Below the pieces are notes generated by a model. The model saw only the letters and a list, made by a program, of their open reading frames with translations. It made no database searches and had not been told where the DNA came from. Both the position numbers and the translations under genes were made by a program. A stretch of DNA of 61,229 bases, the filler included. It is 7 parts of 7 records of this genome, joined end to end, with 100 filler letters (N's around TTAATTAATTAA, not from the genome) between each part and the next. Parts side by side here need not be neighbours in the genome. Positions count along the whole stretch, not along the records: positions 1 to 6,353 come from SRR2962707_2095; 6 more parts are not named here. One strand, given 5' to 3'. Every line of letters starts with the position of its first letter. The stretch's first letter is position 1. This document shows positions 1 through 61,229 of the stretch, one piece after another.

Positions 1-316
1 GTTCCCTTGTTGTTCCGTTGTTGTTGTTCCCTTGTTGTGGTGGTTGTTTGTGGTTTGTTGCGGCGGGTCCTTTCTTTTTCTTTTCTTCTGCCCACTTAGC
101 CGGTTTTGCAGAAATAGCTCGTGGGGTTGCTTTTGCGTTTGAGTTTTATTTATTTTTTTATTTTTTGTTTCCGTGTTGTTATATTGTTTCTGCGCACGTT
201 TGCTCACTGCACCAAAGCCTCACGGAATCTTCAGACGCTGCCAGGGTCGTCGGAGCAGCTGTAGATCGTTGATCCGGGGGGTGCGTGCGTGGTGTCAAGA
301 CAGAAGCAACTACACC

Positions 317-1831
317 ATGTCGAACCTGTTTTCAAAAGAGAACATGCGCCGCTTCAAGCAGGGCTTCTTGGAGTCCATTGGGGTTGCGGACAACACACGC
401 GAGGAGGACAAGGAGTTTGAGCTAACTGTCCGGCGATTCAACGCAGCAGCCACGGGCGTTGGAAGCATCCACGCAAAGCTCAAGGACTACATTCGAACTC
501 AGGAGGAGCTGTCACTGTCGTCGGCGGCTGTGTACACTTCCCTCGCAAACCTTACAACCACGATTCCAACTGGGCCGTCGCCGCTGGAAGTGACTGCTCA
601 GCTGAAAACATGCGCCACGGCGCAGGAACTGCACACCCAGACGGTGTTTGGGCCGTCGAAAAAGTATTTCCAGCGAACGGTGCTGCGACCGTGTGAGATG
701 ATGGCGAAAAAGGTGACCATCATCGCAGCCCTGGTCACGAAATGCCGTGGGTTGTACGTTGATGTTGACGCTTTCAAGCACAAGTTTAGCTCGCAGAAGA
801 AGAAAGATCCCGCAGAGACGCAGGCGAAAACGCTGCAGTTCCGCCGCCGCCTGCAAGATTTTACCTCTGAGTTGAGCTCTTGCAAGACGCAGCTCTTTGC
901 CATGGTGGATCGTTTCGAAGCGGAGGCCAAACTACTGGTTGAGCACCTTGTGAGCGCATTCGTCGCTTACCAGGTGCACACCTCCACGCGCACGGGCGAC
1001 CTGCTGCAAGTTGTGGGCGAGCGTACGCCGAACGCTGGCGCCCACATGGTTGAGTTGGGATGTTTGACGGGCCGCGCTCGCGGGGCCAGTGTCTTGGTGC
1101 CGGATGCCGAAAAACCGAGGCCGAGCCTCAAGTTGCGAGAGTATCTCCAGGCACTGCTCTCCTCGCGCCCTCGTGCCTTGGCCCCTGCTGTGAAGCAGCC
1201 CTATCCGGCACAGTTGCCGTTCAGCTCGGAAATGTCGTTTGACCAGGTACACGGGGCAGTACGGCCCCCAACGATTCCTGCTTCTGCAGCTGAGCAACAT
1301 CAATCGCCCCGTCATCAGCAAGAGGCAGCTGCTCGGGCAGCGGCTGGAGGGTCTACTTCTTTGAAGCAAGCCGCCTCGAATGGCAGTCCATCAAGTGCGA
1401 CGGGGCCAAAAGCCTCGAAGTCAAGCAAATCGAAGGAGGTGTGGACGTCTGTCATGTTTTTTGGCTTTGCTTTTACGTACATTCTTTGTTTGTTTTTTCA
1501 TCACAACTTCGTCGGTTCACCCCACCGGTTTCTTGGCTTTTCGACTTGTGTGCGTCTAAGGCTCTGTACGTGATTGCCAAGTTCGATTACAAAAAGAAAG
1601 AAAACGACGAACTCACCATTTGCAAGGGTGACCAGATTCGAGTGCGTTTGTCTTGATATTGATTTTTCTTTTGGGTGTCCTGTGAAATGTGAGAAGGTGC
1701 GAGTGCTTACCTGGATTCATGGGTGTTTGCATGTGGGAAAGGTCATAAAAAAGCACGACTCAGGATGGTGGTATGGGGAAACACGCGGCGAGAAAGGTTT
1801 CTTTCCGAGCGCCTACACCACACAGGAGTAG
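317..1831 (+). CDS. BAR domain plus C-terminal SH3 protein (amphiphysin/endophilin-like), 3 exons: 317-1438, 1561-1641, 1742-1831
   Basis: Helical coiled-coil N-terminal half. Splicing GT-AG introns 1439-1560 and 1642-1741 (both phase 0) gives a complete SH3 domain: ALYVIAKFDYKKKENDELTICKGDQIR|VIKKHDSGWWYGETRGEKGFFPSAY. Confidence 0.85.
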
Positions 1832-2009
1832 CATTGAATGCGTGATACAAGTAGTTTGTAAATTGTGTCAATAATTTCTCGATACTCGGTGCTGTATGAA
1901 CTCGAGTCGAGTACAAACACAACATGTTGTTTGTTGTTTGAGTGGGCAGTTTTACAAATTTTGGGTGGATATTCCACCCTGAAAGATGATCAGATGATGG
2001 CACACGGTT

Positions 2010-3120
2010 TTATTGATGTCCTCGCAGCAAGTGTGTTTTATTGGGCGGGACGAATGGCGGCATGTCAGGGCAATAGTTCGGATCAGTTGGGTCAGTGGAT
2101 TTGAACCCAGCCAACCATGCATTGGCCTAAGACCATCACAGTAGTATTTGAAGAACAACGCACATACTGACAGTTGTTCTCGTCTCATGGATTCAGGAAT
2201 TTTCAAAAAAAACTGCGGAATGAAACGTACCAAGGTCTGTGGTGTGTGGGTAGCATTTTCTGCAAAGAGGGTCTCCATAAAGCAAGTTACAAAGCAGTCC
2301 GAAGAAACGTTGCCCTGGCACGGGGCGAAGCATGCCGGGTTCTCAGCCTCAATAACCTACAGGCGGCAAAGTTAAGTCAACAGGGACCACACAGAAAACA
2401 GTAGAGAGCAAGCATGCTGCTGCTCAGGCAAATGAACTTCCATTGCAGACAGCACGCAGACAAAACAGGCCAGCGTACGCGGTGCAGGTTGTCGTTCACA
2501 CACGAGGCATTGACTGTCTTGACCGTGTCAACGAGGCGCCATTGGCAGTCTTCCGTCGCTTCGTTGTCGCAGTCTCCCGCGGTCAGCGTGGAGAACCAGC
2601 TCCCGCCAAAATACTTCGAGGCCTGGAATTTCCACAAGTCAAACGTTGAGTTCCCGAAAGGCCGGCTGTAGCGGTCAGTGATGTTGGCGACACCGAGGTT
2701 CGCCACCGTGCTGGGACGGCAGTCCCACACATTCCCAGAAGCATCCGTTGGATTGCAGGCCGCATACTGTGAGCAACTGCGCTCGCCGCTGGGGCAGCCA
2801 CCAAAAGATGGGTTTACTTCGATGACGTACTCGCCATACACCGCCGCTCTGTCAAGATCAGCCAAGTTGTTGCACAGGGGCCAAGTTGGGTCGTGGCGGC
2901 AGGCCATTCTTGTCTGGAAGCGGTCCGCGATGTAAAAAAACACATCGCCGAGGACGTCTCCACTGTCCTTGTTGTCAAGCGTTGACGAGAGATTGTACGG
3001 ACGCAGTGCAAACACCGTAATGTTCGTGGCGTTTTCGGGGCGGTGCTGTGGAGGAGTACCAGCTGCCTCAACCGCGCTGCTGAACAGCGTGGCACTGAGC
3101 AGCACCCAACGCACGAGCAT
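2010..3120 (-). CDS. Secreted cysteine-rich protein of unknown function, 3 exons: 3120-2479, 2356-2231, 2126-2010
   Basis: Signal peptide MLVRWVLLSATLFSSAVEA. Introns 2357-2478 and 2127-2230 (GTACG...AG) splice in frame to ...LHR|VIEAENPACFAPCQGNVSSDCFVTCFMETLF...QTL|ANAWLAGFKSTDP...HQ*. Several N-glycosylation sequons. Confidence 0.75.
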
Positions 3121-3339
3121 TTTTGGATGCTATCAAGCGACAAGGTAGGCCTGTTCGCAGCTCCCAACCGTTTTTCCCGCTTCAAGCAATAGTGCAGAAA
3201 GTAAAAACAGCCCAATCATCCATTGTTCCTGTCGGAAAACAATTGAGAAAAGCAAGACTCGTTGAAGGCGTGAGGAGAGACCTGGGGTGAAAGCCTGTGG
3301 CTCCAGACTGAGGAAGATAACACCCCGCAAGGCACAAGA

Positions 3340-3497
3340 CACAAGAGACAGAGCGAGAGAGTTTCGAGAGGGAGAGAGTAGATCTACTCACAGTGGCAGA
3401 GAGAGTGAGACAACGAGAGCGCGAGAGAGAGCGACACAGAGAGAGCGCGAGAGAGAGCGAGAGAGAGCGACGGACAGAGAGAGAGCGAGAGAAAGAG
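3340..3497. repeat. (GA)n-rich imperfect microsatellite
   Basis: Direct reading (gagagagcgagagag...), upstream of the minus-strand secreted-protein gene. Confidence 0.9.
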
Positions 3498-4103
3498 GTG
3501 TGGTGCAACTTCTCTAGTACTACGTCGTTAAACTATCTAGAGTACAGTACATACACTTTTGAAATTTTGCATATTTTAAGTAATTCAAATGAGTTGCTCC
3601 ACCAGGTCTCGGTCAATTCTGCCAAAGCGCGATTCGAGTGGCGCACCCCACGCGCGAACGAAGGTCGAGTCTGCCTGGCAAAGTCTGAGAGGGGTGCGCT
3701 GTGGCGGGCACGAAGAGAAAGACAGATAATGATGGCGTGGAAAACCATGCGCCTTGCCGCGGTTGTTTGGGGTGAGGGCGACGTTGGGTGGCGTGGGAGG
3801 AGACGCGAAAGCGTTAGGCGGTAGGTCGTGGGACGCAGGGGCATCGCGAGGGGCAAGGAGTGTCGGAGTGCTTGGAGGGCTTGCCGCGTGGGGCTCTCAA
3901 TAATGACAGTGCAAGCATTTTGACGTCCAAACACATTATTGTGGATTCACAACACTTGCGTTATTTGTTGTTAAGTGCAAGTGCGAATGAGCCATTTCGA
4001 CACTTGTGTGAGGGTTGCCAAAGTCGTCCCAAAAAACCGGCGCTCAACGACTGAGCGCACGGCACACCGGTTGTCGCTGACGGCTGTGACACAAAGCTGC
4101 TGC

Positions 4104-6353
4104 TTACTTGGCGTTCATCTTGTCCATGACGCGTGCGAAAAGGACATCATCGGGGAGAAGCTCCTTTGTCACCGGCAGGGGCTTGGACACCCAGGTCTCG
4201 TTGATAAGATCGCGCCAGGTGATGTTGTGGTTGATGCTGTTGCGACCCCATGAGCCACAGCCCAGGGAGAAGGTCTGGCGCATGCCTGTGCAGAATACCA
4301 GTGCAGACATCAAAGTGAATTGCAGCCAACACGATTTCCAAAGTTCACGAATGAATGCAGTGAGCACAAAGCAAACAGCGCACACAACGCACCATTCCAA
4401 AGGTTGCCACTGTTGGAGGCAGCCTGAGGCTGGTTGACCATGACACGGGAGGTCTTGGTGTTCGCAGCCAACTTCATGATGTTTTCGTCACTCTTCGAGT
4501 AGATGCCGCAGCTATAAACACAAAAAGCAGGGAGGTTAAAAGTCAAAACAGCACGTCCGCGTTCGGAAAGTGGGACACAATTCAACAATGCTGGCAGGAC
4601 AGGCTCTGTACCTGTGGCCTTCACCCTGGTAGGACTGGATGTTGTTAGTGAGCTCGACGGCCTCGTCGATGTCCTTGGCGCGGTAAAGAGCCATGGTCAC
4701 GCTCATCTTCTCACCGGAGAAGGGGTGCTCTGGACCGTACCTTCGCCACACAGACCAACCAAAAACACAACGCCAGCGTTCATCCCATGCAATGTTCGAT
4801 GACATGCCAGAGCCATGGGGGCAAAGCTGGAACAAAGCATCCAGGCCGGGCAGACTACGTCAGTGTAGATAAAGTAATGCGCCAACGAACCCAGTCTCGG
4901 GAACGATGAAGAAGTTGGTGCCTTCAGGGATCTCAAAACCCGCCTTGGAAGCAATGAATTCCGGGGTTTGCGCCACAACTTCGGCGTTGATGTGACCATC
5001 CACCCACAAAACGTTCTGGAGCTTGGCCTTGGCATCGTCGTCCAAAACGTAGCCACCCTGAGCCACCAGCTTCTCAAGCATGGTGTCGTAGATCGGATCA
5101 AGCAGGATGACAGAGTTGTCGGCGGAGCAAGATGCAGCCAGATCCAGCGTCTTGGAGATGCGGATCTTCTCTGCAGCCTCATCAAGATCGGCCGTGTCGT
5201 CAACAGTGATCACAGCGTTGCCAACACCAACACCAAGAGCCGGGGTTCCACTCGAGTAAGCAGCGTTGACCATGGCACCACCACCAGTGGCCAAGATACG
5301 GTCGCAATGCTTCATGAGATAGTTGGTCTTCTTGACCTGCATCACATTGCAAGCACAGACGAGGGAATATTCATGCGGCAGAACTTCCGTGCACAATCAC
5401 ATGGGTGGTATTGTGTGTCCACGCAAAGCCATTTGTTCACAAGGCAAACGCACCGAAGGTTGCTCGATGGCAATAACAAGATCAGCAGGAGCACCCATCT
5501 TCACGATGGCATCACGCATCAGGTCCACAATGGTCTTGTTCGTCTGGGCAGCGCGGGGGTGGGCAGCCACGATGATGGAGTTGCGACCCTTGACGGCCGA
5601 GATGGCCTTGATGACGGGTGTGGCCTCGGGGTTGGTGGACGGAGACAGCGCACCAATCACGCCAACGGGCTTGGCAATCTGAATGCCAAGTGTTCACACG
5701 CGTTCAACTGCGAGGCCACACTTGGCTTTTGGGACTGCGAACACAAGAGGCACCAAACACCATACACAGAGAGATACACACCTTGACGATCTGGCGCTCC
5801 GGGATCTCCTCGATGATCCCCACCGACTTGTCGTCGATGATGTCCTGCAACGTAGCACGAGTCTTGCGGAAGATCTTCAGGAACTTGCCGTCATAGTTTC
5901 CGAGGCGCGTCTCGTCAACGGTCAACTGCGCGAGTTTCTTGGCGGTGTCTTCGCGAGCGACAGCGTACACCATAGCCGTAATCAAATCATCGACCTGGCC
6001 CACGCATAAAGTGAATGGCAATCAATCATGCACACACCCACACGCACATGCACACGCAGACACATCCGTGTAAGTCAAATCAACCGGTTTTTGTTGGGAA
6101 GAGGAGGCAGAAGCAGGCAGTTGAACACCTTCCACAACAGTGTGTGCGTGTGTGTATGTGTGTGTATGTATGTGTGTGTGTTCATTGACTTGCCGCTGAG
6201 ACAAAAAACAACATTTAGGTGAATGATGGATTACCTGCTCCTGCGTGTAGTTCTCGATCGCCTTGTTCGCAGCGCGAGAGCGCTCCACGAGCGCCAATAT
6301 CTCCTCGTTGGACTCGGGGCAGAAGTCAGAGAGCCAGCGGATGCCGAAGGCAG
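4104..6353 (-). CDS. CoA-acylating aldehyde dehydrogenase (ALDH family 20; sulfoacetaldehyde dehydrogenase SauS-like), 7 exons, 5' truncated by contig end
   Basis: Exons 6353-6235, 5994-5782, 5678-5454, 5336-4891, 4740-4612, 4511-4393 and 4285-4104 splice in phase to about 476 aa. Motifs: IAKPVGVIGALSPSTNP, ATGGGAMVNAAYSSGTPALGVGVGN, catalytic Cys in DLAASCSADNS, FSGEKMS, GHSCGIYS, SLGCGSWG. Confidence 0.9.
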
Positions 6354-6453
6354 NNNNNNNNNNNNNNNNNNNNNNNNNNNNNNNNNNNNNNNNNNNNTTA
6401 ATTAATTAANNNNNNNNNNNNNNNNNNNNNNNNNNNNNNNNNNNNNNNNNNNN
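6354..6453. other. Artificial contig spacer
   Basis: N44-TTAATTAATTAA-N44 (stop codons in all six frames). Confidence 0.98.
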
Positions 6454-6617
6454 GTGTGTGTGAGAGCGAGAGATCGAGAGAAGAGTTATGTGCAGAAAGC
6501 TCGCTTACTTAACGAATTCATCTGCGCTATGGATTCACCGGTGCTTCACCTTCTGCCTCTGCCGTGCAATTTCTACATCAGAACACTTTGACGCCATCGA
6601 TTGGAAACACTGAAACC

Positions 6618-7392
6618 ATGGGCAAGGACATTGCGGCTCAGGTTCATTCCCAAACCAGTGCGAATCAGTTCCTTCAGTACGTTGATCAATTTGTGGCAGA
6701 CGCTAAAGGTGTTACTTTTGTATTGACGCGCGCGTGATAGTAACAGTCAACTTGCTGGTGTGCGTTTGTGCCAAAGATACGGAGCCCTACTTGAGCCGGT
6801 CATGGAGGGAATGGCCATCATGCAAGAGAAGCTCACAGGAAAGAAACCCGACGTCCTAGAGGTAGTGGAAGGAAAAAATTACCGCACCAAGGCCCAGATT
6901 CGACGAGAAGAGCAGGCGCGCCAGGAATCTGCACGTGCAGCCCTGGAGGCACGACAGGCGGAGGAGGATCGCCAGCGGGCGTTGGACGAGGAGAATTCTG
7001 CGCAGCAAGGTGGCGGAGGTGCGATGAAAGGACTTGTTACTCTTGCCGCAGGAGCCAATCGTTACCGAAATGGCAGTGCTTCTCGTGAGTCTTCGACCAG
7101 CACGGAAACAGCGGGTCGACCGGCACAAAGAGGAGGTGCTGCCAAAGATTCCGGCGCGGCCGCACAAGACAACGGTGCAGCACCTGGACAAGCCGCCCGC
7201 AAGGCACCTGTGGACCCGCTGGAAGGCAAAAATTTTGGCAGTCGGCGCAAACGCAAGAAGAAATTCCGAAGCCGCATCCCTTGGGAACTGTTGGACAATC
7301 TGGACGCACAAAAGCAGGCGGTGGAAGATGTTGGGAAGGCCCAGTACGAGGCAAGACGGGCCTCAGCGGAAACGCGGGGGTCATCACGCTAG
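6618..7392 (+). CDS. Hypothetical charged/low-complexity protein, at least 2 exons (6618-6676, 6777-7392); may have a further upstream exon
   Basis: Intron 6677-6776 (GTACGT...AAAG) joins MGKDIAAQVHSQTSANQFLQ to YGALLEPVMEG... in frame. Contains a coiled-coil stretch and a basic NLS-like RRKRKKKFR. Confidence 0.6.
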
Positions 7393-7613
7393 TTTGTGCC
7401 CGCAACACAACCTCTCCTTTGTATTGGCGACAAAGCTTGAGCAATTTATAAATTATACTTCCATCTGTCATTCATGTTACAACGAAAACGGCGGAAGGTT
7501 TGCGCTTCCAGTTACCATTGGTGGCCAGGCAAGCGTGAACGCTTCTTTGGTCGCGAGTTCGCTGACGGAGTCACCACGATGGACGAAACTGAGAACAGTG
7601 ACCGAGAATTCCG

Positions 7614-10600
7614 TCACCACTGGATGTACGATCCTGCGCAAATGCACCGTATTCGATAACAATCAGTTTGGTAGACGAGGAAAAGAGATGCATGCACACC
7701 ATTCAGAACATCGCGAGCACCAACCTTCTCAGCAGAGAGATTCAGCTTGGCTCGCTGGAGAGCATCCTCAAGACTTGGATCGAGCAGAGCGGGCCTCGAA
7801 GATGCAGCCCCCCGCGCCGAGGCAGAAAGCACCGTGGAAATTTCTTCAACAATGTTCTGACCTCCAAGGCTAGGCTCTTGATCGTGACTTTCTGGTGAAT
7901 CGGTAGTGCGTTGCACCCCGTTGTAGTCACGGGCATCGTCAACGTCCAAGCGCTGCGCGAACGGTGATGAAACCTCTCGTGCGCTCGTCGCTTCGCAAGG
8001 ATCAATGATCTCGGTCGGCTTTCCACAATTCTCCGTGGTACCGCGCACCTGCGCTGCGAAACACGGAGTTTCGCGCGAGGCGCCAATGCTGCGGCTGGAG
8101 CTGGCGCCACGATCGTACCGTTTCTCGTAGTCCTCCAACGCTTGAGCAACATTGCCGAGCTCCAATGCAACAGCATCCTCAAGAACTCGAGTTTGAGCTG
8201 CGTGCACATTTCGAGATCGAGTTGCAGATGGTAGATGTACATGTCCTGCAAGACGACGCTTCGCTGTCCACCATCGACGCAACCGTGCCAAAAGGAAATC
8301 TCGGGTCTGCGGCACACGCACAAGAGCTAAAATGGTGACCAATTTTGACACGAGTGATTCAGAGAGCATATTGCCAGTTGACGCTCCTCCACTACGTAAA
8401 CTCAGGTTCTCATCGTCGTCATCATCCCTACGGAAAAAATAGCCAGAGATCCTATCCATTTCCTCAATTCTTGCAGCTTCTGCGCGGGCCAACGGCCAAT
8501 GCGAATCAGCTGTATGTGGTGTTTTTGTAAAGACGTCCCTCAAATCGCGCATGGCCCTGCGAACTGCCGCCGAACTCACCGGCACCTCATTGGAGTAAAA
8601 CGCATTAAGGTCCACGATCAATTCCGGAATGACATGGTCTGCAAAAATATTCAGCTGCGGCCGTGCCCGACGCCTTGGCCCTCGACTTTGACGTGTCCCA
8701 TCGCCCACAACCACCATTGTGCTGTCCGCAGTCGGCAAGCCATCAAGCCGGCTGCCTTTCCGCCGTCTGTGGCGCTCCTCTGCCTCTAAAGCCGCCGCGC
8801 GAGCCTCTTGTTCTCGTACTTCATCCTCCATACGCAGAGTCTCAAGCCCTCGAACACGAACAAGGGGAGAGGACATCTCAGTCTCGTAAAGCGCGGCCTC
8901 GTCATGTTCCACAGGACTCCCCTGGCTGCCTTCGGCCCGCTGGGGGTCAGAATGCAAATGGCGAAAGCGAGCAGGAAATTGAACGTTTCTGTTCACAGCC
9001 TCGTTGCGAGAGCGAACGACCAACTCAAAATAACCACGAGGGCCGGCCATGCCATATCGCAGCGACGACTTTTTTGCGACTTGCTGTCTTGTACCTTGAC
9101 GATTGATTTGTTCACGCTCATGGGCGTTTGCTCGAGTACCTTCTGTTGGCAAATCTGGGGGCTTATGTTGGGAGAGCGCCACCCCGCGATCAAAACCTGT
9201 CGCTGAATTGCTGTGTTTGCCCAGCCACTCCCAGTCGGGCAATTTTGTTGCTTGTTGGGCCGAATGATTCTCAGATCGGGCTGGAGAGTCGGCTCGAACA
9301 GTGCTCCAACCTTCGTAGCGGGCAGTGTCGGCTACTGGCCTCACCGCTTCGTTCAAAGCCCGGGCAGGAGATCCTGCGTTCGCGGGACGTCCAAACCGAC
9401 TACGGAGCGCAAAATTGCCACGTCCTTGCGCTCTGGACGATGAATTTTGATTCAAAAACGAGCGGGGCGACTGCGCGCTAGTGGATTTATCAACTCTGTC
9501 CCGTTGGCTAATGTTGCTGCCAGGGGTTACATCCAACGCAAACCGGCCAGAGCGACCCAGACTGTTTGCACGAGTGCCACTGAAACGGCGTTCGATGTCA
9601 CTGTCGGTGCTGGCGGCGGGCTGTGTGGCTTGCCAGGTGGCATTGCTGACGTGCAAGCTGTTGAAGTCCTCGGCGGCTGTTTCTGGCGCGTCGCTCCCTT
9701 CACTGTCTATCGGAGGCATGGGGTGTTCCTCAAAACGTTGACTTGCGTCAGATGCCGGCTCGGCGAGTGCAGCGCCAGATTCGTCACCAAAATCAGAATC
9801 AGCCATGATGCCTGGCGTATGCGTGGTATTGGGTGCGTGACGCCAAGGAAAGAATAAGCGCTCCAAAAGTCCGTCCAGCATGCTGTGATAACGCGAGATT
9901 TGCAGTAACACCATTGCTGAAATGTCGCCGCTGTCTGCGTTTCCCTCCGAGTCGGTGACTTCGCCAGGAACACGATGACTTTGCTGACTTGCCGAAGTAT
10001 GAGCGACCTGTCGCTTTTGAAATTCACGAATTACCGACACCCGGTCCGCGCGCTGGGTATCTGCTTTGGGCAGGTACGCCTGCAAGAAGTCTGCTGCCTC
10101 TGCCACTTCCACAGCTGGCGGCGACGTCAATGAAGCACTGTCTGTGGCTGACGCCAGAAGCAATGATGCATCATATGCGCGGCAGTCCTCTTCGACTTCG
10201 TGACGACTCTTGACCACAACTGCGTCGTCTGAAAATGGGTGGCCTCGCGACACCAGAGACAGCAAGCGTTCAAGCTCCTGTCGCAACAACGGCGCCGTTA
10301 TGCATCGTGCTGGTGCCACCAAAGGGAAACTCAGCGCCTCAGATCGATTTCCCCCAATGGCGTACTGCTCTACCTCCTCACTCAGTGGGAACGGGTACGC
10401 ATCAGCTTGAAAAGGAAAAGGAGCAGCCGCATCAGTTGCTGCATGAGCGGCTGCAATGGCCTCTGCTGCTTCGGGCAGAAGAACGCGATTCACAGCAACT
10501 TCTTCCACTTCGCGATCTTCCGCCTCACGCCAGGCAAAGGAAGGTGGTGTTTTGGCCGCAGAACCCGCACCTATCCCAACGTGCTCCCCATTGGCACGCG

Positions 10601-11345
10601 CGGCCGTGTTTGGCGGCGCACGAATCGAAACCGGCGTCGTTGTTGGTGTGGCGGAACCGAAATCTGACTTTTCTACTGCTTGATGCCGTGGGCTTTCCTG
10701 CAGCAACTGGCTGATAGTGGGCTGCCTTCCGGTGCTTGCCGGCACCATCGAAAGTGATCTCGTTGCCGAGGTGGGGGTAGAGCTCCCATTGTGCCCGTTC
10801 CACATGGAAGCACTTCGTGGAAAATTATCCACCAGCTTTTTTTCTCCTGCTAAATTCGAACCATTTGCCGACTCCTCCCGATACACGGTCGGGGTATCTC
10901 CACCAGCCTCAACGTCCCCAGTTTCAACCTCGTGACCAGTTTGTGCTCTAGAGTCCAAACGCATCAACGAAAAAGCAGCTGGACTCCCGTTCTTGGCGGT
11001 GCCCTCAGTGTTATCCTCCCCGTCCTGCACTCCTTCAGCATCTGCAACACCGTCGAAACTTTCGAGAGGCTGCGTCACGGACATGCTGCGAGCGGACGCC
11101 GCCGTTGACTGACGCCGCATGTCCGGTTGCCCAGTAAACGGATCCGCGTCTACGGAGTGTCCACCCTCGTTGTAGTTGGCGTCATTGCGGTCATCATTCA
11201 GTTTTCCGTTGAGGTGTTGGTCGTCGTCGTCGTCGTTGGCGGCGGCGTCTGCTTCCAGCTGCAGGGAAGCTTGTGTCGACATCGACAACTTCCGGTGGCG
11301 CTCGAACAAGCTTTGAATCGCGTCGTTGGAGATACTGATCGACAT
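7614..11345 (-). CDS. Large hypothetical protein (1243-aa ORF), mostly low-complexity with some helical segments
   Basis: 3.7-kb uninterrupted ORF starting at an ATG. No recognisable domain. The 3' end may be altered by splicing. Confidence 0.7.
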   Translation of the reverse strand: MSISISNDAIQSLFERHRKLSMSTQASLQLEADAAANDDDDDQHLNGKLNDDRNDANYNEGGHSVDADPFTGQPDMRRQSTAASARSMSVTQPLESFDGVADAEGVQDGEDNTEGTAKNGSPAAFSLMRLDSRAQTGHEVETGDVEAGGDTPTVYREESANGSNLAGEKKLVDNFPRSASMWNGHNGSSTPTSATRSLSMVPASTGRQPTISQLLQESPRHQAVEKSDFGSATPTTTPVSIRAPPNTAARANGEHVGIGAGSAAKTPPSFAWREAEDREVEEVAVNRVLLPEAAEAIAAAHAATDAAAPFPFQADAYPFPLSEEVEQYAIGGNRSEALSFPLVAPARCITAPLLRQELERLLSLVSRGHPFSDDAVVVKSRHEVEEDCRAYDASLLLASATDSASLTSPPAVEVAEAADFLQAYLPKADTQRADRVSVIREFQKRQVAHTSASQQSHRVPGEVTDSEGNADSGDISAMVLLQISRYHSMLDGLLERLFFPWRHAPNTTHTPGIMADSDFGDESGAALAEPASDASQRFEEHPMPPIDSEGSDAPETAAEDFNSLHVSNATWQATQPAASTDSDIERRFSGTRANSLGRSGRFALDVTPGSNISQRDRVDKSTSAQSPRSFLNQNSSSRAQGRGNFALRSRFGRPANAGSPARALNEAVRPVADTARYEGWSTVRADSPARSENHSAQQATKLPDWEWLGKHSNSATGFDRGVALSQHKPPDLPTEGTRANAHEREQINRQGTRQQVAKKSSLRYGMAGPRGYFELVVRSRNEAVNRNVQFPARFRHLHSDPQRAEGSQGSPVEHDEAALYETEMSSPLVRVRGLETLRMEDEVREQEARAAALEAEERHRRRKGSRLDGLPTADSTMVVVGDGTRQSRGPRRRARPQLNIFADHVIPELIVDLNAFYSNEVPVSSAAVRRAMRDLRDVFTKTPHTADSHWPLARAEAARIEEMDRISGYFFRRDDDDDENLSLRSGGASTGNMLSESLVSKLVTILALVRVPQTRDFLLARLRRWWTAKRRLAGHVHLPSATRSRNVHAAQTRVLEDAVALELGNVAQALEDYEKRYDRGASSSRSIGASRETPCFAAQVRGTTENCGKPTEIIDPCEATSAREVSSPFAQRLDVDDARDYNGVQRTTDSPESHDQEPSLGGQNIVEEISTVLSASARGAASSRPALLDPSLEDALQRAKLNLSAEKVGARDVLNGVHASLFLVYQTDCYRIRCICAGSYIQW

Positions 11346-11615
11346 TGCTGAACAACAATCACAACCACGACGAATTCAGACACAACAAAGACAGAATCAA
11401 GCGTGCTGTTTGGGCGCAGGGCTGTCACGAATTACATTCCGAGTCAATTCCATAAAACCATGCCGCGGATTTGTGACAACGACTTGGATCTCGTGACATA
11501 AGCAAAGTGCGAAATAAATTGCAACAAAAAAACTCAAAAGAGACAACGAAAGCGCACCCCGGACCTACCTTCCACCGCGTTTCGGTCGTACGCTTCAACG
11601 AGTTCTGACCCAATG

Positions 11616-11681
11616 CATCTCTCTCTCCGTCTCCCGAGACTCTCTCGCGACTTTCTCAAGACTCTCTCTCTCTCTCTCTCT
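11616..11681. repeat. (CT)n microsatellite
   Basis: Direct reading. Confidence 0.85.
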
Positions 11682-11808
11682 GATACTTATTCAACCAAAC
11701 ACCCCTCGCCGAAACTCAAAGGTTGCTGCTAGAAGGTGGTGTCCAGCTGCTCCGGCACTTTTTGGCTGTTCGCGCCTCACGCTGCGCAATCGTCAAGAGG
11801 AAGCGAGG

Positions 11809-11852
11809 CAACAACAACGACTACCACGACTACAACAACAACAACAACAACT
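11809..11852. repeat. (ACA/ACG/ACT)n trinucleotide microsatellite
   Basis: Direct reading. Confidence 0.85.
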
Positions 11853-12002
11853 AAGAAGTCAGAACAAGCTAGTCCAGCCCGCCCAGACTTTCTTTCAAGC
11901 CAGCGCGAAGGAAGGCGCAAAAAAGACAAACAGACACAGGAAGAAAAGCAAGCAGAAAAGCAACAAAAGGCTTGCTTATTCCGAACAACAAGAGCGGACA
12001 GG

Positions 12003-12140
12003 CACTCACGCACACTCGCGAAGACTCACGAAGGTTGGTTTTTGACGAAGACTCACGGCGGTGGACGACGACTCACGAAGAATTTCGAAGTCTCACGAAG
12101 TCTCACGAAGACTCACGCACTCACTCACTCACGCACTCAC
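12003..12140. repeat. Degenerate (A/T)CTCACGAAG decamer repeats grading into (CACT)n
   Basis: actcacgaag and tctcacgaag copies followed by cactcactcac at the contig end. Confidence 0.8.
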
Positions 12141-12240
12141 NNNNNNNNNNNNNNNNNNNNNNNNNNNNNNNNNNNNNNNNNNNNTTAATTAATTAANNNN
12201 NNNNNNNNNNNNNNNNNNNNNNNNNNNNNNNNNNNNNNNN
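12141..12240. other. Artificial contig spacer
   Basis: N44-TTAATTAATTAA-N44. Confidence 0.98.
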
Positions 12241-12270
12241 TGCCTTGCCTTGCCTTGCCTTGCCTTGCCT
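12241..12270. repeat. (TGCCT)6 pentanucleotide repeat at contig start
   Basis: Direct reading. Confidence 0.9.
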
Positions 12271-12642
12271 ATGCTGCATCTGCTCGATAGTTTCGGGTGT
12301 TGCGTCCCAATTTGATGAACTGCAATTGCTTTTGAACCAGAACAATCAAGTTGAAGTCGAACCCCAGAAGGCGCAAGAACTGCATGAACGGCTTTTTAAT
12401 TTTTTTTTCCAAAATGCATCAGCAATGTAAGCGAGTTTCCATGTTGGCAGCCTGCAGAAATGCACGTGGTCATACAATCTGCAACAGCATCTCAGCGTTT
12501 AATTTAAATAAGAAAACAACATTGGATACACCACCTCAAAAGTTACAAACAAACAAAAAACGCCAGCAATCTGGGTCAAGAGCACTCGCACGCCACTACA
12601 GCGTGCATTAACAGTGCAAGAGGCCATCCATGGTGCTTTCCT

Positions 12643-15600
12643 TCAATAAGAATCGTCGCTGCTGTTGTCCTCAACGCCGCTTCCAAAATCATCGTCTGAT
12701 GTTGGCGAGGCAGGTTTCTTTGAATGTCTGTCTCTTGCAGCGTCGTAACCTTGGAAAACCAAACGAACTGAAGAGTGGCGATCAAGGTGCCGCCTCGCAA
12801 CTCCAGTAATTTGAGCACACTCCGTGAGATCGATGAGTCCACTCCGAAACAACTCATTGTCAGCAGCTGCAATCGAGACACCACCAGCGAGACTGAACAA
12901 TGGCCGCAACACAACGCGTGCCTTCAGATGTGTCAAATGCAACTCCAAACGTACCCAGCTCATGAAATTCGATCACATCATCGTCGTTGATGTCAAGGCA
13001 CCGTAAACGGAGCTCTGTGAGTCCGCGGCAGCTATGCATTGTCCCCAAACAACCGATGTCGAAAAACCACTTCAGAATTCGAAACCCCACTTCAGAATTC
13101 GAAAATTCAGTTCAGGAAGAACGCAACAAACAAGCGTCCATGCACGCACCGGTGCAAACCGGTAAACGCTGAGCGAGCCTTTGTGGACGTTAGGTCCAGT
13201 GTCTAATGTATAGAGTGCGTCAAGGTCATGGCAGACGTGTGCGGTATCCAGCCCGCGAAATACAGGACGACAAATGGTTCAAACTAACCTGCAAATAGCG
13301 ACACTTTTCCGCAATAACTGCCACGCTCACGTCGGTGATGCGCCAGCAGCAGCTTACATTTATCTGCACGAGGCGGTTGGCATGTGCATGCGCTTCATTA
13401 TTACGGACACTGACCGTGCGACGAGTTCACAGCAATAAACTTGAATCCTACGTCAATTCGGAGACAGAAATACAGACCTCACGTAGGTACGGGCACTTGT
13501 GAACTAATGATGAAAGTCCGTCGTCCGTGATCTGATCGCACGATTCCAAACGCAAAATCTCCAACGCCGAGCAAGCTTCAGCCGCCAAATGAAGACCTAG
13601 CAAGGACAGGCACAGATCTTTCAACGAGGCACCGGCCGGCGAAACAACCACCAGCAGAGGTCGAAGCCACAGTTCTTGACAAACCTGCATCAGACACGTG
13701 CTGGCAGAATGAAAAGTCGAGCTTGCGCAACCAGCGACACTGCGGCTGATCATCGTGATCGTCCTCGTCTGTGTCGCTTCCATCGCTTGCAGCTCCACCA
13801 TTTGGCGAACCGCCCGATCCATGCTTGCTCGCAAGGGCTGCCGCATCTGGTGACTGCAGTACCACTGGCGGCTCAATGTTGTTGACGAAGTCTTCGAAAT
13901 CGCGCACCGGTTTTTTTGTCTTACTGTCCTTACATTGCGAGGTCTCACTCGCGCTACGCGGGCGTTGGCTGCGGCGCAAAAGCTGCCAAATGGCACTGTC
14001 TGCTTCGGAACGTCCAGACGCTAATAGTTCTGCCATATACTCAGGAAGCCGGCCCGCCAAGACTGCCAACACGGCGTCAGTGATTTTGGGGCAGCGGGTC
14101 ACACTAAGCTCCTGTACAGACAGTCCCATACTTTACAAACTGCACAGCACAAGACCGACGACTAGTCCTGACGCCAGCAGCCAAGAAATGCATGTACTAA
14201 CCACCAAGTTTGGAGACCGCTGAATTACCACAGCAACGGCCGTATCATTGAGCTGCAGCAAGCGGTCAAAGTGAATGCGGACCTGCCGTTGGCCAACAAA
14301 GTGTGAAGGACAAGCAGCAAACCAATTCTGGCGGTTGAAACTTGGGCAGGCGGAACCGACAAACGAACCAATTGACCACAGTACTTGGGAAGCGAGGTTT
14401 TGAGTGCAGCCCCGCCAACGAGACGATTGCAGTTCGAGACCTTTAAAGACCGTAAGAACTTACACCCTCGAAGGAGACGTGCGGCACCACGTGAGTTCAA
14501 ATGCCTACAATCCAACAGTGCCAAGTGCCGCACACATTGAATACCTGCTAAAGCTGAGCCGATCGCAGCACATGCATCGTCGCCAAGCCCGTGGCATTTC
14601 CGAAACGTTAGCGACCGAACAGTTCCACGTCCTGCAGCAGCAGAGTACTGTTTTCCGTGGCGCAACAAATCTCCATTCATTTGCAAGGCACTTGCAAGGG
14701 CCTTTGCTCGGACTTTGGTCACGTCAACATGATCGATGTGAATCGCCTGAGTGAGACCTCCCTGAATGTCGCTGAGGTCAGCCTCAAGTTGGTCTCCCCG
14801 GGTCTCGCTTGTACTGACGGTTTCAGAATCCGTTTCTAAGCGAACAAAAGGGTTATGTGGCTTTCGTGACTGCCGGAACAACGCTAGCCGAGACACAGTG
14901 CGATGGACAGATTCAAAACTGTGGCCATTGCACAGGCCGTCGTAAAATCGTGGCGGTGAGTTTTTCTGCGCAACATCGCCACCAACTGGTCGTGCTGGCT
15001 TTTGAACAGCAGCCCCAACTCCGCCATTGTCATCAAACAAACTGTCCTCATCGTCGTCATCGTCATCATCATCACTATCATCACCAACATTATCATCGTC
15101 GTTATCATCGTCATCATCTCCATTATTGACACGCGCACGGCGACTGTGATGAGGGTCAAATATGGGGGGATCACGGGAGTCGGTGGTTGGCGTCGATGTC
15201 GGTGAAGGTGGGCGTGCATCGTCGACGCGCACAAACTCGCGAGCAGCACAAAGCTCCATCGCACTGCTTATTTGCGACGACAGTGGCTCGTCTAGCAAGA
15301 GCCACGAGCCGACTGAACTCAAGTGGCCATTGGACTTGAGAAGGCCTTCGGCCATACGGTGAAAAACCTCCAGTTCAAGCACCAGTTTTACTGGCTGTGC
15401 GCAATATAACTCCATAAGTTTTTCCAAATGATCTTCGGTATGTCCTGCTCAGAACACCAGAAGTGGTGAAACGCAAAGCAACCGTATTTGCAGGTATTTG
15501 TGCAAGCCCCCGCTGCACCGGCAAACTCACCAGCCGTTGCACCAGACGTTTTCCAAAAGCGTCCAATGCTAAGCCGCAGTGCATCGCTAGGCGCAAAGCA

Positions 15601-18177
15601 AAACTGAACCTCAACGCAGCGATAGCCAGATGACGATCCAGTGGAGTCAAAATCACTGTTGTTTCGCATATCGGTGCCACACGCTTCGGCCTGGGGGCGA
15701 ACAAACACAGCGAACTGAATGTTGCACAAATTATTGAGTCAGCCACTAACAGTGCTATCGTTTGACTTGGAAGCTTACTGGATCCAGCGTTGCTCGCATA
15801 GTGTGAACGACCACATCATGGTCGTGCAACAGTAGGTCCAGTGTTCGACGCAAGGCAAAGACTGAGCGAGCGCGAATTTTAGCAACCGCGGGGACCAAAT
15901 CAATAGTTGAGTCGCCCAGGTCACTTGCGTCATTATCGTCCAGACCATCAACTCCACTTTAGCCCCAGAGCAAAGCAGCACGAACTTCACGAAGTCAGTC
16001 GTCAAAACTAGTTTTGTGTTGCCGAAAGAAATGGTTCAAATGCTCACTAAATGGGACTCTGTCAATATCGCGAACCTGTACTCGCAGTTTCCTGCCTCCA
16101 ATGCACGCAGGACAGTCTCGTTGAAAGCATTGTCGTTGGGTGCCCCAGCAGGTGGTATTTCCACATCACCGGGCTTTGAAGCTTTTTTCCCTGCTCCCCG
16201 CAGCGGTCGTTCCGGCACAGGTTCGACGGGGATGCACAAAGGGTCGAGATCAATGGTGTCCAAACCACCTCCTTCACGACACCACTCACGAACTTTGTCT
16301 GCCAAAAAAGATTGAGAATGTCGGAAGAACTTGGCAAATCCTTCTCGTTGAAGCAACACCTATGCCAAAACGCATGTAAAAACCGACTCTCGAGCAAAAT
16401 TTCAAAATCAATCAGTAGCGCGAAATCAATCACCTGGATGCGCTGTGACCACGTCAACGTGCCCACGCCGCGGAACGTGGGAGAACCCGGGCCATCAGGA
16501 TTGCCAATCCCACCAAATGGTGGCGGTGAACGCCACGCAGAAAACGATTGATCATTCGCCAACGTGATTGCTCGTGCGAGCTGGCCGAGTGCGCTGCAGC
16601 ATGCGAATACGTGAGATTGCTGGAGCAAGCCTGAATAAGCAAGCTCCAGTGCGGTCCGCAAAGATAGAAACTCGCTCACTAGCGGGCTGGCAATGAGGCA
16701 GGAACGCACACCAACTCAGACAGACTTCAATCACATGTGCGGATAATTTGTCGACAACAATGCTTAAGTGTAATGTTCCCGCAGACGCACCAGTGAACCT
16801 GTTTGTGCAAAAATAGCTGCAGGTCTGGTGTTAACAGGCGAACTGTTGGGTGCAGAAGCTGGATGTTGAATCGATCCCTTGTGGCGTCAGCCATCAATAG
16901 CCGTACAATGCGCGCAGTCACGGGATGAGCAGCGAACCGCCTAATATGCACCACATCACCCAACACAATACATGCACAATGCTTGAACTGAAAACCAGAA
17001 CAACATGGTGCTGCATGCTGCACTGCAGCACTCGGGGCGCTAGCCCATGTACAAGAACCCACCCGCATTTCAAGGGCCAGCGAGTGTAGCTATGCCGGTC
17101 AAGCTTCAAGGATGCTGCTGATACAACTTTAGTAGACGACGTGCGGAGTGCAATTGTTCCGAGTGGAGGGCGTGTGCCTCCGACTGCGGATGCGCCACCT
17201 GCCATACTGCCCGGCGGGCTCCGGATGGGATTTCGTTTCAATGCACCAGCACTTGCAGCAGCCGTTGAAGATGCGGAGTGAGTGCGATGCCCCGCAGCCA
17301 GCAGCTGCAGAAAGTCACGATGCAAAAGCACTCCCACTTGTTGTTGGAAAGGCAAGTGGGCAGCGTGTATGCCACTGCCCCACCCCGGCCCAATACTCTC
17401 GGCGCCTGCGTTGCCGTTGAGCCTACTGGAAGCATTGGCAGCACGCGCAGAGGAGGAAGCTGGAGCTTTGCCTCTTGACTTTGCAGCAGCCATTCCAAGT
17501 CTTCGAGCCAAAGTCCGTTCCGTTTGCCGCCTCACGAGGCTTTTTCGCGCCACGCTCTCGCCTCTCGGGAACGTACCAGCCCGGCGCTGCCGCAGCTCGT
17601 GAAGCAGCACTTCCATCTTCGGTCGAGCGGCTCGGTTGATGGCAATGTTCATGGTGAACAGCACCGCTCTCAAGCGCCGCACCTCGCCAATCAGCGTCCG
17701 GTTGTGCGCTCGAAGCACGGTGTTTTCCGCCTTTTCGTCGCGAAACAGCTGCCGCGGCACCTTCACGACCCCAGGGGAAGCCGCCGGCTGCTGCCGCACT
17801 TTCGCTTCGCCACTGCGCGCTCGAGTGCTGGCTCCGCGCCGCTGTGGGTGACGCCGACTCGCTGCGGAACGAAACGGCGGCGGGTTTGCTCGATTCGCCT
17901 CCACCACAGGGATCTCCCCTCCAGCCAGCACCAAGTTCTTCAAGTCTTCGCACTCGACCCACCCGAGCCCACCGCTGCTCTCTGCGTCCAGGCTCTGGAG
18001 AGCCGTCAGCAGGCGCTGGAGGCAGGCGTCTTCCTCCGCGTTGAACGCCTCAGACTCCGCTTGCGCCCGTCGCTTTTTTTTCTGCAGCTTTCGATACGCG
18101 ATTGACCCTCGGGGTGGCCGCGACTTCGTGGGCGCGTTCAGCTCCGCGAGCGCGGCTGCGGAGGCCTGGTTGCCCAT
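12643..18177 (-). CDS. Large multi-exon protein with C-terminal cysteine-containing leucine-rich repeats (FBXL/AMN1-type LRR) and N-terminal MGNQAS
   Basis: In-frame introns checked at 16941-17062, 16687-16790 and 16360-16433. LRRs include LTFRKCHGLGD, LALLDCRHLNS, LKVSNCNRL, LSVTRCPKITD, LDFSFCQHVSD, LRLESCDQITD and LIDLTECAQITG. The other splice junctions are not fully resolved, so this could be two genes. Confidence 0.65.
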
Positions 18178-18238
18178 TGGCGTCAAGCGGAGCGACGACC
18201 AATGTAGCGGAGTGATGTCGATGGGCTGCGAACTGCGC

Positions 18239-18338
18239 NNNNNNNNNNNNNNNNNNNNNNNNNNNNNNNNNNNNNNNNNNNNTTAATTAATTAANNNNNN
18301 NNNNNNNNNNNNNNNNNNNNNNNNNNNNNNNNNNNNNN
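18239..18338. other. Artificial contig spacer
   Basis: N44-TTAATTAATTAA-N44. Confidence 0.98.
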
Positions 18339-18371
18339 CTCACTCACTCACTTACTCACTCACTCACGAAG
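18339..18371. repeat. (CACT)n tetranucleotide repeat ending in ACTCACGAAG
   Basis: Direct reading at contig start. Confidence 0.85.
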
Positions 18372-18666
18372 CGCTCGCAGTCAGCTGGTTGCGACCTCGC
18401 GAACTCAGTCTGGGTGAACGTGCTCGCTTTGCTCTTTGTCCCCGCAGCCTTCTCTTGCGAACTCGTGAACTCAGCCCCGGTCGTCTCCTCGCGTCCGGAC
18501 TTCCGCGTTTGTCTGGCGTTCCCCCGTTTTTCCGCGTTTGTCCTGCGGTGTTGCTTTTTTGTTGTTGTTTCCCTCCTTTGTGTGAGTGAGGGGCTTCGCT
18601 GGTCTCTGGAAAACTCTATGTTGCAATTTTCGTGAGTATGAGACGAATGTGACGAATGTGCCAGCA

Positions 18667-21600
18667 ATGAAAAGGCGACGTTATTTAATTCGTGCTGGCT
18701 TGGTCGCAGTGATTGTCCTCGTATGTGCAGTCGCTGCCGCTGCCGTTATTGCCAAAAGTTCGGATACACCCGCCACAGTGTCGGAGCTCACGTGCCCATT
18801 AGGTGACGAATCTTGTGCCTGTGTCGTTGATGCTTCCTGCGAAGATGATGTTGAAGCCCGCGGCGTTGAAGATCCGGTGTCGCCAAATCCAATCGCTGCG
18901 ATTCACGACGCAGCTGCGGCCTTCACGAGCGTCCTCCGAGCCTCTGCTCAAGCGGTGTCATTCTCTGTGGAGCTTCGGCTTCGCCACGTTGTTGGTGTAT
19001 TGCTTATCAGCTGCTGCTTCCCGATAGCTTTCCTGGTGGTGCGGTTTGTGAAGGCCAGGAATAAAATTGAACTCGAGCTTGGCCCCACGAGTCGTGCGGT
19101 TTCGGCAACTCCAGATGCAATGGCTCACGCACAGGCTGTCACTCAGCTCAGCGGTAACGATGCAGCACGCCCACAGATTGCCCAAGCCGCTGAAAACGGG
19201 GCTGCGACCGAGTCTTTGTCTCCACGTTTCTGGTTTTTACAACCTTTGACCGTCTACATCACTGGGGGTGGCTGGCCTTCTGGTTGGATGTTCTTGGTCC
19301 CAAAACCGACAGCTGCAGACTTAGAAGCCTACCAGCCATCCCACCCGTTTGTGTTCGGGTCCTCTGCCATGGATCTGGATCGGTTCAAACTACTTTTCTG
19401 CACACAAGCGTTTTTTGGACACTCCCACCGCAAAAACCACAGCACCATTCATATCCCGCAGCAGAACCTTCTTCGAACACTGCAGAGAGCTTTCGCCCCT
19501 GCATTCGATGTCATTGCTCAGGATTGCGGGGATACCAGCCTTCCCCTTTTTGGCGCTTTGGCCAAAGCTTCCAATGGCATTGGGCCCAACGAGGCGGCCA
19601 AAATGCAGGCGACGCGCACAGGTGATCCTAATTCCCCGATCTTCTCTCCTGTGCAAGTGCAGCTCTTGCTCTCGCGTGCATACGAGCTGTGGTACATACC
19701 TTGCGCCAAGCCAGAGCATCTGGCCAGAATTCTCTCTGGATGCTCTACGCCGGCCAAGTTGACGGCGCGAAGATACGCTTCTCCTGCGTTTCGATTTGCG
19801 CTGCCTCTCATGTCGTTCCAGCAGAAGCATTTGCGTCTTGGAACACTAGCACTCCCTATCGAAAACGAAGGGACCGTCGTCAGTAGTGAGAGCAAGAGCC
19901 ACAACCATGGCAATGCCGGCAGCTTGACCATCGCCGCTGATCTTCAATTATTGGAATCACGCTTGGCGAGTACTTTTTTCCCAGCGCACCGCAACGCGTC
20001 TTGGCCTGGCAGTGCAGTAAGAAGAGCTGTGGACGCCTGTGTCAACGATGCGAACAGTGTTTGGCCAGGGCAGGAAGTTGGGGTTGTTATTGAAGGGCCA
20101 ACCGGACGTATTCCTAGTGGCAGCGTTGGGGACATGCCGCCTGGAGGGACAGTGCTAGACGCGGCAGCCACTGAAAGTCGCAATGCGCGGGAAAAAAATA
20201 GACTTCACGAAGAACACTCCGTGGCGCACCATAAGGCGGTCAACCGTCAAGAACATCCACGCACAAACACGTTGGAGCAGCAGCAACAGCAGCAGAAGCA
20301 CCGTGAATCCCAGCCACCGGCTGATCCTCACATCCCGGAGCATGATTTCGTTGTGATGCTCCCTGTCAATGAGGCGCGACGTGCTATGCGCGACCGGCGA
20401 CGTCTCGCAGCCCTGGCTGCTGCCTGTCGACCGCGAAAGCAGCGAATGTTTGCCCGTCGCCATCGGTCACCTTTTCCCTGCACCTCTATCTCGGATGCCG
20501 AGAATGTGCAGGGAAGATTCAGTTCACGAGCTACGTTGTCCGATTTGCCAAACAAACTAGAGCACGGTCAAACTGTGGTTGCAGGGGCGACCGCTGATGA
20601 CTCAGGTACTTTCGTTTCAGCGTCGGGAGAAGCCACGCATTTGCGTTTTCCGGAGCACCCCACCACAATATGCAGCAGCCTGGTATTCGACCCGGTGCCC
20701 CCCCTTTTGACCAGCAATCTGGGTCCTGACAAATCGGGCAAAATGGCATCGGCAACAATCAGCCAAGCATCCAAAGACAGTCGCGCGTCACCTGGAAATA
20801 CAATCACCGCTGTCAATCCAACTCGATATGTTTTGCTGTACTTTATGTACAGCGAAGATGGCACATCATTGCTGAGTGTAAACTCTGGTCCGAGCAACAG
20901 CGACACACTCCTTCACGCGAAGGACGGCACTTCGACGGTTACTGCCGCTGTGTACTTTCCAAAGCCAATTGCCCTTGTCCCTACAGAAGTCATGATTGAC
21001 AATGTTGTTGATTCTAATGAATTGGAGACATTCACCAGCTCCGAAGACATGATTACCCCACGCAACATCAGTGCTGAACGTCTGCATGAACCAAATGCTG
21101 TTGATTCCGAGCATCAAACTCTGCGCGTGGGAGCGCAGCTTCGCTCTCTGTGGTTGAGGCCGCCACAGAAAGCAACCACGGTGTTTTCAAACGTGTGGGT
21201 TGCACTTCTACGTCTTGATGCAACGACCAGCAGTGCCAGTAGTTCGAACACTGCGGTGGGTGAGTTGGCGAGTTTGCACCACGAAGTTGTTGAGGCAATG
21301 CCGCTCAATGCGTGCAGATACGTTGACGAGTACATTGGGTATCATGCCTTTCAAGGTCCAGTTCACTCGGGGGTACACTGTCTTGCAATGCTGTCGAGCG
21401 CCGCTGCATCCTCCAGAGGTCTCTTTCGATTTTTGGGTGGCCGGGGAAACGGTGCAAAAGTCCAAAGCTGGACCAAAGGTCAAGCGCATGATGTTCTTTG
21501 GATAGGCCCACGATTCGTTGCCGAACCGGCAGAAATAACCCTTGTAGGACCGCAGGTGTTGAGCACAGCCCCTCCTGTGTGTTCGACGCCAGTAAAGTCA

Positions 21601-24600
21601 CCAGCTGCGTCCACTACCAAGCAAGAGACCCCAGCGTGCAGCACAACTGCATCGATGGACGTTCGATCAGCAGGGCGCTTAAAACAGACCTCATCGCCAC
21701 CTGGGTCGCACAACACAAGTGCGCCGATGCAGCCTCAAGCATCTTTTATTGACAGCCTCAAGCATGTGCCCCTCACACGGTTTGGTTTCCGCCAGCAAGT
21801 GGCTTTTCGAGTGCAGGTTTGGAATGCTGTTTCAACTGTGCAAAGTTCACTGGAAGTAGTATGATGGCAATTGATTTGGCTTCTTGTTATTTGTGTGTTT
21901 CGTTTCTCTGCTCAGATGGCTGCCTCTGCCAATGTTCAATACCAAGTTTCGCTCTATCGACTGTGCGGCGAAATTGTCACCGGGCTCGTTGATGTGACAA
22001 GAAATGGTATCGAGGCGGTGGCACGTGGGCCGGGTGTCACCGATGAGTCCATTGAAAATCATTGTATCCCCGAGGTCTATACTGGTTGTTTGCATGATCT
22101 GCAAGCCCCAGGCGCAGCTGGCAGCGATGTAGGTGGACACACGGCGAGTTTTTCGTCACTTGTGTACCATGAAGAGCACCTGTCACTCGAAGACGTCGGG
22201 CATTCAAGGTCGCTTGCTGCCTCAGCAAAACAGACTTCCTCCAGCAACAGCAATGCGGGATGTTTTTTGTGCCATACACTGGATTGTGACTTTGACTTTC
22301 AAGGCCCAACGAAAGTGCCACCCGTTCCGTTGGATGCCACCAAACAAGAGGCTTCAGCTGAGAATGTACCATGCCTTGCCGAGGTAAAGCCGCGGCATGA
22401 GTACATCTCAAACGTCAACTACACTGAAGGCACTCGCTTGTATTCTGGAAACTTGTTCGATGACGCCCATTGGCATTCGTCAACATCAACCGTGAGCTTT
22501 GAAATCAGTTTTGAACCGCCACTTCCAGGGATCTACTTCGCTGCCCTGCATCGGAAAAGCGCGAGACCGGCTCAACAACACAAGCCAAAATCACCGGATT
22601 CGGCTTCTGATGCACGTTTTTTGTTGATGAGGGACGTGCAGTGTGAGTCTAAGTCACACTTCTTTCGAGTTGATACTCCTTGTCTACAAACAAATGCCAT
22701 CTCGTGCCAGTTGACTGACACCACAGACACTCGATATACCAGCTCGACGGGTTCAGGAGGGTGCACTTGTTGCGTTCGGGAACCTGATGGTTTCAAACTC
22801 TGCGGTGATGTGATCAGGGCCACGATCGCGGCCTCTAGTAATTGGTTGGTTGGTCAAGCAGATTCTGTGTCGCTGCAACGTTTCGATTGGCGCAGCGCTG
22901 GGACCGCGATTGACAAACGATGCAAACACACTGCTGATGTGCGAGGCGAAATGCCATCAGCTGACTGTTCCAAACGACTCACTGCGAAGGTATTGGCGTT
23001 TGCAAGCGCAGCAGCACGCGGCGTTCCGTTGCCAGTTGTCGTTGAAGCCCATGCTTGGCATAAGCAGCATGGCCCATTGGCCAACACGCATATTGGTGCA
23101 TCCATGATTCCCCCAGACTGGCTCGAAAAAAGTACAACTGACCCGTCCAAGAAGCTGTGGCACATTGGGTTTGAAGACGAACATGTTCGCTGTGACGGGC
23201 CAGCCAGCAACGATAGTGGCGAGAAGAGTAGTTCTTGTGATGCACGTGGCCACCAAACCTGCACGGTTGCTATCCGCGCGGGATCAAAAACACAAAAGTT
23301 ACCCGCCAAGCCTGGATACTACGCGTTATTGTACCGTGGAATCGGCGCATTGTCGGGCGAAGGGCACTCAAGTCCCGAGTCGGCAATCACGATGACAACG
23401 TTTCATGTTGGGTTGTGTGACCCGCGCTTTGCAGCGAAACCTGTGGCATTTCAATTATGTTCATCACAAGCACCCGACAATGACCCTGTTGTTGCACAGA
23501 ACGCTAAGTTTCAAGATTTTTTCACAGATGCACTTCGGCAGAGCAGGACTCTCCGGAATGCTGAGGGCGCATCAAACTGCGTACCAGGTCAAGGCAATGT
23601 TTGGTCGACAGTGGCACATCAACCGTTATTGACCAGCAAAAGGTGTAAAAGCTGTGGCTGCTTGAACATTGAATTTGATGGTTCAGCAACCCCACAACAA
23701 CCAGGGCTCTATCGTATTGCGTTGTGTACCAACCGTGTCCCGCTGTCCATATCCGATACATTTTTTGTCGGGTGTGTTTGTGGAGTTGTGTTTTTTTTCA
23801 AGAACGTTGCGCTTTGCTTTTGTGCGACTGCTGATACAAATCTGCATTGTTCTTTTTGCATGCTGGAAATAGGGCACCCTTCATTCACCCGCCTTCCTCA
23901 CAGGGTAGTGACATCGACTCCAGTCGAAACGATAATGCACTTGAAAGTTGCCTGTGGTGGAATGCAGACCTGGTAGCCAAAGTGGAAGCAGGTGCACATC
24001 TCGATCGACGAGGCACCCTTGAGCTTTTGGAGATTGACACCAGGGAAATGCCGTCACTTGATGAAGAAACTGCTGCCGACAGTGAGGGTGCAAAATTGCT
24101 TCCCAAGCCTCAAAACGCTGATTCCAGTATCACCGATGTTCAAGGTGACCCTCGTTCCGATAACAACACGCAAGTGGCACAGCAAGATCTGAACCCCGCA
24201 CTTTTGCATCAGGGAAATTTGCTGTTGCCACCCGTGTGTGGCTGTCGTGTGCAGCTGGTGGCACACAATGTATCAGCGCATCGGCTTATACTGTGCGTCG
24301 CCACGTCACCACGGTGCGACGCAACGGATTTCGTGGCAGCGTACCGCATTCGGGCAATTCGTTCCCGTGATACCCACGAACTCCCTCCTCGGTTGCATCC
24401 TAGCAATGCCGATTTTGTCAAAGGCAGCGAGTGTGCGGTTGGTGAAGCTGAAATGCTGGCCGACGATACAATGGACCCGCACGAACAATCGCGCGACGCG
24501 GTTGCATTGGTGGACTCCAAAACTTCAAGTACCACTGAGGTCCCCGCTGAGGCACCACTCAGTGATGACCAAGTGGGCACGTGCAAGGTTGTTGGCGCTG

Positions 24601-25216
24601 AGCCAACCGCGTTCAAGCAGGCTGAGCTGCGTGCAACTGAGGAAGACGAGCAGACACCTGGAATCGACTCTTTAGTGAAAGATTCGCAACCTTCACCATA
24701 TTACCGCTACGGTGGGTACGAGCGTGTCCTCGACATGCCTGTGAAGTGGTTAAAATTGGCTGACGGAGACTATGAGGTCAGTCATTCGGCAACAACCTTC
24801 TCGTGCGTTGAGGTTGCAATGGCGACGCACAACTGTGACTCTATTGTGACTGGCATGTTTGTGAACCAGATGCGCTATGTAATATGCTCAAAAAGTTCAA
24901 GCTGGATTTTTCGCTCTCAGTATCATTGCGCCGCTCGCAGCTTTTGCCAGGTGCTGCTTTTTGAAATTCGCAATGCCGGTGCTGGCGTCTTTGCGGTCCT
25001 GACAAGTTGCTTGAATGTCTGAGTTATGACATGGTTGTTGCGCAGATTCGAGTGCAAGATGGACGCGTCAGCCTGCATATTCCTGATCCACCTGCCGCCG
25101 CCAATGCTTCGTCGCTGGTAGGGTGTTGGGGGCCTCGGAGTCCCGAGTCTTTGTTTCGACACACCAGAAAAACTTTTTCGTCCGCCAGCGCTCCAGCAGG
25201 AACAAGTGCATCATAG
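18667..25216 (+). CDS. Giant (~2053 aa) membrane-anchored protein of unknown function, 5 exons: 18667-21816, 21916-23771, 23873-24776, 24870-24950, 25046-25216
   Basis: N-terminal signal/anchor (MKRRRYLIRAGLVAVIVLVCAVAAAAVIA) and a second TM segment (HVVGVLLISCCFPIAFLVVRFV). GT-AG introns of 99, 101, 93 and 95 bp all keep frame (total 6162 nt). Confidence 0.7.
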
Positions 25217-25483
25217 TTCGCGAAACACAACCGGGCGGCCCGGGCCGCGTTATGAGTCTACGTTGTGCCAGCGTGTTGGCTGGCCTCTCTCTGCGAAACG
25301 GCATGTGTGTCTCAAGACGAGACAAATGTGGCGTCAAAAATTCTTGGCATAATTTATTTTGAAAAATACAGACATTACATACATGACATACATAACATAC
25401 ATGCATTGGCATACGTAGCAGTAAACATGAAAAAAAGATTGTTCGCTATTGACTTTGACCTGCGCTGCGCCCAAGGAGCGATT

Positions 25484-27678
25484 TTAACGTGTTGTATGCC
25501 TATTCGCAAATTGTATTGGGAAAATGGACACATGAAGCTGGGTCGACGATTGGCTTGAGACATGCGAGAAAATGCAACTAAACATGGACGCGAGCGAGTC
25601 CCCTACCGATGAGAATTCAGCAGTGCTTTTTTCTTTGTCACTGGTGCGACTTGGAGAGTATGTGGTGGGGCCGTTCGGCACACTTTCAAATTCTGGCGTG
25701 AAGTTTGTCGGGCCTGACCTCCGCCGTGGACTTGAATACGTGGGCTTAACAAAAGCAGCACTTGCAGACCCAGTCCTGCGCCTGTTGGAAGGGGATTGCT
25801 TTTGTGCAGCTGCAATGTGCAGGTCAATGAGAGGGGCCAGACTTCCAGCGCGTTTGGGTGTCTTCGGTGGATCGTGCACTTTTTGGGTTGATGGGGATGA
25901 AGTGATATTGTTTTCATGAAAGGGTGCAGAGGATGCGAATCTCGTGCCAAAGGGACTCGCGGCTCCGATCGAATCATTGGCAGCTTCTGCGGCAGATGCA
26001 GCATCGGTACTCAGTGAAGTGTCTCCGTGTTCGCCAGCCTCGGCATCGTGTTGGCGCTTGCGAGCCACTGCCTTTGCGACGAGCGATTCGTCTGGAGGCT
26101 GAATCACTCGCTCAGTGACTTCTGTCTCCTTTGTCCGGTGGTTGTAGAAACACAATTTACTTGTGTCGGGTGCCAAAAAGCAGGATTTCACTGCTCCCGT
26201 TGCGCGATTGACAAACACAAATCTGTATTGAAGGGTAAACAGGTGCAGCTCAGGAATGGGCGTGTAGCTCTCGCCAGCACTAAATTGAGTAAAAACACAC
26301 GTCGGCAAGATCACCACGACACTACCACTTACTGCTCGAGAACAGGATCATAATGTCGGACAAATCCGGCAAAACTTATGAATTCGGTAACTTCTGCTAT
26401 TTTTTGCCTGAGCAAAGCGTTGAACATAGCGCGGTGCAACTTTTTCGAATATTTTTTCTCAAAAACTTGCATGCCGGCAGGGGAAGACGTCGATGTATCA
26501 CTTCCTGCAACCACGCGAGCTGTTGGTGACACTCGCGCCGTGTCAATTGTTATTTCACCGAGCTTTGCTCGGCTGTTTTCAGTCTCAGGCAAACCCTCGC
26601 CGCCACCGCTGGTTCCGGCTTTTCCGCGTGATGTGGTTGCATTGTAAGACTCTTGAAAATCAATCTCAATTCCCATGGACTGACCGGGCGCTGATTCGAT
26701 AAAGAGTTCTGACACGCGAAAGTCGACATCGGGAGTTGACTTCGGACGTGCGACGACGAACTCTTTACTTTGATCGGGCGGCAACCCTTGGATAACATCA
26801 AGCAGCCGATCGACGCCAGCACCTCGCACATCGACACCACTGACACTCAGAAGCAGGTCGCCCAACAACACCCCATCACGCTGAGCACGCCCATCGTTTT
26901 CCACATAATCGACAAACAGGTCATCGCCCCCGCCCAGCTTACTAAAAAAAAGGCAATGCAAACGAAAATACACAACGAATGAAAAAAACCAGCAAATTGA
27001 TCGACGGGCAAGTTCGCGGAGTTGACCTTGTTGCTCAACAAAAATCAGCCAAGGAGTCACGCACGTGTTGAAAGACATCCCGCTGAGTTGCCCAGGTTCA
27101 CTTCGAGTTACAACCACCTCGTACGGCACTTTCGTCGGATGCCCCCCAGGATGGCGCTCAATGATCCACTCTCGCCCTTCATCGCCGGGCGGCAAGCTTG
27201 CAACCACATCCCCGACTTCATCCAGATCGAGACCCCTCAGTGAGCGCCCATCGACCGCCACGAGCGTGTCCCACATTCGGGGCCCACTGCCACCCTGGTG
27301 CTGCTGCTGCTGCTGCTGATAAGTGGCGATGGCCTTTGCAGCTGCACTGCCTTCTGCAATATCAGTGACGTACACACCGCCCCGGCACTGAGCCGCATCG
27401 TTGTCCACTTTCTCCCACAGAGACGCCCCCAGCCGGCTGCCTCGAACAACAAACGCCACAGAGCCTGTTGGTGCGGCTCGCCCGCGGTGCAGTGAGAAAA
27501 CGGTAACTTTTCGCCCGGATTGAAAAAGTCGCCCTCGCTCGAGCGCTGCGTCCAGATCCGAGTGGCTTGTCGCGTGGAGCACAGAAACGCCGTTCACAGC
27601 GCCGAGCACGTCGCCTGCACGGGCCCCTCCCGCTGCAGCCGGGGTGTTCGGCAGCACTTTTTTTACGACGAAGGGCAT
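25484..27678 (-). CDS. Multi-PDZ domain protein (about 3 PDZ-like units), multi-exon; both ends uncertain
   Basis: PDZ-like segments VKKVLPNTPAAAGGARAGDVLGAVNGVSV, VYVTDIAEGSAAAKA...DTLVAVDGRSL and LFVDYVENDGRAQRDGVLLGDLLLSVSGVDV. In-frame intron 26942-27064. Confidence 0.7.
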
Positions 27679-27819
27679 GGCTGGCTGGTTTTCAAGCGTG
27701 CAAAACAGCTCAGGACCCGCGGTCGCGGAGAGGAGCCCGCTCGTTCATCGTTCTCATCGTCGTGCGTAATTTCGCTTGGGGAATGGAAACTGATGGCAGG
27801 AAGAAAAACGCAGAAACAG

Positions 27820-27857
27820 AGGGAAGAAGGAGGAGGAGAAGAAGAAGGAGGAGGAGG
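27820..27857. repeat. (GAG/GAA)n purine repeat at contig end
   Basis: Direct reading. Confidence 0.85.
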
Positions 27858-27957
27858 NNNNNNNNNNNNNNNNNNNNNNNNNNNNNNNNNNNNNNNNNNN
27901 NTTAATTAATTAANNNNNNNNNNNNNNNNNNNNNNNNNNNNNNNNNNNNNNNNNNNN
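27858..27957. other. Artificial contig spacer (eukaryote/bacterium boundary)
   Basis: N44-TTAATTAATTAA-N44. Confidence 0.98.
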
Positions 27958-28003
27958 TACCGCCGTGAAAGGGCGGTGTCCTAGGCCACTAGACGAAGGG
28001 GAC
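27958..28003 (-). tRNA. tRNA-Glu(TTC), 5' portion, truncated by contig end
   Basis: Reverse complement GTCCCCTTCGTCTAGTGGCCTAGGACACCGCCCTTTCACGGCGGTA matches gammaproteobacterial tRNA-Glu. Confidence 0.93.
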
Positions 28004-28311
28004 CCGGACTTGTCGGCCAATCCCGTTGCGGGACTGCCCTGTCAAGCGGCGCGTAGTCTAGGAATCCGGGCCGGCAGCGTCAAGGGGAAATTCCCCCGGT
28101 CGACACCGTTCGTTCATAATCCGTTCAATCTCGGCGATTCCGACGGTTTTCCCCTGACCGGGCGGTCCCCTGTTGACCCTTCCGCGACACTGCTATATGC
28201 CTGTTACCCCAGCCGCCCGTCGGATTCACGGGTTGAGATCCGCCTGCGGCCGGCCCGCTTTCGAGTGGGCCGCACCAGGCCCAACATCACAATAGAGACC
28301 GGGAGATCCCA

Positions 28312-28962
28312 ATGACCATCAAACTGTATGGCGCCATGCTGTCGCCGTTCGTGCGTAAAACCCGCGTGGTACTGGCCCTCAAAGGCGTGGAACATGAGAC
28401 CGTCAACGTGGACCCGCGCAACGCGCCGGACTGGTATCGGGACCTCAACCCGCTGGGACGCATCCCGGCACTGGACTACGACGGCCAGATTCTCGCCGAT
28501 TCCGGGGTGATTTGCGCTTTTCTGGAGAAGAAACACCCCGAGCCGTCCCTCTACCCGGAGGATCCCTACGAGTACGCCCGCACCCTGTGGTTCGAGAAAT
28601 TCGGCGACTACGAGCTGGGCGTCAACTGTACCTTCGGCGTGTTCTTCAACCGGGTGGTGCGGCGTCTGATGGGCAAGGAAGTGGATGAAGCGGCGGCGCA
28701 GAAAGCGCTGCAGGGCGCGGTGCCACCGCTGCTCGAGTACCTGGATCGGGAACTGGAAGGCAAGACCTACTTTGTTGGCGAACGGCTCACCGTCGCCGAT
28801 ATCGCCGTGGCCAGCCAGTTGGTGAACTTCCAGCACGCCGGTGAAGGGGTCGACCAGTATCCCAACCTGGCCGCCCACAAGGAACGCCTGCACGCCCTGG
28901 AGCCGTTCACCCAGACCATAGCCAAGGAAAGCGGCTTCCTCACCAAGGTCCTCGGCGGCTGA
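28312..28962 (+). CDS. Glutathione S-transferase family protein
   Basis: SPFVRK, LNPLGRIPAL, LADSGVICAFLE and YFVGERLTVADIA motifs; RBS GGGAG. Confidence 0.92.
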   Translation: MTIKLYGAMLSPFVRKTRVVLALKGVEHETVNVDPRNAPDWYRDLNPLGRIPALDYDGQILADSGVICAFLEKKHPEPSLYPEDPYEYARTLWFEKFGDYELGVNCTFGVFFNRVVRRLMGKEVDEAAAQKALQGAVPPLLEYLDRELEGKTYFVGERLTVADIAVASQLVNFQHAGEGVDQYPNLAAHKERLHALEPFTQTIAKESGFLTKVLGG

Positions 28963-29493
28963 TCAGGGCGGCCCTCCAGCCCCCTCGCCCGTGCCCTCCC
29001 CGGTGTCCTCCACGGACACCAGGGCGGCACGGCCATCGGTGGCGATACGCACCCGCGCCAGACCGCCCTGCCGTAATCGCCGCTCCAGTTCCAGCGCCTT
29101 ATCCTTTGGCGCGAAATAGGCTTCGATACCGTATTCCACCGTCACCGAACCCACCCGCACCGCGCGGATATGCCCGCGAATAAAATCGCCCGGCGGCGGT
29201 GAATAACGGGTATCAACGGCTTTCCACACCCGCCCTTTCCGGCGCAACTGCACATACACTTCCCGCCCTACCCGCGGCACTCCCACTTCCGGCATCGGCG
29301 CCTCACTGATGTCGTAGCGCAGGCGGGCATAGTTGCCGCGCAACAAATCACGCGGATCCACCGGCACCGTGCGCAGCACCACTTCCTTGCCGAACCAGAC
29401 CGGATACCGCGCATAGCCCAGCAAACCGAGCAGCACCAGAACCTGCAACACCAGCGCCGCCACCAGGGCGCGCAGCCGCCAGCGCCTAGTCAT
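28963..29493 (-). CDS. GDYXXLXY-domain membrane-anchored protein
   Basis: N-terminal TM, PVDPRDLLRGNYARLRY and VEYGIEAYF. ATG overlaps the end of the upstream gene. Confidence 0.85.
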   Translation of the reverse strand: MTRRWRLRALVAALVLQVLVLLGLLGYARYPVWFGKEVVLRTVPVDPRDLLRGNYARLRYDISEAPMPEVGVPRVGREVYVQLRRKGRVWKAVDTRYSPPPGDFIRGHIRAVRVGSVTVEYGIEAYFAPKDKALELERRLRQGGLARVRIATDGRAALVSVEDTGEGTGEGAGGPP

Positions 29494-30730
29494 GGGCCAC
29501 CTCCGGATCGCGCTGGCGCCAGTAGCGGGCGCCAGCGTAGAGAATGCCGGCCATGACCAGGAACAACAGGGCCGCCCCCAGGTAATCTCCAATCAGATCG
29601 ACATAACGCAACAGCGCCAATACCGCCACCGTGCCCAAACCGGCGAAGAAACGGCGCTGGTCGGCGCGCAGCAATCCCTGGCGTATCCAGGCCATGGCCA
29701 CCAGCAGAACCACCAGATTGGCCGCCACGGTCCAGTACAGGCTCTGTTCCGGCCGGCCCAGACCATGCGCCAGCAGCACCCCGGCCAGCGCCAACCAGGG
29801 CAGGATGCCACGGGGCTTGAGGGCGATCGCCGCCAGCAGCAGCGGCAGCGCCGCCCACAGCCCGGGATCCAGCCAGCCCCAGTGGCTGTGCAGATATTCT
29901 TTCCAGAGGTCCTCGAACGTCAGCGGCAACAGCACCAGCAACGACAACCGTCCAAGCCACGGCAAGGGTGCCCAACGCGAGTCCCCGCGCAGCTCCAGCC
30001 GCTGGCAGAGCACCTGAGCCAGGACCAGAAGAGCAAGATTGAAGGTCAGATGGCCAGCCCGCCAATGGGGCCCGAAATCGGTGTGGAACACCCAGGACAA
30101 CATCAGGTTGAGCCACAACACCAGAGCCGCCAGCACCGGCAGCATCACAACATTGGAATGGCGGCGCCAGGCCAGCCAGCCGGCCACACCGAGAAACACG
30201 ATGCCAGCCCAGGGTGGCGAGAACGGGGTTTCCATCACCATCCACAGGGCGGTGAGCGCCACCAGCAGCAGTGTCACCAGCAGGCGCCGGGAGAAAAAGG
30301 CCACCGGCAACGTGCCGATCATCCACAACAGCACGCCGTTGGGGAAATGCTCGCCAAGGTGGTACATCTGCCCCACCAGCATGATCGAAGCGCCATAGCA
30401 GACCGCGCCGAGAAACAGCCAGCCGCCCCCCTCGCCATGACGCCCCCAGCGCCACACCCCTACCCCGTTGGTGGCCACGGTGAGGGCCAGCAGAGCGGCG
30501 AAGCGCACGCCCCGGGGCAGACCGTCCCAATGGGCGGACACCACCAGCAGCAGCGCCAGGCCGATGAACAGCAGAGCACAGGCGGTCAGCACTCGCGCGC
30601 CCAGGGAGCCGCCACTGGCTTCCAGACCGTTGCCATAACGGGCCAGAATGCGCCGGGCCTGATCCTCCTCGATCAGCCCCTCGGCCAGCCACTGTTGCAT
30701 CTCCCGGCGCAGAGCGTCTTTACGTATCAC
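29486..30730 (-). CDS. DUF2157 domain polytopic membrane protein
   Basis: WLAEGLIEEDQARRILARY N-terminus, GASIMLVGQMYHL motif and many TM segments. Typical partner of GDYXXLXY genes. Confidence 0.85.
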   Translation of the reverse strand: MIRKDALRREMQQWLAEGLIEEDQARRILARYGNGLEASGGSLGARVLTACALLFIGLALLLVVSAHWDGLPRGVRFAALLALTVATNGVGVWRWGRHGEGGGWLFLGAVCYGASIMLVGQMYHLGEHFPNGVLLWMIGTLPVAFFSRRLLVTLLLVALTALWMVMETPFSPPWAGIVFLGVAGWLAWRRHSNVVMLPVLAALVLWLNLMLSWVFHTDFGPHWRAGHLTFNLALLVLAQVLCQRLELRGDSRWAPLPWLGRLSLLVLLPLTFEDLWKEYLHSHWGWLDPGLWAALPLLLAAIALKPRGILPWLALAGVLLAHGLGRPEQSLYWTVAANLVVLLVAMAWIRQGLLRADQRRFFAGLGTVAVLALLRYVDLIGDYLGAALLFLVMAGILYAGARYWRQRDPEVAHD

Positions 30731-30805
30731 GTTGTTCCCAATCCTTTTGGTGCGGGCTTCCTGAGCATGCTAGCACGCTGGGTGCGCGCGGCTCTCTGCA
30801 ACCCG

Positions 30806-30877
30806 CTGTAGCAGCCTGCCTTGCGGTCGAATAGACTCCTGCGTCCGAAAATTCGCCTGCGGGGCAGGCCCCTACAG
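30806..30877. repeat. Inverted pair of GTAG-type REP-like sequences (REP doublet)
   Basis: CTGTAGCAGCCTGCCTTGCGGTCGAAT (30806-30832) versus reverse complement of 30851-30877, CTGTAGGGGCCTGCCCCGCAGGCGAAT. Confidence 0.65.
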
Positions 30878-30921
30878 AGACTTCGAATCAACACCGGGCG
30901 AACCGCGACATTTTCAAGCCG

Positions 30922-32409
30922 TCAAAGCGGTAACCCCAGCCGCCGTGCTTCCATGCGGCGCAGGAATTCCAGCATCACCTGCCGGTACAGGTCCTCGCCC
31001 AGCCACAGGTCCTCGACGCCGGCATCGATGTTGGGATTGTCGTTCACCTCCATCACCACCACCTGATCGCCGGACTGCTTCAGGTCCACGCCGTACAGGC
31101 CGTTGCCCATCAGCCGGGCGGCCTTGAGCGCCACTCTCAGCACCTTCGGCGGCACTTCGCGGATCGGTACCGTGCGCGCGTTGCCGGAGGCGGTTTTGCC
31201 GCCGTCCTTGTGATGATAAATCTGCCAATGCCCCTTGCTCATGAAGTACTGGCAGGCAAACAGCGGCCGGTTGTTGAGCACGCCGATGCGCCAGTCGTAA
31301 TCGGTGTACATAAAAGCCTGGGCCAGCACCACGGCGGATTGTTTCAGATAGCCATGCAGGGCGTTGCCCAGCGCCTCGCGGTCCTCCACCTTGCTAATGC
31401 CGCGGGAGAAACTGCCGTCCGGGATCTTCAGCACCATCGGCAGTCCCAGTTCCCCGATCAGGCTGTCCACCTGTTCGGCGGTGTCGCTGAACACAAAGGC
31501 GGTGGGCGGCACCGGCACGCCATTGGCCTGCATCAGTTCCGCCAGATAAATCTTGTTGGTACAGCGCAGAATCGAGCGCGGATCGTCGATCACCACCATG
31601 CCTTCCTGCTCCGCCTTGCGGGCGAACTGATAGGTATGGTGGTCAATGGCGGTGGTCTCGCGAATGAACAGGCCGTCGTATTCACCCAGGCGGGCGTAGG
31701 CGTCGCGGCCGACGATTTCCACCTTGATGCCCAGTTGCCGGCCGGCCCGTGCGAATCGCTTCAAAGCGGCGCGATTGCTCGGCGGCATGGCCTCCTCGTC
31801 GTTCACCAGCATGGCCAGGTCATAGCGTTCACCACGCCGCCGGCGCGGGCCGCGCCAGACACGGGCGTTGAACTGCTCCAGGGCACGGGCGAAGGCATCT
31901 TCCTGGGCACCCTTGACCTGTTTCAGACTCGGCGTCTTGATCGCCTCCAGGGTCCACCGGTCCCGGCGCCGGAACGACACCCGCAGAATCGGACACGGCA
32001 ACTGGTCAAAGATCTGCCGCGCCAGTTCCGCCAGCCCTTCCTGCTCGGTTTGGCCGAAGTAGATATTGAACGTCACCTTGGTGGCATCGCCGCCCTGCTT
32101 CTTCATCGCCTTGTCCAGCGCCGACTCGAAATGCTCGAAGTGCAGGCCGTACAGCGCCTTGTAACTGAGGTCGTTGACCGTGCGTACCGAGGGCATGACG
32201 CGCTGACCGCGGGCCTCCGCCAGCAGCGAACAGTAGTAGCCGGGGGACAGGTATTTGTAGCTGCGGCACAGATTGATCACCTGCACTTTCTTGTCGGTGC
32301 AGACCGGCTCGGAAGCCTGCAGGTAATCACGGGCGGACAGCAGATTGCGGGCGGGATAGTACGCCGCCCAGTCCGCCGGGTCGTCCACCAGGATAATGAC
32401 TTGGCTCAT
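30922..32409 (-). CDS. RimK-family ATP-grasp ligase with N-terminal RLAN-type extension
   Basis: INLCRSYKYLSPGYYCSLLAEARG, FIRETT, VLKIPDGSFSRG, YGVDLK and EVNDNPNID motifs. Confidence 0.88.
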   Translation of the reverse strand: MSQVIILVDDPADWAAYYPARNLLSARDYLQASEPVCTDKKVQVINLCRSYKYLSPGYYCSLLAEARGQRVMPSVRTVNDLSYKALYGLHFEHFESALDKAMKKQGGDATKVTFNIYFGQTEQEGLAELARQIFDQLPCPILRVSFRRRDRWTLEAIKTPSLKQVKGAQEDAFARALEQFNARVWRGPRRRRGERYDLAMLVNDEEAMPPSNRAALKRFARAGRQLGIKVEIVGRDAYARLGEYDGLFIRETTAIDHHTYQFARKAEQEGMVVIDDPRSILRCTNKIYLAELMQANGVPVPPTAFVFSDTAEQVDSLIGELGLPMVLKIPDGSFSRGISKVEDREALGNALHGYLKQSAVVLAQAFMYTDYDWRIGVLNNRPLFACQYFMSKGHWQIYHHKDGGKTASGNARTVPIREVPPKVLRVALKAARLMGNGLYGVDLKQSGDQVVVMEVNDNPNIDAGVEDLWLGEDLYRQVMLEFLRRMEARRLGLPL

Positions 32410-32428
32410 CGGGGTTCCATTGAGAAGG

Positions 32429-32458
32429 CTAAGGACGCCGGATGTCCGGCGTCCTTAG
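32429..32458. other. 13-bp perfect hairpin between the dehydrogenase and RimK-like genes
   Basis: CTAAGGACGCCGG-ATGT-CCGGCGTCCTTAG. No poly-U tail, so a terminator role is uncertain. Confidence 0.6.
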
Positions 32459-32462
32459 AATA

Positions 32463-32488
32463 TCGCGGCTCGTGGGCCGCTCCTACAG
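32463..32488 (-). repeat. Single GTAG-type REP-like sequence
   Basis: Reverse complement CTGTAGGAGCGGCCCACGAGCCGCGA. Confidence 0.6.
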
Positions 32489-32514
32489 AAACCGCCATGC
32501 CCGGTCCGAGCCGG

Positions 32515-33690
32515 TCAGTTGCCCTGGTAGACCACGCGGTAGATGGCGCCGGCGTGATCGTCGGCGATCAGCAAACTGCCGTCGGCGGCCTGCATGACGT
32601 CCGCCGGACGTCCCCAGCGGGTGCCGTCCTCACGCAGCCAGCCGCTGATGAATGGCTGGTACCCGGCAACCTTGTCGATGCCTTCCACGCCGACCCGGGT
32701 GACCCGGTACCCGGCCGGCGTGCTGCGATTCCAGGAACCGTGCTCGGCGATGAAGATGTCACCCCGGTAGTCCTCGGGAAATTGCTCCCCGGTATAGAAC
32801 GTCATACCCAGCGGCGCGTGATGCGCCGGCATGGTTTGCATCGGCATGGCGAATTCACCGGGATCATGGTCCTTGCCAAACTCCGGATCCGGCACCGTGC
32901 CACCGTGGATAAACGGATAGCCGAAGTGTTCGCCGTCCTCGCGCACCCGGTTGAGTTCTTCCGGCGGGATCTCGTCGCCGAGCATGTCGCGGCCATTGTC
33001 GGTGAACCACAACTGCCCACTGCGCGGATGGAAATCAAACCCCACCGAATTGCGCACTCCGCGAGCCACCGTGGTCATTTCCCCCGAGTCCGGGTCATAG
33101 CGTTGGATGGTGGCGTAGGGTTCTTCCCGGTTGCAGATGTTGCACGGTGCCCCCACCGGCACGATCAGTTTCCCTTCGCGGTCAAACGCCAGATACTTCC
33201 AGCCGTGATGGGAATCGGAGGGAAATTGGTCCGTCACCAGCTCCAATGCCGGCGGATCGTCCAGATGATCGAGAATGTCCGGCAGCGCCAGAATCCGGTT
33301 CACCGCCGCCACGTAGAGGGTGCCGTCGCGATAGGCGATCCCGGAGGGCATGTTCAGCCCTTCCGCCAGCACCCAGGTGCGCTCGGCGCGGCCATCGCCA
33401 TCGGCGTCGCGGATCGCGTAGACCTTGCCCTCGTCACGGGAGCCGGCGAACACGGTGCCATCCTCGGCCTGGGCCAGTTGCCGGGCGTTGGGAACATCGT
33501 CGGCGAACACCGTCAGGGTGAAGCCCTCGGGCAGGGTCAGGCTGTCCACCGGCAGGGACCCGGCCATGACGGGAGCGGCAAAACCGAGTAGCAGGCCGGC
33601 CAGCCAGCGCCGGCCGTGAATGGCGGGAAGATCGCTATGAGCCCGCGGCGTCCTTCCGCGCGCCGGGGTGTCCTGCTTTTTCCAAGGCAT
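32515..33690 (-). CDS. PQQ-dependent sugar/sorbosone dehydrogenase family beta-propeller (periplasmic); start uncertain
   Basis: [59 protein letters not shown] and WGRPADV motifs; signal-like [17 protein letters not shown]. Confidence 0.85.
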
Positions 33691-34093
33691 CTTGAACCTC
33701 CGGAGGCATGTAGGTCTCATCGTGTTTGGCGAGCACTTCTTCCGCCTCGAACCGTTCCCGGCTCACCAGCGTGCCGTTGGCGACGATACCCTGCCCTTCA
33801 CGGAACAGGTCCGGCAGGATGCCCTGGTAATGGACGGTGAAGGTGCCCTTGCCGTCGGTGACATCGAAAGTCACGTCCAGAGTGTCGGGGTCGCGTACCA
33901 CCGATCCCTCCATAACCAGACCACCCACACGCATTTTAGTGCCCACCGGCGCTTCACCGTTGACCACCTGCTGCGGGGTGAAAAACAGATTGATGTTCTG
34001 GCGCAGGGCGTACACCGCCAGAGCGGTGGCCAGGGCCAGCCCCAGAAACACCGCCAGCACCACGATCAGGCGCTGTTTACGAACCGGATTCAT
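33635..34093 (-). CDS. ccmE: Cytochrome c maturation heme chaperone CcmE
   Basis: [10 protein letters not shown] and LAKHDETY motifs. Confidence 0.96.
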
Positions 34094-34274
34094 GCTTAAC
34101 CTCCCGGGTTTCCCGTCGCCACTGGCGAGCCACGTCCTGGCGCACCCGCGCCAGCTTGCGCGCCGCCAGCACCATATTGATCACGATCAGCAGCGCACAG
34201 ATACCGTAAGCGCTCCAGACATAGGGCCCGTGCCGGCCCATGGCCAGAAATTCCGCGAAGCTGTCGAAATACAT
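34077..34274 (-). CDS. ccmD: Heme exporter protein CcmD
   Basis: [24 protein letters not shown]; located between ccmC and ccmE. Confidence 0.92.
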
Positions 34275-35023
34275 CAGTGCCCCTCCACCAGTTTGCGTAC
34301 CCAGCCGCTGCGGCGCTCCCGGCTCAGCACTTCGGCCCGGGCCCGCATCAGTACGTTGGCGGCGTACAGCAGCCACATGCCCAGCATGCTGATCAGCAGC
34401 GGGTACTTCATGGCCGGGTTGATGGAGGATTCGCTGAACAGGTTCAAGGTCGCCCCCTGATGCAGGGTGTTCAGCCACTCCACCGAATACTTCACGATCA
34501 CCACGTTGATCACCCCGACCAGGGCCAGCAACGAGGCGGCACGGGCGGCCTGGCGGGGATCACGGATGGCGGACTGCAACACCATCACGCCGAGATACAT
34601 GAACAGCAGGATCAGCATCGAGGTCAGGCGCGCGTCCCACTGCCAGTAGGTGCCCCAGGTGGGCTTGCCCCAGATCGCGCCGCTGATCAGGGACACCGCC
34701 GCCAGCACGGCACCGAACGGCGCCAGCGCCTTGAGCATGACCTCGGCCATTTTCATCCGCCAGACCAGGCACACCAGCCCGGCCACGCCCATGGCGATGT
34801 AGCCCATCAGGGCGCCGCTGGAAGCCGGGACATGCAGATAGATGATGCGATAGCTGTCACCCTGGTAACGCTCCACCGGCGCGTAGGCCAGCCCCCATAC
34901 CAGGCCGATGGCGAGAATGATCAGCGCCAGCGGCCACAGCCACGGCAGCACGGCATCGGCGAACCGGTAAAAGTAGCGGGGCGAGCCCAGTTGGTGATAC
35001 CAGCGTTTCAGAGTGTTCCACAT
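34274..35023 (-). CDS. ccmC: Heme exporter protein CcmC
   Basis: WWD-type motif WGKPTWGTYWQWDARLTS, plus YLHVP and NTLHQ. Confidence 0.96.
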   Translation of the reverse strand: MWNTLKRWYHQLGSPRYFYRFADAVLPWLWPLALIILAIGLVWGLAYAPVERYQGDSYRIIYLHVPASSGALMGYIAMGVAGLVCLVWRMKMAEVMLKALAPFGAVLAAVSLISGAIWGKPTWGTYWQWDARLTSMLILLFMYLGVMVLQSAIRDPRQAARAASLLALVGVINVVIVKYSVEWLNTLHQGATLNLFSESSINPAMKYPLLISMLGMWLLYAANVLMRARAEVLSRERRSGWVRKLVEGH

Positions 35024-35082
35024 AACTTCGACTCTATTTTTTTGTCGTCGGCCCCGGCGGTTGTCGTCATCGACCCCGGCGG

Positions 35083-35754
35083 TCAGTCTCCGGCGCTGAT
35101 ACGCAGGCCCATGGCCACCGCCAGTGGCCCCAGACTCAGCGCCAACGCCAGCAACGCGCCCAATACCGCCAGCAACCCCTGGGTGGGAGAGCCGTCCACG
35201 GCGGCGCGCACCACACCGGCGCCGAACACCAGCACCGGAACATAAAGCGGCAGAATCAGCAGCGCCAGCAAAATGCCGCCGCGATTCAGGCCCACGGTCA
35301 ACGCCGCGCCAATGGCGCCGATCACCGTCAGCGTCGGCGTTCCCAGCAGCACGCTGTAAGTCAGCGTGGCCAGGGCCGGCACCGGCAGCTGCATCATGTA
35401 GCCCAACAACGGCGCCATCAACGCCAGCGGCAAGCCGGTCAGCAGCCAGTGCGCCAGCAGCTTGGCCGAAACCGGCAGCACCGACACCACCGGCGCGGTC
35501 AGCATCTGATCCAGGGCACCGCTTTCCTGGTCACGGCGGAACAGCCCGTCCAGCGACAGCATCACCGCCAGCAGCGCCGCCACCCAGACCACACCCGGCG
35601 CCACCAGCGCCAGCAATTCCGGCTTCGGCGACAGCCCCAGCGGGAACAGGCTGACCACCACCATGAAAAAGAACAGCGGCTGCACCATATCCGCCGGGGA
35701 ACGCCAGATCAGGGTCAGTTCCCGGCGCAGGGTCGCCCACCAGGGTCCGCTCAT
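35083..35754 (-). CDS. ccmB: Heme exporter permease CcmB
   Basis: LFPLGLSP, APGVVWVAALLA and LILPLYVPVLVFG motifs. Confidence 0.95.
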   Translation of the reverse strand: MSGPWWATLRRELTLIWRSPADMVQPLFFFMVVVSLFPLGLSPKPELLALVAPGVVWVAALLAVMLSLDGLFRRDQESGALDQMLTAPVVSVLPVSAKLLAHWLLTGLPLALMAPLLGYMMQLPVPALATLTYSVLLGTPTLTVIGAIGAALTVGLNRGGILLALLILPLYVPVLVFGAGVVRAAVDGSPTQGLLAVLGALLALALSLGPLAVAMGLRISAGD

Positions 35755-36356
35755 GCCGGCGCCTCCGTGCCCAGATGCAGCCGCCGCACATCATCGCCGA
35801 CCCGGTGGTGGGAGGTATACAGCACTAAAGTGCCGTTGCCGGCGGCATCGCGTATGCGCTGGTCCAGGCGCGTCACGCCGTTCTGGTCGATGGCGGTGTA
35901 GGGCTCGTCCAGCACCCACACTTTTTTCGGCGCCAGCCACAACCGCGCCAGCGCCACCCGGCGCTTCTGCCCGGCGGAGAGATGCGCCGCCGGCACGTCT
36001 TCGAAGCCGTACAGGTCCACCGCGTCCAGGGCCGCGTCCACGTCCCCCGGCTGGTTGTTCAGCGCGGCACTGAAACGCAGATTCTCACGGGCGGTCAACT
36101 CTTCACGCACGCCGGGCTGATGCCCCAGATAGAGCAAATCCGGCGCCAGCGGCGAATGCCAGCGCACCTGGCCTTCATAAAAACCGTGCAGCCCTACCAG
36201 AATCCGCAACAAAGTGGTCTTGCCCGCCCCGTTGGCGCCGGTAATCTGCCAGATCTCGCCGGCGCGGGCCTGGAACGCCAGATCACGGAACAGCACGCGC
36301 TCATCCCGTTCGCACTGGAGCTGCCGGACGGTCAGACGAAGGGAGTCACTGCTCAT
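35751..36356 (-). CDS. ccmA: Heme exporter ATPase CcmA
   Basis: Walker A GANGAGKTT, LSAGQKRRVALARL and LDEP. Confidence 0.95.
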   Translation of the reverse strand: MSSDSLRLTVRQLQCERDERVLFRDLAFQARAGEIWQITGANGAGKTTLLRILVGLHGFYEGQVRWHSPLAPDLLYLGHQPGVREELTARENLRFSAALNNQPGDVDAALDAVDLYGFEDVPAAHLSAGQKRRVALARLWLAPKKVWVLDEPYTAIDQNGVTRLDQRIRDAAGNGTLVLYTSHHRVGDDVRRLHLGTEAPA

Positions 36357-36463
36357 GGGGCTCCTGATCAGGAAATAACAGGCGTTGGGCTCGGTTCGGC
36401 GGCGCAGTATAGCATGTATTTCCGCTATGATTGGTGGGACAAAACAGCATACGGGGAGAGCCC

Positions 36464-36931
36464 ATGGGCATCGAAATCGAACGCAAATTCCTGGTCCGCG
36501 ACAGCGCCTTTCTCGACGCCCTCGACGGCGAGCGATTGACCCAGGGCTATCTCAGCCACGACAAGCGGGCCACGGTGCGTGTGCGGATCAAGGGCGGCAG
36601 CGCCTGGCTCACCATCAAGGGGGAAACCCACGGCGCCAGCCGTAGCGAATTCGAATACCCGATCCCGCCATGGGACGCCCGCGCCATGCTCGACGAACTG
36701 TGCGGCGAAGGCGTCATCGACAAAACCCGCTACCTGGTTCCCCACCAGGGCCACACCTGGGAAGTGGATGTCTTCCACGGCGACAACCAGGGCCTGATCG
36801 TCGCCGAACTGGAACTGGACCACGAAGACCAGACCTTCCCCCTGCCCCCGTGGATCGGCGACGAGGTCACCGGCGACCCGCGCTACTACAACAGCGCGCT
36901 GAGCAAAACCCCGCACAAACAAAGCAGTTAA
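36464..36931 (+). CDS. CYTH domain protein (triphosphate tunnel metalloenzyme)
   Basis: EIERKFLV, QGYL, EFEYPIP, KTRY, WEVDVF and VTGDPRYYNS motifs. Confidence 0.92.
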   Translation: MGIEIERKFLVRDSAFLDALDGERLTQGYLSHDKRATVRVRIKGGSAWLTIKGETHGASRSEFEYPIPPWDARAMLDELCGEGVIDKTRYLVPHQGHTWEVDVFHGDNQGLIVAELELDHEDQTFPLPPWIGDEVTGDPRYYNSALSKTPHKQSS

Positions 36932-37133
36932 TAGTTAAAAATGAACAACGAATAGTGCGCGAGAAGGGACAAGCGAAGCTGAAAGGCAAAGCGCCGCGCG
37001 CAACGGCTGAGCAAGTCCCTTGCCGCGGAAAACAAAATTTGAAACGTCATTTGCGAGTACGCAACCACCATTTGCGATACCGCAATCTTTCTGTTTTTTT
37101 AACTGTTCACTCTTAACTGTTCATTGTTCCCTG
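36925..37133. repeat. ~210-bp AT-richer element bounded by inverted tandem heptamer arrays
   Basis: Left arm CAGTTAA TAGTTAA AAATGAA CAACGAA TAGTGCG; right arm TTAACTG TTCACTC TTAACTG TTCATTG TTCCCTG. Confidence 0.7.
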
Positions 37134-37160
37134 CCTTTTCTTTGCTCTATTATGGTGCAT

Positions 37161-37219
37161 GCCCCAAGGACGACCTCGGGGCGCGGCGTTGAGCGCCGCC
37201 TGTTCCGGGGACGACCCCG
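37161..37219 (+). promoter_or_regulatory. Guanidine-II (mini-ykkC) riboswitch
   Basis: Two GC-rich hairpins with ACGA tetraloops (GCCCCAAGG-ACGA-CCTCGGGGC and CGGGG-ACGA-CCCCG) just upstream of the sugE RBS. Candidate -10 TATTAT at 37148-37153. Confidence 0.88.
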
Positions 37220-37238
37220 CCACGAAAAGGACCTCGTC

Positions 37239-37553
37239 ATGGCGTGGTATCTGCTGTTCCTCGCGGGTCTGCTGGAAACCGGCTGGGCCATCGGGCTCAA
37301 ATACACCGAAGGTTTCACCCGCCCGCTCCCGACCTTGCTCACCGTCACCGCCATGGCCATCAGCTTCTGGCTGTTGTCCACGGCGATGAAAACCCTGCCA
37401 GTAGGCACCGCCTACGCGGTGTGGACCGGCATCGGCGCCACCGGCGCGGTGATTCTCGGTATCGTGCTGTTCCAGGAACCGGCGACACCGGCCCGGTTGC
37501 TGTGCGTGGCCGCCATCGTCGGCGGCATCATCGGACTCAAGCTGATAGGTTGA
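37239..37553 (+). CDS. sugE: SMR-family guanidinium exporter SugE/Gdx
   Basis: [28 protein letters not shown] and [14 protein letters not shown]; guanidine riboswitch upstream. Confidence 0.93.
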
Positions 37554-38463
37554 CCCGCCGGATGCCGGACAGGTTTTTGAAGCACAGTGCCTCGGCGGTC
37601 TCCATGAAGTCCTGAATAAAGGGCACCGTCTGATCCCCCTGGCGTACCGCGGCATACAAGGTGCGCCAGACCCCTTCCTCGCCCAGCCTCACGCTTTTCA
37701 CCAAACCCAGATCGAGATACTCGGTCAGCGCCCAGTTCGGCAGCGCCGCCACGCCACGACCAGCGGCCACCAACTGCACCATCATCGGCGTCAACTCGGC
37801 GGTGCGCACCGAGCCCGGCGCCACCCCGGCCGGGTCAAGGAAAGCGGTGAACACGTCCAGCCGTTCACGCTCCACCGGATAGGTGATCAAGGTCTGCTCC
37901 GCCAACGCCCCGGGCTCAATAAAGCGCCGCGCCGCCCATTCACTGTCACGCGCCACCGCCAACACCAGCTCATAGCGGAACAGCGGCAGGTAGCACACCA
38001 CCGGGTCGTCCACCGGGTCCGAGGTCACCACCATGTCCAGATCGCCCCGGGTCAGCGCGGTCAGCGGCTCGAAGCCGAAGGCGGCGGACAGATCCAGCTC
38101 CACTTCCGGCCAGTCCTCGCGGAACCGGTCCAGCGCCGGCATCAACCACTGGAAGCAGGAGTGGCATTCGATGGCGATGTGCAGACGGCCGCTGTCACCG
38201 GCGGAGAGCCGCTTCAATTCGGTCTCGGTTTTCTTCACCAGCGGCAGGATCTGCCGGGCCAGCGCCAGCAGGCGGCTGCCGGCGGTGGTGAACCGCACCG
38301 GCCGTGTGCGCCGCACGATCAGTTCCAACCCGAGCCGGTGCTCCAGATCCTTCAACTGATGGGACAGGGCGGACTGAGTGACATGCAGCCGCTCCGCGGC
38401 TTCCACCAGGGAGCCGGCATCGTCGATGGCCTGCAGGGTGCGCAGATGGCGCAGCTCCAACAT
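37537..38463 (-). CDS. metR: LysR-family regulator MetR
   Basis: LysR HTH (TQSALSHQ) and [14 protein letters not shown]; divergent from metE. Confidence 0.94.
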
Positions 38464-38506
38464 GAGATACCCTCATATTAAAGATTAGATATTTGATTTT
38501 GTCTCA
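38463..38506. promoter_or_regulatory. Two candidate MetR boxes (TGA-N7-TCA)
   Basis: TGAGATACCCTCA (38463-38475) and TGATTTTGTCTCA (38494-38506) in the metR-metE intergenic region; they resemble the TGAA-N5-TTCA consensus. Confidence 0.55.
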
Positions 38507-38565
38507 ACAGACAGTCCCACCACAATAGCGCCATTGAAATCCGACCGCATTCGAAAGGACCGATC

Positions 38566-38934
38566 ATGACCACCTTGCACAACCTGGGCTTCCCGCGCAT
38601 CGGCGCCCGCCGGGAATTGAAACAGGCACAGGAGGCCTACTGGGCCGGCACCTTACAGCAAAGCGAACTGGAACACGTTGGCCGCAGTCTGCGCGAACGG
38701 CACTGGGCCCTGCAGGCACAGGCCGGCATCGATCTGCTGCCGGTGGGCGACTTTGCCTGGTACGACCAGATTCTGGAATTCTCCTGCCTGCTCGGCGTGG
38801 TGCCGGCACGCTTCGGCCAGGACGCCGATGCCGACGTGGATCTGGACACCCTGTTTCGCATGGCCCGTGGCCGCGCGCCCACCGGCACCCCGGCGGCCGC
38901 CTGCGAAATGACCAAGTGGTTCGACACCAACTAC
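38566..38934 (+). CDS. metE: Cobalamin-independent methionine synthase, 5' fragment
   Basis: [24 protein letters not shown] and [10 protein letters not shown]; truncated by spacer. Confidence 0.95.
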
Positions 38935-39034
38935 NNNNNNNNNNNNNNNNNNNNNNNNNNNNNNNNNNNNNNNNNNNNTTAATTAATTAANNNNNNNNNN
39001 NNNNNNNNNNNNNNNNNNNNNNNNNNNNNNNNNN
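38935..39034. other. Artificial contig spacer
   Basis: N44-TTAATTAATTAA-N44. Confidence 0.98.
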
Positions 39035-39035
39035 C

Positions 39036-39329
39036 AACGCCATGCTGGCGACCAAGTTTGATGACATTTCCATTGTCCCGACCTTTGTGCTTACTCCGCT
39101 AACGTACCTTGGGGGTGTGTTCTACAGCATCGACATGCTGCCGTCGTTCTGGCAGGGCGTGTCCATGGCGAATCCGATCCTGTATATGGTTAACGGTTTT
39201 CGCTTCGGCATACTGGGTGTTTCGGACGTTAATCCGTTCGTGTCTCTTGGTATGATTCTGGTTTTCATCGTCTTGCTGGCGGCGGTAGCCTTGCGCATGC
39301 TTGCCCGTGGCAAGGGCATTCGACACTGA
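39036..39329 (+). CDS. yadH: ABC-2 transporter permease (YadH-like), 3' fragment
   Basis: FDDISIVPTFVLTPLTYLGGVFYSI and NPILYMVNGFRFG. Confidence 0.85.
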   Translation, partial: NAMLATKFDDISIVPTFVLTPLTYLGGVFYSIDMLPSFWQGVSMANPILYMVNGFRFGILGVSDVNPFVSLGMILVFIVLLAAVALRMLARGKGIRH

Positions 39330-39347
39330 TTCAATTCCGGAACTGAT

Positions 39348-40166
39348 ATGGCTCTTGATAACGCGCCACTGGGCAAGTCCAGTGAATACCCTGATCAGTA
39401 TGATCCGTCTCTGCTGTTCCCGGTGGCCCGGGAAGAAAACCGCCGGCGAATCGGCCTGGACGATGGTCGCTGGCCCTGGTTTGGTGAGGACATGTGGCAG
39501 GCGTGGGAAATCTCCTGGCTGAAGCCTGGCGGTGTACCGGCCGTGGCCTGGGGAGAAATCCGGTTTCCTGCGGCATCGCCTGCCATTATTGAGAGCAAAT
39601 CCCTGAAGTTGTACCTGAACTCTCTGAATCAGGCGGTGTTCTCGTCTCCGGATCAAGTGGCCGAGACCATTACCCAGGATCTTTCGAGTGCCTGTGGCGC
39701 AGCGGTGGATGTGACACTTCTGAGTGTGGATGACTCAGCGCCTGCAATCGGCCGGCCCGAAGGATACGAGTTGATCGATGATGAAACGCTAGAGCAGGTG
39801 GCCTACGACTATGCGCCTGAGTCGCTGACAACCAGCGAGCCGGTGGTCAGTGAAGGCTTGTGTTCACATCTTCTGAAAAGCAACTGTCCAGTGACCGGCC
39901 AACCCGACTGGGCCACGGTACTGATTCGCTATTCCGGGAGGAAGATTGATCGGGCAGGGTTGCTGCGCTATATCGTGAGCTTCCGTCAGAAACAGGATTT
40001 TCACGAACATTGTGTTGAAACCATCTTTACTGACATGATGGCGAGGTGTCAGCCAGAATCCTTGATGGTGTGCGCCCGTTACACCCGGCGTGGTGGCCTG
40101 GATATCAACCCCTGGCGCAGCACGTGTGCTGAAGACGGTCCGGGGCCGCGGCTGGTTAGGCAGTAG
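39348..40166 (+). CDS. queF: NADPH-dependent 7-cyano-7-deazaguanine reductase QueF (type II)
   Basis: IIESKSLKLYLNS, LLKSNCPVTGQPDW, FHEHCVE and YTRRGGLDINP motifs. Confidence 0.96.
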   Translation: MALDNAPLGKSSEYPDQYDPSLLFPVAREENRRRIGLDDGRWPWFGEDMWQAWEISWLKPGGVPAVAWGEIRFPAASPAIIESKSLKLYLNSLNQAVFSSPDQVAETITQDLSSACGAAVDVTLLSVDDSAPAIGRPEGYELIDDETLEQVAYDYAPESLTTSEPVVSEGLCSHLLKSNCPVTGQPDWATVLIRYSGRKIDRAGLLRYIVSFRQKQDFHEHCVETIFTDMMARCQPESLMVCARYTRRGGLDINPWRSTCAEDGPGPRLVRQ

Positions 40167-40175
40167 CAGGCTCGG

Positions 40176-41615
40176 CTATTCGGTATCGTCTTCCTGACGC
40201 AGTCGGTCGGCTGCGTCTTCGAGGGCGCTGAGTATGGCTTTGCGCTCCCGTTCGGTGACCTTATCGGAATCCAGGTACATGGCAAAGCCGCTGTGTTCGT
40301 GTTCCAGGAAGCTACGGTGAGGCCCCATGTCGCGCCGGAAATCCACCACCTCGTAGATGGGCACCGGCTTGCCAAAGCCTTTTACGGTAATCTCGCCCTT
40401 GTCCCGGCACATAATGCGGTCTTTGATCAGCGAGAAGGTCTCATACGACACCAGAATCTCGCCTGGTTCCGCCAGGGACTCCAGTCGGCTGGCGAGGTTC
40501 ACTTCCTTGCCGATAATGGTGTAATCCATCCGGTTTTCGGCGCCGAAGTTACCAACCGTGGTGTAGCCGGTACTGATGCCCATGCGGATTTCCAGGGGCG
40601 TCTTGATGCCCTGGCTGCGCCATTTCTGGCGCATGATCTTCATGTGTTTGCGCATCTCGATGGCCATGGACACACACGAGAACGCATCTTCTTTCTGGCC
40701 GCGACTGGTCGGATCGCCAAAGAACACCATGATGGAATCGCCGACAAACTTGTCGATGGTGCCGCCGTATTTCAGGGCGACCTCTGACATTTCGTTGAAG
40801 TAGTGATTCAGAAGCTCGGTAAGGGCTTCCGGCTCCATCTCCTCCGACAGTTCAGTAAAGCCTTTTATGTCTGAGAAAAACACTGCCAGTTTCTTGCGCT
40901 GGGTTTCAAGCCGAACATCCCGTTCCCCGGTAAAGATGGACTGCCAGACCTGAGGCGACAGGTATTTCGAGAGCTTGTGGGACAGGGCGATGGACTGTTC
41001 CCGCTGGTTCTGAATCTGGGTCTTTGCCAGCAGCAGGGCCCGGGCCTGCTGGTGTGAGTAATAGGCGGTAACGCAGATGTAGGTGCCTGTGGCCAAAATG
41101 GCGACGATGCTGGTGAGCAGGGGGGCTTCCAGATTGGCGGCGGTGCCGGTTGCCGCCACTGTGGCGGCCATGGCGGCAGACATGAGCGCTGTGCCGAACA
41201 ACCATTGCCTGACGCCGCCCACGATCAGACAGCTGAACATCAGCATCAGGACAACCGATACCGACGGAATGGCGATCAATCCAATCAAGCCAATAAAGCT
41301 GCCTCCGATTATGCAGTCGAGGAACAGCATTTTTTGCCGAATCCGGGCTGAACGTCGCAGGAAGGTTCGCCGTGTAAGCACGTGCGCGAGATGTGGCCAG
41401 ATCAGAGCGCCAGCCACCATCCAGAGAAGCAATTGGGGAAACACATTCTGAAGGACACCCGTGACAATAATGGCGGCAGTGGCGGTGTAGGCCAGTATCC
41501 GACCGTTGTAATCGGGCATCGGTGGAATCGCCACCGTGTGGTCGTAGATGTCGCCTTGCCCCAGCTTGCCGGTATTGCCGGTTACGCTGCGTAATTCAGC
41601 GGGTGCGCTCATCAT
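40176..41615 (-). CDS. cyaB: Membrane-bound class III adenylate cyclase (MASE2 + cyclase; Pseudomonas CyaB-like)
   Basis: N-terminal TM region, then YLSPQVW, FFSDIKGFT, GGTIDKFVGD, MDYTIIGKEVNLASRLE and VKG. Start approximate. Confidence 0.85.
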   Translation of the reverse strand: MMSAPAELRSVTGNTGKLGQGDIYDHTVAIPPMPDYNGRILAYTATAAIIVTGVLQNVFPQLLLWMVAGALIWPHLAHVLTRRTFLRRSARIRQKMLFLDCIIGGSFIGLIGLIAIPSVSVVLMLMFSCLIVGGVRQWLFGTALMSAAMAATVAATGTAANLEAPLLTSIVAILATGTYICVTAYYSHQQARALLLAKTQIQNQREQSIALSHKLSKYLSPQVWQSIFTGERDVRLETQRKKLAVFFSDIKGFTELSEEMEPEALTELLNHYFNEMSEVALKYGGTIDKFVGDSIMVFFGDPTSRGQKEDAFSCVSMAIEMRKHMKIMRQKWRSQGIKTPLEIRMGISTGYTTVGNFGAENRMDYTIIGKEVNLASRLESLAEPGEILVSYETFSLIKDRIMCRDKGEITVKGFGKPVPIYEVVDFRRDMGPHRSFLEHEHSGFAMYLDSDKVTERERKAILSALEDAADRLRQEDDTE

Positions 41616-41950
41616 TTTCAGAACCGGATCCTTCCGATAAGTATGTCGCGAAACATTCCCCAGTCTCCCATAAGGCAATAAACAGCCCACAAGACAACAC
41701 TCAGAGCAAGCTTGCACTCAATAAAATGAAAGCGGAGGCAGTCAGCGCCACTGTGATCATCCAGGTGGTCCGGGTAGAATTCTGCAAAGTTGCGAAATGC
41801 CCGCTGGTCGCTCATTGTATGTTGCCGGTTCTTTATAATTGTTGGTTTGAACTACGACTAAAGATTAACAGCATTACGTAGAACTCACAATTCATCGGGG
41901 CCGCTTCCGGCCCAACCGAAAATCATGCAACCAATCAACAGCGAGACTGT

Positions 41951-42532
41951 ATGAGTTCGATAACCCGTTTTATTCTGGATCGTGCTTCGGAGCCCCGTTT
42001 GCAGGCACCGGCACCACCGGTGTCTGTGGTTGATCAGGCCTTCCGGTGCGCGGCCCGGGCCCCGGATCATGCGTTGTTGAGGCCCTGGCGTTATCTCGTG
42101 ATAGAGGGGGAAGGCCTGGCAGCTCTGGGCGACCTGTTTGCTGAATGCTGCCCGCCGGACGCTTCTGATAAGGAGCGTGAGAAGGCCCGGAATGCTCCGG
42201 CTCGTGCACCCATGATTATTGTCGGTATTGCGTCGCCCCGTCATCATCCGAAGGTGCCGGAGGTGGAGCAAGTAATGTCGGCAGCGGCCGGTATGAGTTT
42301 TATCTCCCTGGCGCTGAATGATGCCGGCTACGGCGCCATGTGGCGAACCGGGCCTGTGGCTTATCATTCGTCGCTGCATGACGGTCTTGGGCTGCTGCCG
42401 GGCGAGTCCATTATCGGTTTCCTCTATACCGGTACCGTTGCCAGTGAGAAACCATCGGTGCCCCGGCCCGATACCAAAGAGTATGTCTCAAGGTGGGCCG
42501 CGCCAGGGCGCACTTCCCCCTGGCAAGTCTGA
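41951..42532 (+). CDS. Nitroreductase family protein (YdjA-like)
   Basis: RAPDHALLRPWR, RAPMII, GYGAMWRTG and IIGFLYTGT motifs. Confidence 0.9.
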   Translation: MSSITRFILDRASEPRLQAPAPPVSVVDQAFRCAARAPDHALLRPWRYLVIEGEGLAALGDLFAECCPPDASDKEREKARNAPARAPMIIVGIASPRHHPKVPEVEQVMSAAAGMSFISLALNDAGYGAMWRTGPVAYHSSLHDGLGLLPGESIIGFLYTGTVASEKPSVPRPDTKEYVSRWAAPGRTSPWQV

Positions 42533-42628
42533 GCCTCGATCAGCGGCAAGTCCGCCTGGGGAAACCCGTTGCCGCCCTCGTTGCGTTTAACCGGAATTTG
42601 CCGCTCATTTATTAGACAGCCCTCTTCG

Positions 42629-42653
42629 AAGCCCGCATTACAGCGGGCTTTTT
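42629..42653 (+). terminator. Rho-independent terminator after the nitroreductase
   Basis: AAGCCCGC-ATTACA-GCGGGCTT followed by a T run. Confidence 0.75.
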
Positions 42654-42659
42654 CAATTC

Positions 42660-42674
42660 TGGCACTCTGCTTGC
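42660..42674 (+). promoter_or_regulatory. Sigma-54 (-24/-12) promoter of the flgB operon
   Basis: TGGCAC-TCTGC-TTGC matches the consensus; about 75 bp upstream of flgB. Confidence 0.85.
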
Positions 42675-42748
42675 TTTAATCACTTCAGAACGCAAAACCG
42701 GCAAGTTCACAGGTTCAGCCTGGTCGGTGCAAAGATCTGGAGGCAGTA

Positions 42749-43147
42749 ATGGCTATTACATTCGACAAAGCGCTTGGTATTCATGAGCACGCGCTGCAGG
42801 CGCGGGTCAAGCGGGCCGAAGTGCTGGCGAACAACCTGGCAAATGCCGACACCCCGGGCTACAAGGCCCGCGACGTGGATTTCCAGGCGATGATGCAGAA
42901 GGCGCAGGATTCCATGACGGGCTTTGGTATGACCACGACCCACAGTGGTCATATGGACACCTCCAGCCCTGGCGCTGACGGCGAGCTGCTGTACCGTACC
43001 CCGCACCAGCCATCAATTGATGGCAATACCGTGGATGCGCAGGCCGAGCAGACCCGTTTCATGCGCAACGCCATGGATTACCAGGCCAGCTTCCAGTTCC
43101 TGAGTAGTCGGTTTTCCGGCCTGACCAAGGCGCTGAAGGGCGAATAG
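42749..43147 (+). CDS. flgB: Flagellar basal-body rod protein FlgB
   Basis: ANNLANADTPGYKARD and DGNTVD motifs. Confidence 0.96.
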   Translation: MAITFDKALGIHEHALQARVKRAEVLANNLANADTPGYKARDVDFQAMMQKAQDSMTGFGMTTTHSGHMDTSSPGADGELLYRTPHQPSIDGNTVDAQAEQTRFMRNAMDYQASFQFLSSRFSGLTKALKGE

Positions 43148-43180
43148 GCCGCAGTCCGTACGAGATTGAAGGAGATTGTC

Positions 43181-43630
43181 ATGTCACTGGGTAACATTTT
43201 CGACATCGCCGGTTCCGGCATGACCGCACAGTCACTGCGGCTCAACACCACCGCGTCTAACATTGCCAACGCAGAAACCGCCAGTTCGAGCACGGATACA
43301 ACGTACCGTGCCCGCAAACCGGTGTTTGCCGCTATTCAGCAGGCCATGCTGAACCCTGATCAGCAGGGATTTGGTATGGGTTCCGAAGAGGGGGCCGGGG
43401 CAGGTGTTCGCGTTGAGGGGATTGTCGAGAGCGATGCAGAACTGCAGATGCGCTATGAGCCGAATCACCCTGCCGCGAACGAGGAAGGGTACGTTTATTA
43501 CCCCAACGTGAACGTGGTTGAGGAAATGGCGGACATGATGTCGTCGTCCCGCAGTTTTCAGATGAATGTGGATGTCATGAACACCGCCAAATCCATGATG
43601 CAGCGAATTCTGACACTGGGTCAGCAGTAA
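43181..43630 (+). CDS. flgC: Flagellar basal-body rod protein FlgC
   Basis: ASNIANAET and YEPNHPAAN..GYVYYPNVN motifs. Confidence 0.96.
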   Translation: MSLGNIFDIAGSGMTAQSLRLNTTASNIANAETASSSTDTTYRARKPVFAAIQQAMLNPDQQGFGMGSEEGAGAGVRVEGIVESDAELQMRYEPNHPAANEEGYVYYPNVNVVEEMADMMSSSRSFQMNVDVMNTAKSMMQRILTLGQQ

Positions 43631-43647
43631 CAAGTGAGGATTAAGCC

Positions 43648-44325
43648 ATGAGTGCAGTGAATTCCGCAGCCGCCTCAGACGTGCTGAGCCAGTACCAACT
43701 GAACCAGGAGGGCAAGACCCCTGGTGGCAACGAGCTGGGTAAAGACGCGTTTATGGAGCTGATGCTGGCGCAGCTCAAGAATCAGAACCCACTGGAGCCG
43801 CAGGACAACGGCGATTTTATCGCCCAGTTGGCCCAGTTCAGTTCACTGGAAGAAATGCAGAATCTGTCGGGCAGTGTCGACGATGTGGTTGGTCAGTTCC
43901 GGTCCAGCCAGGCCTTGCAGGCCTCGGCGATGGTAGGCAAAACCGTTCTGGCACCCTCCAGTGTGGGCATTCTGGGTAGCGAAGGCGAGATAACTGGCAC
44001 CATTCAGGTGCCGGCTTCCACGGGTGGGCTGCGACTGTCGGTCATGAATCAAAGCGGTGAGTTAGTTCGCCAGATTGATATGGGCAGCAGCCAGGCTGGT
44101 GTGGTTTCGTTCCAGTGGGATGGGCAAGACGGCAACGGCAATCCTTTGCCGCCCGGCCCCTACTCGATTGTGGCGCAGGGCTCCTATCCCTCCGGATCGG
44201 AGCAGTTGGCGACCATGGTGAGCGCCAATGTCGACAGTGTGTCTTTGGGGCAGGGTGGTTCCATTACTCTGAATCTGGCCGGAATGGGCTCCATTCCGCT
44301 GTCTGAAGTCAAACAAATCAACTGA
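43648..44325 (+). CDS. flgD: Flagellar hook capping protein FlgD
   Basis: FMELMLAQLKNQNPLEP, FIAQLAQFS and WDG motifs. Confidence 0.96.
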   Translation: MSAVNSAAASDVLSQYQLNQEGKTPGGNELGKDAFMELMLAQLKNQNPLEPQDNGDFIAQLAQFSSLEEMQNLSGSVDDVVGQFRSSQALQASAMVGKTVLAPSSVGILGSEGEITGTIQVPASTGGLRLSVMNQSGELVRQIDMGSSQAGVVSFQWDGQDGNGNPLPPGPYSIVAQGSYPSGSEQLATMVSANVDSVSLGQGGSITLNLAGMGSIPLSEVKQIN

Positions 44326-44353
44326 TCCGGTGTCAGACCAGGAGGTATAAGTC

Positions 44354-46267
44354 ATGGCATTTAACACAGGTTTGAGTGGTCTGCGCGCCGCTTCGGTGGA
44401 TCTGGATGTCACCGGTAACAACATCGCCAACGCCAGTACCGTCGGCTTCAAAAGCAGCAAGGTACAGTTCGGTGATTTGTACGCCAGTGGTTTCCTGAGT
44501 GCCGGTACCAATCCGATTGGCGACGGCGTGCGGGTGCAGGACGTAAAGCAGTCATTCGGTCAGGGCAATATCAGCTTCACCGATAACGGCCTGGATATGG
44601 CTATCAGTGGTGATGGCTTCTTTATTCTGAACAATGGCGGTGAAATCCGTTACTCCCGGGCTGGCCAGTTCGGGATTGATAAAGAAGGCTATGTTGTTAA
44701 TAACCAGAATATGAGGGTGCAGGGTTATACCGCTGATGATGATGGCAACCTGTCTGGCATCCGTGGTGACCTTCAGATTGAAACCGACAACCTGGCGCCC
44801 CGTCGCACAACGAATCTCCAGACCGATCTGAATCTGGATTCCCGAGAGACTGTGCTTGAGCGTCGCATCCGGGATTTTGATCCGATCGCGCTTGCAGATC
44901 TTCAAGGTTCCGGCTTTACCTTCGGCTACTCCGACGGCACCAGTGATTACACGGTACCGCAGATTGATGCCACGGCTTCTGCCAGTGATGCTGCCATTGC
45001 CATTAATGCTGCGCCGGGAGTAACGGCCACTGCCAGAACCGCAGCTTCCCTGACCGGTTTGACCGATAGCGATGTGAGCAGCGCCACCAATTTCCGGCTT
45101 GAAATCCGGATAGACGGATCTGCACCGATCCCGCTGAATCTGGAAAATGTATCCTCCCTGGAAGATGTGGCGGAAGCCATTAACGACACCAGCGACAATG
45201 CGATCTCGGCCTCGGTTGTCGATGATGACGAAGACCCCTCAACCCCCGATGTTTTGCGAATCATCCACAGTGGTGGGCAGCCGCTGGAGGTAGCCTACGG
45301 CGATGCTCCCACGGGTACTCCGCTCACCAACAACCAGCAATATGACGGTGAGGTGTTCGTTACCACCGATCGCAATGTTGAGCAGGTGACCACTGATTCA
45401 GGTAGCAACGCGTTTGAAGTCGCCTTCAATGCGACACCGTTTACCGTAACCAACGAATTCAATCCCATCGACCAGCGTACATACAACCACGCAACGTCGA
45501 CCACCATATTTGACAGCCTGGGTAATTCCCACGAATTGACACAGTTCTATGTAAAAGAGCCATCTCCGGGTAACGGGGTGGGTCAGAGCCAGTGGTCTAT
45601 CTACCTCCAGATTGACGGTGAACTGGTGGGTGGTACCGACCAGACGCCATACACTGCCTTGTTTGATCAGGATGGCCAGCTGGAATCCATCAACGGTGAT
45701 CCGAACGGTGAGTTGATTATTACCGACTGGGTGCCTAAGGATCCAAGCGGTGATCCGAACGGTGCTGACGGCCCGCCGGCAAATCCCGGTGATGTGGTCA
45801 GCCCGATTCCTGAGCCGGCCACCAGTTCTGCGTTCGTTGTCAATCTGGCCAATACCACCCAGTATGGCGCGGCATTTGGTGTTAACGATCAGCAGCAGAA
45901 CGGCTACACCACCGGCCGTCTTTCAGGCCTCGATGTGTCCGACCAGGGCGTGATCTTCGCCCGGTATACCAATGGTCAGTCCAAGTCTCTGGGTCAGGTG
46001 GCGCTGGCTGCGTTCAATAACACTGACGGTCTTTCTCCGGTGGGTGACACCACATGGGTGGAAACCTTTGAATCCGGCCAGCCGGTGATTGGTGCTCCGG
46101 ATACCGGCACGCTTGGTTCCATCAAGGCCAGCTCCGTAGAGGACTCCAATGTGGATCTTTCGGCAGAGCTGGTGAACCTGATCATTGCCCAGCGCAACTA
46201 CCAGGCCAACGCCAAAACCATTGAAACCTCCGATGCGGTCACCCAGACCATCATCAACCTCCGATAA
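44354..46267 (+). CDS. flgE: Flagellar hook protein FlgE (long, 637 aa)
   Basis: GNNIANASTVGFK, YSRAGQF and SNVDLSAELVNLIIAQRNYQANAK motifs. Confidence 0.96.
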   Translation: MAFNTGLSGLRAASVDLDVTGNNIANASTVGFKSSKVQFGDLYASGFLSAGTNPIGDGVRVQDVKQSFGQGNISFTDNGLDMAISGDGFFILNNGGEIRYSRAGQFGIDKEGYVVNNQNMRVQGYTADDDGNLSGIRGDLQIETDNLAPRRTTNLQTDLNLDSRETVLERRIRDFDPIALADLQGSGFTFGYSDGTSDYTVPQIDATASASDAAIAINAAPGVTATARTAASLTGLTDSDVSSATNFRLEIRIDGSAPIPLNLENVSSLEDVAEAINDTSDNAISASVVDDDEDPSTPDVLRIIHSGGQPLEVAYGDAPTGTPLTNNQQYDGEVFVTTDRNVEQVTTDSGSNAFEVAFNATPFTVTNEFNPIDQRTYNHATSTTIFDSLGNSHELTQFYVKEPSPGNGVGQSQWSIYLQIDGELVGGTDQTPYTALFDQDGQLESINGDPNGELIITDWVPKDPSGDPNGADGPPANPGDVVSPIPEPATSSAFVVNLANTTQYGAAFGVNDQQQNGYTTGRLSGLDVSDQGVIFARYTNGQSKSLGQVALAAFNNTDGLSPVGDTTWVETFESGQPVIGAPDTGTLGSIKASSVEDSNVDLSAELVNLIIAQRNYQANAKTIETSDAVTQTIINLR

Positions 46268-46343
46268 TTTCGCGCCCTAGCGAACATGGCATGACTCCTG
46301 CAGGAAGACTGGAAACAGTCAAAATTCCGGCAGGAGTTTGCCC

Positions 46344-47096
46344 ATGGACAAAGCCCTCTATATTGGAATGTCTGGCGCCAAGCAGAACATGCTGGCCCAG
46401 CGTGCCCATGCCAACAACCTGGCTAACGTCAATACCACCGGGTTCAAGAAGGATTTTGCCCAGGCCCGCAGTATGCCCGTGTTCGGTGAGCACCATCCCA
46501 CCCGCGCCTACGCCATGACCGAGCGGCCCGGCACTGATCTCTCGCCCGGCGCTTTAATGGAGACCGGACGTAAGCTGGATGTGGCGGTAGACGGCGGTGG
46601 CTGGCTCGCCGTTCAAAACAATCTGGGCGAAGAGGTATTCACCCGTACCGGTAGCTTACAGGTCGACGTGAACGGGCTTGTGCGGCTGGCGAGTGGTGAG
46701 CTGGTTCTGGGTAACGGTGGGCCGGTGGCTCTTCCTCCTTTTGACAATCTTCAGGTTGGCTCGGACGGCACCATCTCCATTGTGCCGATAGGTGGGCCGC
46801 CGGATCAGTTGGTGGAAGTTGACCGACTGAAGCTTGTCAACCCACCGGCAGATGCTCTTGAGAAAGGTCTGGATGGGTTCATTCGACGCAAGCCGGATCA
46901 GGCTCTGGATGGTCCAGAGCCACCGGATGCAGCCATGCGTGTCGCCACTGGTTTTCTCGAAAGTTCAAACGTGAATGCGGTGGAGGAAATGATCTCCAAC
47001 CTGCAGTTGTCTCGCCAATACGAGATGCAGGTAAAGGTGATGTCGACCGCCAATGAAAATTCCGAGGCTACGGCACGACTGTTGCAGAACCTCTGA
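46344..47096 (+). CDS. flgF: Flagellar basal-body rod protein FlgF
   Basis: MDKALYIGMSGA, ANNLANVNTTGFK and LESSNVNAVEEM motifs. Confidence 0.95.
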   Translation: MDKALYIGMSGAKQNMLAQRAHANNLANVNTTGFKKDFAQARSMPVFGEHHPTRAYAMTERPGTDLSPGALMETGRKLDVAVDGGGWLAVQNNLGEEVFTRTGSLQVDVNGLVRLASGELVLGNGGPVALPPFDNLQVGSDGTISIVPIGGPPDQLVEVDRLKLVNPPADALEKGLDGFIRRKPDQALDGPEPPDAAMRVATGFLESSNVNAVEEMISNLQLSRQYEMQVKVMSTANENSEATARLLQNL

Positions 47097-47177
47097 TAAC
47101 GATGATCAAACGCCATCGGTTGGCGGAGAGCGGCAAAAGATCGCCGCATCGGCCACCGGCAGGCAAGGAGCAAAACA

Positions 47178-47966
47178 ATGCATCCAGCACTTTGGGTCAG
47201 TAAAACCGGGTTGAGCGCGCAGGACACCAACATGTCCACCATTTCCAACAACCTGGCCAATGTGAATACCACCGGCTTCAAGCGGGATAGGGCGGTGTTC
47301 CAGGATCTGCTGTATCAGATAAACCGTCAGCCCGGCGGGCAGAGCACTGAGAACACGCAGTTGCCCTCTGGCCTGCAGCTGGGGACCGGGGTCCGGATTG
47401 TTGGCACTGCCAAGCAATTCAGCCAGGGCAACCTGCAGATAACTGAACAGCCTCTGGATATGGCGGTGAATGGTCGGGGATTCTTTCAGATTCAGATGCC
47501 GGACGGACAGATCGCCTATACCCGGGATGGCCAGTTTCAACTGAACTCTGATGGCGATGTGGTCACACCGGATGGTTTTCCGCTTCAGCCGAATATCAAT
47601 GTGCCGGAGAACGCCACCAATATCACCATTGGCAAAGATGGGACGGTCACCGCTATTACCGATGACCAGGCTGCGCCCGTCAATCTCGGGCAGATCACCC
47701 TGGTGGACTTCATCAACCCGCAGGGCTTGCAGGCCATCGGGAACAATCTGTTCAAGCAGACCAATGCCAGTGGTGATCCGGCTGAAGGTGAAGCCGGACT
47801 TGCAGGTCTCGGGTCCATTGAACAGGGCACCATTGAATCCTCCAACGTAGAGGTGGTGGAAGAACTGGTGAACATGATTACGACCCAGCGTGCATATGAA
47901 ATGAACTCCAAGGTGGTTTCGACCACAGACCAGATGCTTCAGTTCATCACCAACAATATCGGTTAA
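47178..47966 (+). CDS. flgG: Flagellar distal rod protein FlgG
   Basis: FQDLLYQ, PSGLQLGTGV and QRAYEMNSK motifs. Confidence 0.97.
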   Translation: MHPALWVSKTGLSAQDTNMSTISNNLANVNTTGFKRDRAVFQDLLYQINRQPGGQSTENTQLPSGLQLGTGVRIVGTAKQFSQGNLQITEQPLDMAVNGRGFFQIQMPDGQIAYTRDGQFQLNSDGDVVTPDGFPLQPNINVPENATNITIGKDGTVTAITDDQAAPVNLGQITLVDFINPQGLQAIGNNLFKQTNASGDPAEGEAGLAGLGSIEQGTIESSNVEVVEELVNMITTQRAYEMNSKVVSTTDQMLQFITNNIG

Positions 47967-47969
47967 GCC

Positions 47970-48671
47970 ATGAAACGCATTCAACGCAGTTTACACACTG
48001 AACGGCTGGCCACCCTGGCACTGGTGGGTGTGCTGATTGTGCTGCAGGGATGCACCGCCATGTCTCGCCCCCGGGCTATGCCGGACGATCCGGCCTACGC
48101 TCCGGTTCGTGCTCAATCAATGATGCAGCGCGACCCGGATTCCGGGGCAATTTACCAGGTGTCCAGGAATTACAATCTGTACGGCGATACCAAGGCACTA
48201 AACGTGGGTGACGTGCTCACGGTATTGCTGCAGGAATCCACCAGCGCCAGCAAGAACGCTGAAACCTCCATTACCAAGGATCAGGAACTGAGCATTCCTG
48301 AACCGAGCATCTTTGGAAAGACAAATATCGGCCTGAACGCTTCTGCCAATTTTGAGCGGGACTTTGAAGGCTCCGCCGAAGCAGACCAGAGCAACAGCCT
48401 GGCTGGCAGTATTACCGTAACAGTCACCGAGGTTCTGCCTAATGGTGTGCTTCGTGTCCGCGGCGAGAAGTGGTTGTCTCTCACCAATGGGGATGAATAC
48501 ATCCGGTTGACCGGTCTGGTTCGGCCACAGGATATCCAGCCGGATAATACCGTTGCCTCCAATCGTGTTGCAGATGCCCGGTTTGCCTACGGCGGTACCG
48601 GTGATTTTGACCAGGCCAACCAGATGGGCTGGCTGGCTCGCTTCTTTAACAGTGAGTGGTGGCCGCTATGA
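47970..48671 (+). CDS. flgH: Flagellar L-ring lipoprotein FlgH
   Basis: Lipobox [12 protein letters not shown] and GWLARFF motifs. Confidence 0.96.
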
Positions 48672-49762
48672 TCCGCAAACTGATTGCTGTTTTTGCCCTT
48701 ACGGCCCTGTGTGTGGCGCCGGTGATGGCTGACCGCCTGAAAGACCTGGCCAAGGTGAAAGGTGTGCGCAATAACCAGTTGATTGGTTATGGCCTGGTGG
48801 TCGGTCTTGACGGTACCGGCGACAAAGCGCCGTTTACCAACCAGACTTTCCGCAACATGATGAACCAGTTCGGAATAACCTTGCCGGATGGCGTGAACCC
48901 GAATCTGGCCAATGTGGCGGCCGTAACCGTAAGCGCGACTTTGCCAGCCTTTGCCAAAGCCGGGCAGGAGCTGGACATCACGGTTTCATCCATCGGAAAT
49001 GCCGATAGCCTGCGTGGTGGAACCTTGTTGATGACACCGTTGAAAGGCGCAGACGGTCAGGTATATGCCATGGCACAAGGCAGCCTGGTGGTGGGCGGTT
49101 TTGGCGCCCAGGGCCAGGATGGTTCCCGGATTACCGTGAACGTACCCAGCGTCGGCAGAATTCCCAACGGCGCTACCATTGAGCGAGAGGTGGAATCGCC
49201 GTTCAACCGGGGCGATACCATCACCTTCAATCTGCTGCGTTCCGACTTTACCACGGCCCGCCGTGTGGTTGAGGCGATCAATGGTCGTCTGGGCCCGGAC
49301 ATGGCTTATGCACACGATGCCACTTCTATATCGGTGCGGGCACCCAGGGACCCATCACAGAGAGTCAGTTTTCTGTCCATTCTGGAGAACATTGAGGTCG
49401 ATCCGGCTCAGGAAGCCGCAAGAGTGGTGATCAATAGCCGCACCGGTACCATCGTGGTCGGCCAGAATGTAAAAGTAAGCCCGGCTGCCATTACCCATGG
49501 CAACCTGACCGTGACTATTCAGGAAAACCCCGAGGTGGTGCAGCCCAATCCTCTGGCTCAGGGTGATACAGCCGTTCAGCAGAATACCCAGATCGCTGTG
49601 ACGGAAGACCCGGCACGGATGTTCCAGTTCGGCCCGGCAACCACGCTTAACGAAATTGTTCAGGCTGTAAACCAGGTAGGGGCGGCGCCAGGCGATGTGA
49701 TGGCGGTGCTTGAAGCACTCAAACAGGCTGGCGCGCTTCGTGCCGAATTGATTGTGATCTAG
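48668..49762 (+). CDS. flgI: Flagellar P-ring protein FlgI
   Basis: [21 protein letters not shown] and SLRGGTL motifs. Confidence 0.97.
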
Positions 49763-49770
49763 GTATCGCC

Positions 49771-50757
49771 ATGCAGGATCCAAGACTACAGCAAGCCCAG
49801 GTCTACACCGATTTCAGTGGTCTGAATGCCCTGAAGACCCAGGCTCGAACTGACAAACAGGCTGCACTGGAGCAGGTTGCGAAGCAGTTCGAGAGCCTGT
49901 TCCTGTCAGAGATGCTCAAATCCATGCGCAAGGCAGGCGAGGTATTTGCCGAGGGAAACTACCTGAACAGCAATGAAAGCCAGATGTACCGGGATATGTT
50001 CGACAGCCAGATCAGCTTAAGTATGGCCGGTGGTACCGGTACCGGGCTGGCGGAAGCGCTGGTCCGGCAACTGAGTGAACAGATTCCGGGGCTCGGTGAG
50101 GATGGAGAGAAACTGGCGGGTCACAAGGGTGCCATTACCGATTACGACCGCAGTATGCCGGCGATTTCCAGAGAGTTGCCGGAGCGAATGGCAGAGGTGG
50201 CGGATGTAGCTGCGAAGGTAAAAGCAGAGCCAGCGCAGAAACCCGGCAAGCTGCCGGAGGTATTTGAGTCGCCAGAGCATTTTGTTGAGCAGCTGATGCC
50301 GTTCGCAGAGCAGATCGGAAAGGAGACCGGCATTGATCCGCGCCTGATGATTGCCCAGGCGGCGCTCGAAACCGGTTGGGGCAAACACATGATCAAAGGT
50401 GATGGTTCGCAGCCGAGTTTCAACCTGTTTGGCATCAAGGCAGACAGTCGTTGGAGCGGTGACGCTGTGAGCATTACCACTACCGAATTCCGGGGTGGCG
50501 TGGCGATGAAGGAACGGGCAGATTTCCGGGCCTATCCGGACTATGAAGCCAGCTTCCGGGACTACGTTGACTTCCTGCAAAACAATCCCCGTTACCGCGA
50601 TGTTCTGTCATCGGCAGATCAGCCAGAAGTATTTGCCGAGAAACTGCAGGAAGCGGGTTATGCAACCGATCCGGAATACGGAGCCAAGATCCGTCGGATC
50701 ATGAATCGTGATTCTCTGATGACACTGTCTATGAGCAGTGACAGAGTAAAGGAGTAA
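49771..50757 (+). CDS. flgJ: Flagellar rod assembly protein/muramidase FlgJ
   Basis: QFESLF..MLKSMR rod-binding domain; AQAALETGWG, NLFGIKA and GYATDP glucosaminidase motifs. Confidence 0.96.
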   Translation: MQDPRLQQAQVYTDFSGLNALKTQARTDKQAALEQVAKQFESLFLSEMLKSMRKAGEVFAEGNYLNSNESQMYRDMFDSQISLSMAGGTGTGLAEALVRQLSEQIPGLGEDGEKLAGHKGAITDYDRSMPAISRELPERMAEVADVAAKVKAEPAQKPGKLPEVFESPEHFVEQLMPFAEQIGKETGIDPRLMIAQAALETGWGKHMIKGDGSQPSFNLFGIKADSRWSGDAVSITTTEFRGGVAMKERADFRAYPDYEASFRDYVDFLQNNPRYRDVLSSADQPEVFAEKLQEAGYATDPEYGAKIRRIMNRDSLMTLSMSSDRVKE

Positions 50758-50763
50758 CAGATC

Positions 50764-52830
50764 ATGGCGGGCTTGATCGGTATTGGTCTGAGTGGGGTAT
50801 TGGGGCACCAGGCGGCGCTCAATACCACTGCAAATAACATAACCAACGCAAACACGCCAGGTTACAGTCGCCAGGAGGTCCAGTTCGAGACCCAGGAAGG
50901 GCGGCGTACAGGTGCAGGGACCATCGGCAGTGGCGTATCCGTCGCCAATATCCGCCGGCTGGCAGATGCCTATCTGAGTCAGCAGTTACGTGAGGACACC
51001 ACACTGTTTGGCGAGCAGAATGCTTTCAACGCGGAACTCACACGGCTGGATAACCTGTTAGGCGGCGAAGACACCGGTCTGAACAAAGCTCTGAACAACT
51101 TTTTCTCGGCTATGCAGAATGCCGCGGAAGACCCCACGTCGTTGCCACAACGCCAGTTGGTGCTGAGCGAAGCCCAGCAATTGGTGAATCGCTTTCAGGG
51201 CTTGAACCAGGAGTTCATCCAGCAGCGCGAATCGGTAAAAACCCAGATGCAGCAGGGCGTGAAAGATGCCAATACTCTGCTGAAGAGTATCGCTGAACTG
51301 AACCTGGCTATTTCTGAATCTCCGGGCCTGGCCCAGGGCAAGGAGCCCCTGGAGCTGATGGATAAGCGGGACGAGAAGTTGCGCCAGTTGTCTGAGCTGG
51401 TGAGCATTCGGGTAACGGAAGTTGAAGGCAGCCAGGTGAATGTGTCCCTGTCTAACGGTCTGGCTTTGGTTACCGGCGCCAATGCCGCAGAATTTGCGAC
51501 CCGAAGCAGTGCGGAAGATCCCACGCGGCTGGAATTTACGCTCTCCAGTGGTGGGCGGACCCTGCTGGTGGATGAACAGATTCAGGGCGGAAAACTGGGT
51601 GGCTTGCGTGCCTTTGATGAAATGGCACTGAAGCCCGCCTTCGATGAGCTCGGCCGGCTGGCGATTGCCATCTCCTCGGCCATAAACCATCAGCATGAGA
51701 TCGGGATGGACCTCGAAGGCGATCTCGGCGGTAACTTCTTCAGTGATGTGAACAGCCTCGCCGTACAACGCAGTCGGGTGGTGCCGAACGGCAATAACGA
51801 CCGCACCACCACCGGCCAACTGGCCGTTGAGATTACCGACAGTTCCCAGTTGCCGGCTGGTACCTGGGAGCTGCAGTTCAGTGGTGATGGGCGCAGCTAC
51901 GAGTTGATCGATACCATCTCGGGCGACACGGTGAAACAGGGCCGGCTTCCAGACCCGGTGCAGTCTGAAATCAACATGCCGGGCTTTAACATTCGTGTTG
52001 AAGGTGGCGAATTCAACGCAGGTGACAAGTACCTGATTCAGCCTGGTCGCAATGCTGCCGAAAACATGCAATTGAACATTCGGCGGGAGGAGGATCTTGC
52101 TTTTGCCAGCCCCGTTCGTGCGAGTTCCGATGATGGCAATCTGGGCACCGGCACGATCAACCAGGGCAACATGCTTAATGTCCGTAATCCCAATACCGGT
52201 GCTTTGCTGGATGACTTCCAGAATTCCGGTCAGTTTGCAGATGGTCCGATTACCGTAACCTTCAGTAATGATGGTGCGGGCAATATTACCTATGAAGTTG
52301 CCAACGATAGCGGCGTACTGTTTACCAGTGCCGCGGTGGACAACGATGGGGATGGAACACCGGATGTCTATGATCCCCAGAAGATCAATCAGATTTTCAG
52401 TACTCGTCCGGAAGACGAATCCAATGGTCAGTATCGGGGTTTCGTTTTCGAGATAACAGGTGAGCCCGCAGACGGTGATGTATTCACCATCGACTTCAAC
52501 CGCAACGGCGTTTCTGATAACCGAAACGCCGAGCTGATGGCGGCCCTTGGTACCAAGAATACCCTTAATGGTGGTTCCCAGAACTTTACCGAGGGCTATG
52601 CCGGCCTGGTCGAGGATATCGGGGTGAAAACCCGCCAGAGCCAGTTGGACAAAGATGCCGGCGCAACGCTGTTGGAGCAGTCCACCAATCAGCGAGAATC
52701 GGTCTCGGGCGTCAATCTGGACGAAGAGGCTGGCAAGCTGATTCAGTACCAGGCTGCGTACAACGCATCGGCCCAGGTTATGTCTGTGGCGCAGGATCTT
52801 TTTAACACGTTGCTGCAGAGCTTCCGTTAA
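50764..52830 (+). CDS. flgK: Flagellar hook-associated protein FlgK
   Basis: NANTPGYSRQ and SGVNLDEEA..LIQYQAAYNASA motifs. Confidence 0.96.
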   Translation: MAGLIGIGLSGVLGHQAALNTTANNITNANTPGYSRQEVQFETQEGRRTGAGTIGSGVSVANIRRLADAYLSQQLREDTTLFGEQNAFNAELTRLDNLLGGEDTGLNKALNNFFSAMQNAAEDPTSLPQRQLVLSEAQQLVNRFQGLNQEFIQQRESVKTQMQQGVKDANTLLKSIAELNLAISESPGLAQGKEPLELMDKRDEKLRQLSELVSIRVTEVEGSQVNVSLSNGLALVTGANAAEFATRSSAEDPTRLEFTLSSGGRTLLVDEQIQGGKLGGLRAFDEMALKPAFDELGRLAIAISSAINHQHEIGMDLEGDLGGNFFSDVNSLAVQRSRVVPNGNNDRTTTGQLAVEITDSSQLPAGTWELQFSGDGRSYELIDTISGDTVKQGRLPDPVQSEINMPGFNIRVEGGEFNAGDKYLIQPGRNAAENMQLNIRREEDLAFASPVRASSDDGNLGTGTINQGNMLNVRNPNTGALLDDFQNSGQFADGPITVTFSNDGAGNITYEVANDSGVLFTSAAVDNDGDGTPDVYDPQKINQIFSTRPEDESNGQYRGFVFEITGEPADGDVFTIDFNRNGVSDNRNAELMAALGTKNTLNGGSQNFTEGYAGLVEDIGVKTRQSQLDKDAGATLLEQSTNQRESVSGVNLDEEAGKLIQYQAAYNASAQVMSVAQDLFNTLLQSFR

Positions 52831-52846
52831 GGCGAGGTGATGTCAC

Positions 52847-54079
52847 ATGATCAGAATATCATCACAACAGATTTTCTCCGGCGGCATTAATCGTCTGCAG
52901 GACATCAACAGCAACCTGATTGATACGCAGCAGCAGCTATCGACCGGTAAGAAAGTGAACAAACCGTCGGATGATCCGGTGGCGGCCGCTCGCATTCTGA
53001 AGCTTGACCAGGAGCTTCAGCGTTCGGAAACCTATGGTCGGAATGCCAATCTTGCCGATAACCGGCTGAAGCAGGAAGAAAGCACCCTGGCCAGCGCCGT
53101 GGACATTATCCAGAGGGTGAGGGAGCTGACAGTTCAGGCCGGTAATGGTTCTCTGTCTGCCAATGATCGGCAGTCCATCTCTGCCGAACTCAAGGAGCGT
53201 CTGGGTCAGCTCGCCAATATTGCCAATACCCGGGATGCGTCAGGAGAGTATATCTTCAGTGGCTTCCAGGGCAGCACTCCCGCCTTTGCCCAGAATGACG
53301 ATGGCAAATGGGTTTACCAGGGGGACGAAGGGCAGCGGGTTCTGGAAATTGATGACGGTGTGACCGTTCCCATCAGCGATCACGGAAAAAGCATCTTCGT
53401 AGACGTAGCCAAAGGGGTTTTCGCTAAAGGATCAACCTCCGTGGATGGATATATATCCGATCTCGAGTTTGTTGCACCCAAAGATATGACAGACGCTTTC
53501 AGCCCCAGGGTGCCTGACGATTTTGATATCGCCGTCACCGCCAATGGAGCGGGCGACCTGGAAATATCAGCCTCCTATACACGAGGTGGAACCACCTATC
53601 CTTTGGCCGTTGAGCCAGCGGGCGCCCTGGTTGGCGACGAGTTTCAGGTTGCAGGGGTGAAGTTAACGATTAACGATGCGCAGGATGGCGATACGTTTAC
53701 GCTGGGCGTGAATGATAAACAATCTGTCTTTGGTACCATCGAGAACCTGATTGCCGGCCTGGACGGAATTTCCAAAACAACGCCCAAGAGCAGTGCCGAG
53801 TACGATGCGCTGATCGCCGAAACCCTGGTCAATCTCGATAACGCCCAGGAGTCGATCATTCTCAAGCAAACCGAGCTTGGTGGCCGGCTCAACGCTGTGG
53901 AATCCACCACCGCGTTTCTTGAGGATTCGGAACTCTACACCAAAGAGATTCGTTCCCAGCTACAGGATGTCGATTACGCCGAGGCCATCAGCAACCTCAG
54001 TTTCCAGAGCTTCGTATTGCAGGCTGCTCAGCAGTCGTTTGCACAGGTTTCCCAGCTGTCCCTGTTCGATCGACTCTAA
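52847..54079 (+). CDS. flgL: Flagellar hook-associated protein FlgL
   Basis: STGKKVNKPSDDPVAA, YIFSG, DVDYAEAI and LSLFD motifs. Confidence 0.96.
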   Translation: MIRISSQQIFSGGINRLQDINSNLIDTQQQLSTGKKVNKPSDDPVAAARILKLDQELQRSETYGRNANLADNRLKQEESTLASAVDIIQRVRELTVQAGNGSLSANDRQSISAELKERLGQLANIANTRDASGEYIFSGFQGSTPAFAQNDDGKWVYQGDEGQRVLEIDDGVTVPISDHGKSIFVDVAKGVFAKGSTSVDGYISDLEFVAPKDMTDAFSPRVPDDFDIAVTANGAGDLEISASYTRGGTTYPLAVEPAGALVGDEFQVAGVKLTINDAQDGDTFTLGVNDKQSVFGTIENLIAGLDGISKTTPKSSAEYDALIAETLVNLDNAQESIILKQTELGGRLNAVESTTAFLEDSELYTKEIRSQLQDVDYAEAISNLSFQSFVLQAAQQSFAQVSQLSLFDRL

Positions 54080-54117
54080 TTCACTGTGCCGGCGGGTGAT
54101 TTTTGCCTGCCGGCTGG

Positions 54118-54145
54118 TTGCTTTCGGGCTCTGGCTCAGTATAAT
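54118..54145 (+). promoter_or_regulatory. Candidate sigma-70 stable-RNA promoter
   Basis: TTGCTT-16 nt-TATAAT followed by a C-rich discriminator, upstream of a tRNA-like 5' end. Confidence 0.55.
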
Positions 54146-54162
54146 CCCTCCCACTCTCCGAT

Positions 54163-54181
54163 GGCGGCGTGGTGAAATTGG
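54163..54181 (+). tRNA. Probable 5' fragment of a tRNA-Leu, truncated by contig end
   Basis: GGCGGCG-TGGTGAAATTGG resembles a tRNA-Leu acceptor strand plus D-arm. Only 19 nt are visible. Confidence 0.55.
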
Positions 54182-54281
54182 NNNNNNNNNNNNNNNNNNN
54201 NNNNNNNNNNNNNNNNNNNNNNNNNTTAATTAATTAANNNNNNNNNNNNNNNNNNNNNNNNNNNNNNNNNNNNNNNNNNNN
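54182..54281. other. Artificial contig spacer
   Basis: N44-TTAATTAATTAA-N44. Confidence 0.98.
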
Positions 54282-54296
54282 TGCCGGTTACCTCGA

Positions 54297-54406
54297 AGCG
54301 GAGCCGCGTTAGGCCTTTGCGGGACCCTGTCGAACACGGACGTTCGACCGGGAGCCTACACGGATGTATTCACGGCGTTCCCGCAAAGGCCTAACGTGGC
54401 TCCGCT
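54297..54406. repeat. 110-bp palindromic extragenic element (28-bp inverted arms with internal hairpins)
   Basis: AGCGGAGCCGCGTTAGGCCTTTGCGGGA versus TCCCGCAAAGGCCTAACGTGGCTCCGCT (27/28 match). Inner hairpins GTCGAAC-N6-GTTCGAC and TACA-CGGA-TGTA. Confidence 0.8.
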
Positions 54407-54459
54407 GTCCCTGCTGGGGCCCCCGGTTTTCCCTGAACCGCGATAAGCCTTTCCTGGCG

Positions 54460-55374
54460 TCAGACGTCCCGACGTTCATCCACTGGCACCCGGGGCGCTC
54501 CCGGTACCGGGTCCTGGTGAATGATTACCTCGGCGTTGGGAAACGCCTTGCGGATGTCCAGACGAATGCGCTCGCCAAGGGCGTGGGCATCAAGCAATGA
54601 CATGGTTTGGTCCATGTCCACATGCAGTTGAATAAACAAAGTGCGACCTGAAAGACGGGTACGCAGATCATGGAACCCCAGCGCGTCGGTATGGGCTCCG
54701 ACGATGGCGCCAATACGATCACGGGTATCCCCTTCCACCTCCCGGTCCAGCAACAGCTGGCTGGCCTCCCAGCCGATATGCCAGGCGGAACGCAGAACGA
54801 ACACCGCGATCAGCATCGCCACGATGCCATCCGCTTCCGGGAAACCGAACCCGGCGATCACCAGTGTGGCGATAATGCCCAGGTTCACCGCCAGATCGGA
54901 GAAGTAATGCAGGCTGTCCGCCTGGATCGCGGTGGAGCCGGTACGGCGGATCACGTGGCGCTGAAAAATCACCAGGGCGCCGGTCAGGACAATGGAAAAC
55001 ACCATCACGCCAATGCCCAGCCCCGTGGCTTCCAGCGGTTGCGGATCCAGCATTTTGAGGATTGCTTCCCGCCCCAGAAACACCGCCGAGCCCGCCACCA
55101 GTACCGCCTGGCCCAGCCCGGCCAACGCCTCCGCCTTGCCGTGCCCGAAACGGTGCTCCTTATCCGGCGGTACCAGCGAATAGCGAATGGCGGCGAAGTT
55201 GACCAGCGAGGCCAGCGAGTCCATCGCCGAATCCACCAGCGAGGCCAATAGGCTCACCGAGCCGGTGGCGCTCCAGGCCAGCGCCTTGACCACGATCAGC
55301 ACCATGGCCACGGCCACTGAAGCAGAGGCGGCAAGAAGCAGTAAACGATGGGAAGCGTGGGAATGATCGGTCAT
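54460..55374 (-). CDS. fieF: Cation diffusion facilitator transporter (FieF/YiiP-like)
   Basis: SLLASLVDSAMD, HRFGHGKAEAL, ADSLHYFSD, HDLRTR and IIHQDP motifs. Confidence 0.9.
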   Translation of the reverse strand: MTDHSHASHRLLLLAASASVAVAMVLIVVKALAWSATGSVSLLASLVDSAMDSLASLVNFAAIRYSLVPPDKEHRFGHGKAEALAGLGQAVLVAGSAVFLGREAILKMLDPQPLEATGLGIGVMVFSIVLTGALVIFQRHVIRRTGSTAIQADSLHYFSDLAVNLGIIATLVIAGFGFPEADGIVAMLIAVFVLRSAWHIGWEASQLLLDREVEGDTRDRIGAIVGAHTDALGFHDLRTRLSGRTLFIQLHVDMDQTMSLLDAHALGERIRLDIRKAFPNAEVIIHQDPVPGAPRVPVDERRDV

Positions 55375-56141
55375 GGTTTCTTCGGTAACAGAGGAAGCGG
55401 GTCCACCGGCTGTCCGTCCCGGCGGATCTCAAAATGCAATTGGGTGCGGAAGGTGCCACTGGACCCCATGGTGGCGATCTTTTGACCGGATTTCACCTGC
55501 TCCCCCTCCTTCACCAGTAAGTTATCGTTGTGAGCATAGGCGCTCAGCCAACGATCATTATGTTTGATGATCAGCAACTTGCCGTAGCCGGTCAGCCCCA
55601 CCCCTTTATACACCACCGTCCCGTCCGCCGCGGCCACCACCGACGCGCCGCGACGCCCGGCGATGGCGATACCGCGAGGGCCGCTGCCAGCGGAGGAAAA
55701 GCGCTGCACCAGCTCTCCATCCGCCGGCCAGCGCCAACGCACGTTGCTGACCACTTTCGGGGCCGCTGGAGGGGCCGGTTTAGCCACCGGTTTGACGACC
55801 GGCTTCGCCGCCGGTTTGCTGCTTGAGGCGGTACTGCGTGGACGGTTTTTTGGTGCCGGCGCGGCGCGGGAGGAAAAACGGATCACTTGTCCGGGGTAGA
55901 TGGTGTAAGGCGCCTTGATGCCATTGGCGCGCGCCAGTGACTTGTAGTCCCAGCCGTAGCGCCAGGCGATCGAATACAAGGTCTCGCCGCGAGCCACCTT
56001 ATGGCTGCCGGAAGTCACCGGCTGGGAGCGGGATGACTTGCCGTACAGGTCAACCACCGGCGGCGGATTGCTTACCGCGCACCCGCCCAACAGCAGTGCC
56101 ATAGCCATACAGAAGCTGAATATACGGACCCAAACGCGCAA
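55371..56141 (-). CDS. nlpD: Lipoprotein NlpD (LysM + M23 peptidase-like domain)
   Basis: TTG start gives MRVWVRIFSFCMAMALLLGGC lipobox; LysM GETLYSIAWRYG; GYGKLLIIKH, SAYAHN and LHFEIR motifs. Confidence 0.9.
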   Translation of the reverse strand: MRVWVRIFSFCMAMALLLGGCAVSNPPPVVDLYGKSSRSQPVTSGSHKVARGETLYSIAWRYGWDYKSLARANGIKAPYTIYPGQVIRFSSRAAPAPKNRPRSTASSSKPAAKPVVKPVAKPAPPAAPKVVSNVRWRWPADGELVQRFSSAGSGPRGIAIAGRRGASVVAAADGTVVYKGVGLTGYGKLLIIKHNDRWLSAYAHNDNLLVKEGEQVKSGQKIATMGSSGTFRTQLHFEIRRDGQPVDPLPLLPKKP

Positions 56142-56151
56142 GAACAGGCTC

Positions 56152-57075
56152 TCAGTCGGTGGTCTCCTTGGCGACATTATGCACAGGTGCGGCCAGGGAA
56201 AGTAGCCAGACCACGGCCATTCCCAATAAAGCAGCAAGCACCGCGATAAGAATTTGCGTCCCTTCGCCGGTGGCCTGCGCGTATTGATTGGGCGTCAGCC
56301 AGCGCTCTCCGAGGCCACTTTCGGCACCGAGGCGCCAGGGCCAGAGTTTGACCATCGAACCGGCCATGAAGCCGCCAAGCAGCGCCATTACTGTGTCGTG
56401 GTAACGGCCCAACAGCCACTTCAGCAAATGCACGAAGCTCAACAACCCCACCGCGCAGCCCCCCGCGAAAGCGGCAAGCAAAGACCACTGGCCGTCACGC
56501 ACCGCCTGCAGAACCGGCTCATAAAGCCCGAGTAAAAGAAGGATAAAACTGCCGGAAATGCCCGGCAGGATCATCGCGCAGATGGCCACGGCACCGCCCA
56601 GGAAAAATACCAGCGGGCCGGTGCCAGCGCCGTGTAGTCCCGGCGCCAGCGAAATCGCCACCGCCGCCAGAGTGCCGGTCAGGAAGGCGGCCCATTGAGA
56701 GGGGCCTCTTCGTACCAGCGGCTTGAGAATCATCGGAATACTGGCGGCGATCAAACCGGAGAAAAACGCCCACACTGGCACCGGATGGTGTTCCAGAAAC
56801 CAGGTGATCAAGCGTGCCAGCAAGGCGATGCTGGTAAGGATGCCCGCCAGCAGGGAGAACAGAAACGTGAAGTTGCCGGCGCGCCAGAAGGCGGCAAACC
56901 CCTGCCGTCGCCAGATCGTGAGCAGACCGGGACGAACCCCGCCCAGAGTGGCGATCAACTCCTCATAGATACCGGTGATCAGCGCCAGGGTGCCACCGGA
57001 AACGCCGGGCACCACGTCAGCCGCGCCCATGGCGATCCCCCGGCAGTAAATGCCGGGGCGAAACAAAGCGGTCAT
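56152..57075 (-). CDS. DUF368 family membrane protein (undecaprenyl-phosphate translocase family)
   Basis: MGAADVVPGVSGGTLALITGIY and AMILPGISGSFILLLLG re-entrant helix motifs; KLWPW. Confidence 0.92.
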   Translation of the reverse strand: MTALFRPGIYCRGIAMGAADVVPGVSGGTLALITGIYEELIATLGGVRPGLLTIWRRQGFAAFWRAGNFTFLFSLLAGILTSIALLARLITWFLEHHPVPVWAFFSGLIAASIPMILKPLVRRGPSQWAAFLTGTLAAVAISLAPGLHGAGTGPLVFFLGGAVAICAMILPGISGSFILLLLGLYEPVLQAVRDGQWSLLAAFAGGCAVGLLSFVHLLKWLLGRYHDTVMALLGGFMAGSMVKLWPWRLGAESGLGERWLTPNQYAQATGEGTQILIAVLAALLGMAVVWLLSLAAPVHNVAKETTD

Positions 57076-57731
57076 TGCACGCCTCTCTGAAAGGGCACGA
57101 AGCGCACCGGGTCCAACGCCCGCGACACCAACTCGTTACCATGCCGGTCCACCACGGTCAGCCGTTGTTGGCGATCCCCCACCGGCATCACCAGACGGCC
57201 ACCCTCGGCCAGCTGAGCAAGCAGTTCCTCGGGAATATCCGGGCGGGCGCAGGTCACCAGGATGCCATCGAACGGTGCCGCCGAGGACCAGCCGAAGCCG
57301 CCGTCGGCATGACGCAGCTGCACCCGATTGGCCAGTCCCAGCTCACGCAGCCGCAGCCGGGCGGCATCCTGCAAAGGGCGGATCCGCTCCACCGAACAAA
57401 CCTGGCGGGCGAAGGCGGCCAGTATCGCGGTCTGATAACCGCAGCCGGTGCCCACCTCCAGCACCTTCTCCGGAATCGCCTGCTCGATCAGCAGTTCGGT
57501 CATGCGTGCCACCACCCAGGGCTGGGAAATGGTCTGCCCGTGGCCGATGGGCAGGGCGGTATCGTCGTAGGCCTGATGGGACAGCGCTTCGTCCACGAAC
57601 AAATGCCGTGGCGTGGCGCGAATGGCTTCCAGTACCCGTTCATCGGTGATCCCCGATTCCCTCAGCCGGCTGATCAGCCGTTCCCGGGTACGCGCGGACG
57701 TCATGCCAATCCCACTTCGTCGGTCTGTCAT
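57072..57731 (-). CDS. pcm: Protein-L-isoaspartate O-methyltransferase
   Basis: AYDDTALPIGHGQTISQP, VLEVGTGCGYQ and VRFVP motifs. Confidence 0.96.
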   Translation of the reverse strand: MTDRRSGIGMTSARTRERLISRLRESGITDERVLEAIRATPRHLFVDEALSHQAYDDTALPIGHGQTISQPWVVARMTELLIEQAIPEKVLEVGTGCGYQTAILAAFARQVCSVERIRPLQDAARLRLRELGLANRVQLRHADGGFGWSSAAPFDGILVTCARPDIPEELLAQLAEGGRLVMPVGDRQQRLTVVDRHGNELVSRALDPVRFVPFQRGVQ

Positions 57732-57770
57732 GTTGCTAAAATCCCAATGGGGCCAGACGCCCCCCTGATA

Positions 57771-58853
57771 TCAAAGCCTTTCCCGCGAGCGCCGCTCCGG
57801 CCCGCGAGTCTCCAGCAACTCCGCCAGCACGGTGGTGGCGAAGGCCCCGGCCGGCAGGTGGAAAGATAAATGCAGGGTATCGTCCCTGCTGTCCCAGTCG
57901 AGGCCGGACACCGGCAGGCGGGTGGCGCGGCGGGCCGCATCGACGCCCTGCCCCGCCAATCCCTCGATGACCGCGGCCCAGGGGGCCAGCACGGTCTGTT
58001 CCAATACTTGGCAAGCGCCCGATGATGCCATGCCCCCGGCGCCGGGCAAAGGCCCGGTGGGATGAACTTCCCCGGCACTCAAGCGGGTTTCGGCGTCCGG
58101 TTCATCGGCGGCGGCGAATAATCCACGGCTGCCGTCCGGTTGCAAAAGGTCGCCGTCCAGCAGCCGGTCCCAGCAGCCACCACGCACCCGCTCCGCCAGC
58201 ACCGCATTAAACAGCCCCGAGCGCACCGCCGACAGCCACAGGCCGCGCAGGGTGCGTTTGCGAGGTGCCTCGCCCTCCCCGCTCAGCCACGCCAGTCCGC
58301 GCTGCCAGTTACTGTCGTCACGGCCAAAGCGCTGCTCACCGAAGTAGTTGGGCACGCCCAGGCGGGCGATCAGCGCCAGACGCTCCGCCAGCGCCGCCGG
58401 ATCCGCCTGGACCTGACGCAGACACAGTTGGAAAGCATTGGCGCGATGGGTGCCGCGATTCAACTTGCGCCGGTGGCGGCGAGCCTGCAACAACCTCAAC
58501 CCCGGCGGACAGTCCAGGTCAGGGTCCGGTTTGCCGGGTAGATGGAGACTGAACCACTGGCGGGTAATGGCCCGGCGGTCCTTAAGCCCGCTGTAGCCCA
58601 CCGAGAGACGATGAATGCCAGCCTGCCGGGCCAGCCACAACGCCACGTCCTCGGTATTCCAATCGGTTTTCTCGATCTCCAGCCAGAGGTGCTCGCCCTC
58701 TCCTTCCGGCGTCACTGTCATGATCTCGTCGACGCGAAAGTCAGCGAACTGCTCCCGCATCAGGGCACGCCCCAGCGGCGCGCCATGAGCCGGCGGCCGC
58801 GCCGGGGCGCCGACGGTGTTCAAAATGGCGCCATTCAACTCAGTCTCGTTCAA
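57771..58853 (-). CDS. truD: tRNA pseudouridine(13) synthase TruD
   Basis: [32 protein letters not shown] and LPAGAFAT motifs. Confidence 0.96.
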
Positions 58854-59322
58854 GCAACACCACCGCCTGCACCGCTATACCTTCGCCCCGTCCGGTGAAG
58901 CCCAGCCGTTCCGTGGTGGTGGCTTTCACCGACACCGCGTCCAGCGCCAGCCCCATCAGGTCGGCGATACGTTCACGCATGGCCTGCACATGGGGAGCGA
59001 TCTTCGGCTGCTGGCAGATGATGGTCAGATCCAGATTCAGCGGCCGCCAGCCTCGCCCGGTGACATCCTTGAGCACCGCTTTCAGCAAGACGGCGGAGTC
59101 CGCGCCTTTCCAGCGCGGATCGGTGTCCGGAAAATAATGGCCGATGTCACCCAGCGCCAGGGCGCCGAGCAGCGCATCGCTGAGAGCGTGCAGCGCCACG
59201 TCGCCGTCGGAGTGAGCTTTCAGGCCACGCTCATGGGGAATGCGAATACCGCCGAGGACAACGTGATCGCCGTCATCACTGAAGGCGTGAACGTCGAAAC
59301 CCTGACCAATACGCAGGCTCAT
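58840..59322 (-). CDS. ispF: 2-C-methyl-D-erythritol 2,4-cyclodiphosphate synthase
   Basis: [15 protein letters not shown] and [10 protein letters not shown] motifs. Confidence 0.97.
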
Positions 59323-60038
59323 GATGACTCCTCCTGGCCGGAGTCCAGTCCCTGGCGGCGCAGATAAAAGCGCGCCAGTGGCAGATCTTCCGGTACCGTG
59401 ATCTTGATGTTGTCGGCGTTTCCGGCCACCAGACTGGGCCGCCAGCCACGCGCTTCCATGGCCGACGCTTCGTCGGTGATGGCGTCATCCGGCACCGCCA
59501 GCGCCTCGGCCAGGGCCGCGGCCGGGAACAGTTGCGGGGTCAGGGCCCGCCAGATCAGATTGCGATCCACGGTGGCATCGATGCATTGGCCAGGGCCCGC
59601 CCGCTTGATGGTATCCACCACCGGGCAGGCCAGGATTCCGCCCTGCTCTCCGACGCCCTCGATCAGCTTCTGGATATCCGACAGACGCACCAAAGGGCGC
59701 GCCATGTCATGCACCAGCGCCCAGGCATCCGGCGCCTGCTCCAGCACCGCCTGGAGCCCGGCGCGCACCGATTCGGCGCGACTGGCGCCACCGGTGACGG
59801 TGCGGATACGCGGATGATCATGGAGTGATAATCTTGACCACCAGGGGTCGCCCTCGGCCACCGCCACCACCACACCGGACAAAGGCGCGAACGCCAGCAG
59901 CCGCTGCAGGGTATGTTCCGCCAGGGTGCGCCCTTCCAGTGTCAGATATTGTTTGGGCAGGCTGGCGCCCATACGCGCGCCGACACCGGCGGCGGGCACC
60001 ACCGCGTACAAAGGAAAAGGCTTAACGCTTGTCGTCAC
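59319..60038 (-). CDS. ispD: 2-C-methyl-D-erythritol 4-phosphate cytidylyltransferase
   Basis: [25 protein letters not shown] and [10 protein letters not shown] motifs. Confidence 0.96.
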
Positions 60039-60336
60039 GGGGTGTGTCCGGTTCCAGGATCAGGAAGAAGGTCTCGCCATCACGGATCATGCCCAGATCC
60101 TTGCGTGCCAGCTCTTCCACCGCATCGCTGCCTTCCTTGAGATCACGGACGTCCGCCGCCATCAGGCGATTCCGTTCGCTAAGCGTCTGGTTTTGTTCGG
60201 AGAGCGCCTGAACCTCCTTTTTCAGGGTCGCCACATGGCGCAGGCTGCCCTCCCCGAACCACAGGCGCGCCTGCAGTACCACCAGCAGCAAAGCCAGAAC
60301 AGCGAGCATGACCTGGCGGGCCGGGGACAGTTTCAT
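60022..60336 (-). CDS. ftsB: Cell division protein FtsB
   Basis: TM segment plus LWFGEGS, coiled coil and EELARKDLGMIRDGETF; located between eno and ispD. Confidence 0.94.
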   Translation of the reverse strand: MKLSPARQVMLAVLALLLVVLQARLWFGEGSLRHVATLKKEVQALSEQNQTLSERNRLMAADVRDLKEGSDAVEELARKDLGMIRDGETFFLILEPDTPRDDKR

Positions 60337-60379
60337 GGGCAATCCTCATCACGGGCGGCCGCCGGCCGCCCGTCACTCC

Positions 60380-61229
<850 letters not shown>

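Follow-up and report, generated by a model that had tools for sequence, protein, structure and literature searches.

A bacterial-type gene for a CoA-acylating aldehyde dehydrogenase is transcribed and spliced in a microbial eukaryote, as seen in contigs of a presumed RNA run (X2). The product is probably not a sulfonate enzyme, because its closest bacterial relatives reside in operons for valine breakdown, and a new eukaryotic organosulfonate pathway, as put forward in the initial annotation, it is not. The explanation favoured here, with modest confidence, is that of a transferred, nuclear gene which gained six introns and encodes a probably mitochondrial, CoA-acylating analogue of (methyl)malonate-semialdehyde dehydrogenase, acting at the end step of valine catabolism in place of the ALDH6-type MmsA.

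Gene structure and contig composition

The window (the whole stretch of DNA analysed, 61,229 nucleotides) is not continuous genomic sequence, as it is made of seven contigs glued by N44-TTAATTAATTAA-N44. At least three of the seven are bacterial. Contig 5 matches a bacterial genome at 99% identity, bacterial genes are present in contigs 6-7, and in contigs 2-4 a PDZ domain is the sole Pfam match in the large ORFs scanned. The aldehyde dehydrogenase had been assigned to the same contig as a BAR-SH3 gene. This is valid for positions 1-6353, and does not extend to the rest of the window, because the window consists of joined contigs and contigs 5-7 are bacterial. Features of this region are listed in Table 1.

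Table 1. Features of the 6,353-base contig and of the adjoining artificial joint
Feature	Positions	Strand	Description
BAR + SH3 gene, eukaryotic neighbour	311..1831	+	BAR 47 bits, SH3 halves split by intron; introns ~1439-1560, ~1642-1741
Convergent neighbour gene	2127..3129	-	ORF, signal-peptide-like start; two introns (~2127-2230, ~2357-2478), CT..AC joints in X2
3' untranslated stretch	4067..4103	-	reaches the X2 contig end (record 10)
Exon 7 + stop	4104..4285	-	TAA 4104-4106; NF047625 412-460 of 464; no alcohol-dehydrogenase domain after
Intron 6, 107 nt	4286..4392	-	GT..AG, phase 1; joined in X2
Exon 6	4393..4511	-	begins directly past the His-Ser relay codons; NF047625 369-405
Intron 5, 100 nt	4512..4611	-	GT..AG, phase 2; joined in X2
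Exon 5	4612..4740	-	NF047625 326-367; 3' codons = His-Ser proton-relay pair
Intron 4, 150 nt	4741..4890	-	GT..AG, phase 2; joined in X2
Exon 4, 148 full codons + 2 bases	4891..5336	-	catalytic Cys-Ser (Cys codon 5127-5129); NF047625 177-323, 162 bits
Intron 3, 117 nt	5337..5453	-	GT..AG, phase 0; joined in X2
Exon 3, 75 residues	5454..5678	-	NF047625 99-172
Intron 2, 103 nt	5679..5781	-	GT..AG, phase 0; joined in X2
Exon 2, 71 residues	5782..5994	-	Lys/Arg-rich helix K..K..RKTR; NF047625 28-98
Intron 1, 240 nt	5995..6234	-	GT..AG, phase 0; (CA)n-type repeat inside; X2 joint 5992>6233 (cut +2)
Exon 1, partial	6235..6353	-	in frame from 6351, 39 residues; ends at contig edge, start codon not seen
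Artificial joint, non-genomic	6354..6453	.	N44, TTAATTAATTAA, N44; six such joints in the window

The six introns, all GT..AG and on the minus strand, had been correctly placed by the initial annotation, and their in-phase removal joins seven exons into one open frame of 476 residues closed by TAA. Transcript evidence for the junctions comes from X2, listed only as a presumed RNA run, which belongs to a second study on the same coded organism. Record 10 of X2 (1646 nt) omits 107, 100, 150, 117, 103 and 240 bases at the introns, with CT..AC on the plus strand, and all six introns are thus absent from one contig. The same contig reaches ~178 nt 5' of position 6353. The protein stops after the aldehyde dehydrogenase domain, as originally described, and the X2 contig ends at 4067. 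The gene had also been called intact; this is not shown, because exon 1 hits the contig end at 6353 without a start codon.

A gene of bacterial origin might enter such an assembly by contamination or chimerism, and would then not be eukaryotic. The mixture of eukaryote-like and bacterial contigs in the window, and the ~80% identity of the protein to bacterial proteins, are in line with this reading. On the other hand, the six GT-AG introns break the frame and have been spliced out in X2 contigs, two spliced eukaryotic genes reside on the same contig, and the co-assembled bacterium G001 offers neither a match to the 6353-base contig nor a homologue of the aldehyde dehydrogenase at E<=1e-30. Contamination, already dismissed in the initial annotation, is all but ruled out by the spliced X2 contigs. 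As for the neighbours, a Pfam scan of the contig locates the BAR domain at 311-1435, and the GT..AG joints of the BAR-SH3 gene are spliced in X2 record 9. Four further splice joints were found in X2 for the two neighbour genes. No Pfam match was found for the convergent gene.

Relatives and origin of the gene

The protein closely matches intronless proteobacterial proteins, many of which are labelled 'sulfoacetaldehyde dehydrogenase' by JGI; the likeness to proteins so annotated had been noted from the beginning, and amounts to 77-84% identity. Exon 4 is 79-84% identical to the 120 matches listed, and 115 of these, aligned over more than 400 residues, are 76.6-84.1% identical to the whole protein (median 80.1). 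Identity to 80 genome loci, mostly from Sphingomonadales and Halieaceae, measures 72.7-81.5%. Relatives are numerous: in species-representative genomes, 574 of 601 pattern matches proved to be relatives, as did 535 of 599 stretches in a metagenome scan. The best 80 from the metagenome scan all show at most 80% identity, and no eukaryote-type, intron-bearing locus was recognized among them.

The window protein and 11 related clusters form one clade, with support of 100/99 in one tree and 99 in another. The N-termini in the 11 clusters, ~20-35 residues long, abound in Arg, Ser and Leu, and acidic residues number 0-3 among the first 30. Such N-termini resemble mitochondrial presequences, and the clusters are probably eukaryotic. 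Inter-domain transfer is a sensible reading, because a spliced eukaryotic gene of bacterial type is found together with a single eukaryote-like clade. The part of the initial annotation which traced the gene to marine proteobacteria goes further, as the donor is unproven. Nesting of the eukaryote clade inside bacteria lacks statistical support, as a tree with all close bacteria together and the eukaryote clade outside was not rejected by the AU test (p-AU 0.725; 0.405 in a second test). Since the tests allow this topology, no claim is made for Sphingomonadales as the donor.

Active site and the sulfoacetaldehyde label

The exons match NF047625, a model of 464 positions, in a colinear fashion and far beyond chance (Table 1). 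The protein belongs to the CoA-acylating aldehyde dehydrogenases (PF00171; SauS/SucD/AdhE-N/EutE group), as denoted by Cys255 and His376-Ser377 (numbering of the partial protein) and by colinearity over model positions 28-460. The nearest solved structure is SucD, the acylating succinate-semialdehyde dehydrogenase of Clostridium kluyveri (8cei, 330 bits; see also PDB 8CEJ and 8CEK), with AdhE behind. The Cys-Ser pair, three Lys and the His-Ser pair are aligned with Cys242-Ser243, Lys63/66/70 and His364-Thr365 of SucD, and the catalytic Cys reported initially is therefore present. Lys70 and Ser243 of SucD bind the distal carboxyl group of the substrate; their counterparts are Lys83 and Ser256, which places the protein in the acid-aldehyde (SucD-type) subgroup. 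From this match an acidic substrate is likely, but not which one.

An acylating succinate-semialdehyde dehydrogenase (succinyl-CoA reductase), or an enzyme for another acidic aldehyde unrelated to valine, would account for both the nearest structure and the conserved carboxyl-binding Lys and Ser, and the valine operon is missing downstream in 12 of the 56 bacterial loci described below (L009 and L045 are examples). Such an enzyme is nevertheless unlikely. The window clade is distinct from SucD and has extra Arg residues (RKTR, GMRQT); the Arg in GMRQT is invariant and specific to the clade, being missing from the SucD-like and SauS rows of the alignment. Gene context also differs from that of SucD, and operons and the complementary distribution of MmsA favour (methyl)malonate semialdehyde as the substrate.

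As an acetylating acetaldehyde dehydrogenase resembling the N-terminal half of AdhE, the protein would serve fermentative or ethanol metabolism in a protist. AdhE occurs in anaerobic protists, its N-terminal half is homologous to the window protein, and ten relatives (77-84% identity) score 407-432 bits on the AdhE N-half model and 343-372 bits on the EutE-type ACDH model. These scores are lower than those of the same relatives on the SauS model. AdhE-type rows carry other residues where the window clade has Cys-Ser and RKT, the C-terminal iron-type alcohol dehydrogenase domain of the bifunctional enzyme is missing, and the bacterial context is one of aerobic valine catabolism. The acetaldehyde reading is thus very improbable.

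The initial annotation assigned the protein to SauS (EC 1.2.1.81), which interconverts sulfoacetaldehyde and sulfoacetyl-CoA and would provide the eukaryote with a step of organosulfonate metabolism. SauS, known from Cupriavidus necator and Bilophila wadsworthia, resembles the window protein in superfamily, length and stand-alone architecture. NF047625, the NCBIfam equivalog for SauS, is the best-scoring named model: across six of the seven exons it ranks first among NCBIfam models, or a close second in the case of exon 6, and it is top for all ten close relatives tested. The catalytic Cys-Ser is common to both groups, as is the RKT motif, found in the window clade and in the sequences above the SauS cut-off. 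The assignment fails at the curated cut-off of 600 bits, since the ten relatives score 490-516 bits; exon scores of the window protein sum to ~391 bits, a figure obtained from per-exon scores and not from one score of the spliced protein. In a class sample of 301 genomes SauS scores are bimodal (20 at 624-814 bits, 7 at 474-566), and the carrier of the window-clade gene, at 504.6, falls in the lower group. Sequences above the cut-off are 36-43% identical to the window clade, and six representatives form a clade of their own (support 99), the window protein being in another. According to PMC10413351, where NADP-binding residues of SauS are described in Fig. S6, identity among characterised SauS enzymes amounts to only 37%, and sequence distance alone cannot therefore exclude sulfoacetaldehyde.

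Gene context also separates the two groups. CoA-ligase, AMP-binding, TctA/TctC or TPP-enzyme genes were found at 6 of 8 loci above the cut-off, none of which carries valine genes. A Pfam scan of 8 bacterial loci of the window clade revealed no sulfoacetate-type genes; bacterial relatives lie in valine operons, with neither a CoA ligase nor a TTT transporter nor Xsc next to them. Xsc above the cut-off was found in none of 5 carrier genomes, and likewise in none of 14 controls, in a search run without a positive control and hence uninformative by itself. A true SauS is quite unlikely, and organosulfonate metabolism, which had been deduced from that assignment, is left unsupported.

Valine operons and the proposed role

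Gene order was analyzed at 56 bacterial loci having at least 4.5 kb of downstream sequence. An acyl-CoA dehydrogenase gene follows on the same strand at 44 loci, and at 40 it is accompanied by an ECH_2 gene; these correspond to valine-catabolism operons headed by relatives of the window gene. Crotonase and HIBADH-type genes were found downstream at 38 and 35 of the 56 loci, respectively. Among the operon neighbours, NCBIfam models identified 3-hydroxyisobutyrate dehydrogenase, at 407 bits over a cut-off of 291.6, as well as 3-hydroxyisobutyryl-CoA hydrolase, at 348-391 bits over one of 274.

In the distal valine pathway, the final step is assigned to MmsA (ALDH6; TIGR01722, cut-off 448.5 bits), a decarboxylating enzyme which yields propionyl-CoA. 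MmsA has the role proposed here for the window clade, including the first position in the operon, but belongs to another branch of the aldehyde dehydrogenase fold and is not an orthologue of the window protein. TIGR01722 is absent from the exon matches at E<=0.01, and the protein is not a member of this family. Among the tested genomes, the two genes exclude each other. None of 5 carrier genomes has MmsA above the cut-off, and no locus exceeds 283 bits. Among 81 genomes of the order of one carrier, MmsA is above the cut-off in 77, and the window-clade gene resides in the carrier only (MmsA in 77 of 80 non-carriers).

The explanation favoured above may be detailed as follows, its functional steps leaning on gene order in bacteria. 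A gene from a lineage of proteobacterial type would have reached the nucleus of a microbial eukaryote, and six spliceosomal introns would have been added after the transfer. The product would be a CoA-acylating aldehyde dehydrogenase that stands alone and belongs to the bacterial SauS/SucD/AdhE-N superfamily, directed to mitochondria by a presequence encoded in the missing 5' part, to judge from eukaryote-type relatives. It would oxidize methylmalonate semialdehyde, and/or malonate semialdehyde, to the acyl-CoA in the last step of valine catabolism, replacing ALDH6-type MmsA, to which it is unrelated; its bacterial relatives appear to replace MmsA in the same way. The SauS-like sequence would follow from the substrates, because sulfoacetaldehyde and malonate semialdehyde are isosteric.

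If the explanation is true, hundreds of database proteins labelled 'sulfoacetaldehyde dehydrogenase' are mislabelled, considering the 574 relatives in species-representative genomes, and estimates of sulfonate cycling in environments which build on that label are inflated. The gene would also provide a clean case, spliced in a presumed RNA run, of a bacterial metabolic gene settled in eukaryotes, having gained in the window lineage six introns and apparently a mitochondrial address too, and an enzyme universal in branched-chain amino-acid catabolism may have been displaced.

A more specific form of the proposal is tentative, and rather doubtful. The enzyme may be a non-decarboxylating methylmalonate-semialdehyde dehydrogenase which forms methylmalonyl-CoA directly, spread in proteobacteria with the operon and passed once into eukaryotes, where it would work in mitochondria in place of ALDH6. 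In the literature surveyed, mostly outside subscription journals, neither a eukaryotic SauS-like gene, nor the valine-operon clade, nor a natural dehydrogenase forming methylmalonyl-CoA was found. With such an enzyme, propionyl-CoA carboxylase would be bypassed, and valine breakdown would be spared a CO2 fixation step as well as the ATP and biotin.

Structure and residence of the gene

A spliced eukaryotic gene on the minus strand of contig 1 (1-6353) encodes an acylating aldehyde dehydrogenase with a complete catalytic set. All six introns start with GT and end with AG, and their removal leaves one open frame of 476 residues, so that the introns and in-phase frame of the initial annotation are borne out by the sequence. 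Contrary to the initial annotation, the gene is not shown to be intact: exon 1 meets the contig end at 6353 with no start codon, and the 5' end is truncated. Single exons match NCBIfam model NF047625 (SauS, acylating sulfoacetaldehyde dehydrogenase) in strict order (28-98, 99-172, 177-323, 326-367, 369-405 and 412-460 of 464), and this colinearity validates the junctions.

X2, a run of the same coded organism from a different study that is presumed to be RNA but not on record as such, contains a 1646-nt contig which, aligned to 1-6353, skips 107, 100, 150, 117, 103 and 240 bases. The skips (CT..AC on the plus strand) coincide exactly with the introns, and 6/6 junctions are thus joined in one contig, which stops at 4067 and reaches about 178 nt past 6353. 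A second X2 contig lacks two GT..AG introns of the plus strand neighbour and two CT..AC introns of the convergent minus strand gene. Every stretch skipped in X2 is retained in X1, the probable source run. Since boundaries are canonical at 10/10 joints across three adjacent genes, the X2 pattern is the one expected of spliced RNA.

The plus strand neighbour encodes a BAR domain and an SH3 domain interrupted by an intron. Given this neighbour and the splicing of the adjacent genes, the enzyme gene is resident in a eukaryote, as initially proposed. Bacterial contamination is excluded, since the closest genome searched, that of the bacterium G001 (4.4 Mb, 100% complete), matches contig 5 but not contig 1 and encodes no homologue of the enzyme at E<=1e-30. 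The convergent gene has no Pfam match; it and the BAR-SH3 gene are merged in one transcript-type contig, suggesting that their 3' ends overlap. X1 contigs break at the GA/CT-rich repeat on contig 1, which is of a dispersed microsatellite type; their summed depth there is about 39,000, and loose ends are numerous.

Six identical joints divide the window into 7 contigs. The joints are artificial, and 'same contig' claims spanning any of them are void. Contigs 1-4 (GC 0.53-0.55) look eukaryotic; on contigs 2-4, Pfam recognises no domain in several ORFs of 400-1250 residues. Contigs 5 and 7 (GC 0.64) and contig 6 are bacterial. Contig 6 carries flagellar flgE/flgK and adenylate cyclase; flagellar, TruD and cation-efflux genes were found on contigs 6 and 7. 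Over its full 10,977 bases, contig 5 shares 99% identity with G001, a match explaining most of the 29% of words common to window and G001. A G001-type bacterium is co-assembled with the eukaryote, and the window is therefore a mixture of a eukaryote and at least one bacterium.

Coordinates of features in the window
Feature	Coordinates	Strand	Remarks
Stop codon of the enzyme gene	4104-4106	minus	TAA
Convergent gene	2127-3129	minus	signal-peptide-like start, two spliced introns
GA/CT-rich simple repeat	3393-3604		
ORF with PDZ domain	26332-27744	minus	contig 4, Pfam
Contig 5	27958-38934		
Artificial joints	6354-6453, 12141-12240, 18239-18338, 27858-27957, 38935-39034, 54182-54281		44 N, TTAATTAATTAA, 44 N

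Relatives and origin

A search with the 148 residues of exon 4 gave 4042 matches, of which the best 120 show 79-84% identity; these 120 proteins measure 302-500 residues (most 472-478) and in many cases are labelled 'sulfoacetaldehyde dehydrogenase' (JGI) or Sphingomonadales 'aldehyde dehydrogenase family protein' (NCBI). For the window protein, identity with the 115/120 aligning over >400 residues ranges from 76.6 to 84.1% (median 80.1). Among species-representative genomes, relatives are encoded at 574/601 pattern matches; the 80 best, mostly from Sphingomonadales, Halieaceae and other Pseudomonadales-type bins, show 72.7-81.5% identity to the window protein. Spliced coding DNA and bacterial genes are 74-76% identical. 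Contigs assigned to Bifidobacterium, Cryomorphaceae and Klebsiella pneumoniae bins also carry close homologues (L023, L070 and L072); the L070 operon is of Halieaceae type (72-86% identity), and the three contigs look mis-binned.

Eleven further 90%-identity clusters (P0001, P0011, P0014, P0021, P0037, P0116, P0274-P0277, P0312) open with a stretch of 20-35 residues in which Arg, Ser and Leu abound; their first 30 positions include 0-3 acidic residues, versus 2-6 in over-long bacterial calls. Most reside on 1.5-2.1 kb contigs; two are uninterrupted ORFs on 9.4 and 41 kb contigs. By their composition, these N-termini are probably mitochondrial presequences, and the proteins eukaryotic. The nearest 50%-identity representative, P0124, is a protein of 515 residues with 56% identity, encoded on a 272-kb contig. 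Its N-terminus is extended by about 50 residues of acidic, low-complexity sequence that include a KRRK run, and it may represent a second, non-mitochondrial eukaryotic lineage of the subfamily.

In a 75-row tree (C20 mixture) the window protein and six eukaryote-type sequences form one clade (SH-aLRT 99). In a 54-row tree 12/12 eukaryote-type rows fall in one clade (100/99), placed inside sets of 28 and 34 rows made otherwise of Sphingomonadales (95/89, 95/91). A single origin of the eukaryote clade is well supported. The nesting is not secure, because a tree holding all close bacteria together is not rejected under LG+G4 (p-AU 0.725), where it has the higher likelihood, or under C20 (p-AU 0.405). 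As the family is overwhelmingly bacterial, the source was probably a bacterium, and the proposed horizontal transfer is supported. Transfer of bacterial metabolic genes to protists is a known kind of event, and the enzyme superfamily is known. Within the literature searched, a eukaryote-wide sub-clade with presequence-like N-termini seems new, as do six introns in this lineage, at least two relatives being apparently uninterrupted.

SauS-like genes and the distal valine pathway

The NF047625 cut-off is 600 bits. Ten close relatives score 490-516 bits with this model, 407-432 with AdhE and 343-372 with EutE-type ACDH. Above-cut-off representatives are only 36-43% identical to P0014, and six of them form another clade in the 75-row tree (99), distant from that of the window protein. 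Among 301 genomes of the class of one carrier (a genome bearing the clade gene), scores fall into two groups separated by a gap, 624-814 bits in 20 genomes and 474-566 in 7; the carrier scores 504.6.

Eight above-cut-off loci feature succinyl-CoA-ligase-type subunits (4), an AMP-binding ligase (1), TctA/TctC transporter genes (3) and a TPP enzyme (2); valine genes were found in none, and 2/8 also lack ligase, TctA/TctC and TPP genes. The sulfoacetate clusters of Bilophila and others, as excerpted from PMC10413351, match these neighbourhoods; Fig. S6 of that paper bears on NADP binding.

For the bacterial relatives of the window protein, same-strand genes up to 7 kb away were counted at the 56 loci whose downstream sequence spans 4.5 kb or more. 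An acyl-CoA dehydrogenase is found in 44/56, together with an ECH_2 gene in 40/56; a crotonase occurs in 38/56 and a HIBADH-type gene in 35/56. One further locus (L037), left out of the count, has valine genes upstream on the other strand. A Pfam scan of 8 such loci gave the same valine-type picture in 6. In NCBIfam, the neighbours exceed the cut-offs for 3-hydroxyisobutyrate dehydrogenase (407 bits against 291.6) and 3-hydroxyisobutyryl-CoA hydrolase (348-391 bits against 274). The neighbourhood is the distal valine pathway minus methylmalonate-semialdehyde dehydrogenase (MmsA), whose place is taken by the SauS-like gene, and gene order separates above-cut-off SauS from this clade. Within the literature searched, placement of this large clade of 'SauS-labelled' proteins at the MmsA step in valine operons seems new.

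Canonical MmsA (TIGR01722) is above cut-off in 0/5 carrier genomes (best 283 bits) versus 4/14 controls, and in 77/81 genomes sampled from the order of one carrier, which alone among the 81 has the clade gene at E<=1e-150. The difference between 0/5 carriers and 77/80 non-carriers (hypergeometric p ~2e-6, ignoring relatedness among genomes) agrees with the SauS-like gene standing in for MmsA. Overall, the intron-containing gene is confirmed with corrections and transfer is supported; scores, clade and gene order speak against SauS identity, and a role in organosulfonate metabolism is unsupported, the bacterial relatives residing with valine genes.

Active site and predicted substrate

Among solved structures, Clostridium kluyveri SucD, acylating succinate-semialdehyde dehydrogenase (8cei, 330 bits), comes nearest, ahead of AdhE. 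In SucD, according to the excerpted text of PMC10249356, Cys242 is the nucleophile, His364-Thr365 a proton relay, and the distal carboxyl is held by Lys70 together with Ser243. The window protein features Cys255-Ser256, His376-Ser377 and Lys76/79/83 at the aligned places; the catalytic Cys of the initial annotation is thus Cys255, aligned with Cys242. The RKT motif around Lys83 is common to true SauS; the window clade has additional Arg residues in RKTR (nearly invariant) and GMRQT (invariant). Conservation of carboxyl-binding residues makes an acidic aldehyde the likely substrate, and methylmalonate or malonate semialdehyde would fit both active site and gene order. Sulfoacetaldehyde is a sulfonate isostere of these semialdehydes.

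Valine breakdown is mitochondrial in eukaryotes. The full protein would bear a presequence and enter mitochondria, and could there use CoA and NAD(P)+ to turn (methyl)malonate semialdehyde into an acyl-CoA, either methylmalonyl-CoA or propionyl-CoA. In Table 1, as excerpted from PMC10249356, the 'K70R' primer seemingly alters the first Lys of D-K-V-A-K-C, by chain numbering not residue 70; all three Lys are kept in the window protein, and the comparison is independent of this numbering.
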